From assembly GCA_049325515.1 (NCBI GenBank), contig JBMOLI010000011.1:25022-89021 (forward strand): a DNA stretch of 64,000 nt, in the 5' to 3' direction. The stretch is from Actinomycetota bacterium. GTDB taxonomy: Bacteria > Actinomycetota > Acidimicrobiia > Acidimicrobiales > VFJN01. The position numbers and the translations under genes are program-made. The notes beneath the pieces are model-generated. The model was not told where the DNA came from. It did no database searches and was given only the letters and a program-made list of their open reading frames with translations. Positions within the stretch are counted from its first letter, which is position 1; each line of letters opens with the position of its first letter. This document shows, piece by piece, positions 1-64,000 of this stretch.

Positions 1-164
1 GGGAGCAGGACGAGCCGTGCGAGCACCCGACGCTCGAAGTCGTCCACGACGGACCGGTCGCCGAACTCGGAGTCGATGCGCCAGTGGGGCGTCACCGGGC
101 CCAGGTACACGACGCGCGCGTGGGCACGGGGAGGCTCTAGCGGGGCGGGGGCGACGTCAGACAT
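1..164 (-). CDS. hypothetical protein, 5' part only (continues off the left edge)
   Basis: ATG at 164..162 (complement) opens a frame reading MSDVAPAPLEPPRAHARVVYLGPVTPHWRIDSEFGDRSVVDDFERRVLARLVLL... down to position 1. Third codon positions are strongly G/C-biased. It is absent from the ORF track because there is no stop inside the window. No family recognised and no clear SD. Confidence 0.35.
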   Translation of the reverse strand, partial: MSDVAPAPLEPPRAHARVVYLGPVTPHWRIDSEFGDRSVVDDFERRVLARLVLL

Positions 165-223
165 AGGTTTAGAAGGTAGCGGCTCGATGCGTGCAGGCCC
201 CAGTGAGGGGCTCCGTTGCTGCG

Positions 224-1582
<1,359 letters not shown>

Positions 1583-1691
1583 CCGTCCATACTCGTATGT
1601 CGAGCGGCCGATGCGGTCGCGCCCTCCCGCAGATTTTTCGGATTCTTCGACCGATGGCGGAACCAAATCGCCGTCGGCGCCGTAGAAATGG

Positions 1692-1964
1692 GTGTCGACG
1701 CTCGAAGAAGGCGGTTCCATGGAGCTCGAATGGATGGCGCGGGGGTCGTGCGCCAACGTGCCACCGGCCACGTTCTTCCCAAACGACGGTGCCGGCGTCG
1801 AGGTGGCGCGCAAGATTTGCGCAGGTTGTCCCGTTCGTGAGCTCTGCCTCGAGCATGCTCTCGCCCACCGGATCGACCATGGGGTCTGGGGCGGCTGTTC
1901 CGAGCGTGAGCGCCGCCGCATCCTCAAGCGGCGCCGCGACGCCCGGACTGCCTCGATCAGCTAG
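1692..1964 (+). CDS. WhiB family Fe-S transcriptional regulator
   Basis: Four Cys in the WhiB pattern (GSCANV ... ICAGCPVRELC), a GVWGG turn and a basic tail RERRRILKRRR. An alternative ATG at 1719 (MELEWMARGSC) has GAAGGCGG upstream. Confidence 0.9.
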   Translation: MSTLEEGGSMELEWMARGSCANVPPATFFPNDGAGVEVARKICAGCPVRELCLEHALAHRIDHGVWGGCSERERRRILKRRRDARTASIS

Positions 1965-2045
1965 CGACCCAGCGATCGCTTCCCGCGAAGGAGCCTCGCT
2001 CGGGGAACCGCGAGCGGAGCCGCTCACGGCGGTGTGTGGGTTTGA

Positions 2046-2222
2046 TCAGGCCTTCGGGTCTTCGTCGTCAGGCGCGATGGGATCCTTCAGGCCGGCCTTG
2101 AACTCGCTCTGGGCCTTGCCGAGGGATCGAGCCAGCTTCGGCAGCTTGGCGCCGCCGAACAGGACGAGGATCACGAGGAGCACGATGAGGAGCTCAGGGG
2201 CGCCGAGGTTCACGCCGGCCAC
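2046..2222 (-). CDS. tatA: twin-arginine translocase subunit TatA/E (58 aa, below the ORF-track cutoff)
   Basis: Hand translation of the complement from GTG 2222..2220 gives VAGVNLGAPELLIVLLVILVLFGGAKLPKLARSLGKAQSEFKAGLKDPIAPDDEDPKA, ending at a stop at 2048..2046. This is the canonical TatA architecture: an N-terminal TM helix, an FGG-K-LP hinge and an amphipathic helix. An in-frame TGA lies 21 nt upstream, so the GTG is the outermost possible start. Confidence 0.8.
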   Translation of the reverse strand: MAGVNLGAPELLIVLLVILVLFGGAKLPKLARSLGKAQSEFKAGLKDPIAPDDEDPKA

Positions 2223-2280
2223 GGTACCAGCCGGCTGACTTCAGACCCCATCGCGCCGTGATCGGTGCCAGGCTCCTGGC

Positions 2281-3087
2281 ATGCTCGAGTGCGTCATCAA
2301 CATCAGCGAGGGGCGTGACCTCGAGCGCGTCGCACGCATCGCCGCAGCGGCCGCCGACTCGACGCTCGACGTGCACAGCGACGCCCATCACAACCGGTCG
2401 GTGCTGACCATCGTCGGTGAGGCCGAGGCGCGTGAGGTTGCCTCGGTCGCGGTGCGCGAGCTCGACCTGCGAGATCACGAAGGGGTTCACCCGCGCCTCG
2501 GCGTGCTCGACGTGGTGCCGTTCGTGGCGCTCGACGGCTCCACCCCCAAGGACGCGCTGGCGGCTCGTGACGCCTTCGCGGCGTGGTTGAGCGCGACCCA
2601 TGGCGTGCCGTGCTTCCTCTACGGGCCGGAGCGGTCGCTTCCCTTGATCCGTCGCGAGGCATTTCGCTCACTTGCTCCCGACACCGGACCCGAGTCTCCG
2701 CATCCCACCGCGGGAGCCACAGCTGTCGGCCAGCGCGGGCCGTTGGTGGCCTTCAACGTCTGGATCAGCGGCGACTCGCCGGAGGTGGCGCGCCGGGTGG
2801 CTCGTGCGGTTCGAGGGCGCGGCATCCGAGCCCTGGGCCTGCTGGTCGGCGATCGGCTCCAGGTGTCGATGAACCTCATCGATCCCGCCCAGGTCGGCCC
2901 GGCCGCCGCACATGACCGCGTCGTGGCGGCCAGCCGCCAACTAGATGTGGCCGTCGAAGGCGCCGAGCTCGTCGGCCTGCTGCCCGAGGCGGTGCTGCTG
3001 GAGGTGCCGCCTGCGCGTTGGAGAGAGCTGGATCTGGCAGAGGAGCGCACCATCGAGGCGCGCCTCGCCGCTCGGGGCGCCCGCTAG
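2281..3087 (+). CDS. glutamate formimidoyltransferase-like protein (FtcD N-terminal type)
   Basis: The N-terminus MLECVINISEGRD carries the NISEGR signature of formiminotransferase domains. The length (268 aa) fits a stand-alone transferase without the cyclodeaminase part. Confidence 0.75.
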   Translation: MLECVINISEGRDLERVARIAAAAADSTLDVHSDAHHNRSVLTIVGEAEAREVASVAVRELDLRDHEGVHPRLGVLDVVPFVALDGSTPKDALAARDAFAAWLSATHGVPCFLYGPERSLPLIRREAFRSLAPDTGPESPHPTAGATAVGQRGPLVAFNVWISGDSPEVARRVARAVRGRGIRALGLLVGDRLQVSMNLIDPAQVGPAAAHDRVVAASRQLDVAVEGAELVGLLPEAVLLEVPPARWRELDLAEERTIEARLAARGAR

Positions 3088-3090
3088 GCG

Positions 3091-3366
3091 CTAGGCGGTG
3101 GAGGCGCTGCGGCGGGCGAGGGCGCGCTGGCGACGCAGCCGGCGACGCTCGCGCTCGCTCATGCCCCCCCAGATGCCGAACTTCTCCCCGTTGACCAGGG
3201 CGAACTCCAGGCAGTCCTCTCGGACCACGCAGCCTCTGCAGACCTCCTTCGCCTCGCGGGTGGAGGCTCCCCTCTCGGGGAAGAAGAGGTCCGGATCGAC
3301 GCCGAGGCAGTTCGCGTAGTCCTGCCAGGACTTGTCATCAGGCTCGATGGAGATGGGTATCTGCAC
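3091..3366 (-). CDS. WhiB family Fe-S transcriptional regulator (second paralogue)
   Basis: Only the last 91 codons of ORF 3091..3999 look real: VQIPISIEPDDKSWQDYANCLGV...EVCRGCVVREDC...GIWGG...RERRRLRRQR. GTG at 3366..3364 is preceded by GGGAGGAGGG (complement of 3370-3379). Confidence 0.9.
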   Translation of the reverse strand: MQIPISIEPDDKSWQDYANCLGVDPDLFFPERGASTREAKEVCRGCVVREDCLEFALVNGEKFGIWGGMSERERRRLRRQRALARRSASTA

Positions 3367-3593
3367 GTGCCCTCCTCCCGGGGTGGGACGGTGGGTCGGT
3401 CGGACTGGGACGGACTGGCACCTCCGAAGGACGGCGGATACCACATCCGTAATTACATTGTTGTGATCTTGACCGCTCCGAGCGCTGTGCGCAAGGGGGA
3501 GGCCCGGATTTACTGGGTTCCGACGCGAAGTGCGTGCGGCCGCGCGTTCACGGCTCTCCCCCAGTCCGATCGCCTGAGCCGTCCTTGGGACCT

Positions 3594-5630
3594 CTAGGCG
3601 GGGCGGCGGTCGCGTCCTGCGCGCATGGCCCGCTTCTGCTCGATGAAGTCGACGAGGACGTAGTCGCCGAGCGTCTCGGGCGTGGTGAAGAAGGCGCGTC
3701 CCCGGTTCATCTGGGTGAGCTTCTCGACGAAGGCCCGCAGATAGGGCGTGGCGTCGAGCATGAAGGTGTTGATGCGGATGCCTTCCTTCGTGCAGCGGAC
3801 GACCTCGCGCAGGGTGGCGTCGATGGTCTCCTGCACGGGCGGGTAGCTGAAGAAGGGCGCCGACATGCCGGCTTCGAAGTGAGCAGTCGGCTCTCCGTCG
3901 GTGATCATGATGATCTGCTTCGTGCCGCTCTGGCGCGCCAGCATCTGCCGGCTCAGCAAGAAGGCGTGCTGCATGTTGGTGCCGTAGACGAAGTCCCACG
4001 ACACCTCCGGCAGCTGCTCAGGCGTGATCACCCGGGCGACCTCGCTGAAGCCGACCATCCCGAGGTAGTCGCGCGGGAACTGCATCGAGATGAGCGAGTG
4101 GAGCGCCATCGCCACCTTCTTGGCGGCGAGGAAGTTGTCACGCATCGGCATCGAGAGCGACAGGTCGAGCATCAGCACCGTCGAGCTGCGGACGACCTGC
4201 TCGGTCTGCTCGATCTCGAAGTCTTCGGGCGTGAGTCGCACGGGAGTGCCTCCACCGGTGCGACGTATCCCGTTGCGGACCGTGCGTTCGATGTGGAGGT
4301 TGAAGGGGTCTCCGAACTCGTATGGCTTCGTGTCGTACGTGCGCTCATGGCCAGCGCCCGTGCGCTCGATCTCGTGACGTCCGAGCTTGTCGCGAGCGAG
4401 CTTGGAGAAGAGGTCGGCCAAGGCGTTGCGGCCGATCTTGCGCAAGCCCTTCGGGGTGAGCTCGAGCTTGCCCTCCTTGTTGTTGATGAGGCCGGCGTCC
4501 TCCAGCTGCTGAGCCAGCTTGGCCAGCTGCTCGAGGCTGCGGGCGGCATCGTCCCCGAGGAGCTCGCGCGCACGATCGATGTCGACCTCCGCCAGGGCGC
4601 CCGGGCTGGCGGCGCCGCGCATCATCTGCTCGAGCTGGTCGAGGTCGCCCAGCTCGTTCAGCATCTGCGCTGCTTCAGCGAACCCCAACGGGTCCTGACC
4701 TGAGAAGTCGTAGCGGCGGTCCCATCCCATCTGCGGGAAGAGCTGCTGGAGGTGCCCGCCCAGCTGGTCCATCTGCCAACGGAGATCCATGTCCTCGAGC
4801 AGCTGCTCGGACAGGCCCTGGAGCTGCGCTCGCTGCTCCGGGGTCATCGAGTTGAGCATCGACTGCATGGCGGCCATGCGCTGCGCCATGATCTCGAGCA
4901 GCTCGTCGAGCGTCTCTGGGTTCTCCGGGAAGAAGTCGCCGTAGCGCTCCATGAACTGCTCGAAGGCCGCCTGCGTATCCTGGCCCGCCTCCTTCATGGC
5001 GAGCAGGTCGTTGAGGTCGGAGAGCATGTCCTTCATGCGCTGCATGGTCTCGGGACTGATGTCCTGCATGGCGCCGGCCATCTGGTTGAAGTAGCTCTGT
5101 GCCAGCTGCTGGCGCAGCTGGTCCATCAGCTCGTCGAAGCGCTCGCGTGCCTCCGAAGAGGTGAACTCGTACTGCTGGAGCTCCTTCACCATGCCTGCGA
5201 GGTCGGGCGGCAGCATGTCGAGCTGCAGGTTGCGCTCGGCCACGACCTGATCGGTGATCTCCTGACGGCGCTGATCGCCCGACTCGCGGGCCTCTCGCGC
5301 CAGCTCGTCCAAGCCCTGCCGCTCGGTGTCGAGCACCTCCCGCAGCGCTTCTGCGATCTCCTCGTAGACGCCGCCGAGGTCGTGCTGCTCGAGTCGCTCG
5401 CGTCGCTGGCGGCGCAGCCGCTCCATCAGGTCGCGCATGCCCATCAGCTGCTCGTCGTTGCGGTCGCGGAAGCCCTGCTGCATCAGCCGGCGCAGGGCAG
5501 CGTGGAGGTCGCCGTGGTAGAGGAGGTCGTCGGTGATCTCCTCGAGGATCGACTCAGCGTCGAGCTCGAACCCGACCTGGGTGCCGTCCCAGCGCGAATA
5601 GCGGAAGTGGGGTCCGGGCATCGCCCGCAA
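3594..5630 (-). CDS. von Willebrand factor type A (VWA) domain protein with a long coiled/acidic N-terminal region
   Basis: The C-terminal part has the VWA/MIDAS context VLMLDLSLSMPMRD ... IIMITDGEPT. The N-terminal 450 aa are rich in E/R/Q/L helices. This is the usual partner of the AAA ATPase at 6397-7806. Confidence 0.8.
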   Translation of the reverse strand: MRAMPGPHFRYSRWDGTQVGFELDAESILEEITDDLLYHGDLHAALRRLMQQGFRDRNDEQLMGMRDLMERLRRQRRERLEQHDLGGVYEEIAEALREVLDTERQGLDELAREARESGDQRRQEITDQVVAERNLQLDMLPPDLAGMVKELQQYEFTSSEARERFDELMDQLRQQLAQSYFNQMAGAMQDISPETMQRMKDMLSDLNDLLAMKEAGQDTQAAFEQFMERYGDFFPENPETLDELLEIMAQRMAAMQSMLNSMTPEQRAQLQGLSEQLLEDMDLRWQMDQLGGHLQQLFPQMGWDRRYDFSGQDPLGFAEAAQMLNELGDLDQLEQMMRGAASPGALAEVDIDRARELLGDDAARSLEQLAKLAQQLEDAGLINNKEGKLELTPKGLRKIGRNALADLFSKLARDKLGRHEIERTGAGHERTYDTKPYEFGDPFNLHIERTVRNGIRRTGGGTPVRLTPEDFEIEQTEQVVRSSTVLMLDLSLSMPMRDNFLAAKKVAMALHSLISMQFPRDYLGMVGFSEVARVITPEQLPEVSWDFVYGTNMQHAFLLSRQMLARQSGTKQIIMITDGEPTAHFEAGMSAPFFSYPPVQETIDATLREVVRCTKEGIRINTFMLDATPYLRAFVEKLTQMNRGRAFFTTPETLGDYVLVDFIEQKRAMRAGRDRRPA

Positions 5631-5639
5631 CCGTATCCA

Positions 5640-5704
5640 CCAACCAACGTCTGTGAACTCTCCCGGCCGCTATGCGGCCGTGGAGGTTCACAGACGTTGG
5701 TTGG
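5640..5704 (+). repeat. 65-nt palindromic intergenic repeat, copy 1
   Basis: Perfect 19-nt inverted arms CCAACCAACGTCTGTGAAC (5640-5658) and GTTCACAGACGTTGGTTGG (5686-5704) flank the 27-nt core tctcccggccgctatgcggccgtggag, which holds the inner hairpin cggccgc-tat-gcggccg. The strand sign denotes core orientation (arbitrary). Confidence 0.9.
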
Positions 5705-5745
5705 TAAGGGGGAAGGTTCGCGCTCGGAGACGGGTTGAGCACCCT

Positions 5746-6390
5746 GTGCGAGTGGAGATCTGGAGCGACGTCGCCTGCCCGTGGTGCTACGTGGGGCTTG
5801 CTCGGTTCGAGCGGGCGGTCGAAGAGACGGGCGCCGACGTCGAGATCGTGTTCCGTGCCTTCGAGCTCGATCCGTCGGTGCCGACCGGCACGGCCAGCCC
5901 GCCCTTGGTCGAGTACCTCGGTCGCAAGTACGGCGACCTGAGCCGAGTGCGCGCAGCGCACGCGCGCCTCACCGAAGCGGGTGCCTCAGCCGGCATCGAC
6001 TTCCGCTGGGAGGGCATGCGGCGTGCCAACACGTTCGATGCGCATCGGCTGCTCACGTGGGCCCTCGAGAACGAGGGCGCGGCGCGGCAGAGGGACCTCA
6101 AGCTGGCACTGCTGAGGGCCTACTTCTCCGACGGCCTCGACGTGGCCGACCACGAGGTGCTCGCCGACCTCTGCGGCTCGGTCGGCTTGCAGCGCGAGGC
6201 GGCCCTGGCAGTGCTCGATTCGGATCGCTACTCGGCGGAGGTCCGGGCCGAGCGGGCCGAAGCTCATAGCAACGGCATCGCAGCCGTCCCGACCTTCGTC
6301 GTGGAGGGCGAGTGGATGCTGCAAGGCGCGCATGACACCTCCGCGTGGGTGAAGGCCCTCACCCACATGCAGAAGAACCGACTTTCGTAA
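5746..6390 (+). CDS. DsbA family (FrnE-like) thiol:disulfide oxidoreductase
   Basis: VRVEIWSDVACPWCYVGLARFE carries the CPWC thioredoxin-fold active site at the N-terminus typical of DsbA/FrnE proteins. The ORF-track start 5653 reads through repeat copy 1, so I use GTG 5746 (or 5752). Confidence 0.8.
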   Translation: MRVEIWSDVACPWCYVGLARFERAVEETGADVEIVFRAFELDPSVPTGTASPPLVEYLGRKYGDLSRVRAAHARLTEAGASAGIDFRWEGMRRANTFDAHRLLTWALENEGAARQRDLKLALLRAYFSDGLDVADHEVLADLCGSVGLQREAALAVLDSDRYSAEVRAERAEAHSNGIAAVPTFVVEGEWMLQGAHDTSAWVKALTHMQKNRLS

Positions 6391-6396
6391 AGGGGT

Positions 6397-7806
6397 TCAG
6401 GCGCGGGAGCGGTAGGTGGCGCGGGAGCCCGCTGCGTCCTTGTTGAGGCGCTTGGAGAGATGCAGGCCCTCCAACACCAGCTCCACGGCTGACGCCACCG
6501 AGGCCGCCGACTCGTCGCCGCCGGTGAGTGCGGTGACGGCGTCGCGCAAGGCGGGCTGCTGTTCGAGCAGGGCGACGTACTCGGCTGAGGTGACGTCCTC
6601 TCCTGTGTGGACCACCGCTCCCTCGTCGAAGCTCGACACGATGGGCCGGAACTGCTCTGGGCTGAAGCGCTCCTTGAAGACGGTGAGCACGGCGGCCTTC
6701 ACGAGGTTCTCCGCGATCTGCGCATCACGCCCCTCCTCCAGCGCCTCGATCTCGATCTTGCCCATCATCGAGGCGGGAAGAGCATCGAGATCGCTCACGC
6801 GCGGCGACACCTCCCGCTCCCCGTGCCGCAGCGCACGGCGGGCGGCGTTGGCGACCATCACCTCGTGGTTGGTGATCGTGAAGCGCACCGACACGCCGGA
6901 GCGCTGGTTGATGTGGGGGCTCGACCTGGCCAGGTGCGAGAGCGTGGCCGCGATCTCGGTCATGTAGTCGGGTACCGAGACTCGGATGCCCTCCGCCGCC
7001 AGCGGCGACGCCTCCTGCAGCGCGATCGCCACCTCGGTGCCGACCTCGAGCGGGTAGTGGGTGCGGATCTGCGAGCCGAACCGGTCCTTCAGCGGAGTGA
7101 TGATGCGACCGCGGTTCGTGTAGTCCTCGGGGTTGGCCGATGCGAACAGGATCAGGTCGAGCGGCAGGTTGATCTTGTAGCCGCGCACCTGGATGTCGCG
7201 CTCCTCGAGCACGTTGAGGAGGCCGACCTGGATGCGCTCGGCAAGATCGGGCAGCTCGTTGATGGCGAAGATCCCGCGGTTGGTGCGCGGCACCAACCCG
7301 TAGTGAAGCGTCAGCTCGTCGGACAGGTAGCGGCCTTCCGCCACCTTGATCGGGTCGACCTCGCCGATCAGGTCTGCGATCGAGGTGTCTGGCGTGGCCA
7401 GCTTCTCGCCGTATCGGCGGCTCCTGTGCACCCACTCGATCGGCGCGTCGTCGCCGTGCTCGAGCACCAGCTCCCGCGCGTGGCGCGACACAGGCGCATA
7501 GGGATCGTCGTTGATCTCCGACCCTGCGACGATCGGCATCCACTCGTCCAGCAGGTCGACGAGGGCGCGGATCATCCGGGTCTTCGCCTGTCCTCGCTCG
7601 CCCAGGAAGATCACGTCGTGACCGGCGATGAGGGCGTTCTCGAGCTGCGGCAGAACCGTGTCCTCGTAGCCGAGCACGACCGGGAAGAGCTGCTCGCCGG
7701 ACTGGATCCTCGAGATGGCGTTGCGGCGGAGCTCTTCCTTCACGGGCACGGACGTCCAGCCCGAGTCGCGGAGCTGGCCGAGCGTGGCAGGGGCGGGGTG
7801 GTTCAT
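6397..7806 (-). CDS. AAA+ ATPase, magnesium-chelatase ChlI/sigma-54-interaction-domain-like
   Basis: Walker A-like FLGERGQAKTRMIRAL, Walker B-like RGIFAINELPDL, and the text LNVLEERDIQVRGY typical of ChlI/MoxR-type ATPases. Start taken at MNHPAPATLGQL (ATG 7806) to leave a divergent promoter gap before 7937. Confidence 0.8.
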   Translation of the reverse strand: MNHPAPATLGQLRDSGWTSVPVKEELRRNAISRIQSGEQLFPVVLGYEDTVLPQLENALIAGHDVIFLGERGQAKTRMIRALVDLLDEWMPIVAGSEINDDPYAPVSRHARELVLEHGDDAPIEWVHRSRRYGEKLATPDTSIADLIGEVDPIKVAEGRYLSDELTLHYGLVPRTNRGIFAINELPDLAERIQVGLLNVLEERDIQVRGYKINLPLDLILFASANPEDYTNRGRIITPLKDRFGSQIRTHYPLEVGTEVAIALQEASPLAAEGIRVSVPDYMTEIAATLSHLARSSPHINQRSGVSVRFTITNHEVMVANAARRALRHGEREVSPRVSDLDALPASMMGKIEIEALEEGRDAQIAENLVKAAVLTVFKERFSPEQFRPIVSSFDEGAVVHTGEDVTSAEYVALLEQQPALRDAVTALTGGDESAASVASAVELVLEGLHLSKRLNKDAAGSRATYRSRA

Positions 7807-7936
7807 GCCGGCCAACCTATCGCCGTGCCGGATCGGCTTCCCCGGCGCGCCCCGACGCAACGCCGGGTCGACCGGGAGCTCCTTCGCAGAGCACCCGGGA
7901 TCGGGCCAGCAGACGGCCCTATAGCCTCCTGCCTCC

Positions 7937-10084
7937 ATGGAGCTGACCGGCACCTGGCGTGCTGCAGTCGCGGACGAGGATCTGCGCCGTCGATGGCACG
8001 ACGACGACTTCGACGCCGGCGGCTGGGAGGCGATCGAGGTGCCTGGCCACTGGCGCTCGACGCCAGCCTTCGCTGAGACCGACGGCTCCCTGCTGTACCG
8101 GCGGACCTTCGAGGCGGCTGCGCCGGGCGAGGGCCGCCGAGCTTGGCTGACCTTCGACGGCCTCTTCTACCAGGGCGACGCCTGGTTGGACGGCGACTAC
8201 CTCGGCGACACCGAGGGCTACTTCGCCCCCCACACCTTCGAGGTGACAGAGGCGCTGCTCGATCGCCGAGAGCACCACCTGGCGATCGAGGTCACCTGCT
8301 CGCCCCAGCCCGACAAGACGGCCAAGCGCAACATCACCGGGGTGTTCCAGCACTGGGACTGCCACGACCCAGCCTGGAACCCTGGCGGCATCTGGCGGCC
8401 GGTGAGGCTGACCGACACCGGACCGGTCCGCATCGCCCGGCTCAGGGTGCTCTGCCGCGAGGCCACGAGCGAGCGCGCCGTGGTCGTGCTGCGCGCCACG
8501 CTCGACAGCGACGGTGCACGAACCGTTGCGCTGCGCACGACGCTGGGAGCCCTCGACCACGAGGCCGACCAGCCACTGGCCGACGGCTCCAACGAGGTGG
8601 AGTGGACCGTCACCGTCGACAAGCCCGCGCTCTGGTGGCCGCGCGCCCTCGGCGACCCGGTGCTCCACGACCTCGAGGTCAGCGTCGTGCTCGACCCGTC
8701 GGAAGGCGCTGGCGTCTCTGACGTTCGCCGGCTGCGCACCGGCCTGAGGCAGGTCCGCATGCGCTCCTGGATCATGTCGGTCAACGGTGAGCGCCTGTTC
8801 CTCAAGGGCTCCAACCAAGGGCCGACGCGTCTGGCGCTGGCTGAGGCCACGCCGGAGGAGCTCGCCGGCGATGTCGCGCTCGCACTCGACGCGGGCTTGG
8901 ACATGCTGCGCATCCACGCCCACATCACGCGCCCTGAGATGTACGACGCGGCGGATGAGCGGGGCCTGCTCCTCTGGCAGGACTTCCCGCTTCAGTGGGG
9001 CTACGCGCGCGGCATCCGCAAGCAGGCAGTGCGCCAGGCCGCCCAGGCCGTCGACGTTCTGGGCCATCATCCGTCGATCGCCATCTGGTGCGGCCACAAC
9101 GAGCCGATGGCGATCGAGAACGACGCCTCCATGTGGAGCAGCCCTCGGGCTGTTCGCAAGATGGCACTTAAGGCTCTCGCCGCCCAGGAGCTGCCCACCT
9201 GGAACAAGACGGTGCTCGACCACTCGATCAAGCGCTCCTTCGAGAAGGGCGACGGCACGCGCCCGGTCGTTGCGCACTCGGGCGTGCTGCCGCACCCGCC
9301 CATGCTCGACGGCACGGACAGCCACCTCTACTTCGGCTGGTACCACGGAGAGGAGCGCGACCTCCCCGGCTTCCTCAGGGCGATGCCGCGGATGGCACGC
9401 TTCGTCACGGAGTTCGGCGCGCAGGCGGTGCCCACGAACGCGGAGTTCTGCGACCCGGAGAAGTGGCCCGAGCTCGACTGGGAACGGCTCGGCGAGCACC
9501 ACTCGCTCCAGAAGGCGATCTTCGACCGCTATGTGCCGCCCTCCTCGCACGCCACGTTCGAGGAGTGGCAGCAGGCCACGCAGGAGTACCAGGCGACAGT
9601 CGTCCGTCGTCAGGTGGAGGCGCTGAGACGGATCAAGTACCGACCGACCGGTGGGTTCGCCCAGTTCTGCTTCGCGGACGGGCAGCCCGCGATCACCTGG
9701 TCGGTGCTCGGTCACGACCGCGCTCCGAAGCTCGCCTACGAGGCCCTTCAGGCGGCGTGCGCGCCTGTGATCGTCGTGGCGGATCGCTTGCCGGAGACCG
9801 TGGCTCCAGGCGATCCAGTCGAGCTGGACGTTCACGTGGTCAGCGACCTCAGGACGCCGATCGCCGGCGCCGAGGTGCAGGCGACCCTCGCGTGGGACGG
9901 CGGTGCAACATCCTGGCGGTGGGTTGGAGACATCGCCGCCGACACCTGTGAGCGCGTGGGCATGGTTCGAGCCGTCGTGCCGGACGTGCGCGGCGAGCTG
10001 GCCCTCGACCTGCGCTGCGAGGTCCCCGGCGGCAGCGGCGCTCCGATCCTCAACCGCTACGTCAGCACGATCGATCGCGGCTGA
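7937..10084 (+). CDS. glycoside hydrolase family 2 protein (beta-mannosidase/beta-galactosidase-like)
   Basis: Contains the GH2-style sugar-binding N-terminus (GWEAIEVPGHW), the acid/base context WCGHNEPM, the nucleophile context FVTEFGAQAVP and WQDFPLQWGY. The 730-aa antisense ORF has no motifs. Confidence 0.8.
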   Translation: MELTGTWRAAVADEDLRRRWHDDDFDAGGWEAIEVPGHWRSTPAFAETDGSLLYRRTFEAAAPGEGRRAWLTFDGLFYQGDAWLDGDYLGDTEGYFAPHTFEVTEALLDRREHHLAIEVTCSPQPDKTAKRNITGVFQHWDCHDPAWNPGGIWRPVRLTDTGPVRIARLRVLCREATSERAVVVLRATLDSDGARTVALRTTLGALDHEADQPLADGSNEVEWTVTVDKPALWWPRALGDPVLHDLEVSVVLDPSEGAGVSDVRRLRTGLRQVRMRSWIMSVNGERLFLKGSNQGPTRLALAEATPEELAGDVALALDAGLDMLRIHAHITRPEMYDAADERGLLLWQDFPLQWGYARGIRKQAVRQAAQAVDVLGHHPSIAIWCGHNEPMAIENDASMWSSPRAVRKMALKALAAQELPTWNKTVLDHSIKRSFEKGDGTRPVVAHSGVLPHPPMLDGTDSHLYFGWYHGEERDLPGFLRAMPRMARFVTEFGAQAVPTNAEFCDPEKWPELDWERLGEHHSLQKAIFDRYVPPSSHATFEEWQQATQEYQATVVRRQVEALRRIKYRPTGGFAQFCFADGQPAITWSVLGHDRAPKLAYEALQAACAPVIVVADRLPETVAPGDPVELDVHVVSDLRTPIAGAEVQATLAWDGGATSWRWVGDIAADTCERVGMVRAVVPDVRGELALDLRCEVPGGSGAPILNRYVSTIDRG

Positions 10085-10191
10085 CGCGGCCGCGAGCGCC
10101 TCGGCGACCACGCGTGTTTTCAGGGCCTCTCGGGGCTGGGACTAGCGTCCCGATCAGAACGGTTGAACAGGTCGCGGAGGCTTATCGAGCG

Positions 10192-11003
10192 ATGACGACG
10201 ACGATGGAACGGCCCGGAGCCTCGCCCGTGCACCCAAGGCCCCGGCGCCGCGGCCCGTGGCCCGTCGAGTTCTACCGCTCGGCCGTCGGCAAGAAGTGGG
10301 TCATGGCCCTCACGGGGATCATGTTGATGGGCTTCGTGTTCATCCACGCCGCGGGGAACCTGAAGGTGTACTTCGGCGCCGAGGACTTCAACCACTACGG
10401 CGAATGGCTGCGCGAGCTGCTCGTGCCGTTCTTTCCCCGCACCGTGCTCCTGTGGCTCATGCGCGGCGGGCTCATCGTCGCTTTCGCGTTGCACATCCAC
10501 TCCGCCTACGGGCTGACGCGGATGAACCACCGGGCCAACGGCCCCGGCTACCAGCAGAGCCGTGACTGGCAGGCCGCCAACGCGGCAAGCCGCTCGATGC
10601 GGTGGACGGGCGTCGTCGTCGGCCTCTTCATCGTCTTCCACCTGGCCGACCTGACCTGGGGCACGGTCAACCCGGACTTCGTGCGGGGCGACGTGTACCG
10701 CAACTTCGTCGCCACCTTCAGCCGTCCACCCGTGGCTGTCATCTACATCATTGCCAACGTCGCCCTCGGCCTGCACCTGTTCCACGGCGCATGGTCGATG
10801 TTCCAGAGCCTGGGCCTCAACAACCCGCGCTGGAACTCCTGGCGGCGCGGCTTCGCAACCGGCTTCGCCGCCCTGATCACCGCGATGAACATCATGTTCC
10901 CGATCTCGGTCATGACCGGCCTGGTGAGCGCCGACGACAACCCAGACTGCGTGAAGTCCGGCGACGTGATCGTGAGCTGCACCGAGTACGAGGAGGCACA
11001 TCC

Positions 11004-11007
<4 letters not shown>
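10192..11007 (+). CDS. sdhC: succinate dehydrogenase cytochrome b558 subunit
   Basis: [36 protein letters not shown] and five predicted TM helices with conserved His, located upstream of sdhA. ATG 10192 has GGAGG at 10176-10180. The ORF-track start 10114 is the alternative. Confidence 0.8.
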
Positions 11008-12923
<1,916 letters not shown>

Positions 12924-12936
12924 AGGTCCACCGAAC

Positions 12937-13698
12937 ATGCACGTGAAGCTCCACGTCTGGCGCCAGGCCGGCCCCGATGCCCCCGGCGCGATGGAGACCT
13001 ACGACGCCCCCGACATCAGCGAGGAGATGAGCTTCCTCGAGATGCTCGACGTCGTGAACGAGCGCCTCAACGCAGAGGGCAGGGAGCCCATCGCCTTCGA
13101 GCACGACTGCCGCGAAGGCATCTGTGGCTCGTGCGGGATGATGATCAACGGGCAGGCACACGGCCCTCAGAAGGGCACCGCCACCTGCCAGCTGCACATG
13201 CGCAAGTTCGCTGACGGCGACGAGATCCACATCGAGCCGTGGCGGGCGCGGGCGTTCCCCGTGCTGAAGGACCTCATCGTCGATCGCTCCCCGCTCGATC
13301 GCATCGTCGAGGCGGGCGGCTTCATCACCGCACCCACCGGGTCAGCGCCCGACGCCAACCTCACGCCCGTGCCCAAGGAGGTGGCTGACGCAGCGATGGA
13401 CGCCGCCGCCTGCATCGGCTGCGGAGCCTGCGTCGCCGCCTGCCCGAACAGCGCCGGCCAGCTGTTCACCTCGGCGAAGGTCAGCCATCTGAACCTGCTG
13501 CCTCAAGGCCAGGCCGAGCGGTACCAGCGCGTGGTGGCCATGGTCGACACCATGGAGGACTTCTTCGGGTCGTGCACCAACCACGGCGAGTGCCAGGAGG
13601 CGTGTCCGAAGGAGATCTCGATCGACTTCATCGCCTACATGAACCGCGACTACGTCAAGGCGCAGGTGCAGAACCGCAAGCTCCTCGGCCAACGCTGA
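12937..13698 (+). CDS. sdhB: succinate dehydrogenase iron-sulfur subunit
   Basis: Three Cys clusters: [23 protein letters not shown] and [12 protein letters not shown]. Confidence 0.95.
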
Positions 13699-13704
13699 CG
13701 ACGT

Positions 13705-14439
13705 CTAGAGGTTGCCGTCGGGGTGGCGTGCCTCTTCTACGAGGTCACCGAGCCCGGGCTCGAGGAGGTCGTGAGCGACGTCTGCCACGATCGAGTGGCG
13801 CCGCTCTCGCCGGGAGCGGATCAGCTCGACGGCGATGGGCGCCAGAGAGATGGCGACGATGGTGAGGATCGCCAGCTCGAGGTTCTGCTCGATGACGTCG
13901 ACCTGACCGAGGAAGTAGCCGAGCAGGGTCACACCGAAGGCCCAGAGCGTGCCGCCGATCACGTTGAAGGTGACGAAGGTGCGGTACTGCATGCGGCTCA
14001 CACCCGCGGTGATCGGCGTGAACGTGCGCACGATGGGCACGAAGCGAGCCAGGACGATGGCCTTGGGGCCGTGCTTGTCGAAGAACGCTTGCGCCTTGTC
14101 GACGTTCTCTGACTTGAAGAGGCGTGAATCGGGTCGCTTGAACAGCGCTGGACCGACGCGCTGGCCGAACACGTAGCCCACCTGGTCGCCCGCGACTGCA
14201 GCCACCCAGGTGCCGAGCAGGAGCGGCAGGAGCGGAAGGTGCAGCTCGTCCGCCACGCTCGATGGCGAAGACGCAAGGAAACCAGCCGTGAAGAGCAGCG
14301 AGTCGCCTGGAAGGAAGAACCCGATGAGCAGGCCAGACTCGGCGAACACGATCAAGAAGATGCCGAGCAGCCCGAAGGTCTCGATCAGCCGCTCCGAGTC
14401 GAGGAAGTCGGGCAGCAGGGCGAGCACTGACGCGAGCAC
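13705..14439 (-). CDS. DedA family (VTT domain) membrane protein
   Basis: FAESGLLIGFFLPGDSLLFTAGF and ARFVPIVRTFTPITAG are DedA hallmarks. Multiple TM helices are predicted. Confidence 0.85.
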   Translation of the reverse strand: MLASVLALLPDFLDSERLIETFGLLGIFLIVFAESGLLIGFFLPGDSLLFTAGFLASSPSSVADELHLPLLPLLLGTWVAAVAGDQVGYVFGQRVGPALFKRPDSRLFKSENVDKAQAFFDKHGPKAIVLARFVPIVRTFTPITAGVSRMQYRTFVTFNVIGGTLWAFGVTLLGYFLGQVDVIEQNLELAILTIVAISLAPIAVELIRSRRERRHSIVADVAHDLLEPGLGDLVEEARHPDGNL

Positions 14440-14544
14440 CGGGCGAGGGTACAGAGTCGGGAGCCGCCGGTCAGATCATCCCGAGGGCGGGCTGGACGCG
14501 CGAGTGCCGATTCGCCCGATTGGGGTCGGGCACCAACATCAAGG

Positions 14545-15474
14545 TCAGCCCTGGGGCTGGTTCCACTCCGTCCAGCCGACGCCGCGCCGACCGTCTGCGG
14601 CCTCGAACCGGCACAGCGCCCGCGGAAAGCGCGAGACCCGGCGCGCCGTGCCGTCGTCGTCCACGAGGTTCACGGGCGAGAAGGCGACCGGTTCGATGGC
14701 CATGTCGAGCTCACCGCACACGAGGTGGCCCGAGGTGGGCAGGCCCTCGGCGTCGAGCTCCTCGTCGGCCGCGCAGACGTCGATCTGCCGGACGGCCTCG
14801 CCGGGGGACATCACGTAGCCGGGCGCGAACGCGTCCATGCCCGGCACTCGAACCCGCGTGGTGTGGAAGCGCGTGCCGTCCTCCAGCCAGCCGGCCGTCC
14901 ACACCCACCCGAACGTCCACCAGTCGCGCACGCCCCAGGAGTGATCGCGCTGGCCGATGCCGTCCAGCTCGATCCGCTCATCGCCGACGAGGATCTCGCC
15001 GTGGACGTTGCACGACACCTCGTAGCGGGTGGTGCCGATCCACGGATAGACGCCCTCACCATCGGTCTCCCACTCGAGGTCGAGGCCGAAGGGCACCCGA
15101 TCGCCTCGCAGGTCGCCGTACACCTCGGCTGGATCGTCGACCGACACGGCGAAGGCCTCGCATCCCAGGGTCATGTGCTCGTAGGGAGTCTCGACGGTGT
15201 GATCCGCCCACAGACCATCTGCGCGGATCTCCAGCGATGGCGCGGTCGGGAGCTTCACCTCGTGGTCGATGACTGTCACCAGCGGCCGGCCCTCGCCTAC
15301 CACGCAGGCCCAGTACCAGGCGGTGCCCAGGTTGGGATAGAGACCGAGGCGGACGTAGCCGCCCAAGGAGCCGTCGCGGGCGGCGAAGTCGAAGTACCAC
15401 GACTCCCCCCATAGCCGCTCCTCGCCAGGCGTGTGCGCCTGCTCGTCGTCACGCGTCAGGACGAGATCGCTCAC
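14545..15474 (-). CDS. hypothetical protein (possibly CrtC/AttH-like beta-barrel; family call tentative)
   Basis: High-GC3 309-codon frame containing GESWYFDF ... GQRDHSWGVRDWW. GTG 15474 overlaps the upstream stop (GTGA). I only vaguely associate these motifs with hydroxyneurosporene-synthase/AttH-like folds. Confidence 0.7.
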   Translation of the reverse strand: MSDLVLTRDDEQAHTPGEERLWGESWYFDFAARDGSLGGYVRLGLYPNLGTAWYWACVVGEGRPLVTVIDHEVKLPTAPSLEIRADGLWADHTVETPYEHMTLGCEAFAVSVDDPAEVYGDLRGDRVPFGLDLEWETDGEGVYPWIGTTRYEVSCNVHGEILVGDERIELDGIGQRDHSWGVRDWWTFGWVWTAGWLEDGTRFHTTRVRVPGMDAFAPGYVMSPGEAVRQIDVCAADEELDAEGLPTSGHLVCGELDMAIEPVAFSPVNLVDDDGTARRVSRFPRALCRFEAADGRRGVGWTEWNQPQG

Positions 15475-16610
15475 GCGGCACCCTCCGGGTAGAGGTCGTA
15501 GTAGGGCACGTCGTCTGGGATGCCGGCGTTCTCGCCCTGCATCGCAGACATCAGCTCGTACAGCGGTGCGGGCAGATCCCGGGGCACCGTCCAGTCCAGC
15601 TCGTCCGCCATCCCGGCGATCTTCGCGAACGGCCGCAGGAAGCTGAAGTACACGTAGGCCCCGGCGCGGATCTTCTCGTCACGCGTCATCGCAGCGATGT
15701 TGCGGTAGTGCTGAGCCTGGGCCGACCGGACAGCTGCGACGATGCCGTCGTACTCCTCGGCCGGCACGAGGCGCGTCTCGCCGGGCGGGAGGCCGTCAGT
15801 GGTGTAGAGGGCGAACCCGATGAGCCGGTCGAGGTAGTCCTCGGGAGTGTGGTTCGAGGTGCCGAAGTCCGTGAACGTGCTCTCGACGCCATCGAGCACC
15901 AGCGCGGCGGTGAGGTTGTGGTACGGCACCCCGGCCGCAACGGCCGACCAGGGGAAGTCACCGTGGGCTAGCCGATAGAAGTCGCGCACGAGCAGCGAAC
16001 ACCCTGGCCGGCCGGGCACCGGGTACGGACCCGTGTCGCCATACCCGGCCCGCGTGTCGAAGTAGAGCAGGAACAGGTGGTTGACGAGCGTGGCGTTGAA
16101 GCGCTTGACAGCGGAGCGGTGGTCGGCGTCCTCGATCGGCGCAACGCCGTCCAGCAGGGCCGCGATCGTGACGTCGTCGTAGATGAGCGAGGTGCCCGTG
16201 TCCCAGGCCTGACGTGTGCCGTCGCCTCGGTAGGCCAGAGCGGCTCGCTCCCAGAACCCGAGCACCTCAGCCGTGCGGGCGGGGTCGTCCGCCGCCGGAT
16301 CGACCATTGCCATGACCTTGCGGCCCAACAGGTAGAAGTTGGCGATCGACCACAGGTAGCAGGGGTCGACCTGACAGCCCGGTCTGCGAGCTCGCCGGCC
16401 GATCTCCTCGGCGGGCATGGCCGCATCGATCTCCCGCATCATCTCCGGATAGCGGAGGAACGACTCGGCGCAGGCGACCACGATGTAGGCGGTGACGGGG
16501 ATGAGGGCGCTCTCGAGCGAGGTGCGCTCCTGGGTCAGCGCCTTCGAGATGGGGTCGTGGTACGCGATCAGCCGGTTGGCCGTCGCCAGGGCTGACTCCT
16601 CCTCAGCCAC
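15471..16610 (-). CDS. hypothetical protein, no family recognised
   Basis: Long G/C-third-position frame. GTG 16610 (VAEEESALATANRLIAYHDPISK...) overlaps the stop of the upstream swivel-domain gene by 8 nt (GTGGCTGA), and the stop overlaps the next start. No nucleotide-binding or catalytic motif recognised by eye. Confidence 0.65.
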   Translation of the reverse strand: MAEEESALATANRLIAYHDPISKALTQERTSLESALIPVTAYIVVACAESFLRYPEMMREIDAAMPAEEIGRRARRPGCQVDPCYLWSIANFYLLGRKVMAMVDPAADDPARTAEVLGFWERAALAYRGDGTRQAWDTGTSLIYDDVTIAALLDGVAPIEDADHRSAVKRFNATLVNHLFLLYFDTRAGYGDTGPYPVPGRPGCSLLVRDFYRLAHGDFPWSAVAAGVPYHNLTAALVLDGVESTFTDFGTSNHTPEDYLDRLIGFALYTTDGLPPGETRLVPAEEYDGIVAAVRSAQAQHYRNIAAMTRDEKIRAGAYVYFSFLRPFAKIAGMADELDWTVPRDLPAPLYELMSAMQGENAGIPDDVPYYDLYPEGAA

Positions 16611-16947
16611 GGACGACGCCCTCGGAGCCACTGCAGTCGAGCTCGACCTCGGCTCCATCGTCGGGCTCGCCTTCCGTGAACGCGCACGACATCACGCAGG
16701 GCACCTGGAACTCGCGACTGACGATCCCGATGTGGCTGCGCACGGTGCCGCTGGTGCAGATGATCGCAGTGAGCTCGTGGTAGATCGGCGCCAGGAACGT
16801 GGCGCCCGCGTCGCGCACGAGAGCGACCACTCCGTCTGCTCCGCTGTCCATCAGCGTGAGGACGTCGTCGGGGCCCTCCATCGGCGTGAACCTCCCCCGC
16901 ACCGGTCCGTGGTCGAACACCTTGGCTCCCCGTCCGATCTCTCGCAT
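16603..16947 (-). CDS. stand-alone PEP-utilising-enzyme mobile ('swivel') phosphohistidine domain protein
   Basis: The 114-aa protein contains AIICTSGTVRSHIGIVSREFQVPCV. This is a divergent match to the PEP-utiliser phosphohistidine signature G-G-x-T-S-H-A-A-I-V-A-R-E-x-G-I-P. Confidence 0.75.
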   Translation of the reverse strand: MREIGRGAKVFDHGPVRGRFTPMEGPDDVLTLMDSGADGVVALVRDAGATFLAPIYHELTAIICTSGTVRSHIGIVSREFQVPCVMSCAFTEGEPDDGAEVELDCSGSEGVVRG

Positions 16948-16986
16948 GCGGGAGGAACCTAGTGGTCTAGCGCCGCGTGTGATGCC

Positions 16987-17520
16987 TCATCGTGCGCGGT
17001 CGCGGAAGGCCCGCACCTTGCTTCGGTTGCCGCAAACGTCCATCGAGCACCAGCGCTTGGAGTGGTTCCGCGAGGCGTCGTAGAAGGCCCACAGGCAGTC
17101 GCCCGCCGGGCAGATCTTGAGACGGTCCCAGGTGCCCGTGATCCGAGCAGTCGTGACCGCAGCCGCGATCTGAGCGAGGCCTCCCCGCACTCCTCCGTCG
17201 CAGGCTGCCAGGCCCTCTGGAGCGCTGACCGCACGAAGCGGTAGCTCGGCGAACACGACGTCGAGCTCGCGCAGAGCACTGGAGTCAGGCGGACCGTGGC
17301 CCTCTATGGCTGCGCGAAGCGCTGTTCGAAGGCGCCTCGCCAGCTGGAGGTCGCGCGCGCTAGGGCGTGCTCCCGGCTCCGCTAGGCCGGCCTCTGAGAG
17401 CCACTCGGCCAAGCCCTTCGCTGTCGTCAGCTGATCAGCCCCCGACTCGACTTCGATCGTGTTCACGAAGCTGCGAACGAGAGCGACGTCGGCTGGTGCT
17501 TCGAGATTGGCGGTCATCAT
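16987..17520 (-). CDS. CGNR zinc-finger (ABATE + zf-CGNR) putative regulator
   Basis: C-terminus LKICPAGDCLWAFYDASRNHSKRWCSMDVCGNRSKVRAFRDR contains the eponymous CGNR motif and four Cys. Confidence 0.85.
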   Translation of the reverse strand: MMTANLEAPADVALVRSFVNTIEVESGADQLTTAKGLAEWLSEAGLAEPGARPSARDLQLARRLRTALRAAIEGHGPPDSSALRELDVVFAELPLRAVSAPEGLAACDGGVRGGLAQIAAAVTTARITGTWDRLKICPAGDCLWAFYDASRNHSKRWCSMDVCGNRSKVRAFRDRAR

Positions 17521-17535
17521 GCGCTCCTCGTCACG

Positions 17536-17610
17536 AAACCACTGTACCGATTACGCCGGTGTTTGATACCCTAAACCTGCTAATCAAGTTTGATGGTTAC
17601 GAGCCGACAT
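17536..17610. promoter_or_regulatory. AT-richer divergent promoter/operator region
   Basis: A locally low-GC stretch (ccactgtaccgattacgccggtgtttgataccctaaacctgctaatcaagtttgatggttacgag) lies between the CGNR operon start (17520) and the + strand genes. GTTTGAT occurs twice (17561-17567 and 17588-17594). No confident -35/-10 pair assigned. Confidence 0.25.
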
Positions 17611-17623
17611 GAGAGGAGCGAAC

Positions 17624-17761
17624 ATGGAGAGCTCGATGTGGCTGGCGAGGGAGCGCATGGTGGAGGCACGTCAGCGAGCAGATCAAGAGCGCCTGGCCCG
17701 CGGCGCTCGGAGCAGGGACCATGGCCGGCCGCTGCTGCGTCGCATCCTGGGGCTCAGGTGA
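17624..17761 (+). CDS. possible small protein (45 aa), hypothetical
   Basis: ATG 17624 sits 5 nt after GAGGAG (17613-17618). Translation is MESSMWLARERMVEARQRADQERLARGARSRDHGRPLLRRILGLR with the stop at 17759-17761. It is below the ORF-track size cutoff. Only weak support. Confidence 0.25.
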   Translation: MESSMWLARERMVEARQRADQERLARGARSRDHGRPLLRRILGLR

Positions 17762-17807
17762 GCGGCCACGACCGCTGGTCAGACACGGCGCTTGTAGCGT
17801 CCGCCGT

Positions 17808-18185
17808 GTGGCGCTGTTCCTGACCCCTGAGTGGATCAAGGAGCTCGACGCCGCCGCGCGCCTGGTGCAGGTGCCCGGCGACATCGAGCTGACGGTGCAA
17901 CAGGTGGTGGAGGCAGGGGCCGGATCGACCGTCGAGTACGCGATCCGGATCGCCGGTGGAAGCATGTCAGTGCTCGGGGGGCGCGCCCAGGACGCCGACG
18001 TCACGATCGCCCAGGACAGGACGACCGCCGAGCAGATCGCGCGGGGCGAGCTGTCCGCGCAGACCGCGTTCATGGAGGGGCGTCTGAGGATCGGGGGTGA
18101 TCTGCGCAGCGCGGTGGATCGCGCGCTGGGGCTGGCCCGCCTCGAAGACGTGTTCGAGTCGGTGCGTCACAGCACCACCTGGTGA
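17808..18185 (+). CDS. SCP2 sterol-binding domain protein
   Basis: FLTPEWIKELDAA ... TAEQIARGELSAQTAFMEGRLRIGGDL is the typical SCP2 C-terminal pattern. GTG 17808 chosen; the ORF-track start is 17721. Confidence 0.7.
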   Translation: MALFLTPEWIKELDAAARLVQVPGDIELTVQQVVEAGAGSTVEYAIRIAGGSMSVLGGRAQDADVTIAQDRTTAEQIARGELSAQTAFMEGRLRIGGDLRSAVDRALGLARLEDVFESVRHSTTW

Positions 18186-18230
18186 GTCCTAGGTCGCGCT
18201 GGTCAGGCGAGAACCGGTACCGTCGAGGAG

Positions 18231-19067
18231 TTGCCCGAGCTCCCCGAGATCCACGCCCACGCCGAGCGACTCGACGCGATGTTGGCTGGCGCCACCCTTG
18301 AGCGCTTCACACCGCTCGCGTTCACGGTGCTGAAGACAGCGTCGCCCGAGCCGTCGACGGCCCACGGGCATGAGCTGATCTTCGTCGGCCACCGGGGCAA
18401 GCACCTGCTGCTCGACTTCGGGGTCGCGACCTTCGTGGTGCACCTCATGCAGGGTGGGCGACTCAAGCCCGACTCGAAGCAAGCGGCCAAGCCGCGCTTC
18501 GGGCAAGCTCGCTGGACCTTCACCGACGGCCAAGCCCTGCTGCTCACCGAGGCCGGTTCGGAGCGCAAGGCCGGGGTGTGGGTGGTCGCCGGCGACCCTG
18601 AGGAGCAACCTCCGCTGGCCGGACTCGGGCCCGACCCCGACGAAGTCGACGTGAGCTCGCTGGCCGACCTGCTCGCACAACACCCGATGCGCCTGCACGG
18701 CTTCCTTCGCGACCAGCACATCATCGCTGGCCTGGGGCGTCGGTTGGCCAACGAGGTGTGCCATCGAGCCCTGCTGTCGCCCTTCGCCAACACGGCAATG
18801 CTCGATCGCGACGACGTGAAGCGACTCAGCGAGGCCATCCTCGTCTGCGTGAACGAGGGCCTCGCGTTCGAGCGAGGTCTCGACGAGATGAGCTCCTCGG
18901 CCGACCGTCCGGGTCACGTGCACCATCGAGTCGGCGAAGAGTGCGGATCGTGCGGTGACACCATCCGGGCCGTCGAGTACGCGCACTACACGGTTGCCTA
19001 CTGCCCGACCTGTCAGACAAAGGGCAAGATCCTGGCCGACAACACCACGAGCAAGTTCCTCAAGTAG
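18231..19067 (+). CDS. Fpg/Nei family DNA glycosylase/AP lyase
   Basis: The N-terminal (M)PELPEI has the catalytic Pro2/Glu3, which forces the TTG 18231 start. Also present are an H2TH region and the C-terminal zinc finger CGSCGDTI...YCPTCQ. Confidence 0.85.
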   Translation: MPELPEIHAHAERLDAMLAGATLERFTPLAFTVLKTASPEPSTAHGHELIFVGHRGKHLLLDFGVATFVVHLMQGGRLKPDSKQAAKPRFGQARWTFTDGQALLLTEAGSERKAGVWVVAGDPEEQPPLAGLGPDPDEVDVSSLADLLAQHPMRLHGFLRDQHIIAGLGRRLANEVCHRALLSPFANTAMLDRDDVKRLSEAILVCVNEGLAFERGLDEMSSSADRPGHVHHRVGEECGSCGDTIRAVEYAHYTVAYCPTCQTKGKILADNTTSKFLK

Positions 19068-19087
19068 CCAGCCGCAGAGCAGCTGGC
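19067..19087. terminator. short hairpin between convergent fpg/nei and mdh
   Basis: GCCAGC (19067-19072) pairs with GCTGGC (19082-19087) around a 9-nt loop. It fills the 26-nt convergent gap. No U-tract. Confidence 0.25.
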
Positions 19088-19093
19088 ACGGCA

Positions 19094-20092
19094 CTAGATG
19101 AGGCCCAGCTCCCGCACCGAGTCACGCTCGTCGACCAGCTCCGACGTGCTGGCATCGATGCGTGACCGGCTGAAGTCGTCGATGTCGAGCCCCTGCACGA
19201 TCTCGTAGGCACCACCCGTGCAGGTGACGGGGAAGCTCGAGATGATCCCATCAGGCACGCCGTAGCTGCCGTCGCTCGGGATCCCCATCGACACCCAGTC
19301 ATCCGCTGGCGTGCCAAGCGCCCAGGACCGCATGTGGTCGACCGCGGCATTGGCCGCAGACGCCGCTGACGACAGCCCCCGCGCCTTGATGACGGCCGCG
19401 CCGCGCTGCTGAACCGTCGGGATGAAGTCGCTCTCGAGCCAGGTCTGGTCGCTCCCGACAGCCTCGAAGGCGGGCTTGCCATCGATCCTCGCGTGGAACA
19501 CGTCGGGGTACTGGGTGGCCGAGTGGTTGCCCCAGATGGTCATGCGGCTGACCGCGGTCCCGTGCACCCCCGCCTTGGCGGCGAGCTGCGCGATGGCACG
19601 GTTGTGGTCGAGGCGGGTCATCGCCGTGAAGCAGCTCGGATCGAGGTCTTTGGCGTTGCTCTGTGCGATCAGCGCATTGGTGTTTGCAGGGTTGCCCACG
19701 ACGAGGACCCTCACGTCTCGCTTGGCGCTGCGCGAGAGTGCTTCACCCTGGGGCTTGAAGATGCCGCCGTTGGCGCCGAGCAGGTCGGCTCGCTCCATGC
19801 CCTCCTTGCGGGGCATCGCACCGACCAGGAGGGCGAAGTCGGCATCACCGAAAGCCACGTCAGCATCGTCGGTCTTGACCATGCCGGCGAGCAGCGGGAA
19901 GGCGCAGTCCTCGAGCTCCATGCCGACGCCGTCGAGCGCGCCGAGCGCGGGCGTGATCTCGAGCATCTGCAGGATGACCGGTTGGTCCGGACCGAGCATC
20001 GATCCCGAAGCGATGCGGAAGAGGAGCGAGTACCCGATCTGCCCGGCGGCACCGGTGACGGCGACCCGCACAGGGTCCAAGGAAGAGGCCAT
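19094..20092 (-). CDS. mdh: malate dehydrogenase (LDH-like type 2 family)
   Basis: [26 protein letters not shown]-binding N-terminus, [10 protein letters not shown] and IWGNHS motifs. Confidence 0.95.
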
Positions 20093-20129
20093 GAGCCGAA
20101 CCTAGCCCCCACCGCATCGGTCGAGAAAA

Positions 20130-20270
20130 GGCGACCGGCGGTAGTGGGGAGCACGAGGGGCGGCTCCTGCCGGCCCCTCGTTCGGCGGCACAGCCGCCGA
20201 GTCCGCGGAGGGCGACCCGCCATTGGGGGGAGCACGAGGGGGGACCGTCCCCGGTCCCCCCTCGTCCGCG
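20130..20270. repeat. duplicated hairpin module in the aldehyde-DH/mdh intergenic region
   Basis: Two related ~60-nt units start 81 nt apart (20130 and 20211). Both begin GGCGACC..G.....GGGGAGCACGAGGGG and then fold: ACGAGGGGC/GCCCCTCGT (20153-20181) versus CGAGGGGGGACC/GGTCCCCCCTCG (20235-20264). A third hairpin TCGGCGGC-aca-GCCGCCGA (20182-20200) sits between them. Confidence 0.6.
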
Positions 20271-20371
20271 AAGGATCCGGCTCCGCCGGTCCTGAGCGAC
20301 AAGCCCCTGCAGCGCGCCGCAGGCGCACCGCCAGCTCGAGCGAGGCGGCCGCAGGCCGCCGAGCTCGAACC

Positions 20372-21802
20372 CTAGAGCTGCATGCTCTTGGTCTCGAGGA
20401 ACTCCTCGAAGCCGTGCGTGCCGTACTCCCGGCCGTAGCCCGACTGCTTGTAGCCACCGAAGGGAGCGTTGGGATTGAAGGACCCGCCGTTCACCTCGAT
20501 CTGGCCGGTGCGGATCTTGCGGGCGACGTTCTTCGCACGCTCCGCATCGGCGGCCCACACGCCACCCGAGAGGCCGTAGGGCGAGTCGTTGGCGATGCGG
20601 ACTGCATCGTCCTCCGTGTCGTAGGGCAGGATCGACAGGACGGGCCCGAAGATCTCCTCTTGGGCGATCGTCATGTCGTTGCGCACCTCGGAGAAGACGG
20701 TGGGCTTGACGTAGTAGCCCTGCTCGAAGCCCTGGGGCTTGCCCGGGCCGCCGGTGACGAGCTTGGCGCCCTCGTCGATGCCCTTCTGGATGTAGGAGGT
20801 GACGCGGTCGACCTGGGCCTGGCTCGAGAGCGGGCCGAGCATCGCGAAGTCAGCGAATGGGTCTTGCGGTTGGAACTTCGTCTCCACCTCGTCGGCCGCG
20901 AGGCGCTCGGCGTCAGCCAGGCGGGACGCGGGCACGAGCATGCGCGTGAGAGCGGTGCACGTCTGGCCCGAGTTGAGGTAGGCCTTGCCGACGCCGTCGC
21001 GCACGGCCTTCTCGAAGGCTTCGTCGTCGAGGTCGTCGAGCAGGATGTTGGCGGACTTGCCGCCCAGCTCGAGAGCGACACGCTTCAGGGTGCCGGACGC
21101 CGCAGCCGCAACCGCCTTGCCGGCCCGGGTGGACCCCGTGAAGCTGACCATGTCGATGAGCGGATGCGTGCTGATGGCCTCGCCGACCTCGGCACCGGTT
21201 CCCGTGACGAGGTTGAACACACCTGCAGGCACGCCGGCGTCGTGGATGACCTCGGCCAGGATGTAGGCGTCGAGCGGAGCGACCTCGCTCGGCTTGAGCA
21301 CGACCGTGCATCCGGCTGCCATCGCGTAGGCGACCTTGGCTGCGATCTGGTGGAGCGGGTAGTTCCAGGGGGTGATGGCGCCGACGACGCCCACAGGCTC
21401 CTTCACCACGAGGCTGTTGCCGACCGTGGTCTCGTAGTCGTAGCTCTCGGCCACAGCCGCGGCCTGGCTGAACGAGTTGATCGGAAGCCCGGCCTGCACC
21501 ATGAGGCTGAGCCACTTCGGCATGCCCGCCTCACGGGTGACCACGGTGGCGATCTCGTCCATGCGGGCGCCGAGGCCCTCGGCGATGCGGGTGCAGAACT
21601 TGGCACGCTCGTCCGCGCTCTTGGCGGCCCACTCCGGGAAGGCGGCGGCGGCCGCCTTGGCAGCGGCATCGACATCCGCGGCAGAACCCTTCGGGATGCG
21701 GCCGATGACCTCGCCGTTGGTCGAGTCGAAGACGTCGATCGACCCGCTTCCAGCCGACGGCACCCAGGCGCCATCGATGTAGATCTTGTCGTGCTCTTGC
21801 AC
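20372..21802 (-). CDS. NAD(P)-dependent aldehyde dehydrogenase
   Basis: ALDH family motifs VALELGGKSANIL and YLNSGQTCTA (catalytic Cys), plus EEIFGPV. GTG 21802 (VQEHDKIYIDGAW) follows GGGGGAG. The ORF-track start is 21898. Confidence 0.9.
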   Translation of the reverse strand: MQEHDKIYIDGAWVPSAGSGSIDVFDSTNGEVIGRIPKGSAADVDAAAKAAAAAFPEWAAKSADERAKFCTRIAEGLGARMDEIATVVTREAGMPKWLSLMVQAGLPINSFSQAAAVAESYDYETTVGNSLVVKEPVGVVGAITPWNYPLHQIAAKVAYAMAAGCTVVLKPSEVAPLDAYILAEVIHDAGVPAGVFNLVTGTGAEVGEAISTHPLIDMVSFTGSTRAGKAVAAAASGTLKRVALELGGKSANILLDDLDDEAFEKAVRDGVGKAYLNSGQTCTALTRMLVPASRLADAERLAADEVETKFQPQDPFADFAMLGPLSSQAQVDRVTSYIQKGIDEGAKLVTGGPGKPQGFEQGYYVKPTVFSEVRNDMTIAQEEIFGPVLSILPYDTEDDAVRIANDSPYGLSGGVWAADAERAKNVARKIRTGQIEVNGGSFNPNAPFGGYKQSGYGREYGTHGFEEFLETKSMQL

Positions 21803-21885
21803 TGAACGCTCCCCCTGGTCGGTGGCTCGGGCCGCCCCTGCGGCCGACAGCGTCGACGCTACCGCCGGGCGGTTACCGTCCGCAC

Positions 21886-22368
21886 ATGCCCGAACCACGC
21901 GATTCCTCCGAGCCGGCCGACTCCGTGACGCTGCGCGTGGCCGCCCCGGCCGAGCGCCTCTACGAGATCGTGACCGACGTCACTGGGATGGGCCGTCTCA
22001 GCCCCGAGTGCACGGGCGGGCGCTGGCTCGCAGGCGCCAACGGACCGGCGGTGGGTGCGCGCTTCAAGGGCACGAACCGCCGCGGGATCGCGCGCTGGTC
22101 GACCACCAACGAGGTGGTCGAGGCGGAGCCGGGGCGTCGCTTCGCCTTCGAGACGCAGCAGAGCGGCGTGCGCTGGACCTACGCCTTCGAACCTGATGGC
22201 GACGGCACGATCGTCACGGAGAGCAGGCAGGCCTTCAAGGAGCGGCCCCTGGTCGCACGCGCCTTCACGGCGCTCCTCCTCGGCGGCGTCGCAGGCCACG
22301 ACGACGAGCTGCGCGATGGCATGCGCGCCACGCTCGAGCGCCTCAAGGCCATCGCCGAGCAGCCCTGA
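21886..22368 (+). CDS. SRPBCC (START/polyketide-cyclase-like) family protein
   Basis: A 160-aa protein containing AERLYEIVTDVTGMGRLSPEC ... WTYAFEPDGDGTIVTES, the usual SRPBCC layout. Confidence 0.7.
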   Translation: MPEPRDSSEPADSVTLRVAAPAERLYEIVTDVTGMGRLSPECTGGRWLAGANGPAVGARFKGTNRRGIARWSTTNEVVEAEPGRRFAFETQQSGVRWTYAFEPDGDGTIVTESRQAFKERPLVARAFTALLLGGVAGHDDELRDGMRATLERLKAIAEQP

Positions 22369-22398
22369 CCCGCCGACCCTGAGCCGCCGCTCCCACGG

Positions 22399-23400
22399 TC
22401 ACCTCAACGTGACGTAGCCGGGCACCTCGTGGTGTGGGGTGTCGAGGTAGGCCTTGGCCTCGGGTGGCTTGCCGAAGCGGCCGTGGCTCCACCGGATCTC
22501 GACGTGGCCGTCGACCGTGATCTCGCGGCCCTCGGCGCGATCCCGGATGCGCGCCTGCCAGCGCACCTGCGGCTGACCGGCGTCGTCCCCCCAGACATCG
22601 AAGCGCTTCAGCTCGAAGGCCTGGCGCCAGTCCCACGGCGTCATGACGCGCAGGCGGAGCGTGCGCCCGCGCTGGGCACCCAGCACGAAGTAGGGCGCGC
22701 TCCCGATGCGCAGGAGCCGCCAGAGCATGGCCTCGGCCTCCTGCCGCCGCCGCAGCGTGCGGCGCCACCGCTCGGCTGAGGCCTGGCCGACGGCCGAGGC
22801 GAGCTCCAGGTAGGCGGTCTGCGACTCCGCCGACCAGCCCTGGTCGAGGTAGGCGCGCAGCTCCGCGCGGTGCGAGGGGGTGAGATCTGCCGCATGGGGT
22901 GGCAGCGAGGCACGAGAGCCGAGCTCGAGGCGCACCTGACCGAACAAGCGCTGGTACGGCTCGGGGGCCACCTCGGCGTACCAGTCACCGGAGGCAGTGG
23001 AGGGCCCTCCGACGAGTGCCCGATCGAAGAGGCGAGACGGAGCAGAGTTGGCGAGCACCTTCGACAGGTACTTGCAGCTCACGAGCCACACGTGGTCGAT
23101 GCGCAGGTCGGCCGGCACGACCTCGTCGCCAGGTGCGTGAGTGGGGCCCTTCCACTCGACTGTGATGGGCGCCCGCCCGCGGAGCCCGTCGGGCGAGCTC
23201 AAGAAGGCGGCCCCGTTGGCCCAAGCCGCGGCGAACTCCTGACGATGCCTGCCCTCCCGCTCGAGAGTCGCCAGCCGATGCCAGATCTCATCGCTCACGT
23301 GGGCGACGGCACGATCGGCCAAGGCTGATCGAAGGTCGGGCGCGCCGGTGATCGCCATCCCGGTGACGATCTCGGTGATCTCTGTCTTGGCGGACGGCAC
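22399..23400 (-). CDS. hypothetical protein, candidate restriction endonuclease partner of the adjacent DNA methyltransferase
   Basis: A 333-codon high-GC3 frame begins (GTG 23400) 15 nt after the methyltransferase stop. PADLRIDHVWLVSCKYLSK could be a D...S-x-K variant of the PD-(D/E)XK nuclease motif. No other family signature recognised. The function is inferred from context only. Confidence 0.55.
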   Translation of the reverse strand: MPSAKTEITEIVTGMAITGAPDLRSALADRAVAHVSDEIWHRLATLEREGRHRQEFAAAWANGAAFLSSPDGLRGRAPITVEWKGPTHAPGDEVVPADLRIDHVWLVSCKYLSKVLANSAPSRLFDRALVGGPSTASGDWYAEVAPEPYQRLFGQVRLELGSRASLPPHAADLTPSHRAELRAYLDQGWSAESQTAYLELASAVGQASAERWRRTLRRRQEAEAMLWRLLRIGSAPYFVLGAQRGRTLRLRVMTPWDWRQAFELKRFDVWGDDAGQPQVRWQARIRDRAEGREITVDGHVEIRWSHGRFGKPPEAKAYLDTPHHEVPGYVTLR

Positions 23401-23415
23401 GAGGAGGGCGGCGCC

Positions 23416-24834
23416 TCAGGAGCCAGGGAGCAGATCGCCGACCGGGCGCGCCTTGCCCGCCGCGTAGCCCGCCATCCGCTCGACGGCGCCAGGCGCGCCG
23501 AGCTCGACCACATCGACCATGGCTGAGCCTCGCGCCGACGCCAGCGCAGCGAGCGGTGCCGAGCGGGCGGGCGGAAGGTCGGTGGTGATGATGAGCACCC
23601 GGTGCCCTGCCTGGGTCAGCACCGTGGCCTCGCCGAGCGTGCGGAAGAGCACGTCGGACCGGCGCAGACCGGCGCGAACGACGGTGCTGGCGCCGGCGAC
23701 CAGCACGAGCCAGTCGGCGCCCTTGGCGTCGGTGGCGATCCAGTCGACCGCGAGGCCACCGGCAAAGCGACGCCGCTTGCTGACGGTGGCGTCGGCCACG
23801 GAGAAGCCGGCCGCCTCGAGCAGCTCCCTGGCGGCGACGACGGCCTTGTCGGGCCGAGGGACCGCGGGCGCCGACAGCGATGAGGCGACCTCTCGCGCCA
23901 CCCGCTCGCGCGCGGCCTTCGCATAGGCGTCGTCAGTGTCGTAGCCGAGGTAGTGGCGACCGGTGCGCACCGCGGCGACAGCTGTGGTGCCGGACCCCAT
24001 GAACGGATCGAGCACGACGTCGCCGCGGTAGGTGTAGAGGTCGATGAGCCGCTGCGGGAGCTCCACCGGGAACGGCGCTGGATGGTTGACGCGGCTCGCG
24101 CTCTCCGGCGCCAGCTCCCACACGTCGAGAGTGGCGTCCATGAACTCGTCGGCGGTGACCGTCGCCTGGTGGGGGAGATCGGCGGCCAGCCGCTCGGCGC
24201 TCTTCAGCGCACGGTCGAAGCGGCCCTTGCTGGCGATCACGACGCGCTCGGTCAGATCTCGTAGGACCGGGTTGGCCGGCTGCTTGAACGACCCCCACGC
24301 GCAGTTGCCTCCGGCGCCGCGCGCCTTGCGCCAGATGATCTCCCCTCGCAGGAGCAGACCCAGCCGATCTTGGAGGATGCCTATGACGTCGGCCGACAGC
24401 GACCGGTATGGCTTGCGCCCGAGGTTGGCGACGTTGACGGCGATGCGCCCGCCCGCCTCGAGCTTCTCGACGCACTCGGCGAACACCTCTTCGAGCATGG
24501 TGAGGTAGTCGACGTAGGTCGCTGGGATGTGGCCTTGGCCCAGCTCCTCCTCGTAGGCCTTGCCGGCGAAGTAGGGAGGCGAGGTGACCACGAGGGCGAC
24601 CGACGAGGGACGGACCCTGTCCATCTGACGGGCGTCGCCCACGTAGATCTGGTCGACGACCCCGGGCGGGGCGACGGTTGCGTCGGGGCTCAGCGTGGGT
24701 GCAGTGAACCGGGCGTAGAAGCCGCTGGCGTCGTGGTTCTCTCGGCGGGACACGCCAAACGACGACGTGGAGGTCGCTCGCTTGCGCTGCGCGCCTGCAT
24801 CCACTGCTGCCAACCCTCTCGTCGCTCCGGCCAC
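23416..24834 (-). CDS. site-specific DNA methyltransferase (N4-cytosine/N6-adenine, beta class) with extra C-terminal domain
   Basis: Catalytic motif IV VVTSPPYFAGK comes before the AdoMet motif I VLDPFMGSGTTAVAA, which is the beta-class order. About 140 further C-terminal residues (AVVAARELLEAAGFSV...DWIATDAKGADWLVLVAG...) have no methyltransferase motifs. Confidence 0.85.
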   Translation of the reverse strand: MAGATRGLAAVDAGAQRKRATSTSSFGVSRRENHDASGFYARFTAPTLSPDATVAPPGVVDQIYVGDARQMDRVRPSSVALVVTSPPYFAGKAYEEELGQGHIPATYVDYLTMLEEVFAECVEKLEAGGRIAVNVANLGRKPYRSLSADVIGILQDRLGLLLRGEIIWRKARGAGGNCAWGSFKQPANPVLRDLTERVVIASKGRFDRALKSAERLAADLPHQATVTADEFMDATLDVWELAPESASRVNHPAPFPVELPQRLIDLYTYRGDVVLDPFMGSGTTAVAAVRTGRHYLGYDTDDAYAKAARERVAREVASSLSAPAVPRPDKAVVAARELLEAAGFSVADATVSKRRRFAGGLAVDWIATDAKGADWLVLVAGASTVVRAGLRRSDVLFRTLGEATVLTQAGHRVLIITTDLPPARSAPLAALASARGSAMVDVVELGAPGAVERMAGYAAGKARPVGDLLPGS

Positions 24835-24949
24835 ACCAGGACCCTACGGAGGGGGTGTGACAACAGGGCCACGCTACCGATGCGTGGGCGCGGGCGCGAG
24901 CACTCCTGCCGGTTCGGGGGCTGCGCGAGGTGGTGGGTAGCCTCGCCCC

Positions 24950-27184
24950 GTGAGCTCCAAGATCATCTACACGCACACGGACGAGGCACCGGCCCTGGCC
25001 ACCTACTCGTTGCTGCCGATCATCCAGGCATTCGCCAGCGCGGCAGGGGTGGAGGTCGAGACCCGCGACATCTCGCTGGCTGGGCGCATCCTGGCGGCAT
25101 TCGCCGATCGTCTTCCGGAGGACCAGAGGGTGCCCGACGCGCTGGCGGAGCTCGGCGCGCTGACGCTGCGACCCGAGGCGAACATCATCAAGCTGCCGAA
25201 CATCAGCGCTTCGGCGCCGCAGCTGAAGGCGGCCATCGCGGAGCTCCAAGCAAAGGGCTTCGCGCTCCCCGACTACCCCGAGGATGCCGACGACCCCGAC
25301 AGCGCGGACATCCGCGCTCGATACGACAAGGTGAAGGGCAGCGCCGTCAACCCGGTGCTCCGCGAGGGCAACTCCGATCGACGCGCACCTGCATCCGTCA
25401 AGCACTACGCCCGCACGCACCCCCACTCGATGGGCACCTGGTCCCCCGACTCGCGCACCCACGTGTCGACGATGACGAGTGGCGACTTCCGATCCAATGA
25501 GCGCTCGGCCACCATGGCAGCGGACGACGAGCTGCGCGTCGAGCTCGCTGCAGACGACGGCACCACTTCGATCCTGAAGGAGTCCGTGCCGGTTCTCGCG
25601 GGCGAGATCGTCGACGCCACGGTGATGAGCCGGCTGGCGCTCGTCGCCTTCCTCGAGGAGCAGATCGCCGATGCGAAGGCGCGCGACGTCCTGTTCTCGA
25701 TCCACCTGAAGGCGACGATGATGAAGGTCTCAGACCCGATCATCTTCGGTCACGCCGTTCACACCTTCCTGCGAGACGTGTTCGAGGAGCACGGTGCGGC
25801 CTTCGACGAGGCCGGCATCAGCCCCAACGACGGACTGGCCAGCCTGCTCACCGCCATCCAGAGCTTCCCCGACGACCAGCGCGCAGCCATCGAAGCCGGC
25901 GTGGCCAAGGCGTTCGAGCAGGGCCCAGCGGTTGCGATGGTCGACTCCGACCGTGGGATCACCAACCTGCACGTGCCGAGCGATGTCATCGTCGACGCGT
26001 CGATGCCCGCCATGATCCGCACGTCGGGGCAGATGTGGAACGCGGCGGGCGACCCGCAGGACGCCAAGGCCGTGATCCCCGACAGCAGCTACGCGGGCGT
26101 CTACCAGGTCGTGATCGACGACTGCCGGGCGCACGGGGCTTACGACCCGGCCACGATGGGCTCGGTCTCCAACGTCGGGTTGATGGCCCAGCAGGCCGAG
26201 GAGTACGGATCGCACGACAAGACGTTCGAGGTTCCGGCGGCCGGCACCGTGAGGGTCGTCGACTCGTCGGGCACGACGGTGTTCGAGCACCGCGTGAGCG
26301 AGGGCGACATATGGCGCATGTGCCAGGTCAAGGACGTGCCGATCCAGGATTGGGTGAAGTTGGCCGTGAAGCGGGCACGGGCGACGGGTGCGCCGGCGGT
26401 CTTCTGGCTCGACGAGGCGCGCGCCCACGACGCCGAGGTCATCAAGAAGGTCAGGCGCTACCTGGCCGACCACGACACCGACGGCCTCGAGATTCAGGTC
26501 CTGGCTCCTGTCGAGGCCACGCGCCTCTCGCTCGAGCGCATCCGCAAGGGCCTCGACACGATATCGGTCACGGGCAACGTGCTGCGCGACTACCTCACCG
26601 ACCTGTTCCCGATCCTCGAGCTCGGCACCAGCGCCAAGATGCTGTCGGTAGTGCCGCTGATCGCGGGCGGCGGGCTCTTCGAGACCGGGGCCGGCGGCTC
26701 GGCGCCGAAGCACGTCCAGCAGTTCACCAAGGAGAACCACCTCCGCTGGGACTCGCTCGGCGAGTTCCTGGCGCTGGCCGTCAGCTTCGAGCACCTGGCG
26801 CAGACCACCGGCAACAAGCGCGCCCAGGTGCTCGCCGACACGCTCGACGCGGCGACCGGAAGGCTCCTAGAGGAGAACAAGTCGCCGTCGCGCAAGGTCA
26901 ACGAGATCGACAACCGCGGCAGCCACTTCTACCTGGCGCTCTACTGGGCGCAGGCTCTCGCCGAGCAGACGGATGACGGCGAGATCGCAGCGACATTCGC
27001 GCCGCTCGCCGCATTGCTCGCAGAGCAGGAGGCGGTCATCGCGGACGAGCTGCTGTCGGTTCAGGGCAGCCCCGTCGACATGGGCGGCTACTACAGCCCC
27101 GACCTCGAGCTCGCCACAGCGGCGATGCGGCCCAGCGAGACTTTCAACCGAGCCCTCGAAACCCTCACCAACCAACGTCTGTGA
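24950..27184 (+). CDS. icd: NADP-dependent isocitrate dehydrogenase, monomeric type
   Basis: 744 aa with an N-terminus [23 protein letters not shown] characteristic of monomeric IDH. The stop TGA (27182-27184) lies inside the left arm of repeat copy 2. Confidence 0.95.
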
Positions 27185-27232
27185 ACCCCCATGGCCGCAT
27201 ACCGGCCGCCGCAGTTCACAGACGTTGGTTGG
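27168..27232 (-). repeat. 65-nt palindromic intergenic repeat, copy 2 (core inverted relative to copy 1)
   Basis: Perfect arms CCAACCAACGTCTGTGAAC (27168-27186) and GTTCACAGACGTTGGTTGG (27214-27232). The core ccccatggccgcataccggccgccgca is the reverse complement of the copy-1-type core. Confidence 0.9.
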
Positions 27233-27237
27233 TGGGG

Positions 27238-28095
27238 TCAGCCCAAGCCGAGGTTGGCGTGGATCTGGCGGACGGCCGCACTGCGGTTGAGGGCGTAGAG
27301 GTGCAGGCCGGGGGCGTCTTCCGCCAGCAGGGCGGCGCCCAGCTCGGTGGCGACCTCGATGCCGATCTTGAGCACCTCGTCGGGCTGGTCCTCCACCGCT
27401 AGCAGCCGCTCGAGCAGCCGCGGCGGGATGACGCTGCCGTTCATGCCGGCCATGCGGCGCACGCCCTTGACGCTTGTGACGGGCATGACGCCGGGAAGCA
27501 CCGGCTTGTTGCAGTGGAGGTCGGCCAGCTCGTCGACCAAGCGCAGGTAGTCGTCGACGTTGAAGAAGAACTGCGTCATCGCGAAGTCGGCGGCCTCGAG
27601 CTTCTCGGCGAGGTGGCGGCGGTCGGTGGCGCGATCGGGAGAGCGCGGGTGGATCTCGGGGTGTGCGGCGACGCCGACGGAGAAGCCCGCGGAGTGGGCA
27701 CGCACCTGCTCCACGAGCTGGGCGGCGTACTCGTAGTCACCGCCGGCGTCGGAACCGTCGGCCGGCGGGTCACCGCCCAGCGCCAGGATGTTCTCGATCC
27801 CCTGGGCTGCGTACTGGTCGAGCAGCTCGGCGATGTCGGCGCGGGTGTGGCCAACACAGGTGAGATGCGGCATCGCGGGGAACGACTGCTCGTGGTTGAT
27901 CCGCACGACCACGTCGCGCGTGCGCTCGCGGGTGCTGCCGAGAGCGCCGTAGGTGACCGACACGAACGATGGGCGCAGCTCGGCCAGCTCCACCACGGCC
28001 TTCTCGAGCATCCGCTCGGCTTCGTCCGTCTTCGGAGGGAAGAGCTCGAACGAGAGGGTCGGTCCGGCATCGAGGAGGTCGGCGATGCGGCTCAT
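27238..28095 (-). CDS. metF: methylenetetrahydrofolate reductase
   Basis: LSFELFPPKTDEAE N-terminal motif and the SVTYGALGSTR and LTCVGH contexts typical of MetF. Confidence 0.9.
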   Translation of the reverse strand: MSRIADLLDAGPTLSFELFPPKTDEAERMLEKAVVELAELRPSFVSVTYGALGSTRERTRDVVVRINHEQSFPAMPHLTCVGHTRADIAELLDQYAAQGIENILALGGDPPADGSDAGGDYEYAAQLVEQVRAHSAGFSVGVAAHPEIHPRSPDRATDRRHLAEKLEAADFAMTQFFFNVDDYLRLVDELADLHCNKPVLPGVMPVTSVKGVRRMAGMNGSVIPPRLLERLLAVEDQPDEVLKIGIEVATELGAALLAEDAPGLHLYALNRSAAVRQIHANLGLG

Positions 28096-28189
28096 GAGTT
28101 GACCACGCTACGCCCCCAGCGAGCCCACGGGCCAGGTTCGCGGCCCGCAGGCACGGAGCCGTCTTCGTCGTCTCGCGACGCCGTCGACA

Positions 28190-28921
28190 TCACGGGCGAG
28201 ATGGGTGGACTGAGATGGGTCGATTCCGGCGAAGCACGCACCACGTCCCCGATCCCGCCCTGCTCTCCACACCGGACCACTCCCCCGGCAGCGCCCTCAC
28301 GACGTCGGATGACGGTAGATGGATCGGCGTCTCCGCACCGCTGCTGTTCACCCAGACGACGATGCCGTCGTCGCCAAGCACCCGCGCCACCTCACGCGGG
28401 AACAGGAAGCAGTTGACGAGGACGACCGCATCGACGGCTCCGTCCGCCAGGGGGAGCCGCGCCCCGTCTGCGAGCAAGCGGAACCCCGGCCGGGCCGGCG
28501 CCCGCAGCAGCATCTCGAAGGCGACCTCGACGGCGAGCACGCGCTCCCAGTGCCGCGACAGCAGCGTGGTGTACGCGCCTATCCCGCTCCCCAGCTCGAC
28601 GCAGACGTCGCCTGCGGGTGCGTCTTCGCCCTGGTCGGCCGGTGACCCATCAGCGGGTGCCCGCGCGATCGCTGTGAGCCCGCGGTGGAGCGCATCGGCG
28701 ACGACGGCGTCGCGCTCGGGCGACGTGCGCGTGTGCCACTCGGGCGCGAGAGCGTCGAAGAAGGCAGCCACCTCGCCGCGCGCCGTGTCGTCCCACGGCC
28801 CTGGATGCAAGCCGGCCGCGCGCCTCGTCATGATGCGCATCGGGTGGTCGTCGGAACCGAGGCCCGAGGGCCGGTGCCCTGGGATCTCGGTTGCCGCAAG
28901 CTCGGTGAGGGCGCCCCCCAT
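28190..28921 (-). CDS. class I SAM-dependent methyltransferase
   Basis: Motif [17 protein letters not shown] 28921 shares one base with the folD stop (TGATG), supporting the long start. Confidence 0.75.
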
Positions 28922-29766
28922 CAGCTGGAGCGGCGCTCAGCGGCCTCGACCAGGTTCCGGAAGAGCATCGCGATCGTGGTGGGGCCCACACCGCCCACGC
29001 GCGGCGTGATCCAGCCGGCCACCTCCTCGCAAGCCTCGTCCACATCGGGCAGGAGCTTGCGCCCCTCGTAGCGGACGCCCGCACCGACCACCACCCCGCC
29101 AGGCCGGATGTGCTCGGGCTGGATCATTCCGGGCACGCCCGCCGCGGCCACGAGGATGTCGGCGCGGCGGGTGTAGTCCGCCCAGCTCGGAACCCCCGTG
29201 TGGACGACCGTGACGGCGGCGTTCGCTGTGGGGCGCTTCTGCGAGAGCAGGATGCTGAGCGGCCGACCGATCGTGACGCCGCGGCCGACGATGACCACAT
29301 CGCGCCCAGCGACGGGCACGCCGTAGTGGGCGAGGATCGCCTCGATCCCTGCCGGCGTGCACGAGACCGGCCCGGGGATGCCGAGCGCGAGCCGGCCGAC
29401 GTTGGTGGGATGCATGCCGTCGACGTCCTTGTCGGGGTCCACCGCCATGAGCACCGCATCGAAGTCGACCTGGGGTGGTGCAGGGTGCTGCACGAGCATG
29501 GCGTCGACCGTCGGGTCGTCGTTGAGGCGCCGCACCGCCTCGATCGCGTCGAGCGTCGTCGCATCTTGCGGCAGGTGCACGTGCGGGCTGTGGCAGCCGA
29601 GCTCCTCGGCCTTGCGCATCTTCATCGCGACATAGCGCGCCGAGGGCTCGTCATCGCCGATGAGGACGGTGGCCAGCCCCGGGACGTGGCCGTTCGCGCG
29701 GAGCTTGTCGATCCTCGGCACGAGGTCAGCGAAGACGGCGTCTGCCACGGGCTGCCCAGCCATCAT
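28921..29766 (-). CDS. folD: bifunctional methylenetetrahydrofolate dehydrogenase/cyclohydrolase
   Basis: [52 protein letters not shown] and [14 protein letters not shown]. Start MMAGQPV at ATG 29766, 8 nt after the purH stop. The ORF-track extension to 30117 overlaps purH. Confidence 0.9.
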
Positions 29767-29774
29767 CACGGCGC

Positions 29775-31313
29775 TCAATGGAGGAAGTGCCTTTCGCCGG
29801 TGAACACCATCGCCAAGCCGAGCTCGTCGGCCCTGAGGATGTTGTCGTCGTCCTTCACCGAACCGCCGGGTTGGATCACGACGGCGACCCCTGCCTCCGC
29901 CGCCGCCTCGATGCCGTCGGGGAAGGGGTAGAAGGCATCGCTGGCGCAGGCGCCCCCCGCCGCACGGCCGGCCGCCTTGGCGGCGGCGATCTGGCCGGCC
30001 TCGACCCGGTTCTGCTGGCCGGCTCCGATGCCCCAGGCCGTGCCGTCCTTGACGAGCACGATCGAGTTGCTCTTGACCCAGCCGACGAGGCGCCACGCCA
30101 GCTCGGTGTCGGCCCACTCGGCGTCGGTCGGCTGGCGCTTGGTGACCACCCTCCAGTCCGACCGGGTGGCAGCGAAGTGGTGGGCGTCCTGCACCAACCA
30201 GGAGCCCGTGAGCTGGCGGATCTGGTGGGCGTCAGGCGTGGGAGGCACAGCCGTGAGCAGGCGGGTGTTCTTGCGCTTCTTGGCCAGCGCGTCGATGACC
30301 CCGGGCCCGTAGCCCGGCGCGATCACGACGTCGGCCTGTGCCGCTGCCACCATCCGCTCGACGGTGTCGTGGTCGACGGGGTGCGACAGGGCGACGATGC
30401 CGCCGAAGGCCGACCTCTCGTCACACTCGAAGGCCCGCTGGTAGGCCTCGTCGAGCGTGTCTGCCACCGCGGCGCCACACGGGTTGGCGTGCTTGATGAT
30501 CGCGACGGCGGGCTTGCCGATGGTGGCGGCCAGGTCGTTGGCCAGGCCCCAGGCAGCGTCGGCGTCGAAGAGGTTGAGGTAGCTGAGCGCCATTCCGCCG
30601 TGCTGCTCGACGCTGTCCCACCAGGATCTGGTGCCGATCGAGCGGTAGCGCGCTCCGGTCTGGTGAGGGTTCTCGCCGTAGCGAAGATCCTGCACGCGCT
30701 CCAGCGCGAGGTGGATCGTCGGAGGCAGCGGATCAGCGGCCACGTCGTCGAACCAGGCCACGATCGACGCGTCGTACGCGGCGGTGTGAGCGAACGCCTT
30801 GCGCGCCAGCGCCACCTTCGTCGCGTCGGAGAGGACGCCCTCGGCCTTCAGCTCCTCGATGACCGTTGCGTAGTCGGACGGGTGGGTGAGGATGCCGACG
30901 TCCTTGAAGTTCTTGGCGGCCGCCCGGATCATGGCGGGGCCTCCGATGTCGATCAGCTCCTCTGCTCGGGTCGCGCCGTGCTCGAAGCTGGCTGTGTCGG
31001 CACCGAACGGATAGAGGTTCGACACGACGAGGTCGATCGGGTCGATCCCGTAGGTGCTCATGTCGGCCTGGTGGTCGGGGTTGCGGCGGTCGGCGAGGAT
31101 CCCGCCGTGGACCTTGGGGTGCAGCGTGACCACGCGGTGGCCGAGGATGGCGGGAAAGCCGGTCAGATCTGCGATGTCGGTGACGGCGAGGTTGGCATCG
31201 CGCAACGCTGCCGCCGTTCCGCCGCTCGAGATGATGTCCCAACCGAGCCCCCGCAGCTCGCGCGCCAGCTCGACGACACCGGACTTGTCGTACACGGAGA
31301 TCAGCGCCCTCAT
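29775..31313 (-). CDS. purH: bifunctional AICAR formyltransferase/IMP cyclohydrolase
   Basis: [20 protein letters not shown] ... [11 protein letters not shown] ... GAGQQNRV ... FFPFPDG-type motifs ([10 protein letters not shown]). Confidence 0.95.
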
Positions 31314-31894
31314 CAGCTGTGCGGTTCCTTCTTCAGGATCGTGGGGTCGGCCAGGACCGCCCGAATGGTCTCGGGATAGAGGCGGCGCTCGACCGCCTTG
31401 ATGCGCTCGTGCAGCGACGCCTCATCATCACCCTCGAGGACGGGCACCGCCTCTTGCGCCAGGATCGGGCCGGCGTCGACCTCCAGCGTGGCCACGTGGA
31501 TGGTGCACCCCGTGACCTTGACGCCGTACGCCAAGGCCTCGCGGACCGCGTGCCAGCCCTTGAAGGCCGGCAGGAGGGCGGGATGGGTGTTGAGGATCCG
31601 GTTCTCGAACGCCTCGTGGATGGGCTGGTCGAAGACCGTCCCGAAGCCAGCCATCACGATGAGGTCGATCTCCTCTCCGAGCAGGATGTCGACCACCTCG
31701 TTGGTGTAGGCGAGCCGGTCGAAGTCCGGCCCGTAGCCAGACCGCTCGACCAGGCGGGCCGGCACGCCTTGCGCCTGCGCCACCTCGATCGCGCGCGAAG
31801 GACGATCCACCAGCACGAGAGACACGGGGATGCCGTCGGCAAGGATGGCCTCCAGCAGGGTCCCGCTGCCCGAGGCGAGGACGGCGATGCGCAC
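31313..31894 (-). CDS. purN: phosphoribosylglycinamide formyltransferase
   Basis: MRIAVLASGSGTLLEAIL and ILNTHPALLPAFKG, with the catalytic His/Asp context. The stop overlaps the purH ATG by one base. Confidence 0.9.
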   Translation of the reverse strand: MRIAVLASGSGTLLEAILADGIPVSLVLVDRPSRAIEVAQAQGVPARLVERSGYGPDFDRLAYTNEVVDILLGEEIDLIVMAGFGTVFDQPIHEAFENRILNTHPALLPAFKGWHAVREALAYGVKVTGCTIHVATLEVDAGPILAQEAVPVLEGDDEASLHERIKAVERRLYPETIRAVLADPTILKKEPHS

Positions 31895-32016
31895 GCTGCG
31901 AACGTACCAGCCGCCCAGTGGCGCGATTCTCGGCCGTTGCGACGGTCCTTCGTGGCCGCGAGGCGGTGCGTTACCGTCGTAGCGCTCCCAACATCCAGAC
32001 TCTGGAGGCGGACCCC

Positions 32017-32493
32017 GTGGATCTCAACAAGCTCACGACAAGCGACAAGATCATCGCCGGCTCCGGCATCGTCCTCTTCATCGCCTACTTCCTCCCTTGG
32101 TTCGAGGCTGACGCGGGAATCGTGTCGGTGACGGCTAGCGGTGGCGATGTTGGGTTCTTCTGGGCCACCCTCCCGATGCTCATCGGCTTGGTGCTGGCGG
32201 CCGCCGTCATCGCCAACAAGCTCTTCGACGTGAAGCTGCCCGACCTACCGGTGCCGTGGGGGCAGGCCTTTCTGGGGGCAGGTGCGCTGGCAGCACTCCT
32301 GGTGGTGCTCAAGCTGATCATCGGTGAGGATGCTGACGGGGCAGAGGCCTTCGGCATCGACATCAGCAGGTCGTTCGGAATATTCCTGGCGGCGCTGGCG
32401 GCCATCGGTCTGGCAGTCGGCGGGTACCTGAAGATGCAGGAGGGCGACAGCGGGTCCTCGGCAGGCGATGGGCCGGGCAGCGCTCCGTTCTGA
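32017..32493 (+). CDS. hypothetical integral membrane protein
   Basis: GTG 32017 sits 8 nt after GGAGG (32004-32008). Four hydrophobic helices (IIAGSGIVLFIAYFL, WATLPMLIGLVLAAAVIA, AFLGAGALAALLVVL, FGIFLAALAAIGLAVGG). The ORF-track start is 31918. Confidence 0.6.
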   Translation: MDLNKLTTSDKIIAGSGIVLFIAYFLPWFEADAGIVSVTASGGDVGFFWATLPMLIGLVLAAAVIANKLFDVKLPDLPVPWGQAFLGAGALAALLVVLKLIIGEDADGAEAFGIDISRSFGIFLAALAAIGLAVGGYLKMQEGDSGSSAGDGPGSAPF

Positions 32494-32515
32494 CCCCCTA
32501 GTCCACCAGTTTTCC

Positions 32516-32546
32516 GCTAGGGCCTCGGTTCAGCCGGGGCCCTAGC
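32516..32546 (+). terminator. stem-loop downstream of 32017-32493
   Basis: GCTAGGGCC (32516-32524) pairs with GGCCCTAGC (32538-32546) around a 13-nt loop, 23 nt after the stop. No U-tract. Confidence 0.35.
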
Positions 32547-32596
32547 CGCGCCCGGGGTCCGCGACGCCGCGCGAGGCCGGTCGTACCTTCTCGGTC

Positions 32597-33862
32597 ATGA
32601 CCGAACCGCTGGGGGAGCCTCAGGCCACGTCCTTCGTCGACTCGCTCGGGCCGCGCGGCCTGCGCCGTGCCGAACCGCGAGCATCGATCGCCATCGCCGG
32701 GGCTGGCTGCGCGCTGGCGATCATCGGGGTGATGATCGTGGCCGGCGACACCGGTGCGGGCGACGACGACTTCAACAAGGTTCCCGGCATCGTCCTGTCA
32801 GCTCTCGTCGTGGGAGCGGGCTTCTTCACGCTGCGCGCCGTCCGCCAGGGACCTCTGGCCACCGCTGGGGCTGCAGCGGCCGCCCTCGGCGTGCCGCCCC
32901 TGATGTTCTTCATCACCTTCGACCTCGACAGCCTGCCGCCGTACTCGACCGAGGGCATCCTGATCGTGTCCACCGGGGTCTGGCTGGCGACCTACGCGGT
33001 GGGTCCGGGTCGGGGCCGACCCTTCTTCCTCGGAGCCGGCCTGATCGGGCTCTGGTTCTCCCTGCTCCAGCTCACCGAGAAGGTGTTCGACGCACCCTTC
33101 GGCGTGATGGGCATGTTCGGTGGGTTCTCGGCGTACGACAGCTACAACAGCGAGGACTTCACCATCGAGGGCGACGGCTTCGACAGCGGCTTCGAGACGG
33201 GGGGCACTGACGGCTTCGACACGGGTGGCTTCGAGGACGGCGGCTTCAGCACCGACGGCTTCGACAGCGGAGGGTTCGACGGCGGAGAGTTCTCCTTCGA
33301 CGTCCCCGACCCGACCACGATCGGCGTGCTATCGCTTGCGCTCGGCGTCGGCTACCTCGTCGTGTGCCGCTGGCTCGACCGGCGTGGACACCACGGCGCC
33401 GGCACACCGTTCGCGTTCGCGGCGCTTCCCACCCTGTACACAGGAATCGCGGCCATGGCCGACGACCTCGAGCAGGCGGGCACCGGGTTGCTCTTGGTCG
33501 TGGTCGGCGGTGCGCTGGCGCTGCACGGCGCGTCGGTCGGGCGCCGGATCACCGCCTGGGTCGGAGGCGCAGCAGCGGCCTCGGGCACAGCCGAGTTCCT
33601 GTCCGACATGACCGACGACGCAACCATCGCCGGCATGCTGTTCATGGCCGCCGGGCTCGCGCTGGTGGCAGCCGCGCACGCGCTGGCAGCGGCGATCGAG
33701 GAGCCCGACGAGATGGCCGTGACTGCGGTGGCTGTCCTGGTCGGCGGCGCAGGCTCGATCCCTGCAGCTCCGCCTCCCCCACCGGATGAATCAGAGACCA
33801 GCCAGTGGGCACCGCCCCCGGAAGACCCGTCCGCCCCGCCGGAGCCACCGCCTCCGGCGTGA
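32597..33862 (+). CDS. hypothetical multi-pass membrane protein with an acidic Gly/Phe/Asp repeat loop and Pro-rich tail
   Basis: Several TM helices flank GFDSGFETGGTDGFDTGGFEDGGFSTDGFDSGGFDGGEFSFD. The C-terminus is PAAPPPPPDESETSQWAPPPEDPSAPPEPPPPA. Confidence 0.65.
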   Translation: MTEPLGEPQATSFVDSLGPRGLRRAEPRASIAIAGAGCALAIIGVMIVAGDTGAGDDDFNKVPGIVLSALVVGAGFFTLRAVRQGPLATAGAAAAALGVPPLMFFITFDLDSLPPYSTEGILIVSTGVWLATYAVGPGRGRPFFLGAGLIGLWFSLLQLTEKVFDAPFGVMGMFGGFSAYDSYNSEDFTIEGDGFDSGFETGGTDGFDTGGFEDGGFSTDGFDSGGFDGGEFSFDVPDPTTIGVLSLALGVGYLVVCRWLDRRGHHGAGTPFAFAALPTLYTGIAAMADDLEQAGTGLLLVVVGGALALHGASVGRRITAWVGGAAAASGTAEFLSDMTDDATIAGMLFMAAGLALVAAAHALAAAIEEPDEMAVTAVAVLVGGAGSIPAAPPPPPDESETSQWAPPPEDPSAPPEPPPPA

Positions 33863-33882
33863 CTCGGGGCGGGCACGTCGCC

Positions 33883-34030
33883 GTCCGGACTCGTGCGCCA
33901 ACCGGCACTCGTGCGCAAACCCGCCGTCATCGCCGGCTCACGCACGAGCTCGCTACCGCCCGAACGTCCGGACTCGTGCGCCAACCGGCACTCGTGCGCA
34001 AACCCGCCGTCACCGCTGGCTCACGCACGA
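33883..34030. repeat. two tandem 65-nt direct repeats (83-nt period) filling a convergent intergenic region
   Basis: 33883-33947 and 33966-34030 are identical at 63 of 65 positions (GTCCGGACTCGTGCGCCAACCGGCACTCGTGCGCAAACCCGCCGTCAYCGCYGGCTCACGCACGA). Each unit holds CTCGTGCG twice in direct orientation and its complement CGCACGA(G) once. Confidence 0.85.
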
Positions 34031-34056
34031 CTTCACCGGAGGACCGGGGCGGGCGG

Positions 34057-35151
34057 TCAGGCCAGAGGCGGGTCTACGCAGCCCGAAGCGCCGCCGCCGC
34101 CACCCGCCGGAGCGGTGCGCGGGTAGGGCTCGACGAACCCCGAGCCGGGGTCGTCGGTGGTGACGTATCGCAAGATGGCTTGCGTGAAGGCCTTCGCCTC
34201 CGTCGCCTGGAACGCCGGGTCGACGAGCAGCGCCTCCTCGGGCGGGTTGGAGATGAAGGCGGCCTCGGACAGCACCGCCGGGATGCCCGCCGTCCGGTTG
34301 AGGATGCCGTAGTAGTCGCCGCCGTCGTCACGCTTGCGGTACTTGGCCCCGGCGTCTCGATCCGCAACCCAGTCGACGTCGTAAGCGGAGAAGGCGCTGA
34401 ACAGCTCCTCGTAGACGAGGCCCGACAAGCGCTTCGAGTCGGCTGAGGCGACCTGGTAGTAGGTCTCCGCTCCGGGTGTGGGGCGGTGCTCGTCGGGCTC
34501 GGCGTTGTGGTGGATCGAGATGAACACGGCCGGCCGCAGCGCCTGGGCGATCGCCGCCCGGCTGGCGAGCGTGATCCGGTAGTCGCCGGTGCGCGTCAGC
34601 ACGACTGTGGCGCCCTGGGCTTCGAGCTGGCGCTTGGTCTCGAGCGCGATCGCGAGGTTGACAGCCTTCTCGGTGGTGCCGGCTGGGCCCACGGCCCCCG
34701 GTTCGCCGCCTCCGTGGCCAGGGTCGAGCACCACTGTGGCGCCAGTGAGCGGGGCGCCGGACACGGTGACCTCGTTGCCGCACGGCGACCGCGCCACGAA
34801 GCGACCGTCGGCCGACTGGGACAGCACCGCCAGCACCACGCCGTTAGGGGTCGTGACGGCGCGGGGCACACCGTCGGTGGGGATAGCCGGCCAGGCGACA
34901 AGCGGCTCGGTGGTCGTGGGCGCGGCTGTCGTGGTGGTCGTCGGCGCCGTCGTCGTCGAGGGCGTAGCTGACGTCGCAGTGGTGGTAGTGGCGACGAGAT
35001 CGGCGCTCTCGTCAGACCCCGAGCGGACAGCGACCACCGCCAGTGCACTCACCAGGAGCGCGGCAACGACGATCCCCAGACCCCGGACGCGTGCAGTCAC
35101 GACCACCACCTTCGCGCGCGGTCGGTCGTGCCAGGCCGCGGGCGGCGGCAC
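34057..35151 (-). CDS. N-acetylmuramoyl-L-alanine amidase (Amidase_3 family), membrane anchored
   Basis: VVLDPGHGGGEPGAVG ... FISIHHNA ... EAAFISNP zinc-amidase motifs, an N-terminal TM helix and a Thr/Pro linker. Start uncertain. Confidence 0.85.
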   Translation of the reverse strand: MPPPAAWHDRPRAKVVVVTARVRGLGIVVAALLVSALAVVAVRSGSDESADLVATTTTATSATPSTTTAPTTTTTAAPTTTEPLVAWPAIPTDGVPRAVTTPNGVVLAVLSQSADGRFVARSPCGNEVTVSGAPLTGATVVLDPGHGGGEPGAVGPAGTTEKAVNLAIALETKRQLEAQGATVVLTRTGDYRITLASRAAIAQALRPAVFISIHHNAEPDEHRPTPGAETYYQVASADSKRLSGLVYEELFSAFSAYDVDWVADRDAGAKYRKRDDGGDYYGILNRTAGIPAVLSEAAFISNPPEEALLVDPAFQATEAKAFTQAILRYVTTDDPGSGFVEPYPRTAPAGGGGGASGCVDPPLA

Positions 35152-35166
35152 GCCGTTCGCAGCGAT

Positions 35167-36063
35167 CTAGAGCTGGCTGACGACCTCGACCATCAGGGTG
35201 CCGGCCTCGGTGGGGTTCTGGCCCACCCGCACGCCTGCGGCCTGGAGCGCTTCCTGCTTGGCGGCGGCCGTGCCCTTGCCGCCCGAGACGATGGCGCCGG
35301 CGTGACCCATCTTCTTGCCGGGAGGAGCTGTCACCCCGGCGATGTAGGAGACGACGGGCTTGGTCATCTTGTCCGCGATGAAGGCAGCTGCCTCCTCTTC
35401 GGCCGAGCCGCCGATCTCGCCGATCATCATCACAGCGCGCGTGTCGGGATCGGCCTCGAACGCCTGCAGGCAGTCGATGAAGCTGGTGCCGGGCACAGGG
35501 TCGCCGCCGATGCCGACGCAGGTGGTGACTCCGATGTCGTTCAGCTTGAGCTCGTAGAGGGCCTGGTAGGTGAGCGTGCCCGACCTGCTCACGATCCCCA
35601 CGCTCGGCTTGCCCTTCACGGGTGCCTTCGCGATGTGGCCCGCCGTGATCCCGATGTTGCAGCGACCCGGGCTGATGATGCCGGGGCAGTTGGGGCCGAG
35701 CAGCTGAACCCCGGGGAAGTCGCGCTTGAGCTTGTTGAAGAACCACGCCTCGTCCTGCGCGGGCACTCCCTCGGTGATGGCGACGATGAAGGTCACCCCA
35801 CCCTCGGCCGCCTCGATGACAGCGTCCTTCACGCCCGGGGCCGGGATGAAGATGCACGATGCGGTCGCGCCAGTGGCCTCGACCGCATCGGCGACGGTGG
35901 CGTAGACGGGTATGCCGTCCACATCGGTGCCGGCCTTCTTGGGGTTGGTGCCGGCCACGACCTGGGTGCCGTAGTCCCGGTTGAGCAGGCCGTAGAACTT
36001 GCCCTGCGAACCCGTGAGGCCCTGGTAGACGACCTTGGTCGTCTCGTCGACGAAGATTGCCAT
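35167..36063 (-). CDS. sucD: succinate--CoA ligase subunit alpha
   Basis: [21 protein letters not shown], the SRSGTLTYQ phosphohistidine loop region and [11 protein letters not shown] 36063 lies 13 nt after the sucC stop. The ORF-track extension to 36231 overlaps sucC. Confidence 0.95.
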
Positions 36064-36076
36064 GACGCTGTCCTCT

Positions 36077-37219
36077 CTACTTCCCGGCCAGCGCGACTGC
36101 GGTCTCTGCAGCCTCGACCATCGTGGGGGCCATCTGGAGCTTGTCCGACAGGTGGGGCTCGAGGATCGCCCGACCCTCGTCGGCGTTGGTGCCGTCGAGG
36201 CGGATGACGATGGGCACGTCGATCTGCACACGTCCCATCGCTGTGACGATCCCGTTGGCCACCTCGTCGCCCTTGGTGATCCCGCCGAAGATGTTGATGA
36301 AGATCGACTTCACCTTCGGATCGTTGTTGATCACCTCGAGCGCACCAGCCATCACGTCGGCGTTGGCGCCACCGCCGATGTCGAGGAAGTTGGCTGGCTT
36401 GCCGCCGACTTGGCTGACGATGTCGACGGTGCTCATCGCAAGGCCGGCGCCGTTGGCGATGATGCCCACGCTGCCGTCCAAGCCGACGTACTGGAGCCCC
36501 TTGTCGTGTGCAGCCTGCTCGCGCTCGTCACGCACCTGCGTCGCTTCGTACTGCACGTAGTCGGGGTGGCGGAAGGTGGAGTTGCCGTCGAGCGTGACCT
36601 TGGCGTCGAGGGCGTGCACCTCGCCGGACGGCTTCAGGATCAGCGGGTTGATCTCCGTCAGGTCGGCGTCGCCCACGGTGTAGGCGGTGTAGAGCTTGCA
36701 GAGGATGTCGACAGCGCCCTCGGTGGCGTCGGGGTTGAGCTTGGCCTCCTGCACCCAGGCTCGTGCAGCCTCCTCGGTGAGCCCGTCGACAGGGTCGATC
36801 CAGATCTTGGCGATCGCATCAGGATCGGACTCGGCGACCGCTTCGATCTCCACGCCGCCCTGGGCCGAGAGCATGCCGAGGTGCTTCTTGGCTGAGCGGT
36901 CGAGCGTGAAGCTGGCGTAGTACTCCTCGGCGATGTCGGAGGCGAGCTCGATCCAGAGCACTTCGACCGTGTGACCCTTGATGTCCATGCCGAGGATGTT
37001 CGACGCGTGCGTGCGTGTCTCCGCCGCGTTGTTCGCCAGCTTGATCCCGCCCGCCTTGCCGCGGCCGCCGACCTGGACCTGGGCCTTCACCACGACGGGG
37101 AACCCGATGCGCTCGGCCACCGCGACCGCGTCATCGACGGTCGTGACCGCCTCTCCGGGCGACACAGGGATCCCGTAGCTCGCGAAGAACTGCTTGCCCT
37201 GGTACTCGTAGAGGTCCAT
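36077..37219 (-). CDS. sucC: ADP-forming succinate--CoA ligase subunit beta
   Basis: MDLYEYQGKQFFASYGIPV, VVKAQVQVGGRGKAGG and NIFGGITKGDEVA. Confidence 0.95.
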   Translation of the reverse strand: MDLYEYQGKQFFASYGIPVSPGEAVTTVDDAVAVAERIGFPVVVKAQVQVGGRGKAGGIKLANNAAETRTHASNILGMDIKGHTVEVLWIELASDIAEEYYASFTLDRSAKKHLGMLSAQGGVEIEAVAESDPDAIAKIWIDPVDGLTEEAARAWVQEAKLNPDATEGAVDILCKLYTAYTVGDADLTEINPLILKPSGEVHALDAKVTLDGNSTFRHPDYVQYEATQVRDEREQAAHDKGLQYVGLDGSVGIIANGAGLAMSTVDIVSQVGGKPANFLDIGGGANADVMAGALEVINNDPKVKSIFINIFGGITKGDEVANGIVTAMGRVQIDVPIVIRLDGTNADEGRAILEPHLSDKLQMAPTMVEAAETAVALAGK

Positions 37220-37282
37220 GTGCTGCTCCTGGCCGTCGGCGCCACTCGGTTTCCGACGTCGGGTCGGGTCGGCCGATACTAG

Positions 37283-37810
37283 GTGTGTGCCGCTGATCCA
37301 CCGCCAGTCCGCAGGCCAGGGCTAGTGCCCGTCGCACAGAGCCGGGGGCATGCCGGCAAGGCGCTGCTCGTGGCGGCAGTCGGCGTTGCCGTCGCCATGG
37401 GCCTGGCCTTCCTCGTCGCCCAGGCCGCCAGCCGCGGTGACATCGAGATCAACCTCGGGGATGACCGCTTCTCGGCCGGACAGGTCGAGAACATCGCTGA
37501 CGCGATCGCCGACGACGACGGGCTGCCGCTGCTCTTCCAGGATCCGGTCGGCGGCGGCCGACACCTCTACGTTCAGCACCTCGACGACAACCCTCGACGT
37601 GGATGGGTGGCCTTCGGCGCCTTCGATCCGGACGATCCCGAGTGCGTCGTGCAGATCGACCGTTCGGAGAAGGTCCTCGTGAACACCTGCGACGAGTCGG
37701 TCACCTATCCGCTCGACGGAACCGGGCTCCGCTTCTACCCGACCTCTGTCGAGGGAGGTCGGCTCTACGTGGACATCAACGAGCTCTCGACGACGACGAC
37801 CGCCGATTGA
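37283..37810 (+). CDS. hypothetical membrane-anchored/secreted protein
   Basis: One N-terminal hydrophobic helix (ALLVAAVGVAVAMGLAFLVAQA) followed by a soluble domain. High GC3. Start uncertain; no family recognised. Confidence 0.55.
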   Translation: MCAADPPPVRRPGLVPVAQSRGHAGKALLVAAVGVAVAMGLAFLVAQAASRGDIEINLGDDRFSAGQVENIADAIADDDGLPLLFQDPVGGGRHLYVQHLDDNPRRGWVAFGAFDPDDPECVVQIDRSEKVLVNTCDESVTYPLDGTGLRFYPTSVEGGRLYVDINELSTTTTAD

Positions 37811-37825
37811 GGAGCTGACCGCGGG

Positions 37826-38269
37826 TCAGAGGGTCGGTGCTTCTAGCCGGCTGGTGAGCCCGTCGAGGATCCGCCGGACGGTCGCTGTCGTGAGCTCACG
37901 TTCGTGCTGCACGGGCAGCGACACGAGCAGCTCGGTGATCGGGTCGTCGCCGGATTGCACGACGAGCAGTGAGATGGTCGCCGTGCCGTCGCGCACGTCT
38001 CCCGAAGGGCCACGAACCCGCCAGCAGACCGCCACCCTCAAGTTGCCAGACGATGCCCACAGAGTCGGCTCAGCGTGCACGCTCACAAGCTCGTCGGCGG
38101 CCGCGAGCACGTCCTGGATCGTCGCCGCCAGCACCGCATCGGCTCCGGGATCGGTGAAGAAGGAGACGACGTCGTCCATCGATAGGTCGATGTAGGCGCT
38201 CAAGGCCGCGGTCGAACCAGCCTCGACCTGCGCCTCGCGCTCATCGACAGCGGGGTTGTCGAGAACCAC
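37826..38269 (-). CDS. hypothetical protein
   Basis: A 147-codon high-GC3 frame, convergent with 37283-37810. No motif recognised. Confidence 0.5.
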   Translation of the reverse strand: MVLDNPAVDEREAQVEAGSTAALSAYIDLSMDDVVSFFTDPGADAVLAATIQDVLAAADELVSVHAEPTLWASSGNLRVAVCWRVRGPSGDVRDGTATISLLVVQSGDDPITELLVSLPVQHERELTTATVRRILDGLTSRLEAPTL

Positions 38270-38372
38270 CCTGCACCTCCAATGCTGGCAGCCTCAGCCT
38301 GCGCCGCCGTCGGCCGCCCGGTCCAGGGGCGAAGGTCCCGAAGATGACTGCGGGCGCGAGCGGTTCGCCAGG

Positions 38373-39920
38373 TCAGTCGAACAGGGCGCGAACAGCGGCC
38401 TTCTGCACCTTGTTGGTGCCGGTGCGAGGCAGCTCGTCCACGGCCGCGAAGCGCTTCGGCACCTTGTAGTCAGCCAGGTGCTTCTTGCACCACGGGCCCA
38501 GCCGCGCCTTGCTCAGGGTCGCTCCCTCGCGCAGCCGTATGGCTGCTACCGGCACCTCACCCATGCGCTCGTCCGGCAGCCCGACCACTGCCGCCTCGAG
38601 CACGTCCGCGTGCTGCTCGAGCGCTTGCTCGACCTCGAGGGCGTAGACGGAGTAGCCACCGTGCTTGATCACGTGCTTGCTGCGACCCTCGAAGACGAGC
38701 ATCCCGAGCGGACCCTTGCGGGCCAGGTCGCCGGTGCGAAGCCAACCGTCGTCGGTGAGCACGGCGCTCGTGGCGGCTTCGTCTCCCCAGTAGGCCTTCA
38801 GCACGCCGGGCCCCTTCACCTGGAGCTCGCCCACCCCGCCCCCGCGGAGCTCGTCACCGGCCTCGTCCACGATGCGCATCTCGTAGCCGGGCAGAGCGAA
38901 CCCCAGCGCCTCCCCAAGCGGGCCGGAGCCGGCGCCGAGGAAGGGCGGTGACACCTTTGCCGCCACCCCGCCTCCGACCTCGACCATGCCGTAGCCCTCG
39001 GCGAACGCGGCCTGGCCCACGGCGCCGAGCAGCGGAACGGTGATCGTGGCGCCCATGCGCTTGAAGCGCTCGGCCAGCTCGGGGGGCATGGCGTCGGCTC
39101 CCGATGCCCAGACTCGAACCGACGTCAGGTCCCGCTCGGCTGCGTGCGCCTCGTCGAGCATGCGGAACATGGCGGGCACGCCCACGAAGATCGTCGCCCG
39201 GCGCTGCTCGATGGCGTCGAGCACGCTCACCGGGTTGAAGCGCGGGAGCATGTAGGTGGGTATCCCAGCGAAGGCGAGCCCGATCAGCACCGCGAAGCCC
39301 ATGATGTGGGCGACGGGGAGCGCGATCACCGCCTCATCTCGGTGAAGGCGGGTGGGCCACATCGCCGCGGCCGACACCTGCCCGACCAGGGCTTGGTGCG
39401 TGAGCGCGGCACCCTTCGGTGAACCCGTGGTGCCCGAGGTGTAGAAGAGCGCCGCCACGTCCTTCGGGTCGGCGGGGTGCTGCTCCTGGAGCGGTTCGCC
39501 CCCGTCGACCTCCACCGCGCTGCGCAGGACCAGAGTGGCCCCCGAGTCGCGCACGACGTGGTTGATCTCGTCACGGCTCATCTGGTCGTTGACCGGGGCG
39601 GGGATCGTCCCGGCCCGCGCCGCAGCGAAGCACAGGAGCAGCTGCTCGTAGCCGTTCGGCGTGGCCACGACCACCACATCGCCGGGCGATGTGCGCTCAG
39701 CGATCCCGCCGGCCCAGCGCCGCACCCGCTTGGCGGCCTGCGCGTAGGTGACCGACAGACCTCCGCTGGCCTCCGTGACCAGCTTGCGGTTGCCGTGGGC
39801 GCGCTCGAGGCGGTCCATGAGAGTGCCCAGCGTGTGATCACGCCTCAGGACTAGAGCCGCCCGCTCGATCGATCTCGACATGCACATCTGGTCTAACCCG
39901 CCCCGCCGCGAGGCTGCCAA
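38373..39920 (-). CDS. AMP-dependent synthetase/ligase (acyl-CoA synthetase family)
   Basis: AMP-binding signature LFYTSGTTGSPKGAALTH, with later GYGMVE and TGDLARK motifs. Alternative ATG starts at 39887/39881. Confidence 0.85.
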   Translation of the reverse strand: MAASRRGGLDQMCMSRSIERAALVLRRDHTLGTLMDRLERAHGNRKLVTEASGGLSVTYAQAAKRVRRWAGGIAERTSPGDVVVVATPNGYEQLLLCFAAARAGTIPAPVNDQMSRDEINHVVRDSGATLVLRSAVEVDGGEPLQEQHPADPKDVAALFYTSGTTGSPKGAALTHQALVGQVSAAAMWPTRLHRDEAVIALPVAHIMGFAVLIGLAFAGIPTYMLPRFNPVSVLDAIEQRRATIFVGVPAMFRMLDEAHAAERDLTSVRVWASGADAMPPELAERFKRMGATITVPLLGAVGQAAFAEGYGMVEVGGGVAAKVSPPFLGAGSGPLGEALGFALPGYEMRIVDEAGDELRGGGVGELQVKGPGVLKAYWGDEAATSAVLTDDGWLRTGDLARKGPLGMLVFEGRSKHVIKHGGYSVYALEVEQALEQHADVLEAAVVGLPDERMGEVPVAAIRLREGATLSKARLGPWCKKHLADYKVPKRFAAVDELPRTGTNKVQKAAVRALFD

Positions 39921-39945
39921 CCTAGTGCCGCGTCAGGCGGCGGGG

Positions 39946-40713
39946 TCAGTCGGCGGCCAGGAAGATCACCCGCCGCACGATCGGCGGCGGGTCGGTGCCG
40001 AGCAGCTCGAGGGCGCGCAGGGTGCACCTCCGGCGGTCCTCCCCTGACAGCGAGGCCAAGAACGGCGCCGACTGGGCCATGCCCATGCGCCAGGCCACCA
40101 TGTCCGTCGGACCGAGCTCGGCCAGCTCGATCTCTCTCTTCTCGACCCGCACCGGGCGGAGGCCGCCGCGCTCGATCACTGCGGTGGCTGCTTCGACGGT
40201 GCCCCAAGCGGCCATGGCTGCGCGGACCTGTGGGTACCACTGCGGGCGCTGCCAGCCGCGCTCCTCCAGCGCTTGCTCGACCGCGGCCTTCACCGGGTGG
40301 TCGTCATCGGCCGCGTAGGTCGAGGCGACCAGCAGTCTCGACACCCGGCCTGCCTCGCGCACGCCGACAGTGGGGTCGTCGAGGTGGTTCAGCGAGAAGG
40401 CCGCCAGGGAGACGTCGAAGGCGTCGGACCTGAAGGGCAGGGCGACTGCGTCGGCCGCCGCGCCAGGCGGACGAGACTCCCGATCGACGGCCAGCATCTC
40501 GAAGGCAAGGTCGACCGCGGTGACTCGGGCCCCGGTCGCCGCGGCGGCGGTCGAGGCCACACCGGTGCCACTCCCCAGATCGAGCACCGAGCAGCCGGCG
40601 AGATCGATGGGGCTGAAGGCCACCAGCTCCTCGGCCAACCGGCCATAGACGCGACTGGGACCCTCCGCCCAGGCGCTCGCCCCGATGGCGTAAGCACGCC
40701 GGACCGTGCTCAC
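39946..40713 (-). CDS. class I SAM-dependent methyltransferase
   Basis: Motif I VLDLGSGTGVAS. GTG 40713 overlaps the stop of the upstream kinase-like gene (GTGA). The ORF-track start 40842 lies inside that gene. Confidence 0.75.
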   Translation of the reverse strand: MSTVRRAYAIGASAWAEGPSRVYGRLAEELVAFSPIDLAGCSVLDLGSGTGVASTAAAATGARVTAVDLAFEMLAVDRESRPPGAAADAVALPFRSDAFDVSLAAFSLNHLDDPTVGVREAGRVSRLLVASTYAADDDHPVKAAVEQALEERGWQRPQWYPQVRAAMAAWGTVEAATAVIERGGLRPVRVEKREIELAELGPTDMVAWRMGMAQSAPFLASLSGEDRRRCTLRALELLGTDPPPIVRRVIFLAAD

Positions 40714-41762
40714 AGCAGGGCAGAGCCCTCGGCGGCGCGGTCGCACCACCAGGCCAGCTCGTCGCCGTCCCCCAGCGCCTTCTCCCAGCCGAAGATGGTG
40801 AGGCACGCGAGGAGGCCCAGCGCGAGCTGACGATCGAACCACCCGTCTGTGGCCACCCCGTGCCTCTCGAGCGACGCACGAAACGCAGCGATCGACTCCT
40901 CCTTCGACTGCGGGAGGCGCGCCCTGTTGATCGCCAAGTACCAGGCGAGCTCGTAACAGCAGATGCTCTCGCCTGGGTAGGTCCAGTCGATCAGAACGGT
41001 GCGTCCGTCACGACCGATCCCCAGGTTGCCGAGCTTCCAGTCACCGTGCACGAACGTGAGCGGCGTGGTCCGTGCGGCCGCGACCAGCGGGGAGGGGTCA
41101 CGCCGCAGATCGGTGATCACCTCGGCGATCTTCGTCGGCGCGCGCTCCGCGAAGCGCTCCCAGCCGTCGCGTGCGATGGGGGGCACCGGATCGGGCCACC
41201 CGCGCGACTCCTCCACCGCGAGCGATGCCTCGCCGAACCAGGTCCATCGGAGCTCGAGCGGGACCAGGTCGAGGTCGTCGTGCCAGCCCCACATGCACGC
41301 CGACAGTGCAGCCAGGTCGTCGACGAGGGTCAGGTGCTGCTCGAGCGAGAGCGGGTCATCGCCGGGGGGGACCATCGCCTCGCTCATGTCGTGCATGAGC
41401 AGCGCCGCGCCCCACCCGTTGCGCCCCAGCCCGGTTGCGACGGCCACGACCGCGTGGTCGATGCGCTCCGGCAGCACATCCATGAGACCCGCCTGCCAGA
41501 CCTGCGCGGGCTTGCAGCCGATGTCGCCGTTGAAGCGCATGGTCCAGTCGTCGTCGACGTGCACCATCTTCACGATGAAGGGCTCGCCGCCGATGATCAC
41601 CCGCTCGAAGCTCGAGCCCGACTTCGAGTCGCTGACGAAGAACGGTTCGCGATGTGTGGCATCGCCCAGGAGCTCGTCGATCGAGCCCACGACGGGGCGA
41701 GGGGTCAGGGGACGCGGGCTCATGGCGGAAGCATGGTCGTCAGCGATGTGCCTTGCCACCAA
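40710..41762 (-). CDS. phosphotransferase (aminoglycoside/choline kinase-like, APH family)
   Basis: Brenner/catalytic loop FVHGDWKLGNLGI followed by VLIDWTYPG (the DxD/metal-binding region equivalent). Start uncertain (alternative ATG 41723). Confidence 0.75.
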   Translation of the reverse strand: MVARHIADDHASAMSPRPLTPRPVVGSIDELLGDATHREPFFVSDSKSGSSFERVIIGGEPFIVKMVHVDDDWTMRFNGDIGCKPAQVWQAGLMDVLPERIDHAVVAVATGLGRNGWGAALLMHDMSEAMVPPGDDPLSLEQHLTLVDDLAALSACMWGWHDDLDLVPLELRWTWFGEASLAVEESRGWPDPVPPIARDGWERFAERAPTKIAEVITDLRRDPSPLVAAARTTPLTFVHGDWKLGNLGIGRDGRTVLIDWTYPGESICCYELAWYLAINRARLPQSKEESIAAFRASLERHGVATDGWFDRQLALGLLACLTIFGWEKALGDGDELAWWCDRAAEGSALL

Positions 41763-41813
41763 ACCCGCCAGGAGGCTCGCGTCTCCTGCACCTGATGACC
41801 GGTGGTCTGGGAC

Positions 41814-42293
41814 TCAGGAGACCAGCCGAAGCGCGAAGTAGCGGGCGCCCGGCAGTGGGTTGTGGCGGTAGGCCTCGATCTCCTCGAAGCCGAGCGAGGC
41901 GTAGGTGGCGATGGCGGCAGCCATCGTGTCGACGGTGTCGAGCAGCAGTCGCTCGTATCCGAGCGACCGAGCCTTCACCACGGCGGCCTCGCACAGGGCG
42001 CGCCCGACACCCAGCCCGCGAGCCTGGGGCGAGACGTACATCCGCTTCAGCTCGCCGTCGAGGTCATCGAAGCGGCGGATCCCGACGACACCGATCGCGT
42101 CGGTCGTGGGCTCTGCCTTGTCGTAGGCGAGCAGCGCGGCTCCGTGGGGCGGGCCGTACTCGTTCGCCAGCGCATCGAGCTCGCGGTCGAGGTCTTGGAA
42201 GTCGATCTCGAAGGTGAGCTCGGCGAGGTATGCCCGGATCAGACGCTCGACCTGGTGCCAGGCTTCGGGCGATCGGGCCTGATAGATCTCCAC
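41814..42293 (-). CDS. GNAT family N-acetyltransferase
   Basis: Acetyl-CoA motif A RMYVSPQARGLGVGRAL. GTG 42293 lies 4 nt after the helicase stop. Confidence 0.8.
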   Translation of the reverse strand: MEIYQARSPEAWHQVERLIRAYLAELTFEIDFQDLDRELDALANEYGPPHGAALLAYDKAEPTTDAIGVVGIRRFDDLDGELKRMYVSPQARGLGVGRALCEAAVVKARSLGYERLLLDTVDTMAAAIATYASLGFEEIEAYRHNPLPGARYFALRLVS

Positions 42294-42297
42294 CGCT

Positions 42298-45200
42298 TCA
42301 GAGCTTCTTGAGCGGCGCCCACGAGAGCAGCAGGCGCTTCTCCCCAACTCCTGGGAACCGGATCACGACCTCTGCCTTCTCACCCTGGCCCTCGAGCAGG
42401 AGCACGACGCCCTCTCCGAAGGTGGCGTGGGAGACGTCGTCGCCGACCTTCAGACCGAGGGCCTCTGCACCGTGCTTCGCGGGGCCCGTGCCGCTGGAGG
42501 TCAGCGCCCGGTCCACGATCCGGTCGCGATTGCTGCTCACGCCGCTCCCGCTCGAGCCGTAGCCGCCGCTGCCGTAGGTGCGTCCGCCGCGGCTGGCCCG
42601 GCGCTGCTCGATGGCCTCCACCAGGCGTTCGGGGATCTCGTCGAGGAAGCGGCTCGGCGGGTTGTACTGAGTGCCGCCGTACAGCGTGCGGCTCCACGCA
42701 TGGGTCAGGTAGAGGCGCTCCTGCGCGCGGGTGAGAGCGACATACGCCAGGCGCCGCTCCTCCTCCAGCTCGTCGGGCTCACCGATCGAGCGCAGGTGCG
42801 GGAAGACGCCGTCCTCCAGCCCGATGATGAACACGGCCGGGAACTCCAGGCCCTTGGCGGCGTGGATGGTCATGAGCACGACCTGGCTGTCGTCGCCGTC
42901 GATCTCGTCGGCGTCGGAGACGAGGCTCACCTGCTCGAGGAACTGGTCGATCGATTCAGCCTCCTGCGCCGAGCCGACCAGCTCGGCCAGGTTCTCCAGC
43001 CGGCCTTCGCTCTCGATGGTGCGCTCGGCTCTCAGCTCGTCGAGGTAGCCGGAGCGCTCGAGGAGCGCTTCGAGGAGCGGGGCGGGACGGTCGTCCGCCG
43101 CCAGGTCGGCGACGCTGTCGAGCAGGTAGATGAACTGCTCGATGCCCTTGGCCGCCTTGCCGCCGACCCCGGCGTCGTCGGACCGCCGCAGGGCATCCAT
43201 GAAGGACAAGCCCCGCGCCGATGCGTAGGCGTCGAGCTTGCCCACGCTGCTGTCGCCGATGCCTCGCTTGGGGTTGTTGAGCACGCGCTTCACCGACACC
43301 TCGTCAGAGGGGTTGATGACCGTCTTGAGGTAGGCGAGCGCGTCCTTCACCTCACGGCGGTCGTAGAAGCGCGTGCCGCCGATGACCTTGTAGGGCACAC
43401 CGTGGCGCGCCAGGTGCTCCTCCAGCACGCGGCTCTGCGCGTTGGTGCGGTAGAAGACGGCCACATCGCCCCAGCGGTGCTCACCCCCGTCGTGCAGGCG
43501 CGAGATCTCGCGCGTCACCCACTGCGCCTCGTCGACCTCGTCGTCGCCGTGGTAGCGCACGATTGGGTGGCCGTCGCCACGGTCGGTCCAGAGCTCCTTC
43601 GGCTTGCGCCCGAGGTTGTTGGAGATGACGGCGTTGGCAGCGTCGAGAATCGTCTGGGTGGAGCGGTAGTTCTGCTCGAGCACGACGACCGTGACCTCAG
43701 GAAAGGCGTTCTCGAACTCGAGGATGTTCCTCATGTCCGCTCCCCTGAAGGCATAGATACTGTTGTGGACGCAAATATTGTCCGCGCAATAGTTGTGCGT
43801 CCCCTCCACCTCGAGGTCGTAGACCGGCCCGTCGTACGAGACGGTGTCGACATCGTCGACGCGAGTTGGAACGAGATCCCCAGCGCCATCGTCGACCAGC
43901 ACCGTCATCCCCGGCCGAAGATGTGACAGCGGCATGAAGGCCCACACGCGATCGCCGATCTGTGCCCTCCGCCGGATCTTCAAACCGCCCGCGTGAGCCG
44001 AGGCGAGAGCCAGGTCAAGCGCGTCTCCGTAGCTCTTGCGCATCGTCTCGAAGCGGACACTCGAGCTCTTGGCGGACCTCACCGGAATGCCAGCCGCCTT
44101 CAGGCGGTCGGCCACGTCAAGCCTGTTCGAGCACCACTGGACCCGATGGTGAGCTATCCCTGAGGTGCGGCGCTCGCCCCCGAACATGCTCAGGTTGAGG
44201 GTCTGGCGCCGCCCTCCAGCACCCGGCCAGATGTGAGGGAACTCGGGATGGAGGTCGAGGTCAGCCATCAGCTCCTTGGCGCGCAGATCGGTGTCGAGCA
44301 CCTCGAACAACTCCGCGATCTGCTCCTCGTCCATCGCCAGACGCCGACCCTGGCCGTGAAAGACAGCAGTGGGGAGTCCGTAGGCCGCTGCGTAGAGCGA
44401 CTCCCAGTACGACGCTTCGCCTCGGGAATCGCAGACCCGCAAGAACCAGAGCGCATCGGCGTGCTCCTGGTTGACCCGGACTCGCGGACCCAGCTCCTCC
44501 CCGCTGGCTCCGCTGCGGACGCTCTGGGTGAGACCGATGCGCCAGCCGCGGTCACTTCGGTACATCAGGTACACGACCCACTTGTCACGGTCGAGCATCG
44601 GGTCGGCGAACACGATGTGGTGGGGGGTGCCCTCAAGGGTGTGCCCGCCTGCTCGGACGAAGTACTGGCGACCCGACCACTCACCTACTTGCACGTGGGT
44701 GACTCGGCCGCTGACCTGCTCGAAGCCTCCGCCGGTGCCTAGCACCTCGTCGCCGACCTCGATCTGCTCGATGGGCCGCGGTCCGTGTGGCGTGGAGACG
44801 AGCGTGCCCGTGGGCAGGCACTGGTCTCCGTCGCCTACCACGCAGACGTTGCGGTGGGTCTTGGAGAGGAGGAGCACGAGCTCGTTCTGGACGGCATTGG
44901 TGTCCTGGTACTCGTCGACCAGGACGTGCTTGAAGCGCCGCTGGTAGTGCTCGAGCAGATCGGGGTTGCGGCGCAGCAGCTCGACCGCGTTGGCGAGCAG
45001 GTCGTCGAAGTCCATCGCACCAGCGCGCTGGAGGCGGGCCTGGTACTCGGTGAAGATCTCGCCGATCTTGCGCTCGAAGATCACCTCGGCCCGGTCGACG
45101 TACTGCCCCGCCGAGATGCCGTCGTTCTTGGCCGCGCTGATGGTGGCGTGGATCGACCTCGGTGGGAACCGCTTCGGGTCGAGACCGAGATCTCGGATGA

Positions 45201-45582
45201 CGTAGCCGGTGAGCCTGTTGGCATCGGCCTGGTCGTAGATCGTGAACTGCTTCGGGTAGCCGAGCCGGTCGGCGTCGCGTCGCAGGATCCGCACGCACGC
45301 GGCGTGGAAGGTCGACACCCACATCTTCTCGGCGACCGGGCCGACGAGAGCAGCCACGCGGTGCTTCATCTCGTCCGCCGCCTTGTTGGTGAACGTGATG
45401 GCGAGGATCTCGAACGGGCTCACCCCGCACTCGCGGATCAGGTGTGCGATGCGATGCGTGAGGACCCGCGTCTTGCCCGACCCCGCGCCCGCCACGATGA
45501 GGAGCGGCCCCTCGTCATGGGCGACGGCCTCCCACTGAACCGGGTTGAGGCCCTCCTGGAGGGAATCGGGCGCGTCGCTCAT
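42298..45582 (-). CDS. pcrA: ATP-dependent DNA helicase PcrA/UvrD (SF1), interrupted by an intein
   Basis: Walker A AGAGSGKTRV, motif II VLVDEYQDTN, motif III split as VVGDGDQ | intein | SIYAFRGAD, and later motifs VLEQNYRST and TIHAAKGLEF. Total length is 1094 aa. Confidence 0.95.
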   Translation of the reverse strand: MSDAPDSLQEGLNPVQWEAVAHDEGPLLIVAGAGSGKTRVLTHRIAHLIRECGVSPFEILAITFTNKAADEMKHRVAALVGPVAEKMWVSTFHAACVRILRRDADRLGYPKQFTIYDQADANRLTGYVIRDLGLDPKRFPPRSIHATISAAKNDGISAGQYVDRAEVIFERKIGEIFTEYQARLQRAGAMDFDDLLANAVELLRRNPDLLEHYQRRFKHVLVDEYQDTNAVQNELVLLLSKTHRNVCVVGDGDQCLPTGTLVSTPHGPRPIEQIEVGDEVLGTGGGFEQVSGRVTHVQVGEWSGRQYFVRAGGHTLEGTPHHIVFADPMLDRDKWVVYLMYRSDRGWRIGLTQSVRSGASGEELGPRVRVNQEHADALWFLRVCDSRGEASYWESLYAAAYGLPTAVFHGQGRRLAMDEEQIAELFEVLDTDLRAKELMADLDLHPEFPHIWPGAGGRRQTLNLSMFGGERRTSGIAHHRVQWCSNRLDVADRLKAAGIPVRSAKSSSVRFETMRKSYGDALDLALASAHAGGLKIRRRAQIGDRVWAFMPLSHLRPGMTVLVDDGAGDLVPTRVDDVDTVSYDGPVYDLEVEGTHNYCADNICVHNSIYAFRGADMRNILEFENAFPEVTVVVLEQNYRSTQTILDAANAVISNNLGRKPKELWTDRGDGHPIVRYHGDDEVDEAQWVTREISRLHDGGEHRWGDVAVFYRTNAQSRVLEEHLARHGVPYKVIGGTRFYDRREVKDALAYLKTVINPSDEVSVKRVLNNPKRGIGDSSVGKLDAYASARGLSFMDALRRSDDAGVGGKAAKGIEQFIYLLDSVADLAADDRPAPLLEALLERSGYLDELRAERTIESEGRLENLAELVGSAQEAESIDQFLEQVSLVSDADEIDGDDSQVVLMTIHAAKGLEFPAVFIIGLEDGVFPHLRSIGEPDELEEERRLAYVALTRAQERLYLTHAWSRTLYGGTQYNPPSRFLDEIPERLVEAIEQRRASRGGRTYGSGGYGSSGSGVSSNRDRIVDRALTSSGTGPAKHGAEALGLKVGDDVSHATFGEGVVLLLEGQGEKAEVVIRFPGVGEKRLLLSWAPLKKL
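43762..44820 (-). mobile_element. intein (353 codons) inside helicase motif III of pcrA/uvrD
   Basis: Begins with Cys (CLPTGTLVSTPHG, block A; codon at 44820-44818). Block B is GHTLEGTPHHIVF, blocks F/G are VYDLEVEGTHNYCADNICVHN, and the +1 residue is Ser (SIYAFRGAD). The last Asn codon is at 43764-43762. The flanks rejoin into the canonical GDxDQSIYxFRGA motif. Confidence 0.85.
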
Positions 45583-45647
45583 GGGGGACTCAGGCTACCG
45601 GTGCGGTGTGGCGGCCCCGGACCCGGCGCGCCGGTACGGTCCGTGGC

Positions 45648-47180
45648 GTGACCGTGCCCCGAGACGTCGTCGTGGTGCTGCTCGACAGCCTCAACCGCCA
45701 CCTCCTCGGGTGCTACGGCAGCGGCGAGTTCGACACGCCCAACCTCGACCGCCTGGCGGCCCGCTCCGTTCGGTTCACGAACCACCACACCGGCTCGCTG
45801 CCGTGCATGCCGGCTCGCCACGACCTCCTGGTGGGAGCGCTCGACTTCCCCTGGCGACCGTGGGGGTCGATCGAGGTGTGGGAGGACTCGATCACGCACC
45901 TGCTGCGGCGCGACGCCGGCGTGTCGACGATGCTCGTCTCCGACCACCCGCATCTCTTCGAGGCGGGCGGCGAGAACTACCACGTCGACTTCCAGGGCTG
46001 GGAGTACCTGCGGGGCCACGAGGACGATCCGTGGCGCACGCGTCCAGACCCCTCGTGGCTCGGCGCTCCGGCACTGCAGGCGCGCGCCGCCCCGTGGGAG
46101 CGCGCCTACGACAGCGCGCGCACGTGGTTCAGGGACGAGGCCGACTTCCCCGGCCCGCGCACGATGGTCGCCGCGGCAGAGTGGCTCGATCGGGAGCTGG
46201 CCGCGGTCCGCGAGCCGCACGAGCGGTCGCTGCTGGTCGTCGACGAGTTCGACCCGCACGAGCCCTTCGACGTGCCAGAGCCGTGGGCGTCTCGCTACGA
46301 CCCCGACTGGGAGGGCGAGCGCCTCATCTGGCCGCCCTACGCCCGCGACGCGGCGAGCGCCGGCCTCACACCGCGGGAAGGCCAGCACCTGCGCGCGCAG
46401 TACGGCGCCAAGCTGTCGATGATCGACCACTGGCTGGGTCGCATCCTCGAGGTGATCGACCGTCGCGATGCATGGGACTCGACTGCCGTCGTGCTGTGCA
46501 CCGATCACGGCCACTACTTGGGCGAGCGCGGCACGTGGGGCAAGCCGGCCGTGCCCGTCTTCCCCGAGATGGGCCACATCCCGCTGCTCATCAGCTGGCC
46601 CGGCGTCGCGCCGAGGTCGTGTGATGCGCTGACCACGACCGTCGATCTGCACGCCACCCTCTGCGACACGTTCGCCGTCGAGCCTTCCCATCGCACGCAC
46701 GGTCGCTCGATCGTGCCGCTGCTCGAGAGCCAGGTCAGCTCTGTCCGCGAGTGGGCGCTGTGCGGGGTGTGGGGGCGCGAGGTCCACGTGGCGGACGCGA
46801 CCCGCACCTACGCGCGCGCTCCGGTCGACGCCAACCGACCCCTCTCCATGTGGTCGAACCGCTGGTCGACCATGCCCGTGCGCGCCTTCCCCGACCTGCG
46901 CCTGCCGCGCCCCGACCGGCGCGCAACGCTCGACCACCTTCCCGGCAGCGACGTGCCGGTCATCCGCCAGCCGTTCGACCCGAGCGATGCGATCCCGTTC
47001 TGGGCGTCGGGCCGCTTCCAGGGCGACGTGCTCTACGACAGAGCCGAGTGTGCAGCGACCGGCGAGGTGCGCGACCAGTCGGGCGACGGGGCCGCCGCGG
47101 AGATGAGCGAGCTCCTGCGGGCGGCCCTCCGTTCCATCGAGGCGCCGGCCGAGCAGCTGGTCCGGCTGGGCTTGGACTAG
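45648..47180 (+). CDS. sulfatase family hydrolase
   Basis: VVVVLLDSLNRH metal-binding N-terminus and the C-x-P-x-R formylglycine signature in GSLPCMPARHDLLVG. GTG 45648 chosen; the ORF-track start is 45606. Confidence 0.85.
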   Translation: MTVPRDVVVVLLDSLNRHLLGCYGSGEFDTPNLDRLAARSVRFTNHHTGSLPCMPARHDLLVGALDFPWRPWGSIEVWEDSITHLLRRDAGVSTMLVSDHPHLFEAGGENYHVDFQGWEYLRGHEDDPWRTRPDPSWLGAPALQARAAPWERAYDSARTWFRDEADFPGPRTMVAAAEWLDRELAAVREPHERSLLVVDEFDPHEPFDVPEPWASRYDPDWEGERLIWPPYARDAASAGLTPREGQHLRAQYGAKLSMIDHWLGRILEVIDRRDAWDSTAVVLCTDHGHYLGERGTWGKPAVPVFPEMGHIPLLISWPGVAPRSCDALTTTVDLHATLCDTFAVEPSHRTHGRSIVPLLESQVSSVREWALCGVWGREVHVADATRTYARAPVDANRPLSMWSNRWSTMPVRAFPDLRLPRPDRRATLDHLPGSDVPVIRQPFDPSDAIPFWASGRFQGDVLYDRAECAATGEVRDQSGDGAAAEMSELLRAALRSIEAPAEQLVRLGLD

Positions 47181-47191
47181 ACCCTCTGCCG

Positions 47192-48055
47192 ATGCAGGTC
47201 CAGAAGCTCACCTCAACCGACGGCTTCATCGTCTTCGACCTGGACGACGCGCCGGCGATTGGTGTCGTCCGCCTGGCGCCGAAGGTGCTGCGCGACAGCG
47301 CCGAGCTGCTGGCTCGCTCCACCACCTACGCGGCCGCCAGCTTCGGACTGCGCATCGGCGGAGGATCGGCCGGCATCAACGCCAAGCCCGACGATCGGGA
47401 GACCGCACTCGCCGCCTTCCTCGAAGACGTCGGCGACATGGTCGGCTCGGGTCGCTTCCTGCCAGGGCCGGGTCTTGGGGTCTCGCCCGATGACCTCACC
47501 TCGTTGCCCGATGCCGAGAAGCGTGCGCTGGCCTTCGACCAGACGACCGCGGCCGATGGTGCGGTGGCGGCAGCTCACGGCGCGCTGGGCTCGCTGGACG
47601 GTTGCCGCGTGGCGATCGTCGGCCAGGGCCCGCTCACCGAGGCCGCTGCGGCCGCTGCCGCGGCGCACGGTGCGACCCCGGAGCCGCAGGCGTCGTTCGA
47701 CGCCGACTGCGACGTGCTTCTCGTCGCCGGCAAGGCAGGGGTGCTGGAGCACGACCTTGCCGCCACGGTTCGGGCAAGGGTCGTCGTGCCGCTCACGCCG
47801 GTACCCGTCACGGCCCGCGCTCTCGCGGTGCTGGGCCGCGCCGACATCGTCGTCGTGCCCGACTTCCTCTCCACCGCGGCTCCGATGCTGGCGGCGTTGG
47901 ACCCAGATGGTGGCGACCCGCGCGACCGGGTGCGAGATGCCGTGGCGGATCTCGCCGGCGAGGGCACCAACCTCTGGATGGCAGCAGCACTGCGAGCCGA
48001 GGAGCACCTCAAGACCTGGCAGTCGGCGCTCCCCTTCGGCCGCCCCCTCGCCTAG
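47192..48055 (+). CDS. Glu/Leu/Phe/Val dehydrogenase-like protein, catalytic Lys replaced
   Basis: FGLRIGGGSAGINAKP aligns to the family signature [LIV]-x2-G-G-[SAG]-K-x-[GV] with Ser in the Lys position. A Rossmann-like VAIVGQGPLTEAAA is present. ATG 47192 lies 12 nt after the sulfatase stop. Confidence 0.7.
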   Translation: MQVQKLTSTDGFIVFDLDDAPAIGVVRLAPKVLRDSAELLARSTTYAAASFGLRIGGGSAGINAKPDDRETALAAFLEDVGDMVGSGRFLPGPGLGVSPDDLTSLPDAEKRALAFDQTTAADGAVAAAHGALGSLDGCRVAIVGQGPLTEAAAAAAAAHGATPEPQASFDADCDVLLVAGKAGVLEHDLAATVRARVVVPLTPVPVTARALAVLGRADIVVVPDFLSTAAPMLAALDPDGGDPRDRVRDAVADLAGEGTNLWMAAALRAEEHLKTWQSALPFGRPLA

Positions 48056-48085
48056 CTCCAGCCCGCCCCGGGTGGCCGAGGGCTC

Positions 48086-48152
48086 AACAACCAACGTCTG
48101 TGAACCCCAATGGCCGGTATGCGGACGTAGCGGTTCACAGACCTTGGTTGTT
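48086..48152 (+). repeat. 65-nt palindromic intergenic repeat, copy 3
   Basis: Arms AACAACCAACGTCTGTGAAC (48086-48105) and GTTCACAGACCTTGGTTGTT (48133-48152) with one mismatch. Core is cccaatggccggtatgcggacgtagcg. Confidence 0.9.
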
Positions 48153-48176
48153 TCTTAGAGTCTGACGATATTGTCA
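48144..48176 (+). promoter_or_regulatory. putative arsR-sulP promoter with overlapping palindromic operator
   Basis: TTGGTT (48144-48149, inside the repeat's right arm), then 17 nt, then GATATT (48167-48172). The imperfect palindrome TGACGATATTGTCA (48163-48176) overlaps the -10. An outer inverted repeat GAGTCTG (48158-48164) / CAGACTC (48192-48198) is also present. The region is locally AT-rich. Confidence 0.3.
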
Positions 48177-48214
48177 TCTCGTGACTTACGCAGACTCATC
48201 CCCGGACCGCCCCG

Positions 48215-48574
48215 ATGCCTGACGCAGCCCTGGCCGCGGCTCTGAGCCGACCTGTGTCAGAGGTGAAGGCAGAGCTCTTCAAGGCACTCGGCCATCCCGC
48301 TCGGATCCGGGTCTTGGAGGTGCTCTCGAGCGGGCCCCACTCCGTCGGCGACATGCAGCCCCTGGTGGGCATCGAGAGCTCCCACCTCTCGCAGCAGCTC
48401 GGCGTGTTGCGACGGGCGGGCCTCGTGACGACTCGCAAGCTGGGCGCCTCGGTCATCTACTCCCTCGCCGATCCTCTGCTGGCGGAGCTGCTCGCGGTGG
48501 CCAAGGCCTTCCTCATCGCATCGCTCGACCAGCGGGAGGGGCTGCTCGCCGACCTTCGAGCGGCGCAGTCATGA
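48215..48574 (+). CDS. ArsR/SmtB family transcriptional regulator
   Basis: Winged-HTH pattern ELFKALGHPARIRVLEVLSSGPHSVGDMQPLVGIESSHLSQQLGVLRRAGLV. Confidence 0.85.
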   Translation: MPDAALAAALSRPVSEVKAELFKALGHPARIRVLEVLSSGPHSVGDMQPLVGIESSHLSQQLGVLRRAGLVTTRKLGASVIYSLADPLLAELLAVAKAFLIASLDQREGLLADLRAAQS

Positions 48575-50253
48575 GCGTCCAAGGCCTCGCGTCGCTGCCG
48601 CCTCTCGCTTCGCTCATGCCGAGCCGACGCGACTACGCGGGCCTGCGCCGCTCGTGGCGCGGCGACGTGCTGGCAGGCGCCACCGTCGGCGTGGTCGCAC
48701 TCCCGCTCGCTCTGGCCTTCGGCATCACCACAGGCCTGGGCGCCGAAGCGGGCCTCACCACGGCGATAGTGGCAGGGCTCGTCGCCGCCGTGTTCGGCGG
48801 CTCGAACGTGCAGGTGTCCGGGCCAACCGGCGCCATGACGGTGGTGCTCGTGCCGGTTGTCGCCCGCCACGGGGCCGACGCGGTGCTCGTGGTGGGGATC
48901 ATGGCTGGGTTGCTCGTCTTGGCGGCGGCGGTCCTTCGACTCGGTCGCTACCTCGCCTTCGTGCCCTGGCCAGTCGTCGAGGGCTTCACCGTTGGCATCG
49001 CCGTGATCATCTTCCTGCAACAGGTGCCGTCTGCTCTCGGCGTGACGAAACCTGACGGCGAGAACACCGCCCTCGTCGCGGCCAAGGCGATCGACGAGGC
49101 CGTCGGCAGCGGGCGGATCGCGGCCCTCATGGTGGTGGCACTTGTGGCAGCGGTCATGGTGGTCGTCCCGCGGCTGCACCGCAGCCTGCCGGCGTCACTC
49201 CTCGCCGTGGCAGCTGCGACTGCCATCTGCGAGCTGGGGAGCATCGACGTGGCCCGCATCGGGTCGCTTCCAGGTTCCCTGCCGCTGCCCTCGCTCCCGT
49301 CGCTCCCGCTCGACCAGGTGAGCCAGCTCTTCTCCGCCGCGCTTGCCGTCGCGATCCTCGCGGCGCTCGAGAGCCTGCTCTCTGCCAAGGTGGCCGACGG
49401 CATGTCAGACGCCGGGCGCCACGACCCGGATCGGGAGCTCTTGGGGCAAGGACTCGCCAACATCGCATCTCCCCTGTTCGGCGGCATGCCGGCGACCGGT
49501 GCCATCGCCCGCACCGCGGTGAACGTCCGCAGTGGGGCTCGCACCCGAGTTGCGGCGGTCACCCACGCGGTGGTGCTGATGGCTGTCGTGCTCTTCGCTG
49601 GTGACCTCGTGAGCCGCATCCCGCTGGCGGCGCTGGCGGGCGTGCTCATGGTCACCGCCTGTCGGATGGTCGAGGTGCACAACGTGCGGGCAGTGGCGCG
49701 TGCCACGCGCTCCGACGCCGTCGTGCTGTGGCTGACGGCCCTGGCGACCGTCGCCTTCGATCTGATCATGGCGGTGGAGATCGGCATCGCAGCGGCCGCC
49801 GTGCTGGCCCTGCGGCACGTTGCGCGAACGGCACAGGCCACCCCCACGCCGGTGACCGAGCTGGGGCAGGACCAGGCCGAGTCGTTGCTGAACGAGGGCA
49901 TCCTCACCTACCGCCTCGACGGCGCCCTCTTCTTCGGTGCCGCTCAGCGCTTCCTCACGGAGCTGACCGCGATCAGCGACGCCAAGGTGGTGGTGCTGCG
50001 CCTGCCCGACATCCAGATGCTCGACGCCACGGGCGCTCAGGCGCTCGGCGAGATCGTCGCCGAGCTGGAGGACCGCGGCATCACGGTTCTTCTGAAGGGC
50101 CCGCGCCCCGGCCACCTGCGCGTTCTCGAGGTCACCGGTGCTCTCGATCGCCTGGCCCACGCCAACCATGTGTTCGACGACCTCGGTGCGGCTCTGGAGC
50201 ACGCCCGAAGCCACGTCGCCCGCGCGCCCATCAAGACCCCGGCCCCGGCCTAG
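48571..50253 (+). CDS. SulP family inorganic anion transporter with C-terminal STAS domain
   Basis: The ATG overlaps the arsR stop (ATGA). There are about 11 TM helices and the SulP texts GATVGVVALPLALAFG and FGGMPATGAIARTAVN. The STAS tail is YRLDGALFFGAAQRF ... LDATGAQALGEI. Confidence 0.9.
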   Translation: MSVQGLASLPPLASLMPSRRDYAGLRRSWRGDVLAGATVGVVALPLALAFGITTGLGAEAGLTTAIVAGLVAAVFGGSNVQVSGPTGAMTVVLVPVVARHGADAVLVVGIMAGLLVLAAAVLRLGRYLAFVPWPVVEGFTVGIAVIIFLQQVPSALGVTKPDGENTALVAAKAIDEAVGSGRIAALMVVALVAAVMVVVPRLHRSLPASLLAVAAATAICELGSIDVARIGSLPGSLPLPSLPSLPLDQVSQLFSAALAVAILAALESLLSAKVADGMSDAGRHDPDRELLGQGLANIASPLFGGMPATGAIARTAVNVRSGARTRVAAVTHAVVLMAVVLFAGDLVSRIPLAALAGVLMVTACRMVEVHNVRAVARATRSDAVVLWLTALATVAFDLIMAVEIGIAAAAVLALRHVARTAQATPTPVTELGQDQAESLLNEGILTYRLDGALFFGAAQRFLTELTAISDAKVVVLRLPDIQMLDATGAQALGEIVAELEDRGITVLLKGPRPGHLRVLEVTGALDRLAHANHVFDDLGAALEHARSHVARAPIKTPAPA

Positions 50254-50265
50254 CCCCGAGGGCTC

Positions 50266-50326
50266 AACAACCGACGTCTGTGAACCCCTATGCCCGGTAT
50301 GCGGACGTGGCGGTTCACAGACCTTG
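50266..50326 (+). repeat. 65-nt palindromic intergenic repeat, copy 4 (right arm truncated)
   Basis: Left arm AACAACCGACGTCTGTGAAC (50266-50285), core ccctatgcccggtatgcggacgtggcg, and right arm GTTCACAGACCTTG (50313-50326), which then diverges into the coding sequence of the convergent gene. Confidence 0.85.
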
Positions 50327-51112
50327 CAGGAGCTTGCTGCGGAAGAGGTCGAGCACCTGGTCGAGCGCGTCGCGCGTGGGGTGGCCGGGCTCGTCGACCA
50401 GGTGGACGGTGAGCACCGAGTGAGCTGTGCGGGGGTTGCCGTGCGGGTTGCCGGGAGACGAGTCGATCTCAACGGCGACGAAGCGGTCACCGAGTGCTTC
50501 ACGCAGGTGGTCGAAGCGCTCCTTCGGCACGAACTTGTCGGCAGTGAAGCGCAGGCCGAGCACGCACAGCTCAGCCTCCTTGTCCATGCGCGCCTTCACC
50601 TTCGCGAGATCGGCGTCGCTGATGTAGAGCCCGCGCTTGGCCTTCCTGCTGAAGCCGAGCGGCAGCGACGGCTGGCTCATCACAGGTGCGACCACGGACG
50701 TGTCGGTCAGCATCGCCAGCGCGAAGTTGCCGGTGAAGCACATGCCGACCACACCGACTCCCGGCCCCCCGTTGCGCTCGTGCTCGTAGCGAGCGAGGGC
50801 CTTGCACCACTCGATGACGGGGCTCGTCTTGCCAGTGGCCCAGGCAGAGAACTCCTTCGACACGCACGCCGGGCCCATCGCCCGCAACGTCGTGCCCACG
50901 CTCATCGCCGCACCCGGGATCCCGAACAGGTGTGGGAGCACGGCGGTGCAGCCGATGTCGACGACGCGGTCAGCGAAGTCGATCACCGGCGGCGTCATGC
51001 CCGGCATCTCCGCGATCACGAGCACGGCGGGCCCGGAGCCACGGCGGTACACGTCGCGCTGCTTGCCATCGAACGTGAACGTGTCCTTGTCGTACGCAGC
51101 GAGGTCACCCAT
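50315..51112 (-). CDS. dienelactone hydrolase family protein
   Basis: AVLVIAEMPGMTP ... VGVVGMCFTGNFAL (the nucleophile-elbow Cys of DLH-type hydrolases). ATG 51112 (MGDLAAYDKD) chosen. The stop TGA (50317-50315) lies inside repeat copy 4. Confidence 0.8.
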   Translation of the reverse strand: MGDLAAYDKDTFTFDGKQRDVYRRGSGPAVLVIAEMPGMTPPVIDFADRVVDIGCTAVLPHLFGIPGAAMSVGTTLRAMGPACVSKEFSAWATGKTSPVIEWCKALARYEHERNGGPGVGVVGMCFTGNFALAMLTDTSVVAPVMSQPSLPLGFSRKAKRGLYISDADLAKVKARMDKEAELCVLGLRFTADKFVPKERFDHLREALGDRFVAVEIDSSPGNPHGNPRTAHSVLTVHLVDEPGHPTRDALDQVLDLFRSKLLQGL

Positions 51113-51157
51113 GGCGGCGCACCGTACCCGCGCGGCGGCAGGGCAGACTGACCGACC

Positions 51158-52087
51158 GTGCACCCCTTCCGCTTCGGCATCCAGTGCAGAGGTCCGGCCG
51201 ACCCTCAGGGTTGGCCCGCGCTGGCGCGCAAGGTGGAGGACCTCGGCTGGTCGACGCTCACCGTGGCCGACCACTTGGACGACCAGCTGGCTCCCATCCC
51301 CGCGCTGATGTCAGCGGCCGCCGCCACCACGACCCTGCGTGTGGGCACGATGGTGCTCGCCAACGACTACCGGCACCCCGTCGTGGTCGCCAAGGAGGCG
51401 GCCACCCTGGACGTGCTCACCGGGGGACGCTTCGAGCTCGGCATCGGGGCCGGGTGGATGACGTCGGACTACGAGTCCGCCGGCATCCCACTCGAGCGGG
51501 CAGGCCTGCGCATCGACCGCCTGTCCGAGGCGCTGACCGTCCTGCGCGGGCTCTGGGCCGACGGGTCGTTCTCGTTCGAGGGCGACCACTACCGCATCAG
51601 CGACTTGGACGGCACCCCACAGCCGCTCACGCCAGGCGGCCCGAGGATCGTGATCGGCGGCGGCGGTGAGCGGGTGCTGCGCCTCGCCGCGCAGACAGCG
51701 GACGTCATTGCGGTGAACGTGAACCTACGAGCAGGCGTGATCGACGAGCGGGCCTTCCCGGACGGCACGCCCGAGTCCACCGATCGCAAGATCGCGTGGA
51801 TCCGGGACGCAGCCGGTGAGCGCTTCGAAGCGATCGAGCTCCAGGCCCGTGTGCACCTCGCCATGGTCACCGACGACCGCGATCGCGTCATCGAGGAGCT
51901 GGCCCCCGCCTTCGGATTGACTCCCGATGAGGCCGCCGCCACACCTCACGCGCTGGTCGGCAGCGTCGAGCAGATCTGCGACCAGCTCGTCGAGCGCCGC
52001 GAGCGCTGGGGCATCTCCTACCTAGGGATGTCAGCCGACCAGCTCGAACCCTTCGCCCCAGTCATCGCCAAGCTCGCGGGCACCTAG
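51158..52087 (+). CDS. LLM class F420-dependent oxidoreductase
   Basis: HPFRFGIQ N-terminus, STLTVADHL and GGRFELGIGAGW are luciferase-like monooxygenase family features of the F420 subgroup. Confidence 0.8.
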   Translation: MHPFRFGIQCRGPADPQGWPALARKVEDLGWSTLTVADHLDDQLAPIPALMSAAAATTTLRVGTMVLANDYRHPVVVAKEAATLDVLTGGRFELGIGAGWMTSDYESAGIPLERAGLRIDRLSEALTVLRGLWADGSFSFEGDHYRISDLDGTPQPLTPGGPRIVIGGGGERVLRLAAQTADVIAVNVNLRAGVIDERAFPDGTPESTDRKIAWIRDAAGERFEAIELQARVHLAMVTDDRDRVIEELAPAFGLTPDEAAATPHALVGSVEQICDQLVERRERWGISYLGMSADQLEPFAPVIAKLAGT

Positions 52088-52102
52088 CTCGCCGGCTGGC
52101 CG

Positions 52103-52693
52103 TCAGCATGAGGCGGTGAGGGCCAGGCCGATGAGCCCACCGTCGTCGGGGCCGTCGCCGGGGGCGCTGGCGAGGCCGGCGGCGCTCACGCCGTCGGACC
52201 GTGTGCGCACCAGCGAGGTGGCGGCCTTCGGGTCGCGCAGGTCGGTGACCTGGCCACCCACCTCGATGCGCTGCGCCTGCAGGATGCGAGCGGTGTCGGA
52301 GTAGGTGACGGTGTCGGTGAAGGTGACGACATCGGTACCGGTAGCGAAGCGCTGGAGCTCGATCGTGAACGCCACTCCGGAGCCCGTGGTGCCGGCCCCT
52401 TCGAGCGTCACGAGGGTGCGGGCGCCGGCCGGCTCGGCCGGGTCGGGTTCGAGTCGGCACGCGGTCACGGCGAACGAGCTGGTGGTGCCACCCACGACCA
52501 CGACGCCGGTGCCGGTGGGCGCGGGCGACGGCACCTCGGGCACCTCGGGCCTGGCGATCGTCGGACTCGTGCCGGTGCCCCCCGAGTCGTGAGGTGGAGC
52601 GGCGTCGCCCGAGCCTGACGAGCACGCCGCGACCACCAGCGCCGCAATCAGCAGAGCGGGACGGCCGGGGCGGAGGTCGCGCCTGGCACTCAC
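52103..52693 (-). CDS. putative lipoprotein, hypothetical
   Basis: GTG 52693 overlaps the guaA stop (GTGA). The signal peptide [14 protein letters not shown] has a lipobox (VAAC) and is followed by a Ser/Gly/Pro linker. Confidence 0.6.
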
Positions 52694-54264
52694 TCCCACT
52701 CGATGGTGCCGGGCGGCTTCGAGGTGACGTCGAGGACGACGCGGTTGACCTCTCGCACCTCGTTGGTGATGCGGGTCGAGATGTCCGCCAGCACGTCGTA
52801 GGGCACGCGCGTCCAGTCGGCGGTCATGGCGTCCTCGCTCGACACCGGCCGCAGCACCACCGGGTGGCCGTAGGTGCGGCCGTCGCCCTGCACACCCACT
52901 GACCGCACGTCCGCGAGCAGCACGACCGGGCACTGCCAGATGTCGCGGTCGAGGCCGGCCGCCGACAGCTCTTCGCGAGCGATGGCGTCGGCGGCGCGCA
53001 GCACGTCGAGACGCTCGCGCGTGACCTCGCCGACGATCCGGATGCCGAGCCCGGGGCCGGGGAAGGGCTGCCGCCAGACGATGGCCTCGGGCAGTCCGAG
53101 CTCGAGGCCCACCTTGCGCACCTCGTCCTTGAAGAGCGTGCGCAGAGGCTCGACGAGGGAGAACTCGAGGTCGTCAGGCAGGCCGCCCACGTTGTGGTGG
53201 CTCTTGATGTTGGCCGTGCCGGTGCCGCCGCCCGACTCGACTACGTCGGGGTACAGCGTGCCCTGCACGAGGAAGTCGACGGTCTCACCGTGGGCGCCGG
53301 CTTCGGCGATCACCTCGCGGGCTGCCTCCTCGAACACGCGGATGAACTCGCGGCCGATGACCTTGCGCTTCTCCTCCGGGTCGGTGACGCCCGCCAGCGC
53401 GGACAAGAAGCGCTCCTGCGCGTCGACGACCTTGAGATCGACGCCGGTGGCGGCCACGAAGTCACGCTCGACCTGCTCAGGCTCGCCCGCTCGAAGCAGG
53501 CCGTGGTCGACGAACACACACGTGAGGCGGTCGCCAACGGCCCGCTGCACCAGCGCTGCCGCGACAGCGGAGTCGACTCCGCCGGACAAGCCGCACAGCA
53601 CCCGCTTGCCGCCCACCGTCGCCTGGATCGCCGCGACCTGCTCGTCGATGACGCTCGTCATGGTCCAGGTGGGCTGCGCTCCGGCGATCTCGTAGAGGAA
53701 GTGCTCGAGCACGGCCTGGCCGTGCTCGGTGTGGAGCACCTCGGGGTGGAACTGCACACCGGCGTGGCGCTGCCCCGGGTGCTCGAAGGCCGCGACCGTC
53801 GCGCCGGCTGAGCGGGCAGTGACGAGGAACCCGTCTGGCGCGGCGACCACCGAGTCGCCGTGGCTCATCCACACCGACTGCGCCGAGGGCAGGCCGTGGA
53901 AGAGCGTGGAGTCGGGTGCTGTCACCGTGAGCGACGTGCGGCCGAATTCAGCCAAGCCGGTGCGGGCGACCTCGCCGCCGAGCGCGAGAGCCTGCGCCTG
54001 GAACCCGTAGCAGATGCCGAAGGTCGGGATGCCGGCGTCGAACAGCGCGGGGTCGACGCTGGGTGCCCCGTCCGCATAGACGGAGGAGGGCCCCCCGGAG
54101 AGGATGATCGCAACTGGCCGCCGCGCCACCATCTCGGACACTGGCATCGTGTGGGGCACGATCTCGCTGTAGACGCGAGCCTCCCGCACCCTTCGCGCGA
54201 TCAGCTGTGCGTACTGCGCGCCGAAGTCGACGACGAGGACCGGCGCGTCGGCTCCGTGGGTCAT
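52690..54264 (-). CDS. guaA: glutamine-hydrolysing GMP synthase
   Basis: GATase [20 protein letters not shown] ... ICYGFQ; ATP-PPase P-loop [14 protein letters not shown]; C-terminus [12 protein letters not shown] 54264 overlaps the guaB3 stop (ATGA). Confidence 0.95.
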
Positions 54265-55367
54265 CGGAGCGCGACCACCTCGGCCTTCTGGAAGTCCTTC
54301 AGGGTCTCGTAGCCGCACAGCGCCATGGCGCGCCTCAGCGCACCGAAGAGGTTGCGCTGACCGTCGGCCTCGTGAGCCGGACCGATCAGGATCTCCTCCA
54401 ACGAGCCGCGCGGCTCGACAGGGACGCGGTGCCCGCGAGGCAAGGTGGCGTGAGCCGCTGTGTTGCCCCAGTGGAACCCGCGGCCCGGCGCGTCGGTGGC
54501 CGCGGCGAGAGGCGTGCCGACCATCACGGCATCCGCACCACAGACGATGGCCTTGGCGAGATCGCCCCCGGTGGTCATGCCTCCGTCGGCGATCACGTGG
54601 ACGTAGACACCGGTCTCGTCGAGGTGGCGCATGCGCGCAGCGCGCGCGTCGGCGATGGCAGTGGCCATCGGGATCCCCACGCCCAGCACCTGGCGCGTCG
54701 TGCCCGCCGATCCGGAGCCTGCACCTACGAGGACTCCGGCCGCGCCCGTGCGCATCAGGTGCAGCGCGGCCTGGTACGACGTGCAGCCGCCGACGATGAC
54801 CGGGATCTCGTAGTGGCGGATGAAGTCCTTCAGGTTGAGGGGCTCGTCGCCGCGCGAGACGTGCTCGGCCGACACGACCGTGCCGTGGATCACCAGCAGA
54901 TCGGGCTCGGCCTTCAGGATGTGCGGTGCGAGGCGCAGCGTGCGCTGTGGCGTGCAGGCGACCGCAACCGTGATCCCCGCGGCCTTCAGCTCGCCGATGC
55001 GCTGCTCCACGAGGTCGGGCTGCACGGGCTCTGCGTAGAGCTCCTGCATCCGCTCGGTGGCCTTCTCGGGAGAGGCCGAGGCGATCTCGTCGAGGATCGG
55101 CTCGGGGTCCGCATAGCGGGTCCACAGACCCTCCAGATGCAGCACTCCGAGCCCGCCGAGGCGGCCGAGCTCGGCAGCAACGGCCGGCGAGACGACGCTG
55201 TCGGACGGCGATGCGATGACCGGGAGCTCGAAGTGGAAGGCGTCGATCTCCCACGAGATGTCGACCTCCTCGGGATCGCGTGTGCGCCTGCTCGGCACGA
55301 TCGCGATCTCGTCGAAGCCATAGGCGCGGCGCCCGGACTTGCCGATGCCGATCTCGACGTCAGCCAT
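54261..55367 (-). CDS. GuaB3 family IMP dehydrogenase-related protein
   Basis: [36 protein letters not shown]... has a TIM-barrel IMPDH-like core ([16 protein letters not shown]) and no CBS pair. Length about 368 aa. Confidence 0.85.
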
Positions 55368-55398
55368 GGCTGAGGACCCTCCGTCCCAAAATGAGGAA

Positions 55399-55428
55399 GG
55401 CGCCATGCTAGCCCGCAGGCCTGGCGCC
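55399..55428 (-). terminator. intrinsic-terminator-like hairpin between the alpha/beta hydrolase gene and guaB3
   Basis: GGCGCCA (55399-55405) pairs with TGGCGCC (55422-55428). Read on the minus strand, the stem is followed by TTCCTCATTTT. Confidence 0.35.
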
Positions 55429-55479
55429 CCTTTGCACCGGTTCGCGTCCCCCACGCACCCGGATTCGGTGCCCGGCTTC

Positions 55480-58055
<2,576 letters not shown>

Positions 58056-58124
58056 GCGCCCACTGCACGTCAGCGCCGAAATGAGTGCGGCAGAGCACGC
58101 CCGCGTGATGCACAGTCACACCCC

Positions 58125-58865
58125 GTGACAGCCCTCCTGGAAGCCGACCGGCTGGCGAAGCGCTTCGGCGACCTCCAAGCCGTCGACGGTGTGACCCTCC
58201 ACGTGCGCGCCCGCGAGCGGGTGGCCATCGTCGGCCCGAACGGTGCCGGCAAGACCACGACGCTGCTCATGGCTCTGGGTGCCATCGACCCCGACGAGGG
58301 CACCGTCCGCATCGCCGGCCACCCCTTGCCGGCGCAGCGGCACCAGGCGATGCGTTCCGTCGGCTTCGCGGCTGGCTACCTGCCTCTGCCCGACCGGCTC
58401 AAGGTGAGCGAGGCGCTGCGCTTCTTCGCAGACCTGTCCGAGGTCGAGGCTCCTCGCACCGCCGTCGAGACCGTCCTCGAAGAGCTCGACATCGTGCACC
58501 TTCGCTCGAAGCTCTGCATGCACCTGTCATCCGGTCAGCGCACCCTGGTCGGCATCGCCAAGGCCACGCTGCACCAGCCGCGACTGCTCGTTCTCGACGA
58601 GCCGACCGCATCGCTCGACCCCGACATCGCGCTGCGCGTGCGCGACCGGCTGGCTGTCATCAACGAGCAGCACCACACCGCGCTGCTCCTCACGAGCCAC
58701 GACATGCGCGAGGTCGAGTCGCTCACCGAGCGCGTCGTGTTCCTTCGCAACGGCCGAGTGATCGCCGACGGCCCGCCGGCCGAGGTGGCTGCCGACGGAG
58801 GCCACGACTCGCTCGAGGCGCTGTTCCTCGCTGAGGCCGCCCGCTACAGGGAGACGCAGCTGTGA
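58125..58865 (+). CDS. ABC transporter ATP-binding protein
   Basis: Walker A GPNGAGKTT, signature LSSGQRT and Walker B LLVLDEPT. Confidence 0.9.
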   Translation: MTALLEADRLAKRFGDLQAVDGVTLHVRARERVAIVGPNGAGKTTTLLMALGAIDPDEGTVRIAGHPLPAQRHQAMRSVGFAAGYLPLPDRLKVSEALRFFADLSEVEAPRTAVETVLEELDIVHLRSKLCMHLSSGQRTLVGIAKATLHQPRLLVLDEPTASLDPDIALRVRDRLAVINEQHHTALLLTSHDMREVESLTERVVFLRNGRVIADGPPAEVAADGGHDSLEALFLAEAARYRETQL

Positions 58866-59662
58866 TCGCCCACGAGACCCCATCCTTCAGCTGGCGCAGG
58901 GTCTGGGCGGTCGTCAGTCGCCAGGCTCTCGTGCAGTACCGCAACCCCGGCATGTGGTTCCTGCTGCTCGCCCTTCCCGTGGTCGACGCGCTGCTGTTCA
59001 CCTCGATCGGCGTTGCTTACGGCAGCGGCGATGGCCCGGTGCGCGTGCTGTTCACCGGCATCCTGCTCTTCCACCTGGTCTGGCAGCTCACTCTGGCGGG
59101 ATCGCTCGGCTTCCTCGAGGAGGTCTGGTCGCGCAACGTCCTCAACCTCTTCACGACTCCGGTGCGCGAGATCGAGTACGCCACCGCGCTCGGGGTCGTC
59201 GGGCTGATGCGAACGCTCATCGCCGTGGTCCTGATCGGCGCAGTCGGTGGCGGCATGTACGCCGTCGATCCAGCTTCGGCCGGCTGGGTGCTGGCCCCCG
59301 CCGCCGCGGTGCTGCTGATCTTCGGCTGGGCGGTGGCCTTGCTCGTCGTCGGCCTCACCCTCCAGTTCGGCGACAGCGCCGAAGTGTTCTCGTGGGGCAC
59401 CTTGGTGCTGCTCATGCCGCTGTCCGGAGTCTTCTACCCGGTCGAGGCGCTGCCGGGAGGTCTGCAGGCAGTGGCGCGGGCCATCCCGCTCACGCGCGCC
59501 TTCGATGCGACCCGGATCGGCATCGAGGGCGGTGGCGTCGCCGAGGGCGACCTGCTCATCGCCGCGCTGGGCTCGGTGGTCGCGGTGGCGCTGGCCTTCT
59601 GGTTCGTCCTCCGCCAGCTGCGTCGCTTCCGCGAGATGGGCTGGATCACCCGCTTCACCTGA
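58862..59662 (+). CDS. ABC-2 type transporter permease
   Basis: GTG overlaps the ATPase stop (GTGA). Six hydrophobic helices are predicted. Confidence 0.8.
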   Translation: MIAHETPSFSWRRVWAVVSRQALVQYRNPGMWFLLLALPVVDALLFTSIGVAYGSGDGPVRVLFTGILLFHLVWQLTLAGSLGFLEEVWSRNVLNLFTTPVREIEYATALGVVGLMRTLIAVVLIGAVGGGMYAVDPASAGWVLAPAAAVLLIFGWAVALLVVGLTLQFGDSAEVFSWGTLVLLMPLSGVFYPVEALPGGLQAVARAIPLTRAFDATRIGIEGGGVAEGDLLIAALGSVVAVALAFWFVLRQLRRFREMGWITRFT

Positions 59663-59706
59663 AGCGCGCGACAGGTCAGCCGCCGTCATGCGGCGAACTG
59701 TCCCTT

Positions 59707-60741
59707 ATGTCCCTCCTCGCTCGCCCGCGGGTCGCCCTTGCCGGCCTGGGTCTGGCGGTGCTCGCCGCCGGGCTCCTCACCCCGATCGCGCGCGCAGATG
59801 ATCCGAGGCCCGTCTACATCGCACTGGGCGACTCCTACACGGCGGCGCCTCTCATCTCGAAGCCGGTCGGCGAGTGGGGAGGCGAGGGCAACGGCTACAG
59901 CAACCCGGATGACCCCTACACCTGCGGGCGCAGCGATCGGAACTACCCGCATCTGATAGCGCGGCACCTGGGGCTCTACGACCCTGACGACATCGCCAAC
60001 GAGATCGGCGAGCACCCGGAGCACCCCGGCTTCATCGACATCTCGTGTGGCAGTGCCAAGACGGAGGACATGGAGGCGCCACAGGACGGCTTGCCCGGCG
60101 GTGGCCACAACCGCGCGCAGTTCGACGCCTTCGGGCCAGACTTCGTCGACCCTGAGCACGAGGTGGTCACCCTCGTGACGCTCGGCATCGGCGGCAACGA
60201 CCTCGGCTTCGGCGAGCTGAGCGACAAGTGCGTGCAGGCACCGCACATGCCAGGCGGCCGGCCCTGCCACGAGTACTACGAGAACGCGGGCGCCGGTGGC
60301 GGCGACCTCCTCCGGGACCGCCTCGCCCAGCTGGCGCTCGACCTCGGCGGGGTTCTCGATGGGATCGGTGTCCGCGCACCCGAAGCAGAGGTGCTCGTGT
60401 TCGGGTACCCGGCGCTGCTACCGGAGTACCAGGACGGCTGCTATCCCTACATCCCGATCCTGCCGGAGGACGCTGCCTACCTGCGCGAGGTCGAGAAGGA
60501 CCTCAACCGCACCATCCGGGTCGTCGCAGAGGCGCGCGGCGCGCACTACGTCGACTGGTACTCCCCGAGCATCGGTCACGACATGTGCCAGCCACCTGGG
60601 GTGGCCTGGGTGAACGGGATTGTGCTGGCTCCGCCGTCCTATCCGGTGCACCCCAACCTGCTTGGCACGCAGGGTGCAGCCAACGCCGGCATCGGCGTGC
60701 TCGAAGCGATCGACTTCGACTTCGGCGCAACCTCCACCTGA
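59707..60741 (+). CDS. secreted SGNH/GDSL hydrolase
   Basis: Signal peptide MSLLARPRVALAGLGLAVLAAGLLTPIARA, block I YIALGDSYTA, block II/III LGIGGNDLGF and a C-terminal HPN context. The ORF-track frame extends upstream to 58954 over the permease gene. Confidence 0.8.
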   Translation: MSLLARPRVALAGLGLAVLAAGLLTPIARADDPRPVYIALGDSYTAAPLISKPVGEWGGEGNGYSNPDDPYTCGRSDRNYPHLIARHLGLYDPDDIANEIGEHPEHPGFIDISCGSAKTEDMEAPQDGLPGGGHNRAQFDAFGPDFVDPEHEVVTLVTLGIGGNDLGFGELSDKCVQAPHMPGGRPCHEYYENAGAGGGDLLRDRLAQLALDLGGVLDGIGVRAPEAEVLVFGYPALLPEYQDGCYPYIPILPEDAAYLREVEKDLNRTIRVVAEARGAHYVDWYSPSIGHDMCQPPGVAWVNGIVLAPPSYPVHPNLLGTQGAANAGIGVLEAIDFDFGATST

Positions 60742-60767
60742 GCGAGGCGCGGCTCGTCGCTCGCGGG

Positions 60768-61754
60768 TTACCCGTTGGCCACCGGATAGCGGCGCGCCAA
60801 GTCGGCCAGGGTGGTGAGGCAGTCACGGGCGCACTCACTGATGATCTCGGCGACGGGGCGGATCTCGTCGATGCGGCCGGCGACCTGCCCGGATAGCGCG
60901 ATCGCCGCTTCCATGTCGCCTCCGAAGTAGAGGTCCATGGCGTTGGCGAACAACCCCATGGCGTTCGACTCGGTGTCGAACTCGAGGGCGTTGGTGCGCT
61001 CGGTGCGCAGCGCGCGAAGCGCTGGACTGGTGTGCTGGTTGAGGAAGACGGTGTCGGTCTCGGCCGCGTCGAGCACGGCCTTCTTCCAGTTGTCGTGGAT
61101 CGGCGACTCGGCCGACGACACCATCCGCGTGCCGAGCTGCACGCCCTCTGCTCCCAGAGCAAGGGCCGCCGCCATGGTGGGTCCGTCGAGGAAGCCTCCG
61201 GCCGCGATCACCGGTACGTCGACCTTGGAGACCACCAGCGGCAGCAGCACCATCGTCGAGACGGGGCGCGGGCTCTTGAAGCCGCCGCCCTCGCCACCTT
61301 CCACGATGAGCCCGTCGACGCCCGCGTCGACAGCCTTGAGCGCACCGACCAGGTTGGGCACCACGTGGACGACGGTCAGGCCCGCCTCCTTCAGCGGGGC
61401 CGTGTACTTCATGGGGCTGCCGGCCGAGGTGGTCACGAACTTCACGCCCTGCTCGGCCACGAACTCGACGATCGACGGGTCGCGCACGAAGGCCTGCGCG
61501 ATGTTCACGCCGAAGGGCCGGTCGGTCAGGTCGCGCATCTTGCGGATCTCGTCGCGGATGATGTCGAGCTCGCCGGAGGACGTCTCGATGATCCCCATCG
61601 CGCCGGCGTTGGACACCGCGCTGGCGAGCTGCGAGCGGGCGATCCATCCCATCGGCGCCTGCACGATCGGGATGTCGACCCCGAGCATCGCGGTCACGCG
61701 GTTCGAGAAGGTGGCGCTGGACGTCGTTGCGGTCACGCCGTCATCCTGCCCCAT
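60768..61754 (-). CDS. nitronate monooxygenase / FabK-like FMN oxidoreductase
   Basis: IPIVQAPMGWIA ... AGAMGII ... VIAAGGFLDG typical of the NMO (2-nitropropane dioxygenase) family. Confidence 0.85.
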   Translation of the reverse strand: MGQDDGVTATTSSATFSNRVTAMLGVDIPIVQAPMGWIARSQLASAVSNAGAMGIIETSSGELDIIRDEIRKMRDLTDRPFGVNIAQAFVRDPSIVEFVAEQGVKFVTTSAGSPMKYTAPLKEAGLTVVHVVPNLVGALKAVDAGVDGLIVEGGEGGGFKSPRPVSTMVLLPLVVSKVDVPVIAAGGFLDGPTMAAALALGAEGVQLGTRMVSSAESPIHDNWKKAVLDAAETDTVFLNQHTSPALRALRTERTNALEFDTESNAMGLFANAMDLYFGGDMEAAIALSGQVAGRIDEIRPVAEIISECARDCLTTLADLARRYPVANG

Positions 61755-61814
61755 CTGCGTTCTCGGGCGATCTACCCGTCGATGGGACCAGCTTTCAGCC
61801 CGAGAACGACGCCA

Positions 61815-62687
61815 TCACAAGTGCTCGAGCTGGCCGCGGGGCAGGGTGCCTGTGACCAGGCCGAGGAGCTGGCGCAGCATCGCTCCGGTGGCTCCCCAGA
61901 CGGTGTCGCCGACCAGCTCGAAGAAGAAGATGGGGCGGTCCTCGGCCCACGGGAGCTGCCAGCGCTCCTCTCGGAAGATGGCGGGATCGAGCAGCTCCTC
62001 GACCCGCACGTGGAGAACGGCCGAGACCTCGCCGGGGTTGGCTGTCGTGCTCGGGCGGCCGGGCAGCTCGGCGACATAGGGGACGATGTAGGAGTGGCTC
62101 GTCACGGTCGCCAGGTGGTCGAGCTCGCCGATCAGTGTGACGTCGTCGGTGGGCAGCGCGATCTCCTCGCGGGTCTCGCGCAGAGCCGTCTGCCAGAGAT
62201 CCGCGTCATCGTCGTCCTGACGACCGCCGGGGAAGCTCACCTCGCCTGAGTGCGACCGAAGGTTCCACGTTCGGCGCGTCAGCACGATGAAGAGCTCGCC
62301 ATCCTCTTCGTAGAGGAGCGCCAGCACCGCCGCGGCCCGGTCGAGGTCGGGCATCGTCTCGCGCTCGGAGCGCAGGGCGGGGCCGGCCTCACGCAGCGCC
62401 CGCCGCACGTCGTGGAGGGCGAGGCGGCGCTGCTCCGGTGTGAGGTGCGCCCACGGAGCGGGCCGGCCTGCGCGCGTGGCGAGCGGCCGCGGGATGATCT
62501 GATCGCCACCTCGGCCTTCCGGGACCGGCAGAGGCGGCGGCGGAAAGCCCTCACCGGGTCGGGGCCAACCCGGCATGCCCAACCTGGCGGCTTCTCGTGC
62601 CGACAGCACCGGAGGGTCGACCCCGTCGAAGGGGTCGGTGACTGCCTCCTCGAGCGGGTCGTCGGTGGTGGGATCAGACGGCGGCAT
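61815..62687 (-). CDS. NUDIX hydrolase, CoA pyrophosphatase subgroup
   Basis: VLTRRTWNLRSHSGEVSFPGG (the CoA-pyrophosphatase signature upstream of the Nudix box) followed by the Nudix box ALRETREEIAL. Start ATG 62687 preferred over 62735. Confidence 0.8.
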   Translation of the reverse strand: MPPSDPTTDDPLEEAVTDPFDGVDPPVLSAREAARLGMPGWPRPGEGFPPPPLPVPEGRGGDQIIPRPLATRAGRPAPWAHLTPEQRRLALHDVRRALREAGPALRSERETMPDLDRAAAVLALLYEEDGELFIVLTRRTWNLRSHSGEVSFPGGRQDDDDADLWQTALRETREEIALPTDDVTLIGELDHLATVTSHSYIVPYVAELPGRPSTTANPGEVSAVLHVRVEELLDPAIFREERWQLPWAEDRPIFFFELVGDTVWGATGAMLRQLLGLVTGTLPRGQLEHL

Positions 62688-62838
62688 CGGCGCCCTGGGC
62701 CGCCACAAGCGCCTCGAGCAGATCTCGCAGCCCATGGGTCTTCATGTTGCTGATGACCTTGCCGGGCGGCGTCTCACCCTTCTCCCACTCCATCCAGTCG
62801 TGAAGGATCTTGGCGGGGTCAGGGGCCGGTCTGTCCAT
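62674..62838 (-). CDS. possible small protein (54 aa), hypothetical
   Basis: Hand translation from ATG 62838 gives MDRPAPDPAKILHDWMEWEKGETPPGKVISNMKTHGLRDLLEALVAAQGADAAV with the stop at 62676-62674. Third codon positions are mostly G/C. The 3' end overlaps the NUDIX ATG by 14 nt. No SD seen. Below the ORF-track cutoff. Confidence 0.35.
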   Translation of the reverse strand: MDRPAPDPAKILHDWMEWEKGETPPGKVISNMKTHGLRDLLEALVAAQGADAAV

Positions 62839-62904
62839 GGCTCGGAGGCTACCGGCGCACCTGCTGGTTCGACCCCGTCAGCCGTGGTCGGCCACGCTTG
62901 AGGG

Positions 62905-63504
62905 GTGACCAGGCCCCTCGTGCTCGCATCTGCCTCGCCGGTTCGCCTGCGCGTGCTCCGCGAGGGCGGGTTCTCGCCGGAGGTCATGGTGAGCGGCGTC
63001 GACGAGGACGACGTAGCGGGCTCGACCCACGACGTCGCGCTCGTGCTGGCCGAGCGGAAGGCAGCCACCATCGCCGCTCGTCTCAATGGTGACGGCGCCC
63101 TGGTGCTCGGCTGCGACACCGTGCTGGACGTGGATGGCGAGACGCGCGGCAAGCCGCGGTCGATCCAGCAGGCGCGGGAGTGGTGGTCCTCCGTGGCAGG
63201 TCGGTCCGCCCTGCTGCACTCGGGCCTGTGCGTGATCGACACGGCCACCGGCAAGCAGGCCAGTGGCGTCGCCTCAACCGTCGTCCGATACGGCACCCCG
63301 ACCGACGCTGAGATGGACGCATACCTGGCCACGAAGGAGCCGTTGGAGGTGGCGGGCGCCTTCACGATCGATGGCTACGCGGCGCCCTTCGTCGAAGGCA
63401 TCGACGGCGACCATGGGGCCGTCCTCGGTCTCTCGCTCCCGCTGCTGCGACGCCTGCTGGCGGACATCGACGTCGCCATCACGGATCTGTGGGTGCGCCA
63501 GTGA
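62905..63504 (+). CDS. maf: Maf family nucleoside triphosphate pyrophosphatase
   Basis: LVLASASPVRLRVL N-terminus, the KA..IA and GCDTV contexts, and GAFTIDG. Confidence 0.9.
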   Translation: MTRPLVLASASPVRLRVLREGGFSPEVMVSGVDEDDVAGSTHDVALVLAERKAATIAARLNGDGALVLGCDTVLDVDGETRGKPRSIQQAREWWSSVAGRSALLHSGLCVIDTATGKQASGVASTVVRYGTPTDAEMDAYLATKEPLEVAGAFTIDGYAAPFVEGIDGDHGAVLGLSLPLLRRLLADIDVAITDLWVRQ

Positions 63505-63505
63505 C

Positions 63506-63574
63506 AACAACCAACGTCTGTGAACACCCACGTCCGCATACCGGCCATCCGGGTTCACAGACGTTGGTAGTTGG
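63506..63574 (-). repeat. 65-nt palindromic intergenic repeat, copy 5 (core inverted; right arm degenerate)
   Basis: Left arm AACAACCAACGTCTGTGAAC (63506-63525) begins 2 nt after the maf stop. Core is acccacgtccgcataccggccatccgg. Right arm is GTTCACAGACGTTGG (63553-63567) followed by TAGTTGG. Confidence 0.85.
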
Positions 63575-63578
63575 GGGG

Positions 63579-64000
63579 TTGACGGTCGAGCCGCCCGTGG
63601 TGCTGGCGCCGATGGCCGGCGTCACGGACGCGCCGTTCAGGGGGGTGTGCTCGCGGTTCGGGGCGGGGCTGTACGTGTCGGAGATGATCACGGCAAGGGC
63701 CCTCGTCGAGCGCAACGAGCGCACCCTGTCGATGCTGCGCTTCGACGGGTCCGAGGACACCAGGTCCGTGCAGCTCTACGGCACCGACCCGCGCACGCTC
63801 AGTGAGGCGGTGCGATTCCTGATCGGTGACATCGGGGTCGATCACGTCGACATGAACTTCGGCTGCCCGGTGCCGAAGGTGACCCGCAAGGGCGGCGGGG
63901 CAGCCCTCCCCGTGAGGCGGGCTCTTCTGCGCGACATCGTTCGGGCCGCCGTAGCGGCTGCCGGGCCTGTGCCCGTCACGATCAAGTTCCGCATGGGCGT
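63579..64000 (+). CDS. dus: tRNA-dihydrouridine synthase, 5' part (runs off the right edge)
   Basis: Hand translation gives LTVEPPVVLAPMAGVTDAPFRGVC...YVSEMITARAL...VQLYG...DMNFGCPVPKVTRKGGGAAL, matching the Dus motifs APMAGVTD and D-x-N-x-GCP. Start is TTG 63579 or GTG 63597. Confidence 0.85.
   Translation, partial: MTVEPPVVLAPMAGVTDAPFRGVCSRFGAGLYVSEMITARALVERNERTLSMLRFDGSEDTRSVQLYGTDPRTLSEAVRFLIGDIGVDHVDMNFGCPVPKVTRKGGGAALPVRRALLRDIVRAAVAAAGPVPVTIKFRMG

Follow-up and report, generated by a model that had tools for sequence, protein, structure and literature searches.

The 64,000-nucleotide stretch of Actinomycetota DNA analysed here, referred to below as the window, contains a short palindromic sequence that recurs at the boundaries of its genes, and the question it raises is what kind of element this is. 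All five repeats announced by the original prediction were recovered, each made of inverted arms of 17-21 nt around a core. The pattern AACCAACGTCTGTGAAC-N27-GTTCACAGACGTTGGTT, with up to three mismatches, occurred four times in the window (0.00 expected from shuffles), and a 14-mer from the arm, with up to two mismatches, gave 10 arms, i.e. five pairs, against 0.42 expected. The five copies are members of an undescribed family of ~69-nt hairpin repeats found across Microthrixaceae chromosomes (Acidimicrobiales, Actinomycetota). The family is new; the kind of element, a REP/REPIN-like repeat, is familiar.

The five copies and the extent of the family

The coordinates used here take in the outermost paired bases of the arms and are therefore slightly wider than those first proposed. 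Copy 1 (5638-5706, minus strand; arms 5638-5658 and 5686-5706, core 5659-5685) is located between two divergent genes, a VWA-like ORF (3594-5630, minus strand) and DsbA (5749-6390, plus strand). Copy 2 (27166-27234, plus strand; left arm 27166-27186, core 27187-27213, right arm 27214-27234) separates the convergent genes for monomeric isocitrate dehydrogenase and MTHFR (stop at 27238); the stop codon of the former, TGA at 27182-27184, is within the left arm, and the protein ends in ...LTNQRL*. An ELFV-dehydrogenase-like ORF, whose stop is at 48055, precedes copy 3 (48085-48153, minus strand; one arm mismatch) by 30 nt, and the start of arsR (48215) follows 62 nt beyond the copy. Copy 4 (50265-50326, minus strand) has a full left arm, and its right arm consists of GTTCACAGACCTTG only: the outer part is missing and native coding sequence follows. 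On one side of it is the SulP stop (50253), on the other a convergent gene encoding a dienelactone hydrolase; the stop codon of this gene (TGA, 50315-50317, minus strand) is in the arm, so that the native ...KLLQ is followed by the arm-encoded GL*; related proteins end in ...KLLQSA* or ...KLLQPA*. A 9-nt extra left flank, CCGAGGGCT, is common to copies 3 and 4. The left arm of copy 5 (63505-63573, plus strand) is abutted by the Maf stop codon (63502-63504) and its right arm is followed, 6 nt away and after a run of G, by the TTG start codon of Dus (~63580). The core is 27 nt long in all five, as had been claimed. The description of the copies as intergenic or touching a gene end was also correct within the window, copies 2 and 4 providing their neighbours with stop codons. 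The surrounding DNA has a G+C content of 67-71% and its genes are core chromosomal ones (sdhAB, mdh, monomeric IDH, MTHFR, purHN, sucCD, pcrA, guaA, guaB, maf and dus). Pfam scans of ~50 of its ORFs bore out the statement that no transposase is present.

The family extends well beyond the window. A scan of one genome per species with the exact pattern ACGTCTGTGAAC-N20-34-GTTCACAGAC returned at least 70 loci in at least five MAGs. Nearly all of the loci listed came from the Microthrixaceae MAG SAW230, the other MAGs among the matches listed being SAR292, MFD01275.bin.2.210, Acidimicrobiales LejiaD_68_331 and MFD04212. At least 66 copies were present in one MAG; the window has five per 64 kb. 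The spacer was of 27 nt in 82 of the 83 listed matches and of 30 nt in the remaining one. The loci listed, together with those of the window, provided the sample of 79 non-redundant copies used throughout. Nucleotide identity between the window and the SAW230 loci ranged from 78% to 87%, which indicates that the window comes from a related but distinct Microthrixaceae genome; an exact-protein search with its MTHFR found one 3.3-kb contig only and no close strains. The genes flanking the copies are unrelated housekeeping genes, so that the repeats are not simply the conserved flanks of paralogous genes.

No match to the window was found in Rfam at gathering thresholds, and the permissive mode returned only generic miRNA-hairpin models, far below threshold. 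The family was absent from the plasmid collection, as well as from the viral collections, where only chance matches in 30%-GC contigs were seen. Searching the literature by arm sequence (full text) and by topic brought up no description of it. Of the initial REP/MITE-like label, what stands is a dispersed and unnamed family, present many times in a genome, with no transposase found near its copies; of the more restrictive meanings, a strict REP does not stand and a DDE-type MITE is disfavoured, for reasons given below.

Metagenome loci retrieved with the SdhB protein of the window revealed sister families which keep the geometry CTGTG-NNN-N27-NNN-CACAG. Their arm triplets are compensatory and vary with the lineage: AAC/GTT in the window family, GAC/GTC in three copies of L073, TGC/GCA in L072 and L087, and GGC/GCC in L077. 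In Streptomyces there is a family in which the inner arms are identical and the 27-nt spacing is likewise kept, with a core that is unrelated.

Arms, core and hairpin

The consensus of the element, with copies oriented by their asymmetric core, is CACCAACCAACGTCTGTGAAC / CSCCACGTCCGCATKGCGGACGYCAGG / GTTCACAGACGTTGGTTGGTG; it is flanked by C-rich sequence on the left and G-rich sequence on the right. An independent iterative orientation of the 79 copies led to the same result as that originally proposed, copies 1, 3 and 4 pointing one way and copies 2 and 5 the other. Conservation is very uneven along the element. None of the 79 copies departs from the inner 10+10 nt of the arms, GTCTGTGAAC/GTTCACAGAC. 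Ascertainment alone does not account for this: in the window, whose five copies owe nothing to selection by the scan, pairwise differences were 0/200 for the inner arms, versus 24% for the outer arms and 27% for the core. Over the 79-copy set the cores differ by ~33% from one copy to another. The outermost arm bases are the least conserved part, and both 17-nt arms are intact in only 48 of the 79 copies. The two arm subtypes initially distinguished do exist in the window; beyond it, however, the outer 4 nt occur in many variants and the two arms are uncoupled. Within-family covariation was not detected, Watson-Crick counts corresponding to the independence expectation at every variable mirror pair (30 observed versus 24.3 expected for pair 3-67, 29 versus 30.6, and 23 versus 21.3). 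Part of the outer-arm variation is explained by the TAGC and TAAC variants of CAGC and CAAC, which are stop codons of the adjoining genes. One of the arms also has an outward-facing -35-like motif, TTCACA, as in Correia elements.

The arms were never found on their own. In 592 kb, nhmmer with filters off detected no decayed copies, and there were neither solo arms nor longer elements bounded by such arms; the 161 occurrences of the arm 10-mer were all inside full elements. This bears on a reading of the arms as pairs of uptake-signal-like motifs (DUS or USS analogues), kept uniform by biased DNA uptake, with the inverted pairs doubling as terminators. An invariant 10-mer with lineage-specific variant families would suit it, as would the terminator-like inverted pairs at 3' ends, the presence of copies inside genes and the lack of a transposase. 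However, the DUS of Neisseria and the USS of Haemophilus are mostly single, with a variable spacing when paired; here 0 of 161 10-mers were solo, all being part of complete elements with a fixed 27-nt core, and this core has conserved features of its own as well as an asymmetric loop. We consequently rejected this reading as very improbable.

Folding confirmed that the mini-hairpin noticed in the core is real: it is an inner stem, ACGTCCGC/GCGGACGT, closed by a 3-nt loop. The half-cores read CGCCACG on the left and CGCCAGG on the right of the same strand, and thus constitute a 7-nt direct repeat, CGCCASG, within a palindrome. This direct repeat produces the C.A and C.C mismatches seen in ~70% of the copies, i.e. 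a conserved asymmetric internal loop. Both strands of every window copy fold into one long hairpin, with energies from -35 to -62 kcal/mol and z-scores from -3.4 to -14.5 (-61 kcal/mol and z from -12 to -15 for copy 1). In the consensus fold (-55 kcal/mol) a 22-bp stem leads to a 4x4 internal loop, beyond which a stem of 7 bp is closed by a loop of 3 nt. Folding is weak for the 21-nt arms taken separately (-1.5 and -3.5 kcal/mol) and for the half-elements, which have no shared stem (-3.1 and -8.4 kcal/mol); the hairpin is therefore a property of the whole element, and the arms are not self-palindromic. To sum up, pairing is kept between lineages and the sequence is uniform within a genome, which is the pattern expected for a sequence-specific trans-acting factor that would read the folded element.

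Gene ends, gain, loss and retention

Genes around the copies were called from GC3 periodicity. The 79 copies were distributed into 33 convergent, 27 tandem and 4 divergent contexts, with 15 left unclassified; 64 were placed between genes and 2 inside genes. Convergent and divergent gaps are equally frequent in any genome, so that 33 against 4 reflects a strong bias for 3' ends (binomial p = 1e-6). In the tandem contexts the orientation of the element was unrelated to the direction of transcription (11 versus 16). The contact with gene ends is close: 92 of 97 adjacent stop codons were from -8 to +19 nt of the arm boundary. Thirty-two gene ends use the TGA internal to the arm (CTG TGA), their proteins terminating with an arm-encoded ...(T/S)NQRL*, and 18 use a TAG or TAA at arm positions 1-3, derived from CAG or CAA. 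The element-free convergent gaps of the window are only 6-30 nt long, and insertions into such gaps must overlap gene ends.

The location between genes or at gene ends did not hold as a general rule, since elsewhere two copies lie in-frame within coding sequences. In L007 (equivalent to L037), an acyl-CoA dehydrogenase homologue contains one of them, which encodes the peptide TTTNVCEPPRPDGGGEGSQTLVA; in L023 (equivalent to L009), a MonCI-like flavoprotein contains the other. In structure-based sequence alignments both intragenic positions show a local excess of 5-6 residues. U-tract terminators were not enriched in the window: one was found in 20 kb, against 3.6 expected by chance. It is probably in such a compact genome, lacking U-tract terminators, that a strong hairpin downstream of genes would be harmless or helpful and copies would persist. 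There they probably act as putative orientation-independent 3' hairpins, either as terminators or as blocks to 3' exonucleases. A terminator function cannot be universal, given that copy 1 is between divergent genes and that two copies are within ORFs.

The family resembles in this respect the U-tract-less ('I-shaped') actinobacterial terminators, which are GC-rich hairpins right after stop codons, especially those of convergent genes, without a T-run. Ordinary terminators, however, have a locus-specific sequence under structural constraint only; unlike I-shaped terminators, our element has the same sequence at more than 80 loci, with invariant stem bases, and also occurs in ORFs and between divergent genes.

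Presence/absence polymorphism, one of the checks initially proposed, was observed between related genomes. Three sites filled in SAW230 (L021:4701, L026:1720 and L026:2257) are empty in the window. Conversely, copies 3 and 4 are absent from L160 and L161, in spite of the same ELFV-DH, arsR, sulP and DLH synteny; in L162, from another lineage, the corresponding gap contains an unrelated hairpin repeat. In the window, the sequence CGACGTCTAGAGGTTG (13699-13714) occupies the position precisely orthologous to that of the L021 copy, and looked like two outer arms brought together when the inner 39 nt were lost. This candidate excision footprint was dropped, because TCTAGAGG(G)TT turned out to be the conserved C-terminus (...NL*) of a convergent VTT-domain gene in metagenome orthologues; CGACGTCT alone may be an arm remnant.

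The copy-free synteny of L160 and L161 also disposes of another candidate event, the capture of a gene cassette between copies 3 and 4, which had been suggested by their same orientation, their common 9-nt flank and their being each other's nearest relatives. More generally, as an imperfect palindrome that folds and has an asymmetric internal loop, the element could be compared to the attC sites that bound the gene cassettes of integrons, all the more so as arsR-sulP is flanked by two copies in the same orientation and four copies lie ~2 kb apart in L070. But, in direct reading, TGTGAAC and GTTCACA do not fit the RYYYAAC/GTTRRRY core sites, the copies occur in either orientation, scattered between housekeeping genes, and no integrase was found. 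The integron-like interpretation, which is refuted for the window by the synteny data, appears extremely improbable for the family.

Other copies have been retained. Six pairs of positional orthologues were identified: five between genomes ~79% identical (copy 5/L048, copy 2/L068, L009/L023, L030/L049 and L042/L058) and a sixth, L007/L037, between genomes 97.8% identical. The orthologue of copy 2 is at L068:5279, and that of copy 5, at L048:5454, is ~93% identical to it over the element versus 78% in the flanks. L009 and L023 are truly orthologous, as judged from their same codon position and common truncated outer arm. The inner arms were identical (20/20) in all six pairs; the cores of the four pairs that were scored had 3-13 differences out of 27, which is about what is seen in random pairs (mean of 8.8). 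Pairwise core distances form a single mode and near-identical pairs are few, which indicates that the family does not result from a recent burst. The core centre CGC-ATA-CCG was present in 4 of the 5 window copies versus 6 of 68 in SAW230 (Fisher p = 0.0009); copy 2 has this window-typical centre and its positional orthologue has another. Such genome-typical core centres hint at a possible homogenization within a genome. The invariance of the arms at old orthologous sites, truncated and intragenic copies included, is hard to account for by mobility alone and points to either host-level constraint or concerted evolution.

One way to explain this retention is to suppose a domesticated or host-evolved cis-element: a host protein, an RNase or a termination factor would bind the invariant arms at their fixed spacing, purifying selection would preserve every copy, and mobility would be historical or irrelevant. 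The orthologue pairs, where the inner arms stay identical and the cores diverge like random pairs, agree with it, as do the lack of decayed copies in 592 kb, the spacing kept constant across the variant families and in Streptomyces, and the strong 3'-end bias. Yet a 69-nt sequence present at more than 80 unrelated loci must have been copied, and it is gained and lost among related genomes; a 3' element makes no sense in-frame within genes or in a divergent promoter region, and no candidate binding protein was found. As a full account of the family this is, on the whole, unlikely, though to be taken seriously, and it is compatible with a REP/REPIN-like explanation rather than exclusive of it.

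Affinities with known repeats and a putative mobilizing enzyme

The search for the means by which the element is copied gave negative results within its reach. No transposase gene was found beside copies, and where copies are closely spaced the ORFs separating them are ordinary genes. In L043 two copies flank a DUF559-type gene; this association was considered and then discarded, as the case is isolated and no further homologue is located near copies. RAYT (Y1/HUH) genes are single-copy and usually flanked by their repeats; no homologue of the E. coli RayT was found by tblastn and phmmer in 1.17 Mb, a search made with a single distant query over a fraction of any one genome. Target-site duplications, another feature to be checked, were seen at none of the assumed boundaries: direct repeats of 2, 3 or 4 nt flanked the 48 intact copies at chance frequency for all 16 boundaries assumed. 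Their lack is expected for HUH-type but not for DDE-type elements.

These data bear on the possibility of a classical MITE, i.e. a deletion derivative of a DDE-type IS, the transposase of which binds terminal inverted repeats of 17-21 nt. Inverted repeats of that length, within the 15-30 bp criterion, are indeed present, together with insertion polymorphism and no coding capacity. The family is moreover similar to the Correia/NEMIS elements of Neisseria and to RUP, ERIC and Nezha in its ~20-nt terminal inverted repeats and its dispersed, non-coding, gene-adjacent hairpins, the co-transcription of the hairpins in these MITEs being counted as a further likeness. It differs from them by the absence of target-site duplication (2-4 nt for a MITE), of solo arms or longer elements with these ends in 592 kb, and of any parent IS among the sequences searched, and by terminal bases which are variable and often replaced by native sequence; both 17-nt arms are kept in no more than 48 of the 79 copies. 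It is also much shorter, its 65-69 nt being below the usual size of MITEs, and it is missing from the plasmid and viral collections. The lack of target-site duplication, the poorly conserved termini and the asymmetric loop, which marks the strand, together lead away from a DDE-type MITE, which we consider improbable. Rather, these three features suggest that the element would be processed as a folded single strand, like REP/RAYT, IS200/IS605 and attC elements. Among the roles originally listed, the data favour a folded-strand, REPIN-like repeat at 3' ends; a classical MITE is disfavoured.

REPINs have inverted arms that are conserved and a spacer that varies, and they persist vertically over long periods (10.1101/2021.07.10.451892). 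The present family has the same organization, with inverted arms and a less conserved spacer forming one long hairpin. It is similar too in its tens to hundreds of chromosomal copies, almost exclusively extragenic and at gene ends, its persistence at orthologous sites, its lack of target-site duplication and its species-specific sequence variants. There are, however, clear differences. Unlike REP units, each of which is a stem-loop of ~14 bp, the arms are not short palindromes; the consensus has GTAG at neither end and carries no unpaired tag. The element is 69 nt long versus ~100 nt for REPINs, and its spacer is strictly of 27 nt, with its own conserved stem and asymmetric internal loop. Its host is an actinobacterium, and the search of 1.17 Mb revealed no RAYT, unlike the REPIN-RAYT systems of Pseudomonas and Enterobacteria; no such systems in Actinomycetota are reported in the REP survey (PMC3733652) or in the REPIN preprint (10.1101/2021.07.10.451892). 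The absence of an unpaired GTAG or CGTC tag and the non-palindromic arms mean that it is not a REP in the strict sense. It would seem to work like a REPIN, with membership stopping at likeness.

The comparison can be extended to the CGTC REPs, which are without a dedicated transposase (PMC3733652). In REPs, the termini supply stop codons, some units are intragenic and dimers are large hairpins (PMC3733652). CGTC REPs, including RPE-4 and RPE-6 of Rickettsia (Di Nocera et al. 2013, PMC3733652), have in common with our family the lack of a dedicated transposase, stop-supplying termini and in-frame copies. Their head-to-head dimers form large hairpins, and our element is likewise one large hairpin; CGTC is even present in each arm (AACGTCTG, positions 11-14). 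The resemblance stops at the fine structure. Each CGTC REP monomer is made of an unpaired tag, followed by a stem of 8-9 bp, a loop of 4-5 nt and a CCA tail, whereas in our family the CGTC pairs with GACG in the opposite arm and a monomer forms no hairpin.

Taken together, these comparisons make it probable, to our mind, that the element is a REP/REPIN-like, non-autonomous hairpin repeat, copied in trans by a putative enzyme and kept as a harmless or helpful 3' hairpin. As single-stranded DNA or RNA, each copy would adopt an outer stem of ~21 bp, the conserved mismatched internal loop, an inner stem of 7-8 bp and a 3-nt loop. An enzyme encoded elsewhere would recognize the folded strand through the invariant inner stem and the asymmetric internal loop, and would copy the element without making target-site duplications. 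Its most likely type is, by inference, a Y1/HUH (RAYT-like) transposase. The family has been copied to many unrelated loci, and is gained and lost between related genomes.

A bolder and rather doubtful proposal, advanced here as speculation, is that the element is the cis-partner of an unrecognized, vertically inherited hairpin-recognition system of Actinomycetota. A candidate trans-acting protein, not necessarily a RAYT, would read CTGTG-NNN-N27-NNN-CACAG and the asymmetric loop, would co-evolve with the arm variants from the Acidimicrobiia to Streptomyces, and would keep the arms uniform in place by selection or by copy-to-copy conversion, truncated and intragenic copies included. If true, this would be a persistent partnership between a replicator and its host, of the REPIN type, based on a different enzyme and in a different phylum; small palindromic repeats have been characterized mainly in Proteobacteria. 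Should the cognate enzyme exist, the fixed 27-nt geometry and the lineage-specific arms would facilitate studies of its specificity.

Whatever its mode of propagation, the family would be both a marker and an assembly hazard for the genomes of Microthrixaceae, which include organisms causing foaming in wastewater plants. It would also offer a natural case of repeats that rewrite the C-termini of proteins, with their recurrent ...NQRL* tails, and insert in-frame into enzymes, and a test case for arm sequences that stay invariant over long divergence.

Length variants and a promoter-like match at copy 3

A 30-nt core was found in a single copy, L030:7020-7090 from the MAG MFD04212, all others having 27 nt; its site is orthologous to that of L049:1305, where the core is 27 nt long. 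Copies 3 and 4 of the window (48085-48153 and 50265-50326) are mutual nearest relatives by core sequence (3 differences), and on the outer side of the left arm both carry the same nine additional bases, CCGAGGGCT (48073-48084 and 50253-50264). GAGGGC/GCCCTC-like extensions are present in a few copies (L020, L026:2257 and L031) of the Microthrixaceae MAG SAW230. There may be a longer-armed subfamily of the element.

Each arm of every copy carries an outward-facing TTCACA. The one in the right arm of copy 3 forms the -35 box of a sigma-70-like promoter match (48134-48161, + strand, with TAGAGT as the -10 box) that sits 54 nt upstream of arsR and is the sole such match in the 44-64 kb part of the window. 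The match is followed by a perfect 14-bp palindrome, TGACGATATTGTCA (48163-48176), that looks like an ArsR-type operator (putative).

Other genes of the window and a gene bracketed by copies

The PcrA/UvrD-type helicase ORF (42298-45582, - strand) appears to carry an intein: it encodes 1094 aa against 741 aa for its orthologues in L158 and L159, and its residues from about 255 to 607 match Hint/intein-splicing domains. Intein/homing-endonuclease domains also show in the neighbouring IMPDH orthologue of L160, a locus syntenic with the window around copies 3 and 4. When the first possible start is taken, the ORF with weak ELFV-dehydrogenase matches (46751-48055, + strand) overlaps the sulfatase ORF (45606-47180, + strand) by about 430 nt; since its orthologues have 287-301 aa, its true start is probably near 47190. 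An N6/N4 DNA methyltransferase ORF (23416-24834, - strand) adjoins a 333-aa ORF without Pfam match (22399-23400, - strand), and the two may be a restriction-modification pair, or the former an orphan methylase.

In the collected locus L043, a DUF559/AbiEi-like endonuclease-domain gene (4603-5666, - strand, about 306 aa) is flanked on both sides by element copies of the same orientation. No other homologue of this gene was found near element copies in the collected sequence.

Hairpins downstream of sdhB

The 110 nt following the sdhB stop codon (L072-L151) contain different long near-perfect hairpins in many unrelated lineages. The hairpin TCTTTGAAGATCTTCCGGGCCATAGGCCCGGAAGATCTTCAAAGA and its close variants occur there in eight loci, with further long hairpins in L105, L125, L133, L139 and L145. 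Among these Actinomycetota generally, the convergent gene end downstream of sdhB seems to bear long hairpins that are specific to the lineage. In the window, CGACGTCTAGAGGTTG (13699-13714) fills the 5-nt gap between the stop codons of sdhB and the convergent VTT-domain gene, at the exact site of the element in SAW230 (L021) and in several metagenome lineages. It shares TGAC(G/A)ACGTCT with the truncated left arm of the L021 copy, and may be the remnant of a lost copy or merely a chance similarity.

Streptomyces repeats with the same inner arms

Streptomyces genomes have their own small repeat family (L015:533-601, L015:1976-2044, L033:3333, L033:5766 and L153:3001-3039), whose core, GGCTTGACATGGATCATCAAGCC, is unrelated to that of the element. 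Its inner arms, GTCTGTGAAC ... GTTCACAGAC, and its 27-nt spacing are the same as the element's, which suggests either a wider superfamily including both or convergence on one geometry.

Follow-up and report, generated by a model that had tools for sequence, protein, structure and literature searches.

A conserved gene trio encoding a stand-alone phosphohistidine swivel protein, a protein without structural match and a phosphosteroid lyase homologue: a candidate ATP-dependent dehydratase

The 64-kb stretch of DNA analysed here (the window) includes four minus-strand genes and a divergent plus-strand gene. Three of the minus-strand genes and their products are referred to as S, X and D. The features are as follows.

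14545..15474, minus strand: D, 309 aa, DUF7065 plus DUF7064, homologue of 25-phosphosteroid lyase, 25-PSL (Pfam, profile and Foldseek searches)
14944-14946, minus strand: Asp codon (GAT) in the D motif R176-D177-H-S-W-G
15471..16610, minus strand: X, 379 aa, of no known family, proposed acceptor-substrate module (AF2 model, S-X fusions)
16023..16058, minus strand: X signature motif [D/E]185-x-R187-x6-G194-P195-Y196 (DTRAGYGDTGPY) (alignments A2, A3 and A5)
16603..16947, minus strand: S, stand-alone phosphohistidine swivel domain, 114 aa (Pfam PF00391)
16732-16734, minus strand: codon (CAC) of the S catalytic His72, which aligns with the catalytic His of 2OLS
16987..17520, minus strand: CGNR zinc-finger/ABATE putative regulator, 177 aa, 39 nt upstream of S (Pfam)
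17521..17720, no strand: lower-GC divergent intergenic region between CGNR and SCP2, presumed promoter region (GC 0.59)
17721..18185, plus strand: SCP2, sterol-carrier-like lipid-binding protein (Pfam SCP2, E 8e-10)

The four minus-strand open reading frames (CGNR, swivel, 379-aa and 309-aa) described in an earlier reading, which was made from the letters of the DNA and is referred to as the sequence-only reading, are all present where it placed them. The 8-nt overlap at 16603-16610 (GTGGCTGA) and the GTGA overlap of the X stop and D start at 15471-15474 can be read directly in the sequence, and the motifs it quoted were found, namely CTSGTVRSHIGIVSRE in S and ESWYFDF and RDHSWG in D. X starts with a GTG codon and overlaps the S stop by these 8 nt. 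The longest open reading frame for X begins at the ATG at 16658, but homologues and a database copy (P0001) favour the 379-aa form, and the overlap is retained in the relative L001 (S at 5664-6008, X at 6001-7140). The true start of the SCP2 gene may lie downstream of 17721. S, X and D are all small, soluble-looking proteins, and the housekeeping genes sdhAB, mdh and fpg adjoin the unit. No RNA-seq runs carrying the locus were found, and only DNA metagenome runs carry S-X-D.

Relatives were sought in a metagenome scan using the closer alignment, A5, as the query. The S-X-D trio is kept in all 34 Acidimicrobiia loci with enough flanking sequence and in distant lineages, and the arrangement is therefore more than chance. 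X and D are adjacent in every one of the 34 Acidimicrobiia loci and in 31 of the 32 archaeal-like ones, and the pair is also present in records from Helarchaeota, Lokiarchaeota and Binatia, a range that runs from Microthrixaceae as far as the Asgard archaea. No S lies near X-D in L041, L045 and L048, which are Asgard and other loci. Median identities across the family are 84 % for S, 79 % for X and 79 % for D, comparable to the 84 % found for malate dehydrogenase, Mdh.

The assignment of the 114-aa protein to the swivel domain was borne out by a match to the Pfam PEP-utilizers family (PF00391; E 3e-9, 36.8 bits against a cut-off of 23.1). In the alignment, His72 of S pairs with the catalytic His of the PEP synthase 2OLS, and no S homologue, free or X-fused, has another residue at this position. 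S thus shares the swivel domain and catalytic His with PEP synthase, PPDK and PTS enzyme I, but their PEP/pyruvate TIM barrel is absent at this locus. The surroundings of the His also differ. The regulatory Thr that lies two residues before the His in PEP synthase-type enzymes is replaced by Arg in S (V-R-S-H), and the G-G of their T/SxxGGxxxH motif is G-T. With no canonical partner module at this locus, S was correctly described as an orphan.

X, in which the sequence-only reading could place no motif, belongs to no Pfam family. Searches of Pfam and NCBIfam revealed no match, and no PPDK_N or PEP-utilizers_C signal even at E <= 1. Neither phmmer nor profile searches of PDB sequences identified a relative. 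The AF2 model is confident (pLDDT 93.6, pTM 0.92) and predicts a bundle of helices together with a single antiparallel sheet as the secondary structure. Foldseek searches with this model were empty for both the PDB (best E 0.7, TM <= 0.15) and BFVD. Comparison with PPDK, PEPS and RPH structures (Foldseek) found no match to a known type of acceptor domain, and hhalign of X against an RPH-type dikinase was also empty. Low-probability Foldseek matches (<= 0.08) to lipid-binding/START-like proteins were set aside as evidence. Pfam and Foldseek revealed no signature of nucleotide binding, be it a P-loop, an ATP-grasp or any other, and no kinase motif is recognisable. As the model is confident and Foldseek matches it to nothing, X is neither a PPDK_N/ATP-grasp protein nor a PEP-binding TIM barrel, in agreement with the Pfam, NCBIfam and PDB searches. 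The sequence-only reading had named two findings that would tell against it, an ordinary module of this kind for X and a gene order confined to this genome. Neither was obtained, because X is no such module and the gene order is conserved widely, in Acidimicrobiia, archaeal-like, Asgard and Binatia loci.

The X family comprises 459 representative clusters at 50 % identity. The residues of the signature motif, G96-R97 and G317 are invariant family-wide (alignments A2, A3 and A5). Natural single-chain S-X fusions were found in distant lineages (P0214, P0217, P0268 and P0269; 31-35 % identity, linkers of approximately 100 residues), and together with the 8-nt translational coupling they argue that S and X act stoichiometrically. 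Three further fusions (P0122, P0138 and P0158), which are 57-62 % identical to the window protein, were excluded as possible frameshift or gene-calling artefacts of the overlapping genes.

For D, the guess of a CrtC/AttH-like barrel proved right at the level of the fold (Foldseek). Pfam assigns residues 9-183 to DUF7065 (46.9 bits, cut-off 27) and residues 185-308 to DUF7064 (88.1 bits, cut-off 24.7), in this N-to-C order; no literature on the function of DUF7064/DUF7065 was found. A single-sequence phmmer search of PDB sequences gave nothing useful, and 25-PSL (9FZN, 9G2I and 9G4C) was seen only when a profile of 14 homologues was used (E 1.7e-18). It is also the best Foldseek match to the AF2 model of D (pLDDT 87.5), with E 1.1e-11, TMq 0.66 and probability 1.00. 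The two-domain beta fold of D is shared with the AttH-like protein (2ICH), the CrtC-like hydratase, kievitone hydratase and a fungal pericyclase. Matches to these folds ranked below 25-PSL (E 1e-7 to 4e-10), and none was detected at the sequence level.

Judged from profile and fold, D is a remote homologue of 25-PSL, from which it differs in being 50 residues shorter and only approximately 14 % identical. Both carry H14, YF, YPNLG, RDxSWGxR and GxGxxE, and the stretch SRDRSWGVR of 25-PSL lines up with R176, D177, S179, W180, G181 and R183 of D, none of which varies in alignment A4. PDB entry 9G4C is an Asp-to-Asn variant at the position matching D177, where D retains Asp, and from this deposited variant we infer that the Asp of the RDxSWG motif is catalytic. 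Because of its homology to 25-PSL, D most likely consumes a phosphorylated product and is not a phosphotransfer partner module. The split phosphotransfer enzyme that had been proposed is therefore supported in part, and D has to be left out of it. The chemistry of D could differ from that of 25-PSL, as identity is low and the score for NCBIfam Rv3169 (NF053593), 36.7 bits over the N-terminal half only, is far below the cut-off of 150 bits; D is a relative and not a member of that family. Hydratases and pericyclases share the D fold, too.

No PPDK_N (ATP-grasp) gene was found within the window, nor within 3.5 kb of the unit in any of 28 Acidimicrobiia loci. Elsewhere the situation is different. 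Among 25 archaeal-like metagenome loci with >= 3 kb of flank, a stand-alone PPDK_N gene lies beside S in 11 and is missing from the neighbourhood in 14. In L044, it adjoins S and is divergent from X-D. Stand-alone PPDK_N genes are also present in the L047 and L130 clusters, the relatives with such a gene include Binatia, and a PPDK_N+swivel protein shares the operon in L042, L046 and L130. The PPDK_N gene of L047 overlaps the end of an S-X-W fusion gene; this 370-aa gene had been considered as a D, which was ruled out by hhalign, and Pfam identifies it as PPDK_N. The idea that the partner modules of S are novel therefore applies to X, which is the sole novel one, and not to the nucleotide module, which in other lineages is a canonical PPDK_N.

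Two-component dikinases with a stand-alone ATP-grasp protein are known, namely HpeHI, CreHI and phenylphosphate synthase, PpsAB (PMC12167813). In these, PPDK_N works in trans on the swivel, whose His delivers the phosphate to a small-molecule acceptor, and the PPDK_N gene of approximately 324 aa beside S in relatives of this locus resembles that arrangement. However, HpeH, CreH and PpsA have the swivel fused to a rifampicin-binding-type substrate domain to which X has no detectable similarity (Foldseek, hhalign), whereas S is a separate 114-aa protein. HpeHI, CreHI and PpsAB also phosphorylate phenols with no lyase following, and the window has no ATP-grasp gene. RPH and the PRK06241-type 'PEP synthase-like' dikinases share the three-module logic of ATP-grasp, substrate domain and swivel His, but RPH is a single chain of approximately 870-910 aa whose substrate domain bears no relation to X. 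Single-chain RPH/PRK06241-type enzymes adjoin D paralogues, an RPH-type dikinase in L078 (911 aa) and an HpeH-like protein in L081 (575 aa), so that lyases of the D family are paired more than once with swivel kinases of differing substrate domains.

The other precedent is the pair of 25-hydroxysteroid kinase, 25-HSK, and 25-PSL of Sterolibacterium denitrificans, which performs ATP-dependent dehydration of a tertiary steroid alcohol via a phosphoester (PMC7411048, PMC8449060). 25-HSK, an APH-like member of the phosphotransferase family, consists of one 40-kDa protein and has ATP as its direct donor within a ternary complex (PMC8449060). The lyase is the homologue of D in profile, fold and shared motif residues (9FZN, 9G2I and 9G4C), and the logic proposed here is the same, an unreactive alcohol being phosphorylated and the phosphate then eliminated. 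The 25-HSK gene lies away from that for the lyase, whereas D is translationally coupled to S and the unrelated X. In addition, S. denitrificans is a denitrifying steroid degrader and the S-X-D host, a member of the Microthrixaceae, is not.

On balance, but by no great measure, we think it probable that S, X and D make up a system that works in two steps, 'phosphorylate, then eliminate', and so amounts to an ATP-dependent dehydratase. The first step would be performed by a three-way split small-molecule dikinase of the PEP synthase/rifampicin phosphotransferase/HpeHI kind. An ATP-grasp (PPDK_N) protein, which in many relatives is encoded beside S, would load His72 of free S, and S would then ferry the phosphoryl group to X. 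X would stand in for the pyruvate-binding or rifampicin-binding-type acceptor domain and bind the substrate alcohol, with the invariant Arg97 and Arg187, acidic residue 185 and the GPY loop as the candidate phosphoryl-transfer site. In the second step, D would eliminate phosphate from the phosphoester to leave an alkene. The direction of phosphate flow, the acceptor role of X and the elimination chemistry of this D orthologue are inferred, as is the class of substrate; a hydrophobic alcohol is probable, and it may be tertiary or isoprenoid-like.

The missing PPDK_N gene can be explained in another way that we consider unlikely. The phosphoryl donor in Acidimicrobiia (ATP, PEP, polyphosphate or acyl phosphate) would be bound by X, either in addition to the acceptor or in its place, with no need of an ATP-grasp partner and with D still a lyase. 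The absence of PPDK_N from the window, from all 28 Acidimicrobiia neighbourhoods and from 14 of the 25 archaeal-like loci is consistent with this, as are the invariant Arg and acidic residues of X and the fact that no partner of S other than X is universal. However, X has no nucleotide-binding signature and no structural match to a protein with one, and the most complete loci (L044-type, L047 and L130) encode a canonical PPDK_N beside S or X, which would be redundant if X already bound nucleotide. We find it less probable still that X-D is a two-subunit lyase, hydratase or cyclase that acts on a hydrophobic substrate with no phosphorylated intermediate, leaving S as a regulatory or accessory phosphocarrier. 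The loci with X-D but no nearby S would fit, and the D fold is shared with the cofactor-free AttH-like protein, kievitone hydratase and pericyclases. Yet the S-X fusions and coupling argue for stoichiometric action of S with X, the best structural and sequence match of D is 25-PSL, the residues of which it retains, including the Asp mutated in 9G4C, and complete RPH-type dikinases adjoin D paralogues.

An ordinary split PEP synthase/PPDK-like enzyme of central metabolism, with X a diverged ATP-grasp or PEP/pyruvate TIM barrel, is hardly credible. The housekeeping neighbours (sdhAB, mdh and fpg) and the very high conservation would suit such an enzyme, but this reading is effectively refuted by the Pfam, NCBIfam, Foldseek and hhalign negatives described above for X, and the predicted helical bundle with one antiparallel sheet is also against it.

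If the two-step dehydratase reading is correct, X would be a third type of acceptor module in the PEP-synthase superfamily and would add to the swivel-histidine dikinases an acceptor domain with no solved structural relative. More tentatively, X may be an unrecognised catalytic fold that phosphorylates an unreactive alcohol (tertiary or isoprenoid/lipid) from a free phosphohistidine carrier, and with D may form a widespread, housekeeping-grade dehydratase. To our knowledge, ATP-dependent dehydration via a phosphoester is documented in one steroid pathway, besides the single-enzyme NAD(P)HX repair dehydratase, and a literature search for a link between phosphohistidine enzymes and ATP-dependent dehydration found nothing. 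The S-X-D system would then represent a second, independent kinase solution for phosphorylate-then-eliminate chemistry, so far known solely from anaerobic cholesterol degradation, and an ATP-dependent dehydratase common to Microthrixaceae, Binatia and Asgard archaea. The locus suggests that dehydration by this route is far more widespread and coupled to different kinase machinery. As the unit is conserved like Mdh in Microthrixaceae and X-D extends to Asgard archaea, it may belong to core lipid or isoprenoid metabolism and not to exotic catabolism. The Microthrixaceae are the family of Candidatus Microthrix parvicella, a lipid-storing sludge-bulking filament. The stand-alone swivel proteins, whose present labels 'PEP-utilising enzyme' and 'hypothetical protein' are of no use, would gain a function.

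The inclusion of the CGNR gene in a four-gene unit did not hold beyond the conserved S-X-D part. The CGNR protein has an N-terminal ABATE domain (E 1e-13, 52.5 bits) and a C-terminal zf-CGNR domain (E 6e-20, 71.1 bits), both above the Pfam cut-offs, and was detectable in 9 of 38 related loci, 2-3 of which have only short remnants (L006, L023 and partial L019). This gene is accessory and lies outside the conserved unit; its product may be a lineage-specific local regulator. The lower-GC divergent region noted upstream of it was confirmed by measurement (GC 0.59 at 17400-17699, compared with about 0.68 in the surroundings). No sigma-70-like promoter consensus, terminator or inverted repeat was found in the CGNR-SCP2 intergenic region, so no operator is proposed. 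SCP2 lies divergently beside the unit in 37 of 38 related loci and is upstream of S in Acidimicrobiia; in L001, which has no CGNR gene, SCP2 abuts S.

Four consecutive minus-strand genes are present in both the ORF list and the sequence, at the coordinates where a sequence-only reading of the window had placed an operon.

16987-17520, minus strand: CGNR gene, putative regulator, 177 aa
16603-16947, minus strand: S, swivel protein, 114 aa
15471-16610, minus strand: X, 379 aa, GTG start
14545-15474, minus strand: D, 309 aa

As that reading also claimed, the S stop and X start share GTGGCTGA (16603-16610), the X stop and D start share GTGA (15471-15474), and all of the peptide motifs it quoted are found in the proteins. 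The longest ORF for X has an upstream ATG start at 16658; homologues begin at the GTG position, and the 379-aa form is in the public protein collection. Pfam searches identified zf-CGNR and ABATE in the regulator, PEP-utilizers in S, and DUF7065 and DUF7064 in D, and gave no family for X. NCBIfam returned weak matches to the swivel region of S and a sub-threshold match of D to the Rv3169 family, and nothing beyond these. Related genome records come from the Microthrixaceae and from other Acidimicrobiia.

A profile built from 14 homologues of D matches 9FZN, 9G2I and 9G4C, recently deposited structures of 25-phosphosteroid lyase (25-PSL), with an E value of 1.7e-18. In the profile alignment, H14, a YYF strand, YPNLG, RDxSWGxR and a C-terminal GxGxxE are common to D and 25-PSL, and precisely these positions are invariant in the D alignment. 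Relative to 9FZN, 9G4C has an Asp-to-Asn change at the D177-equivalent position. For D, the AlphaFold model (pLDDT 87.5) likewise has 25-PSL as its top Foldseek match (E 1e-11, TM 0.66), followed by an AttH-like protein, fungal pericyclases and kievitone hydratase. The AttH-like fold previously guessed for D is thus borne out, though 25-PSL is closer and is functionally informative. 25-PSL eliminates phosphate from 25-phospho-steroids to leave a delta-24 alkene, the steroid having been phosphorylated beforehand by an unrelated kinase, 25-hydroxysteroid kinase (25-HSK) (PMC7411048, PMC8449060, PMC11061730). The relative of D in NCBIfam takes its name from Rv3169, which is adjacent by number to Rv3168, a putative aminoglycoside-phosphotransferase-type kinase of Mycobacterium tuberculosis (PMC3691515) belonging to the same kinase superfamily as 25-HSK. 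Rv3168 and Rv3169 may be another kinase-lyase pair.

The X family has more than 1,600 matches in a clustered protein collection (459 representative clusters at 50 % identity), every one named 'hypothetical'. Named members are from Acidimicrobiia, Binatia and the Asgard groups Helarchaeota, Lokiarchaeota and Promethearchaeota. In alignments, G96-R97, R187, G194-P195(-Y196), P256 and G317 are invariant family-wide and residue 185 is always acidic, giving the signature [D/E]xR-x6-GPY. The AlphaFold2 model, of very high confidence (pLDDT 93.6, pTM 0.92), is a helical bundle with one beta-sheet. Foldseek searches with this model found no match in the PDB (best E 0.7, TM no more than 0.15) or in BFVD, and profile searches against PDB sequences also found none. 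Because these searches are empty, X is not an ATP-grasp domain (PPDK_N), a PEP/pyruvate TIM barrel or a rifampicin-binding-type domain, and the earlier view that the 379-aa protein is not an ordinary PPDK_N/ATP-grasp or PEP-binding TIM barrel stands.

In alignment, His72 of S (codon 16732-16734) falls on the catalytic histidine of PEP synthase, and it is invariant across all aligned S homologues, whether free or fused. The local motif in S is (T/S)xG(T/S)xxSH, while that of the classical dikinases is T/SxxGGxxxH (PMC12167813), and where PEP synthase and PPDK have a regulatory Thr, S has an Arg. S and X probably work together. Their 8-nt overlap is also found in relatives, and single-chain S-X fusions with long linkers occur in distant lineages (X-family proteins P0214, P0217, P0268 and P0269, 31-35 % identical to X). 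The S gene is no more than 1.5 kb from X in 34/34 Acidimicrobiia loci and in 27 of the 32 archaeal-like metagenome loci that have sufficient flank.

The most conserved pair of the unit is X-D. The two genes are adjacent in all 34 Acidimicrobiia loci and in 31/32 archaeal-like loci, and also in Helarchaeota (L041; L numbers denote related loci from other genomes or metagenomes), Lokiarchaeota (L045) and Binatia (L130), as well as in L040, L043, L048 and L129, where the flanking genes are unrelated. Gene order is therefore conserved well outside this genome, with X-D adjacency extending from Acidimicrobiia to Asgard archaea. In Microthrixaceae, sdh, mdh and fpg genes surround the S-X-D trio, and the median identities (S 84 %, X 79 %, D 79 %) are about equal to that of Mdh (84 %), which suggests a core function for the trio in this family. 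In six Acidimicrobiia loci (L003, L011, L015, L017, L023 and L025), X and D are separated by an insert of 0.4-0.9 kb. The L011 insert (7119-8080) is an open frame from 7119 into D without a stop, whose product has an acidic N-terminus, a single hydrophobic helix and a stretch rich in S, T and P; it is either an inserted gene for a membrane protein or an extension of D at its N-terminus.

An ATP-grasp partner is found in relatives of the unit. L044 has a gene for a stand-alone 324-aa PPDK_N protein (E 1e-78) together with S, divergent from X-D, and PPDK_N plus S on one strand with X plus D on the other is seen in 11 of the 25 archaeal-like loci that have 3 kb of flank or more. A protein that combines PPDK_N and a swivel domain is encoded in the same operon in L042, L046 and L130, and in L047 the PPDK_N gene overlaps the end of a gene for S fused to X and a further module, W. 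No PPDK_N gene was found in the 64-kb window or near the unit in any of 28 Acidimicrobiia loci. In the two-component dikinases HpeHI, CreHI and PpsAB, the swivel His belongs to the substrate-binding component and is pyrophosphorylated by a free-standing ATP-grasp protein (PMC12167813). The stand-alone ATP-grasp gene of the S/X/D relatives gives the same two-component architecture; here, however, the swivel is detached too, and X is in place of the substrate domain.

On the HpeHI/PpsAB and 25-HSK/25-PSL precedents, from which we infer which way the phosphate flows, what X does and that elimination follows, the ATP-grasp partner and ATP would phosphorylate S at His72, S~P would pass its phosphate to an alcohol bound by X, and D would convert the resulting phosphoester to an alkene and Pi. 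The domain identities, gene linkage, S-X fusions and homology of D are themselves shown. The 25-PSL precedent and an SCP2 neighbour conserved in 37/38 related loci point more tentatively to a hydrophobic alcohol, perhaps tertiary or isoprenoid, as substrate. Swivel-histidine dikinases with components in trans and dehydration by a kinase plus a PSL have already been published. Nothing was found in the searchable literature on the X family or fold, a split into three in which the swivel protein is free, a swivel kinase coupled to a PSL-type lyase, or the spread of the system over Acidimicrobiia, Binatia and Asgard archaea.

The CGNR protein had been proposed to control the unit. Its gene is on the same strand as S and 39 nt upstream, and a role as local regulator in this lineage is plausible, but it is not a member of the conserved unit, being detectable in only 9/38 related loci, 2-3 of which have only short remnants. 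Where it is missing, SCP2 directly abuts S. Remnants upstream of S in hosts without the full gene (L006:5554-5622, L023:5510-5605 and L019:3008-3232) are 72-87 % identical over 23-75 aa, and their persistence suggests that the regulator has been lost repeatedly. GC is lower (0.59) in the intergenic region between CGNR and SCP2, as had been noted, and neither an operator-like repeat nor a promoter consensus was found there. The SCP2 ORF (17721-18185, plus strand) is listed as 154 aa, longer than the 133-aa orthologue in L001, so it probably starts further downstream than 17721, which would widen this divergent region.

D paralogues adjoin other swivel kinases. In L078 (3496-7197, minus strand), one has a start/stop overlap with a complete 911-aa dikinase of the rifampicin phosphotransferase (RPH)/PRK06241 type, and in L081 (9401-12258, plus strand) another adjoins a 575-aa HpeH-like substrate-binding plus swivel protein. 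Both paralogues have weak Rv3169-family matches, and these second kinase-lyase pairs are on the same contigs as an S/X/D set. D-family lyases thus repeatedly pair with swivel kinases whose substrate domains differ, as would be expected if X is the functional counterpart of those domains.

Module W, counted as a fifth recurrent module, is about 200 aa and either has its own gene in X-containing bacterial clusters or is fused C-terminally to X.

L042:10064-10666: separate W
L043:9572-10186: separate W
L130:6346-6957: separate W
L129:5955-6776: separate W
C-termini of P0205, P0217, P0229 and P0269: fused W

W has no significant Pfam match and is absent from the window and the Acidimicrobiia loci. 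Its N-terminal part is winged-helix-like and its helical C-terminal part ends SYHxVWFELHEDLL.

In the bacterial catabolic-type loci L043, L047, L129 and L130, a CoA transferase or ligase, enoyl-CoA hydratases and an SDR surround the module, and some add a biotin carboxylase set; these neighbours point to acyl-CoA-linked substrates in these clusters. L042, L046 and L129 have longer variants of X (472-517 aa) and S (229-249 aa) and carry acyl-CoA ligase, BCCP, biotin carboxylase and PYC_OADA carboxyltransferase genes, with an additional acetoacetate-decarboxylase-family gene in L042 and L046 and an APH-type kinase gene in L129. These three look like a phosphorylation-plus-carboxylation pathway. 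The phenylphosphate synthase gamma subunit is a CBS protein, and a 337-aa CBS-domain protein is encoded divergently upstream of the X-D pair in L048 (5867-6880, minus strand); this may be a coincidence or an accessory subunit.
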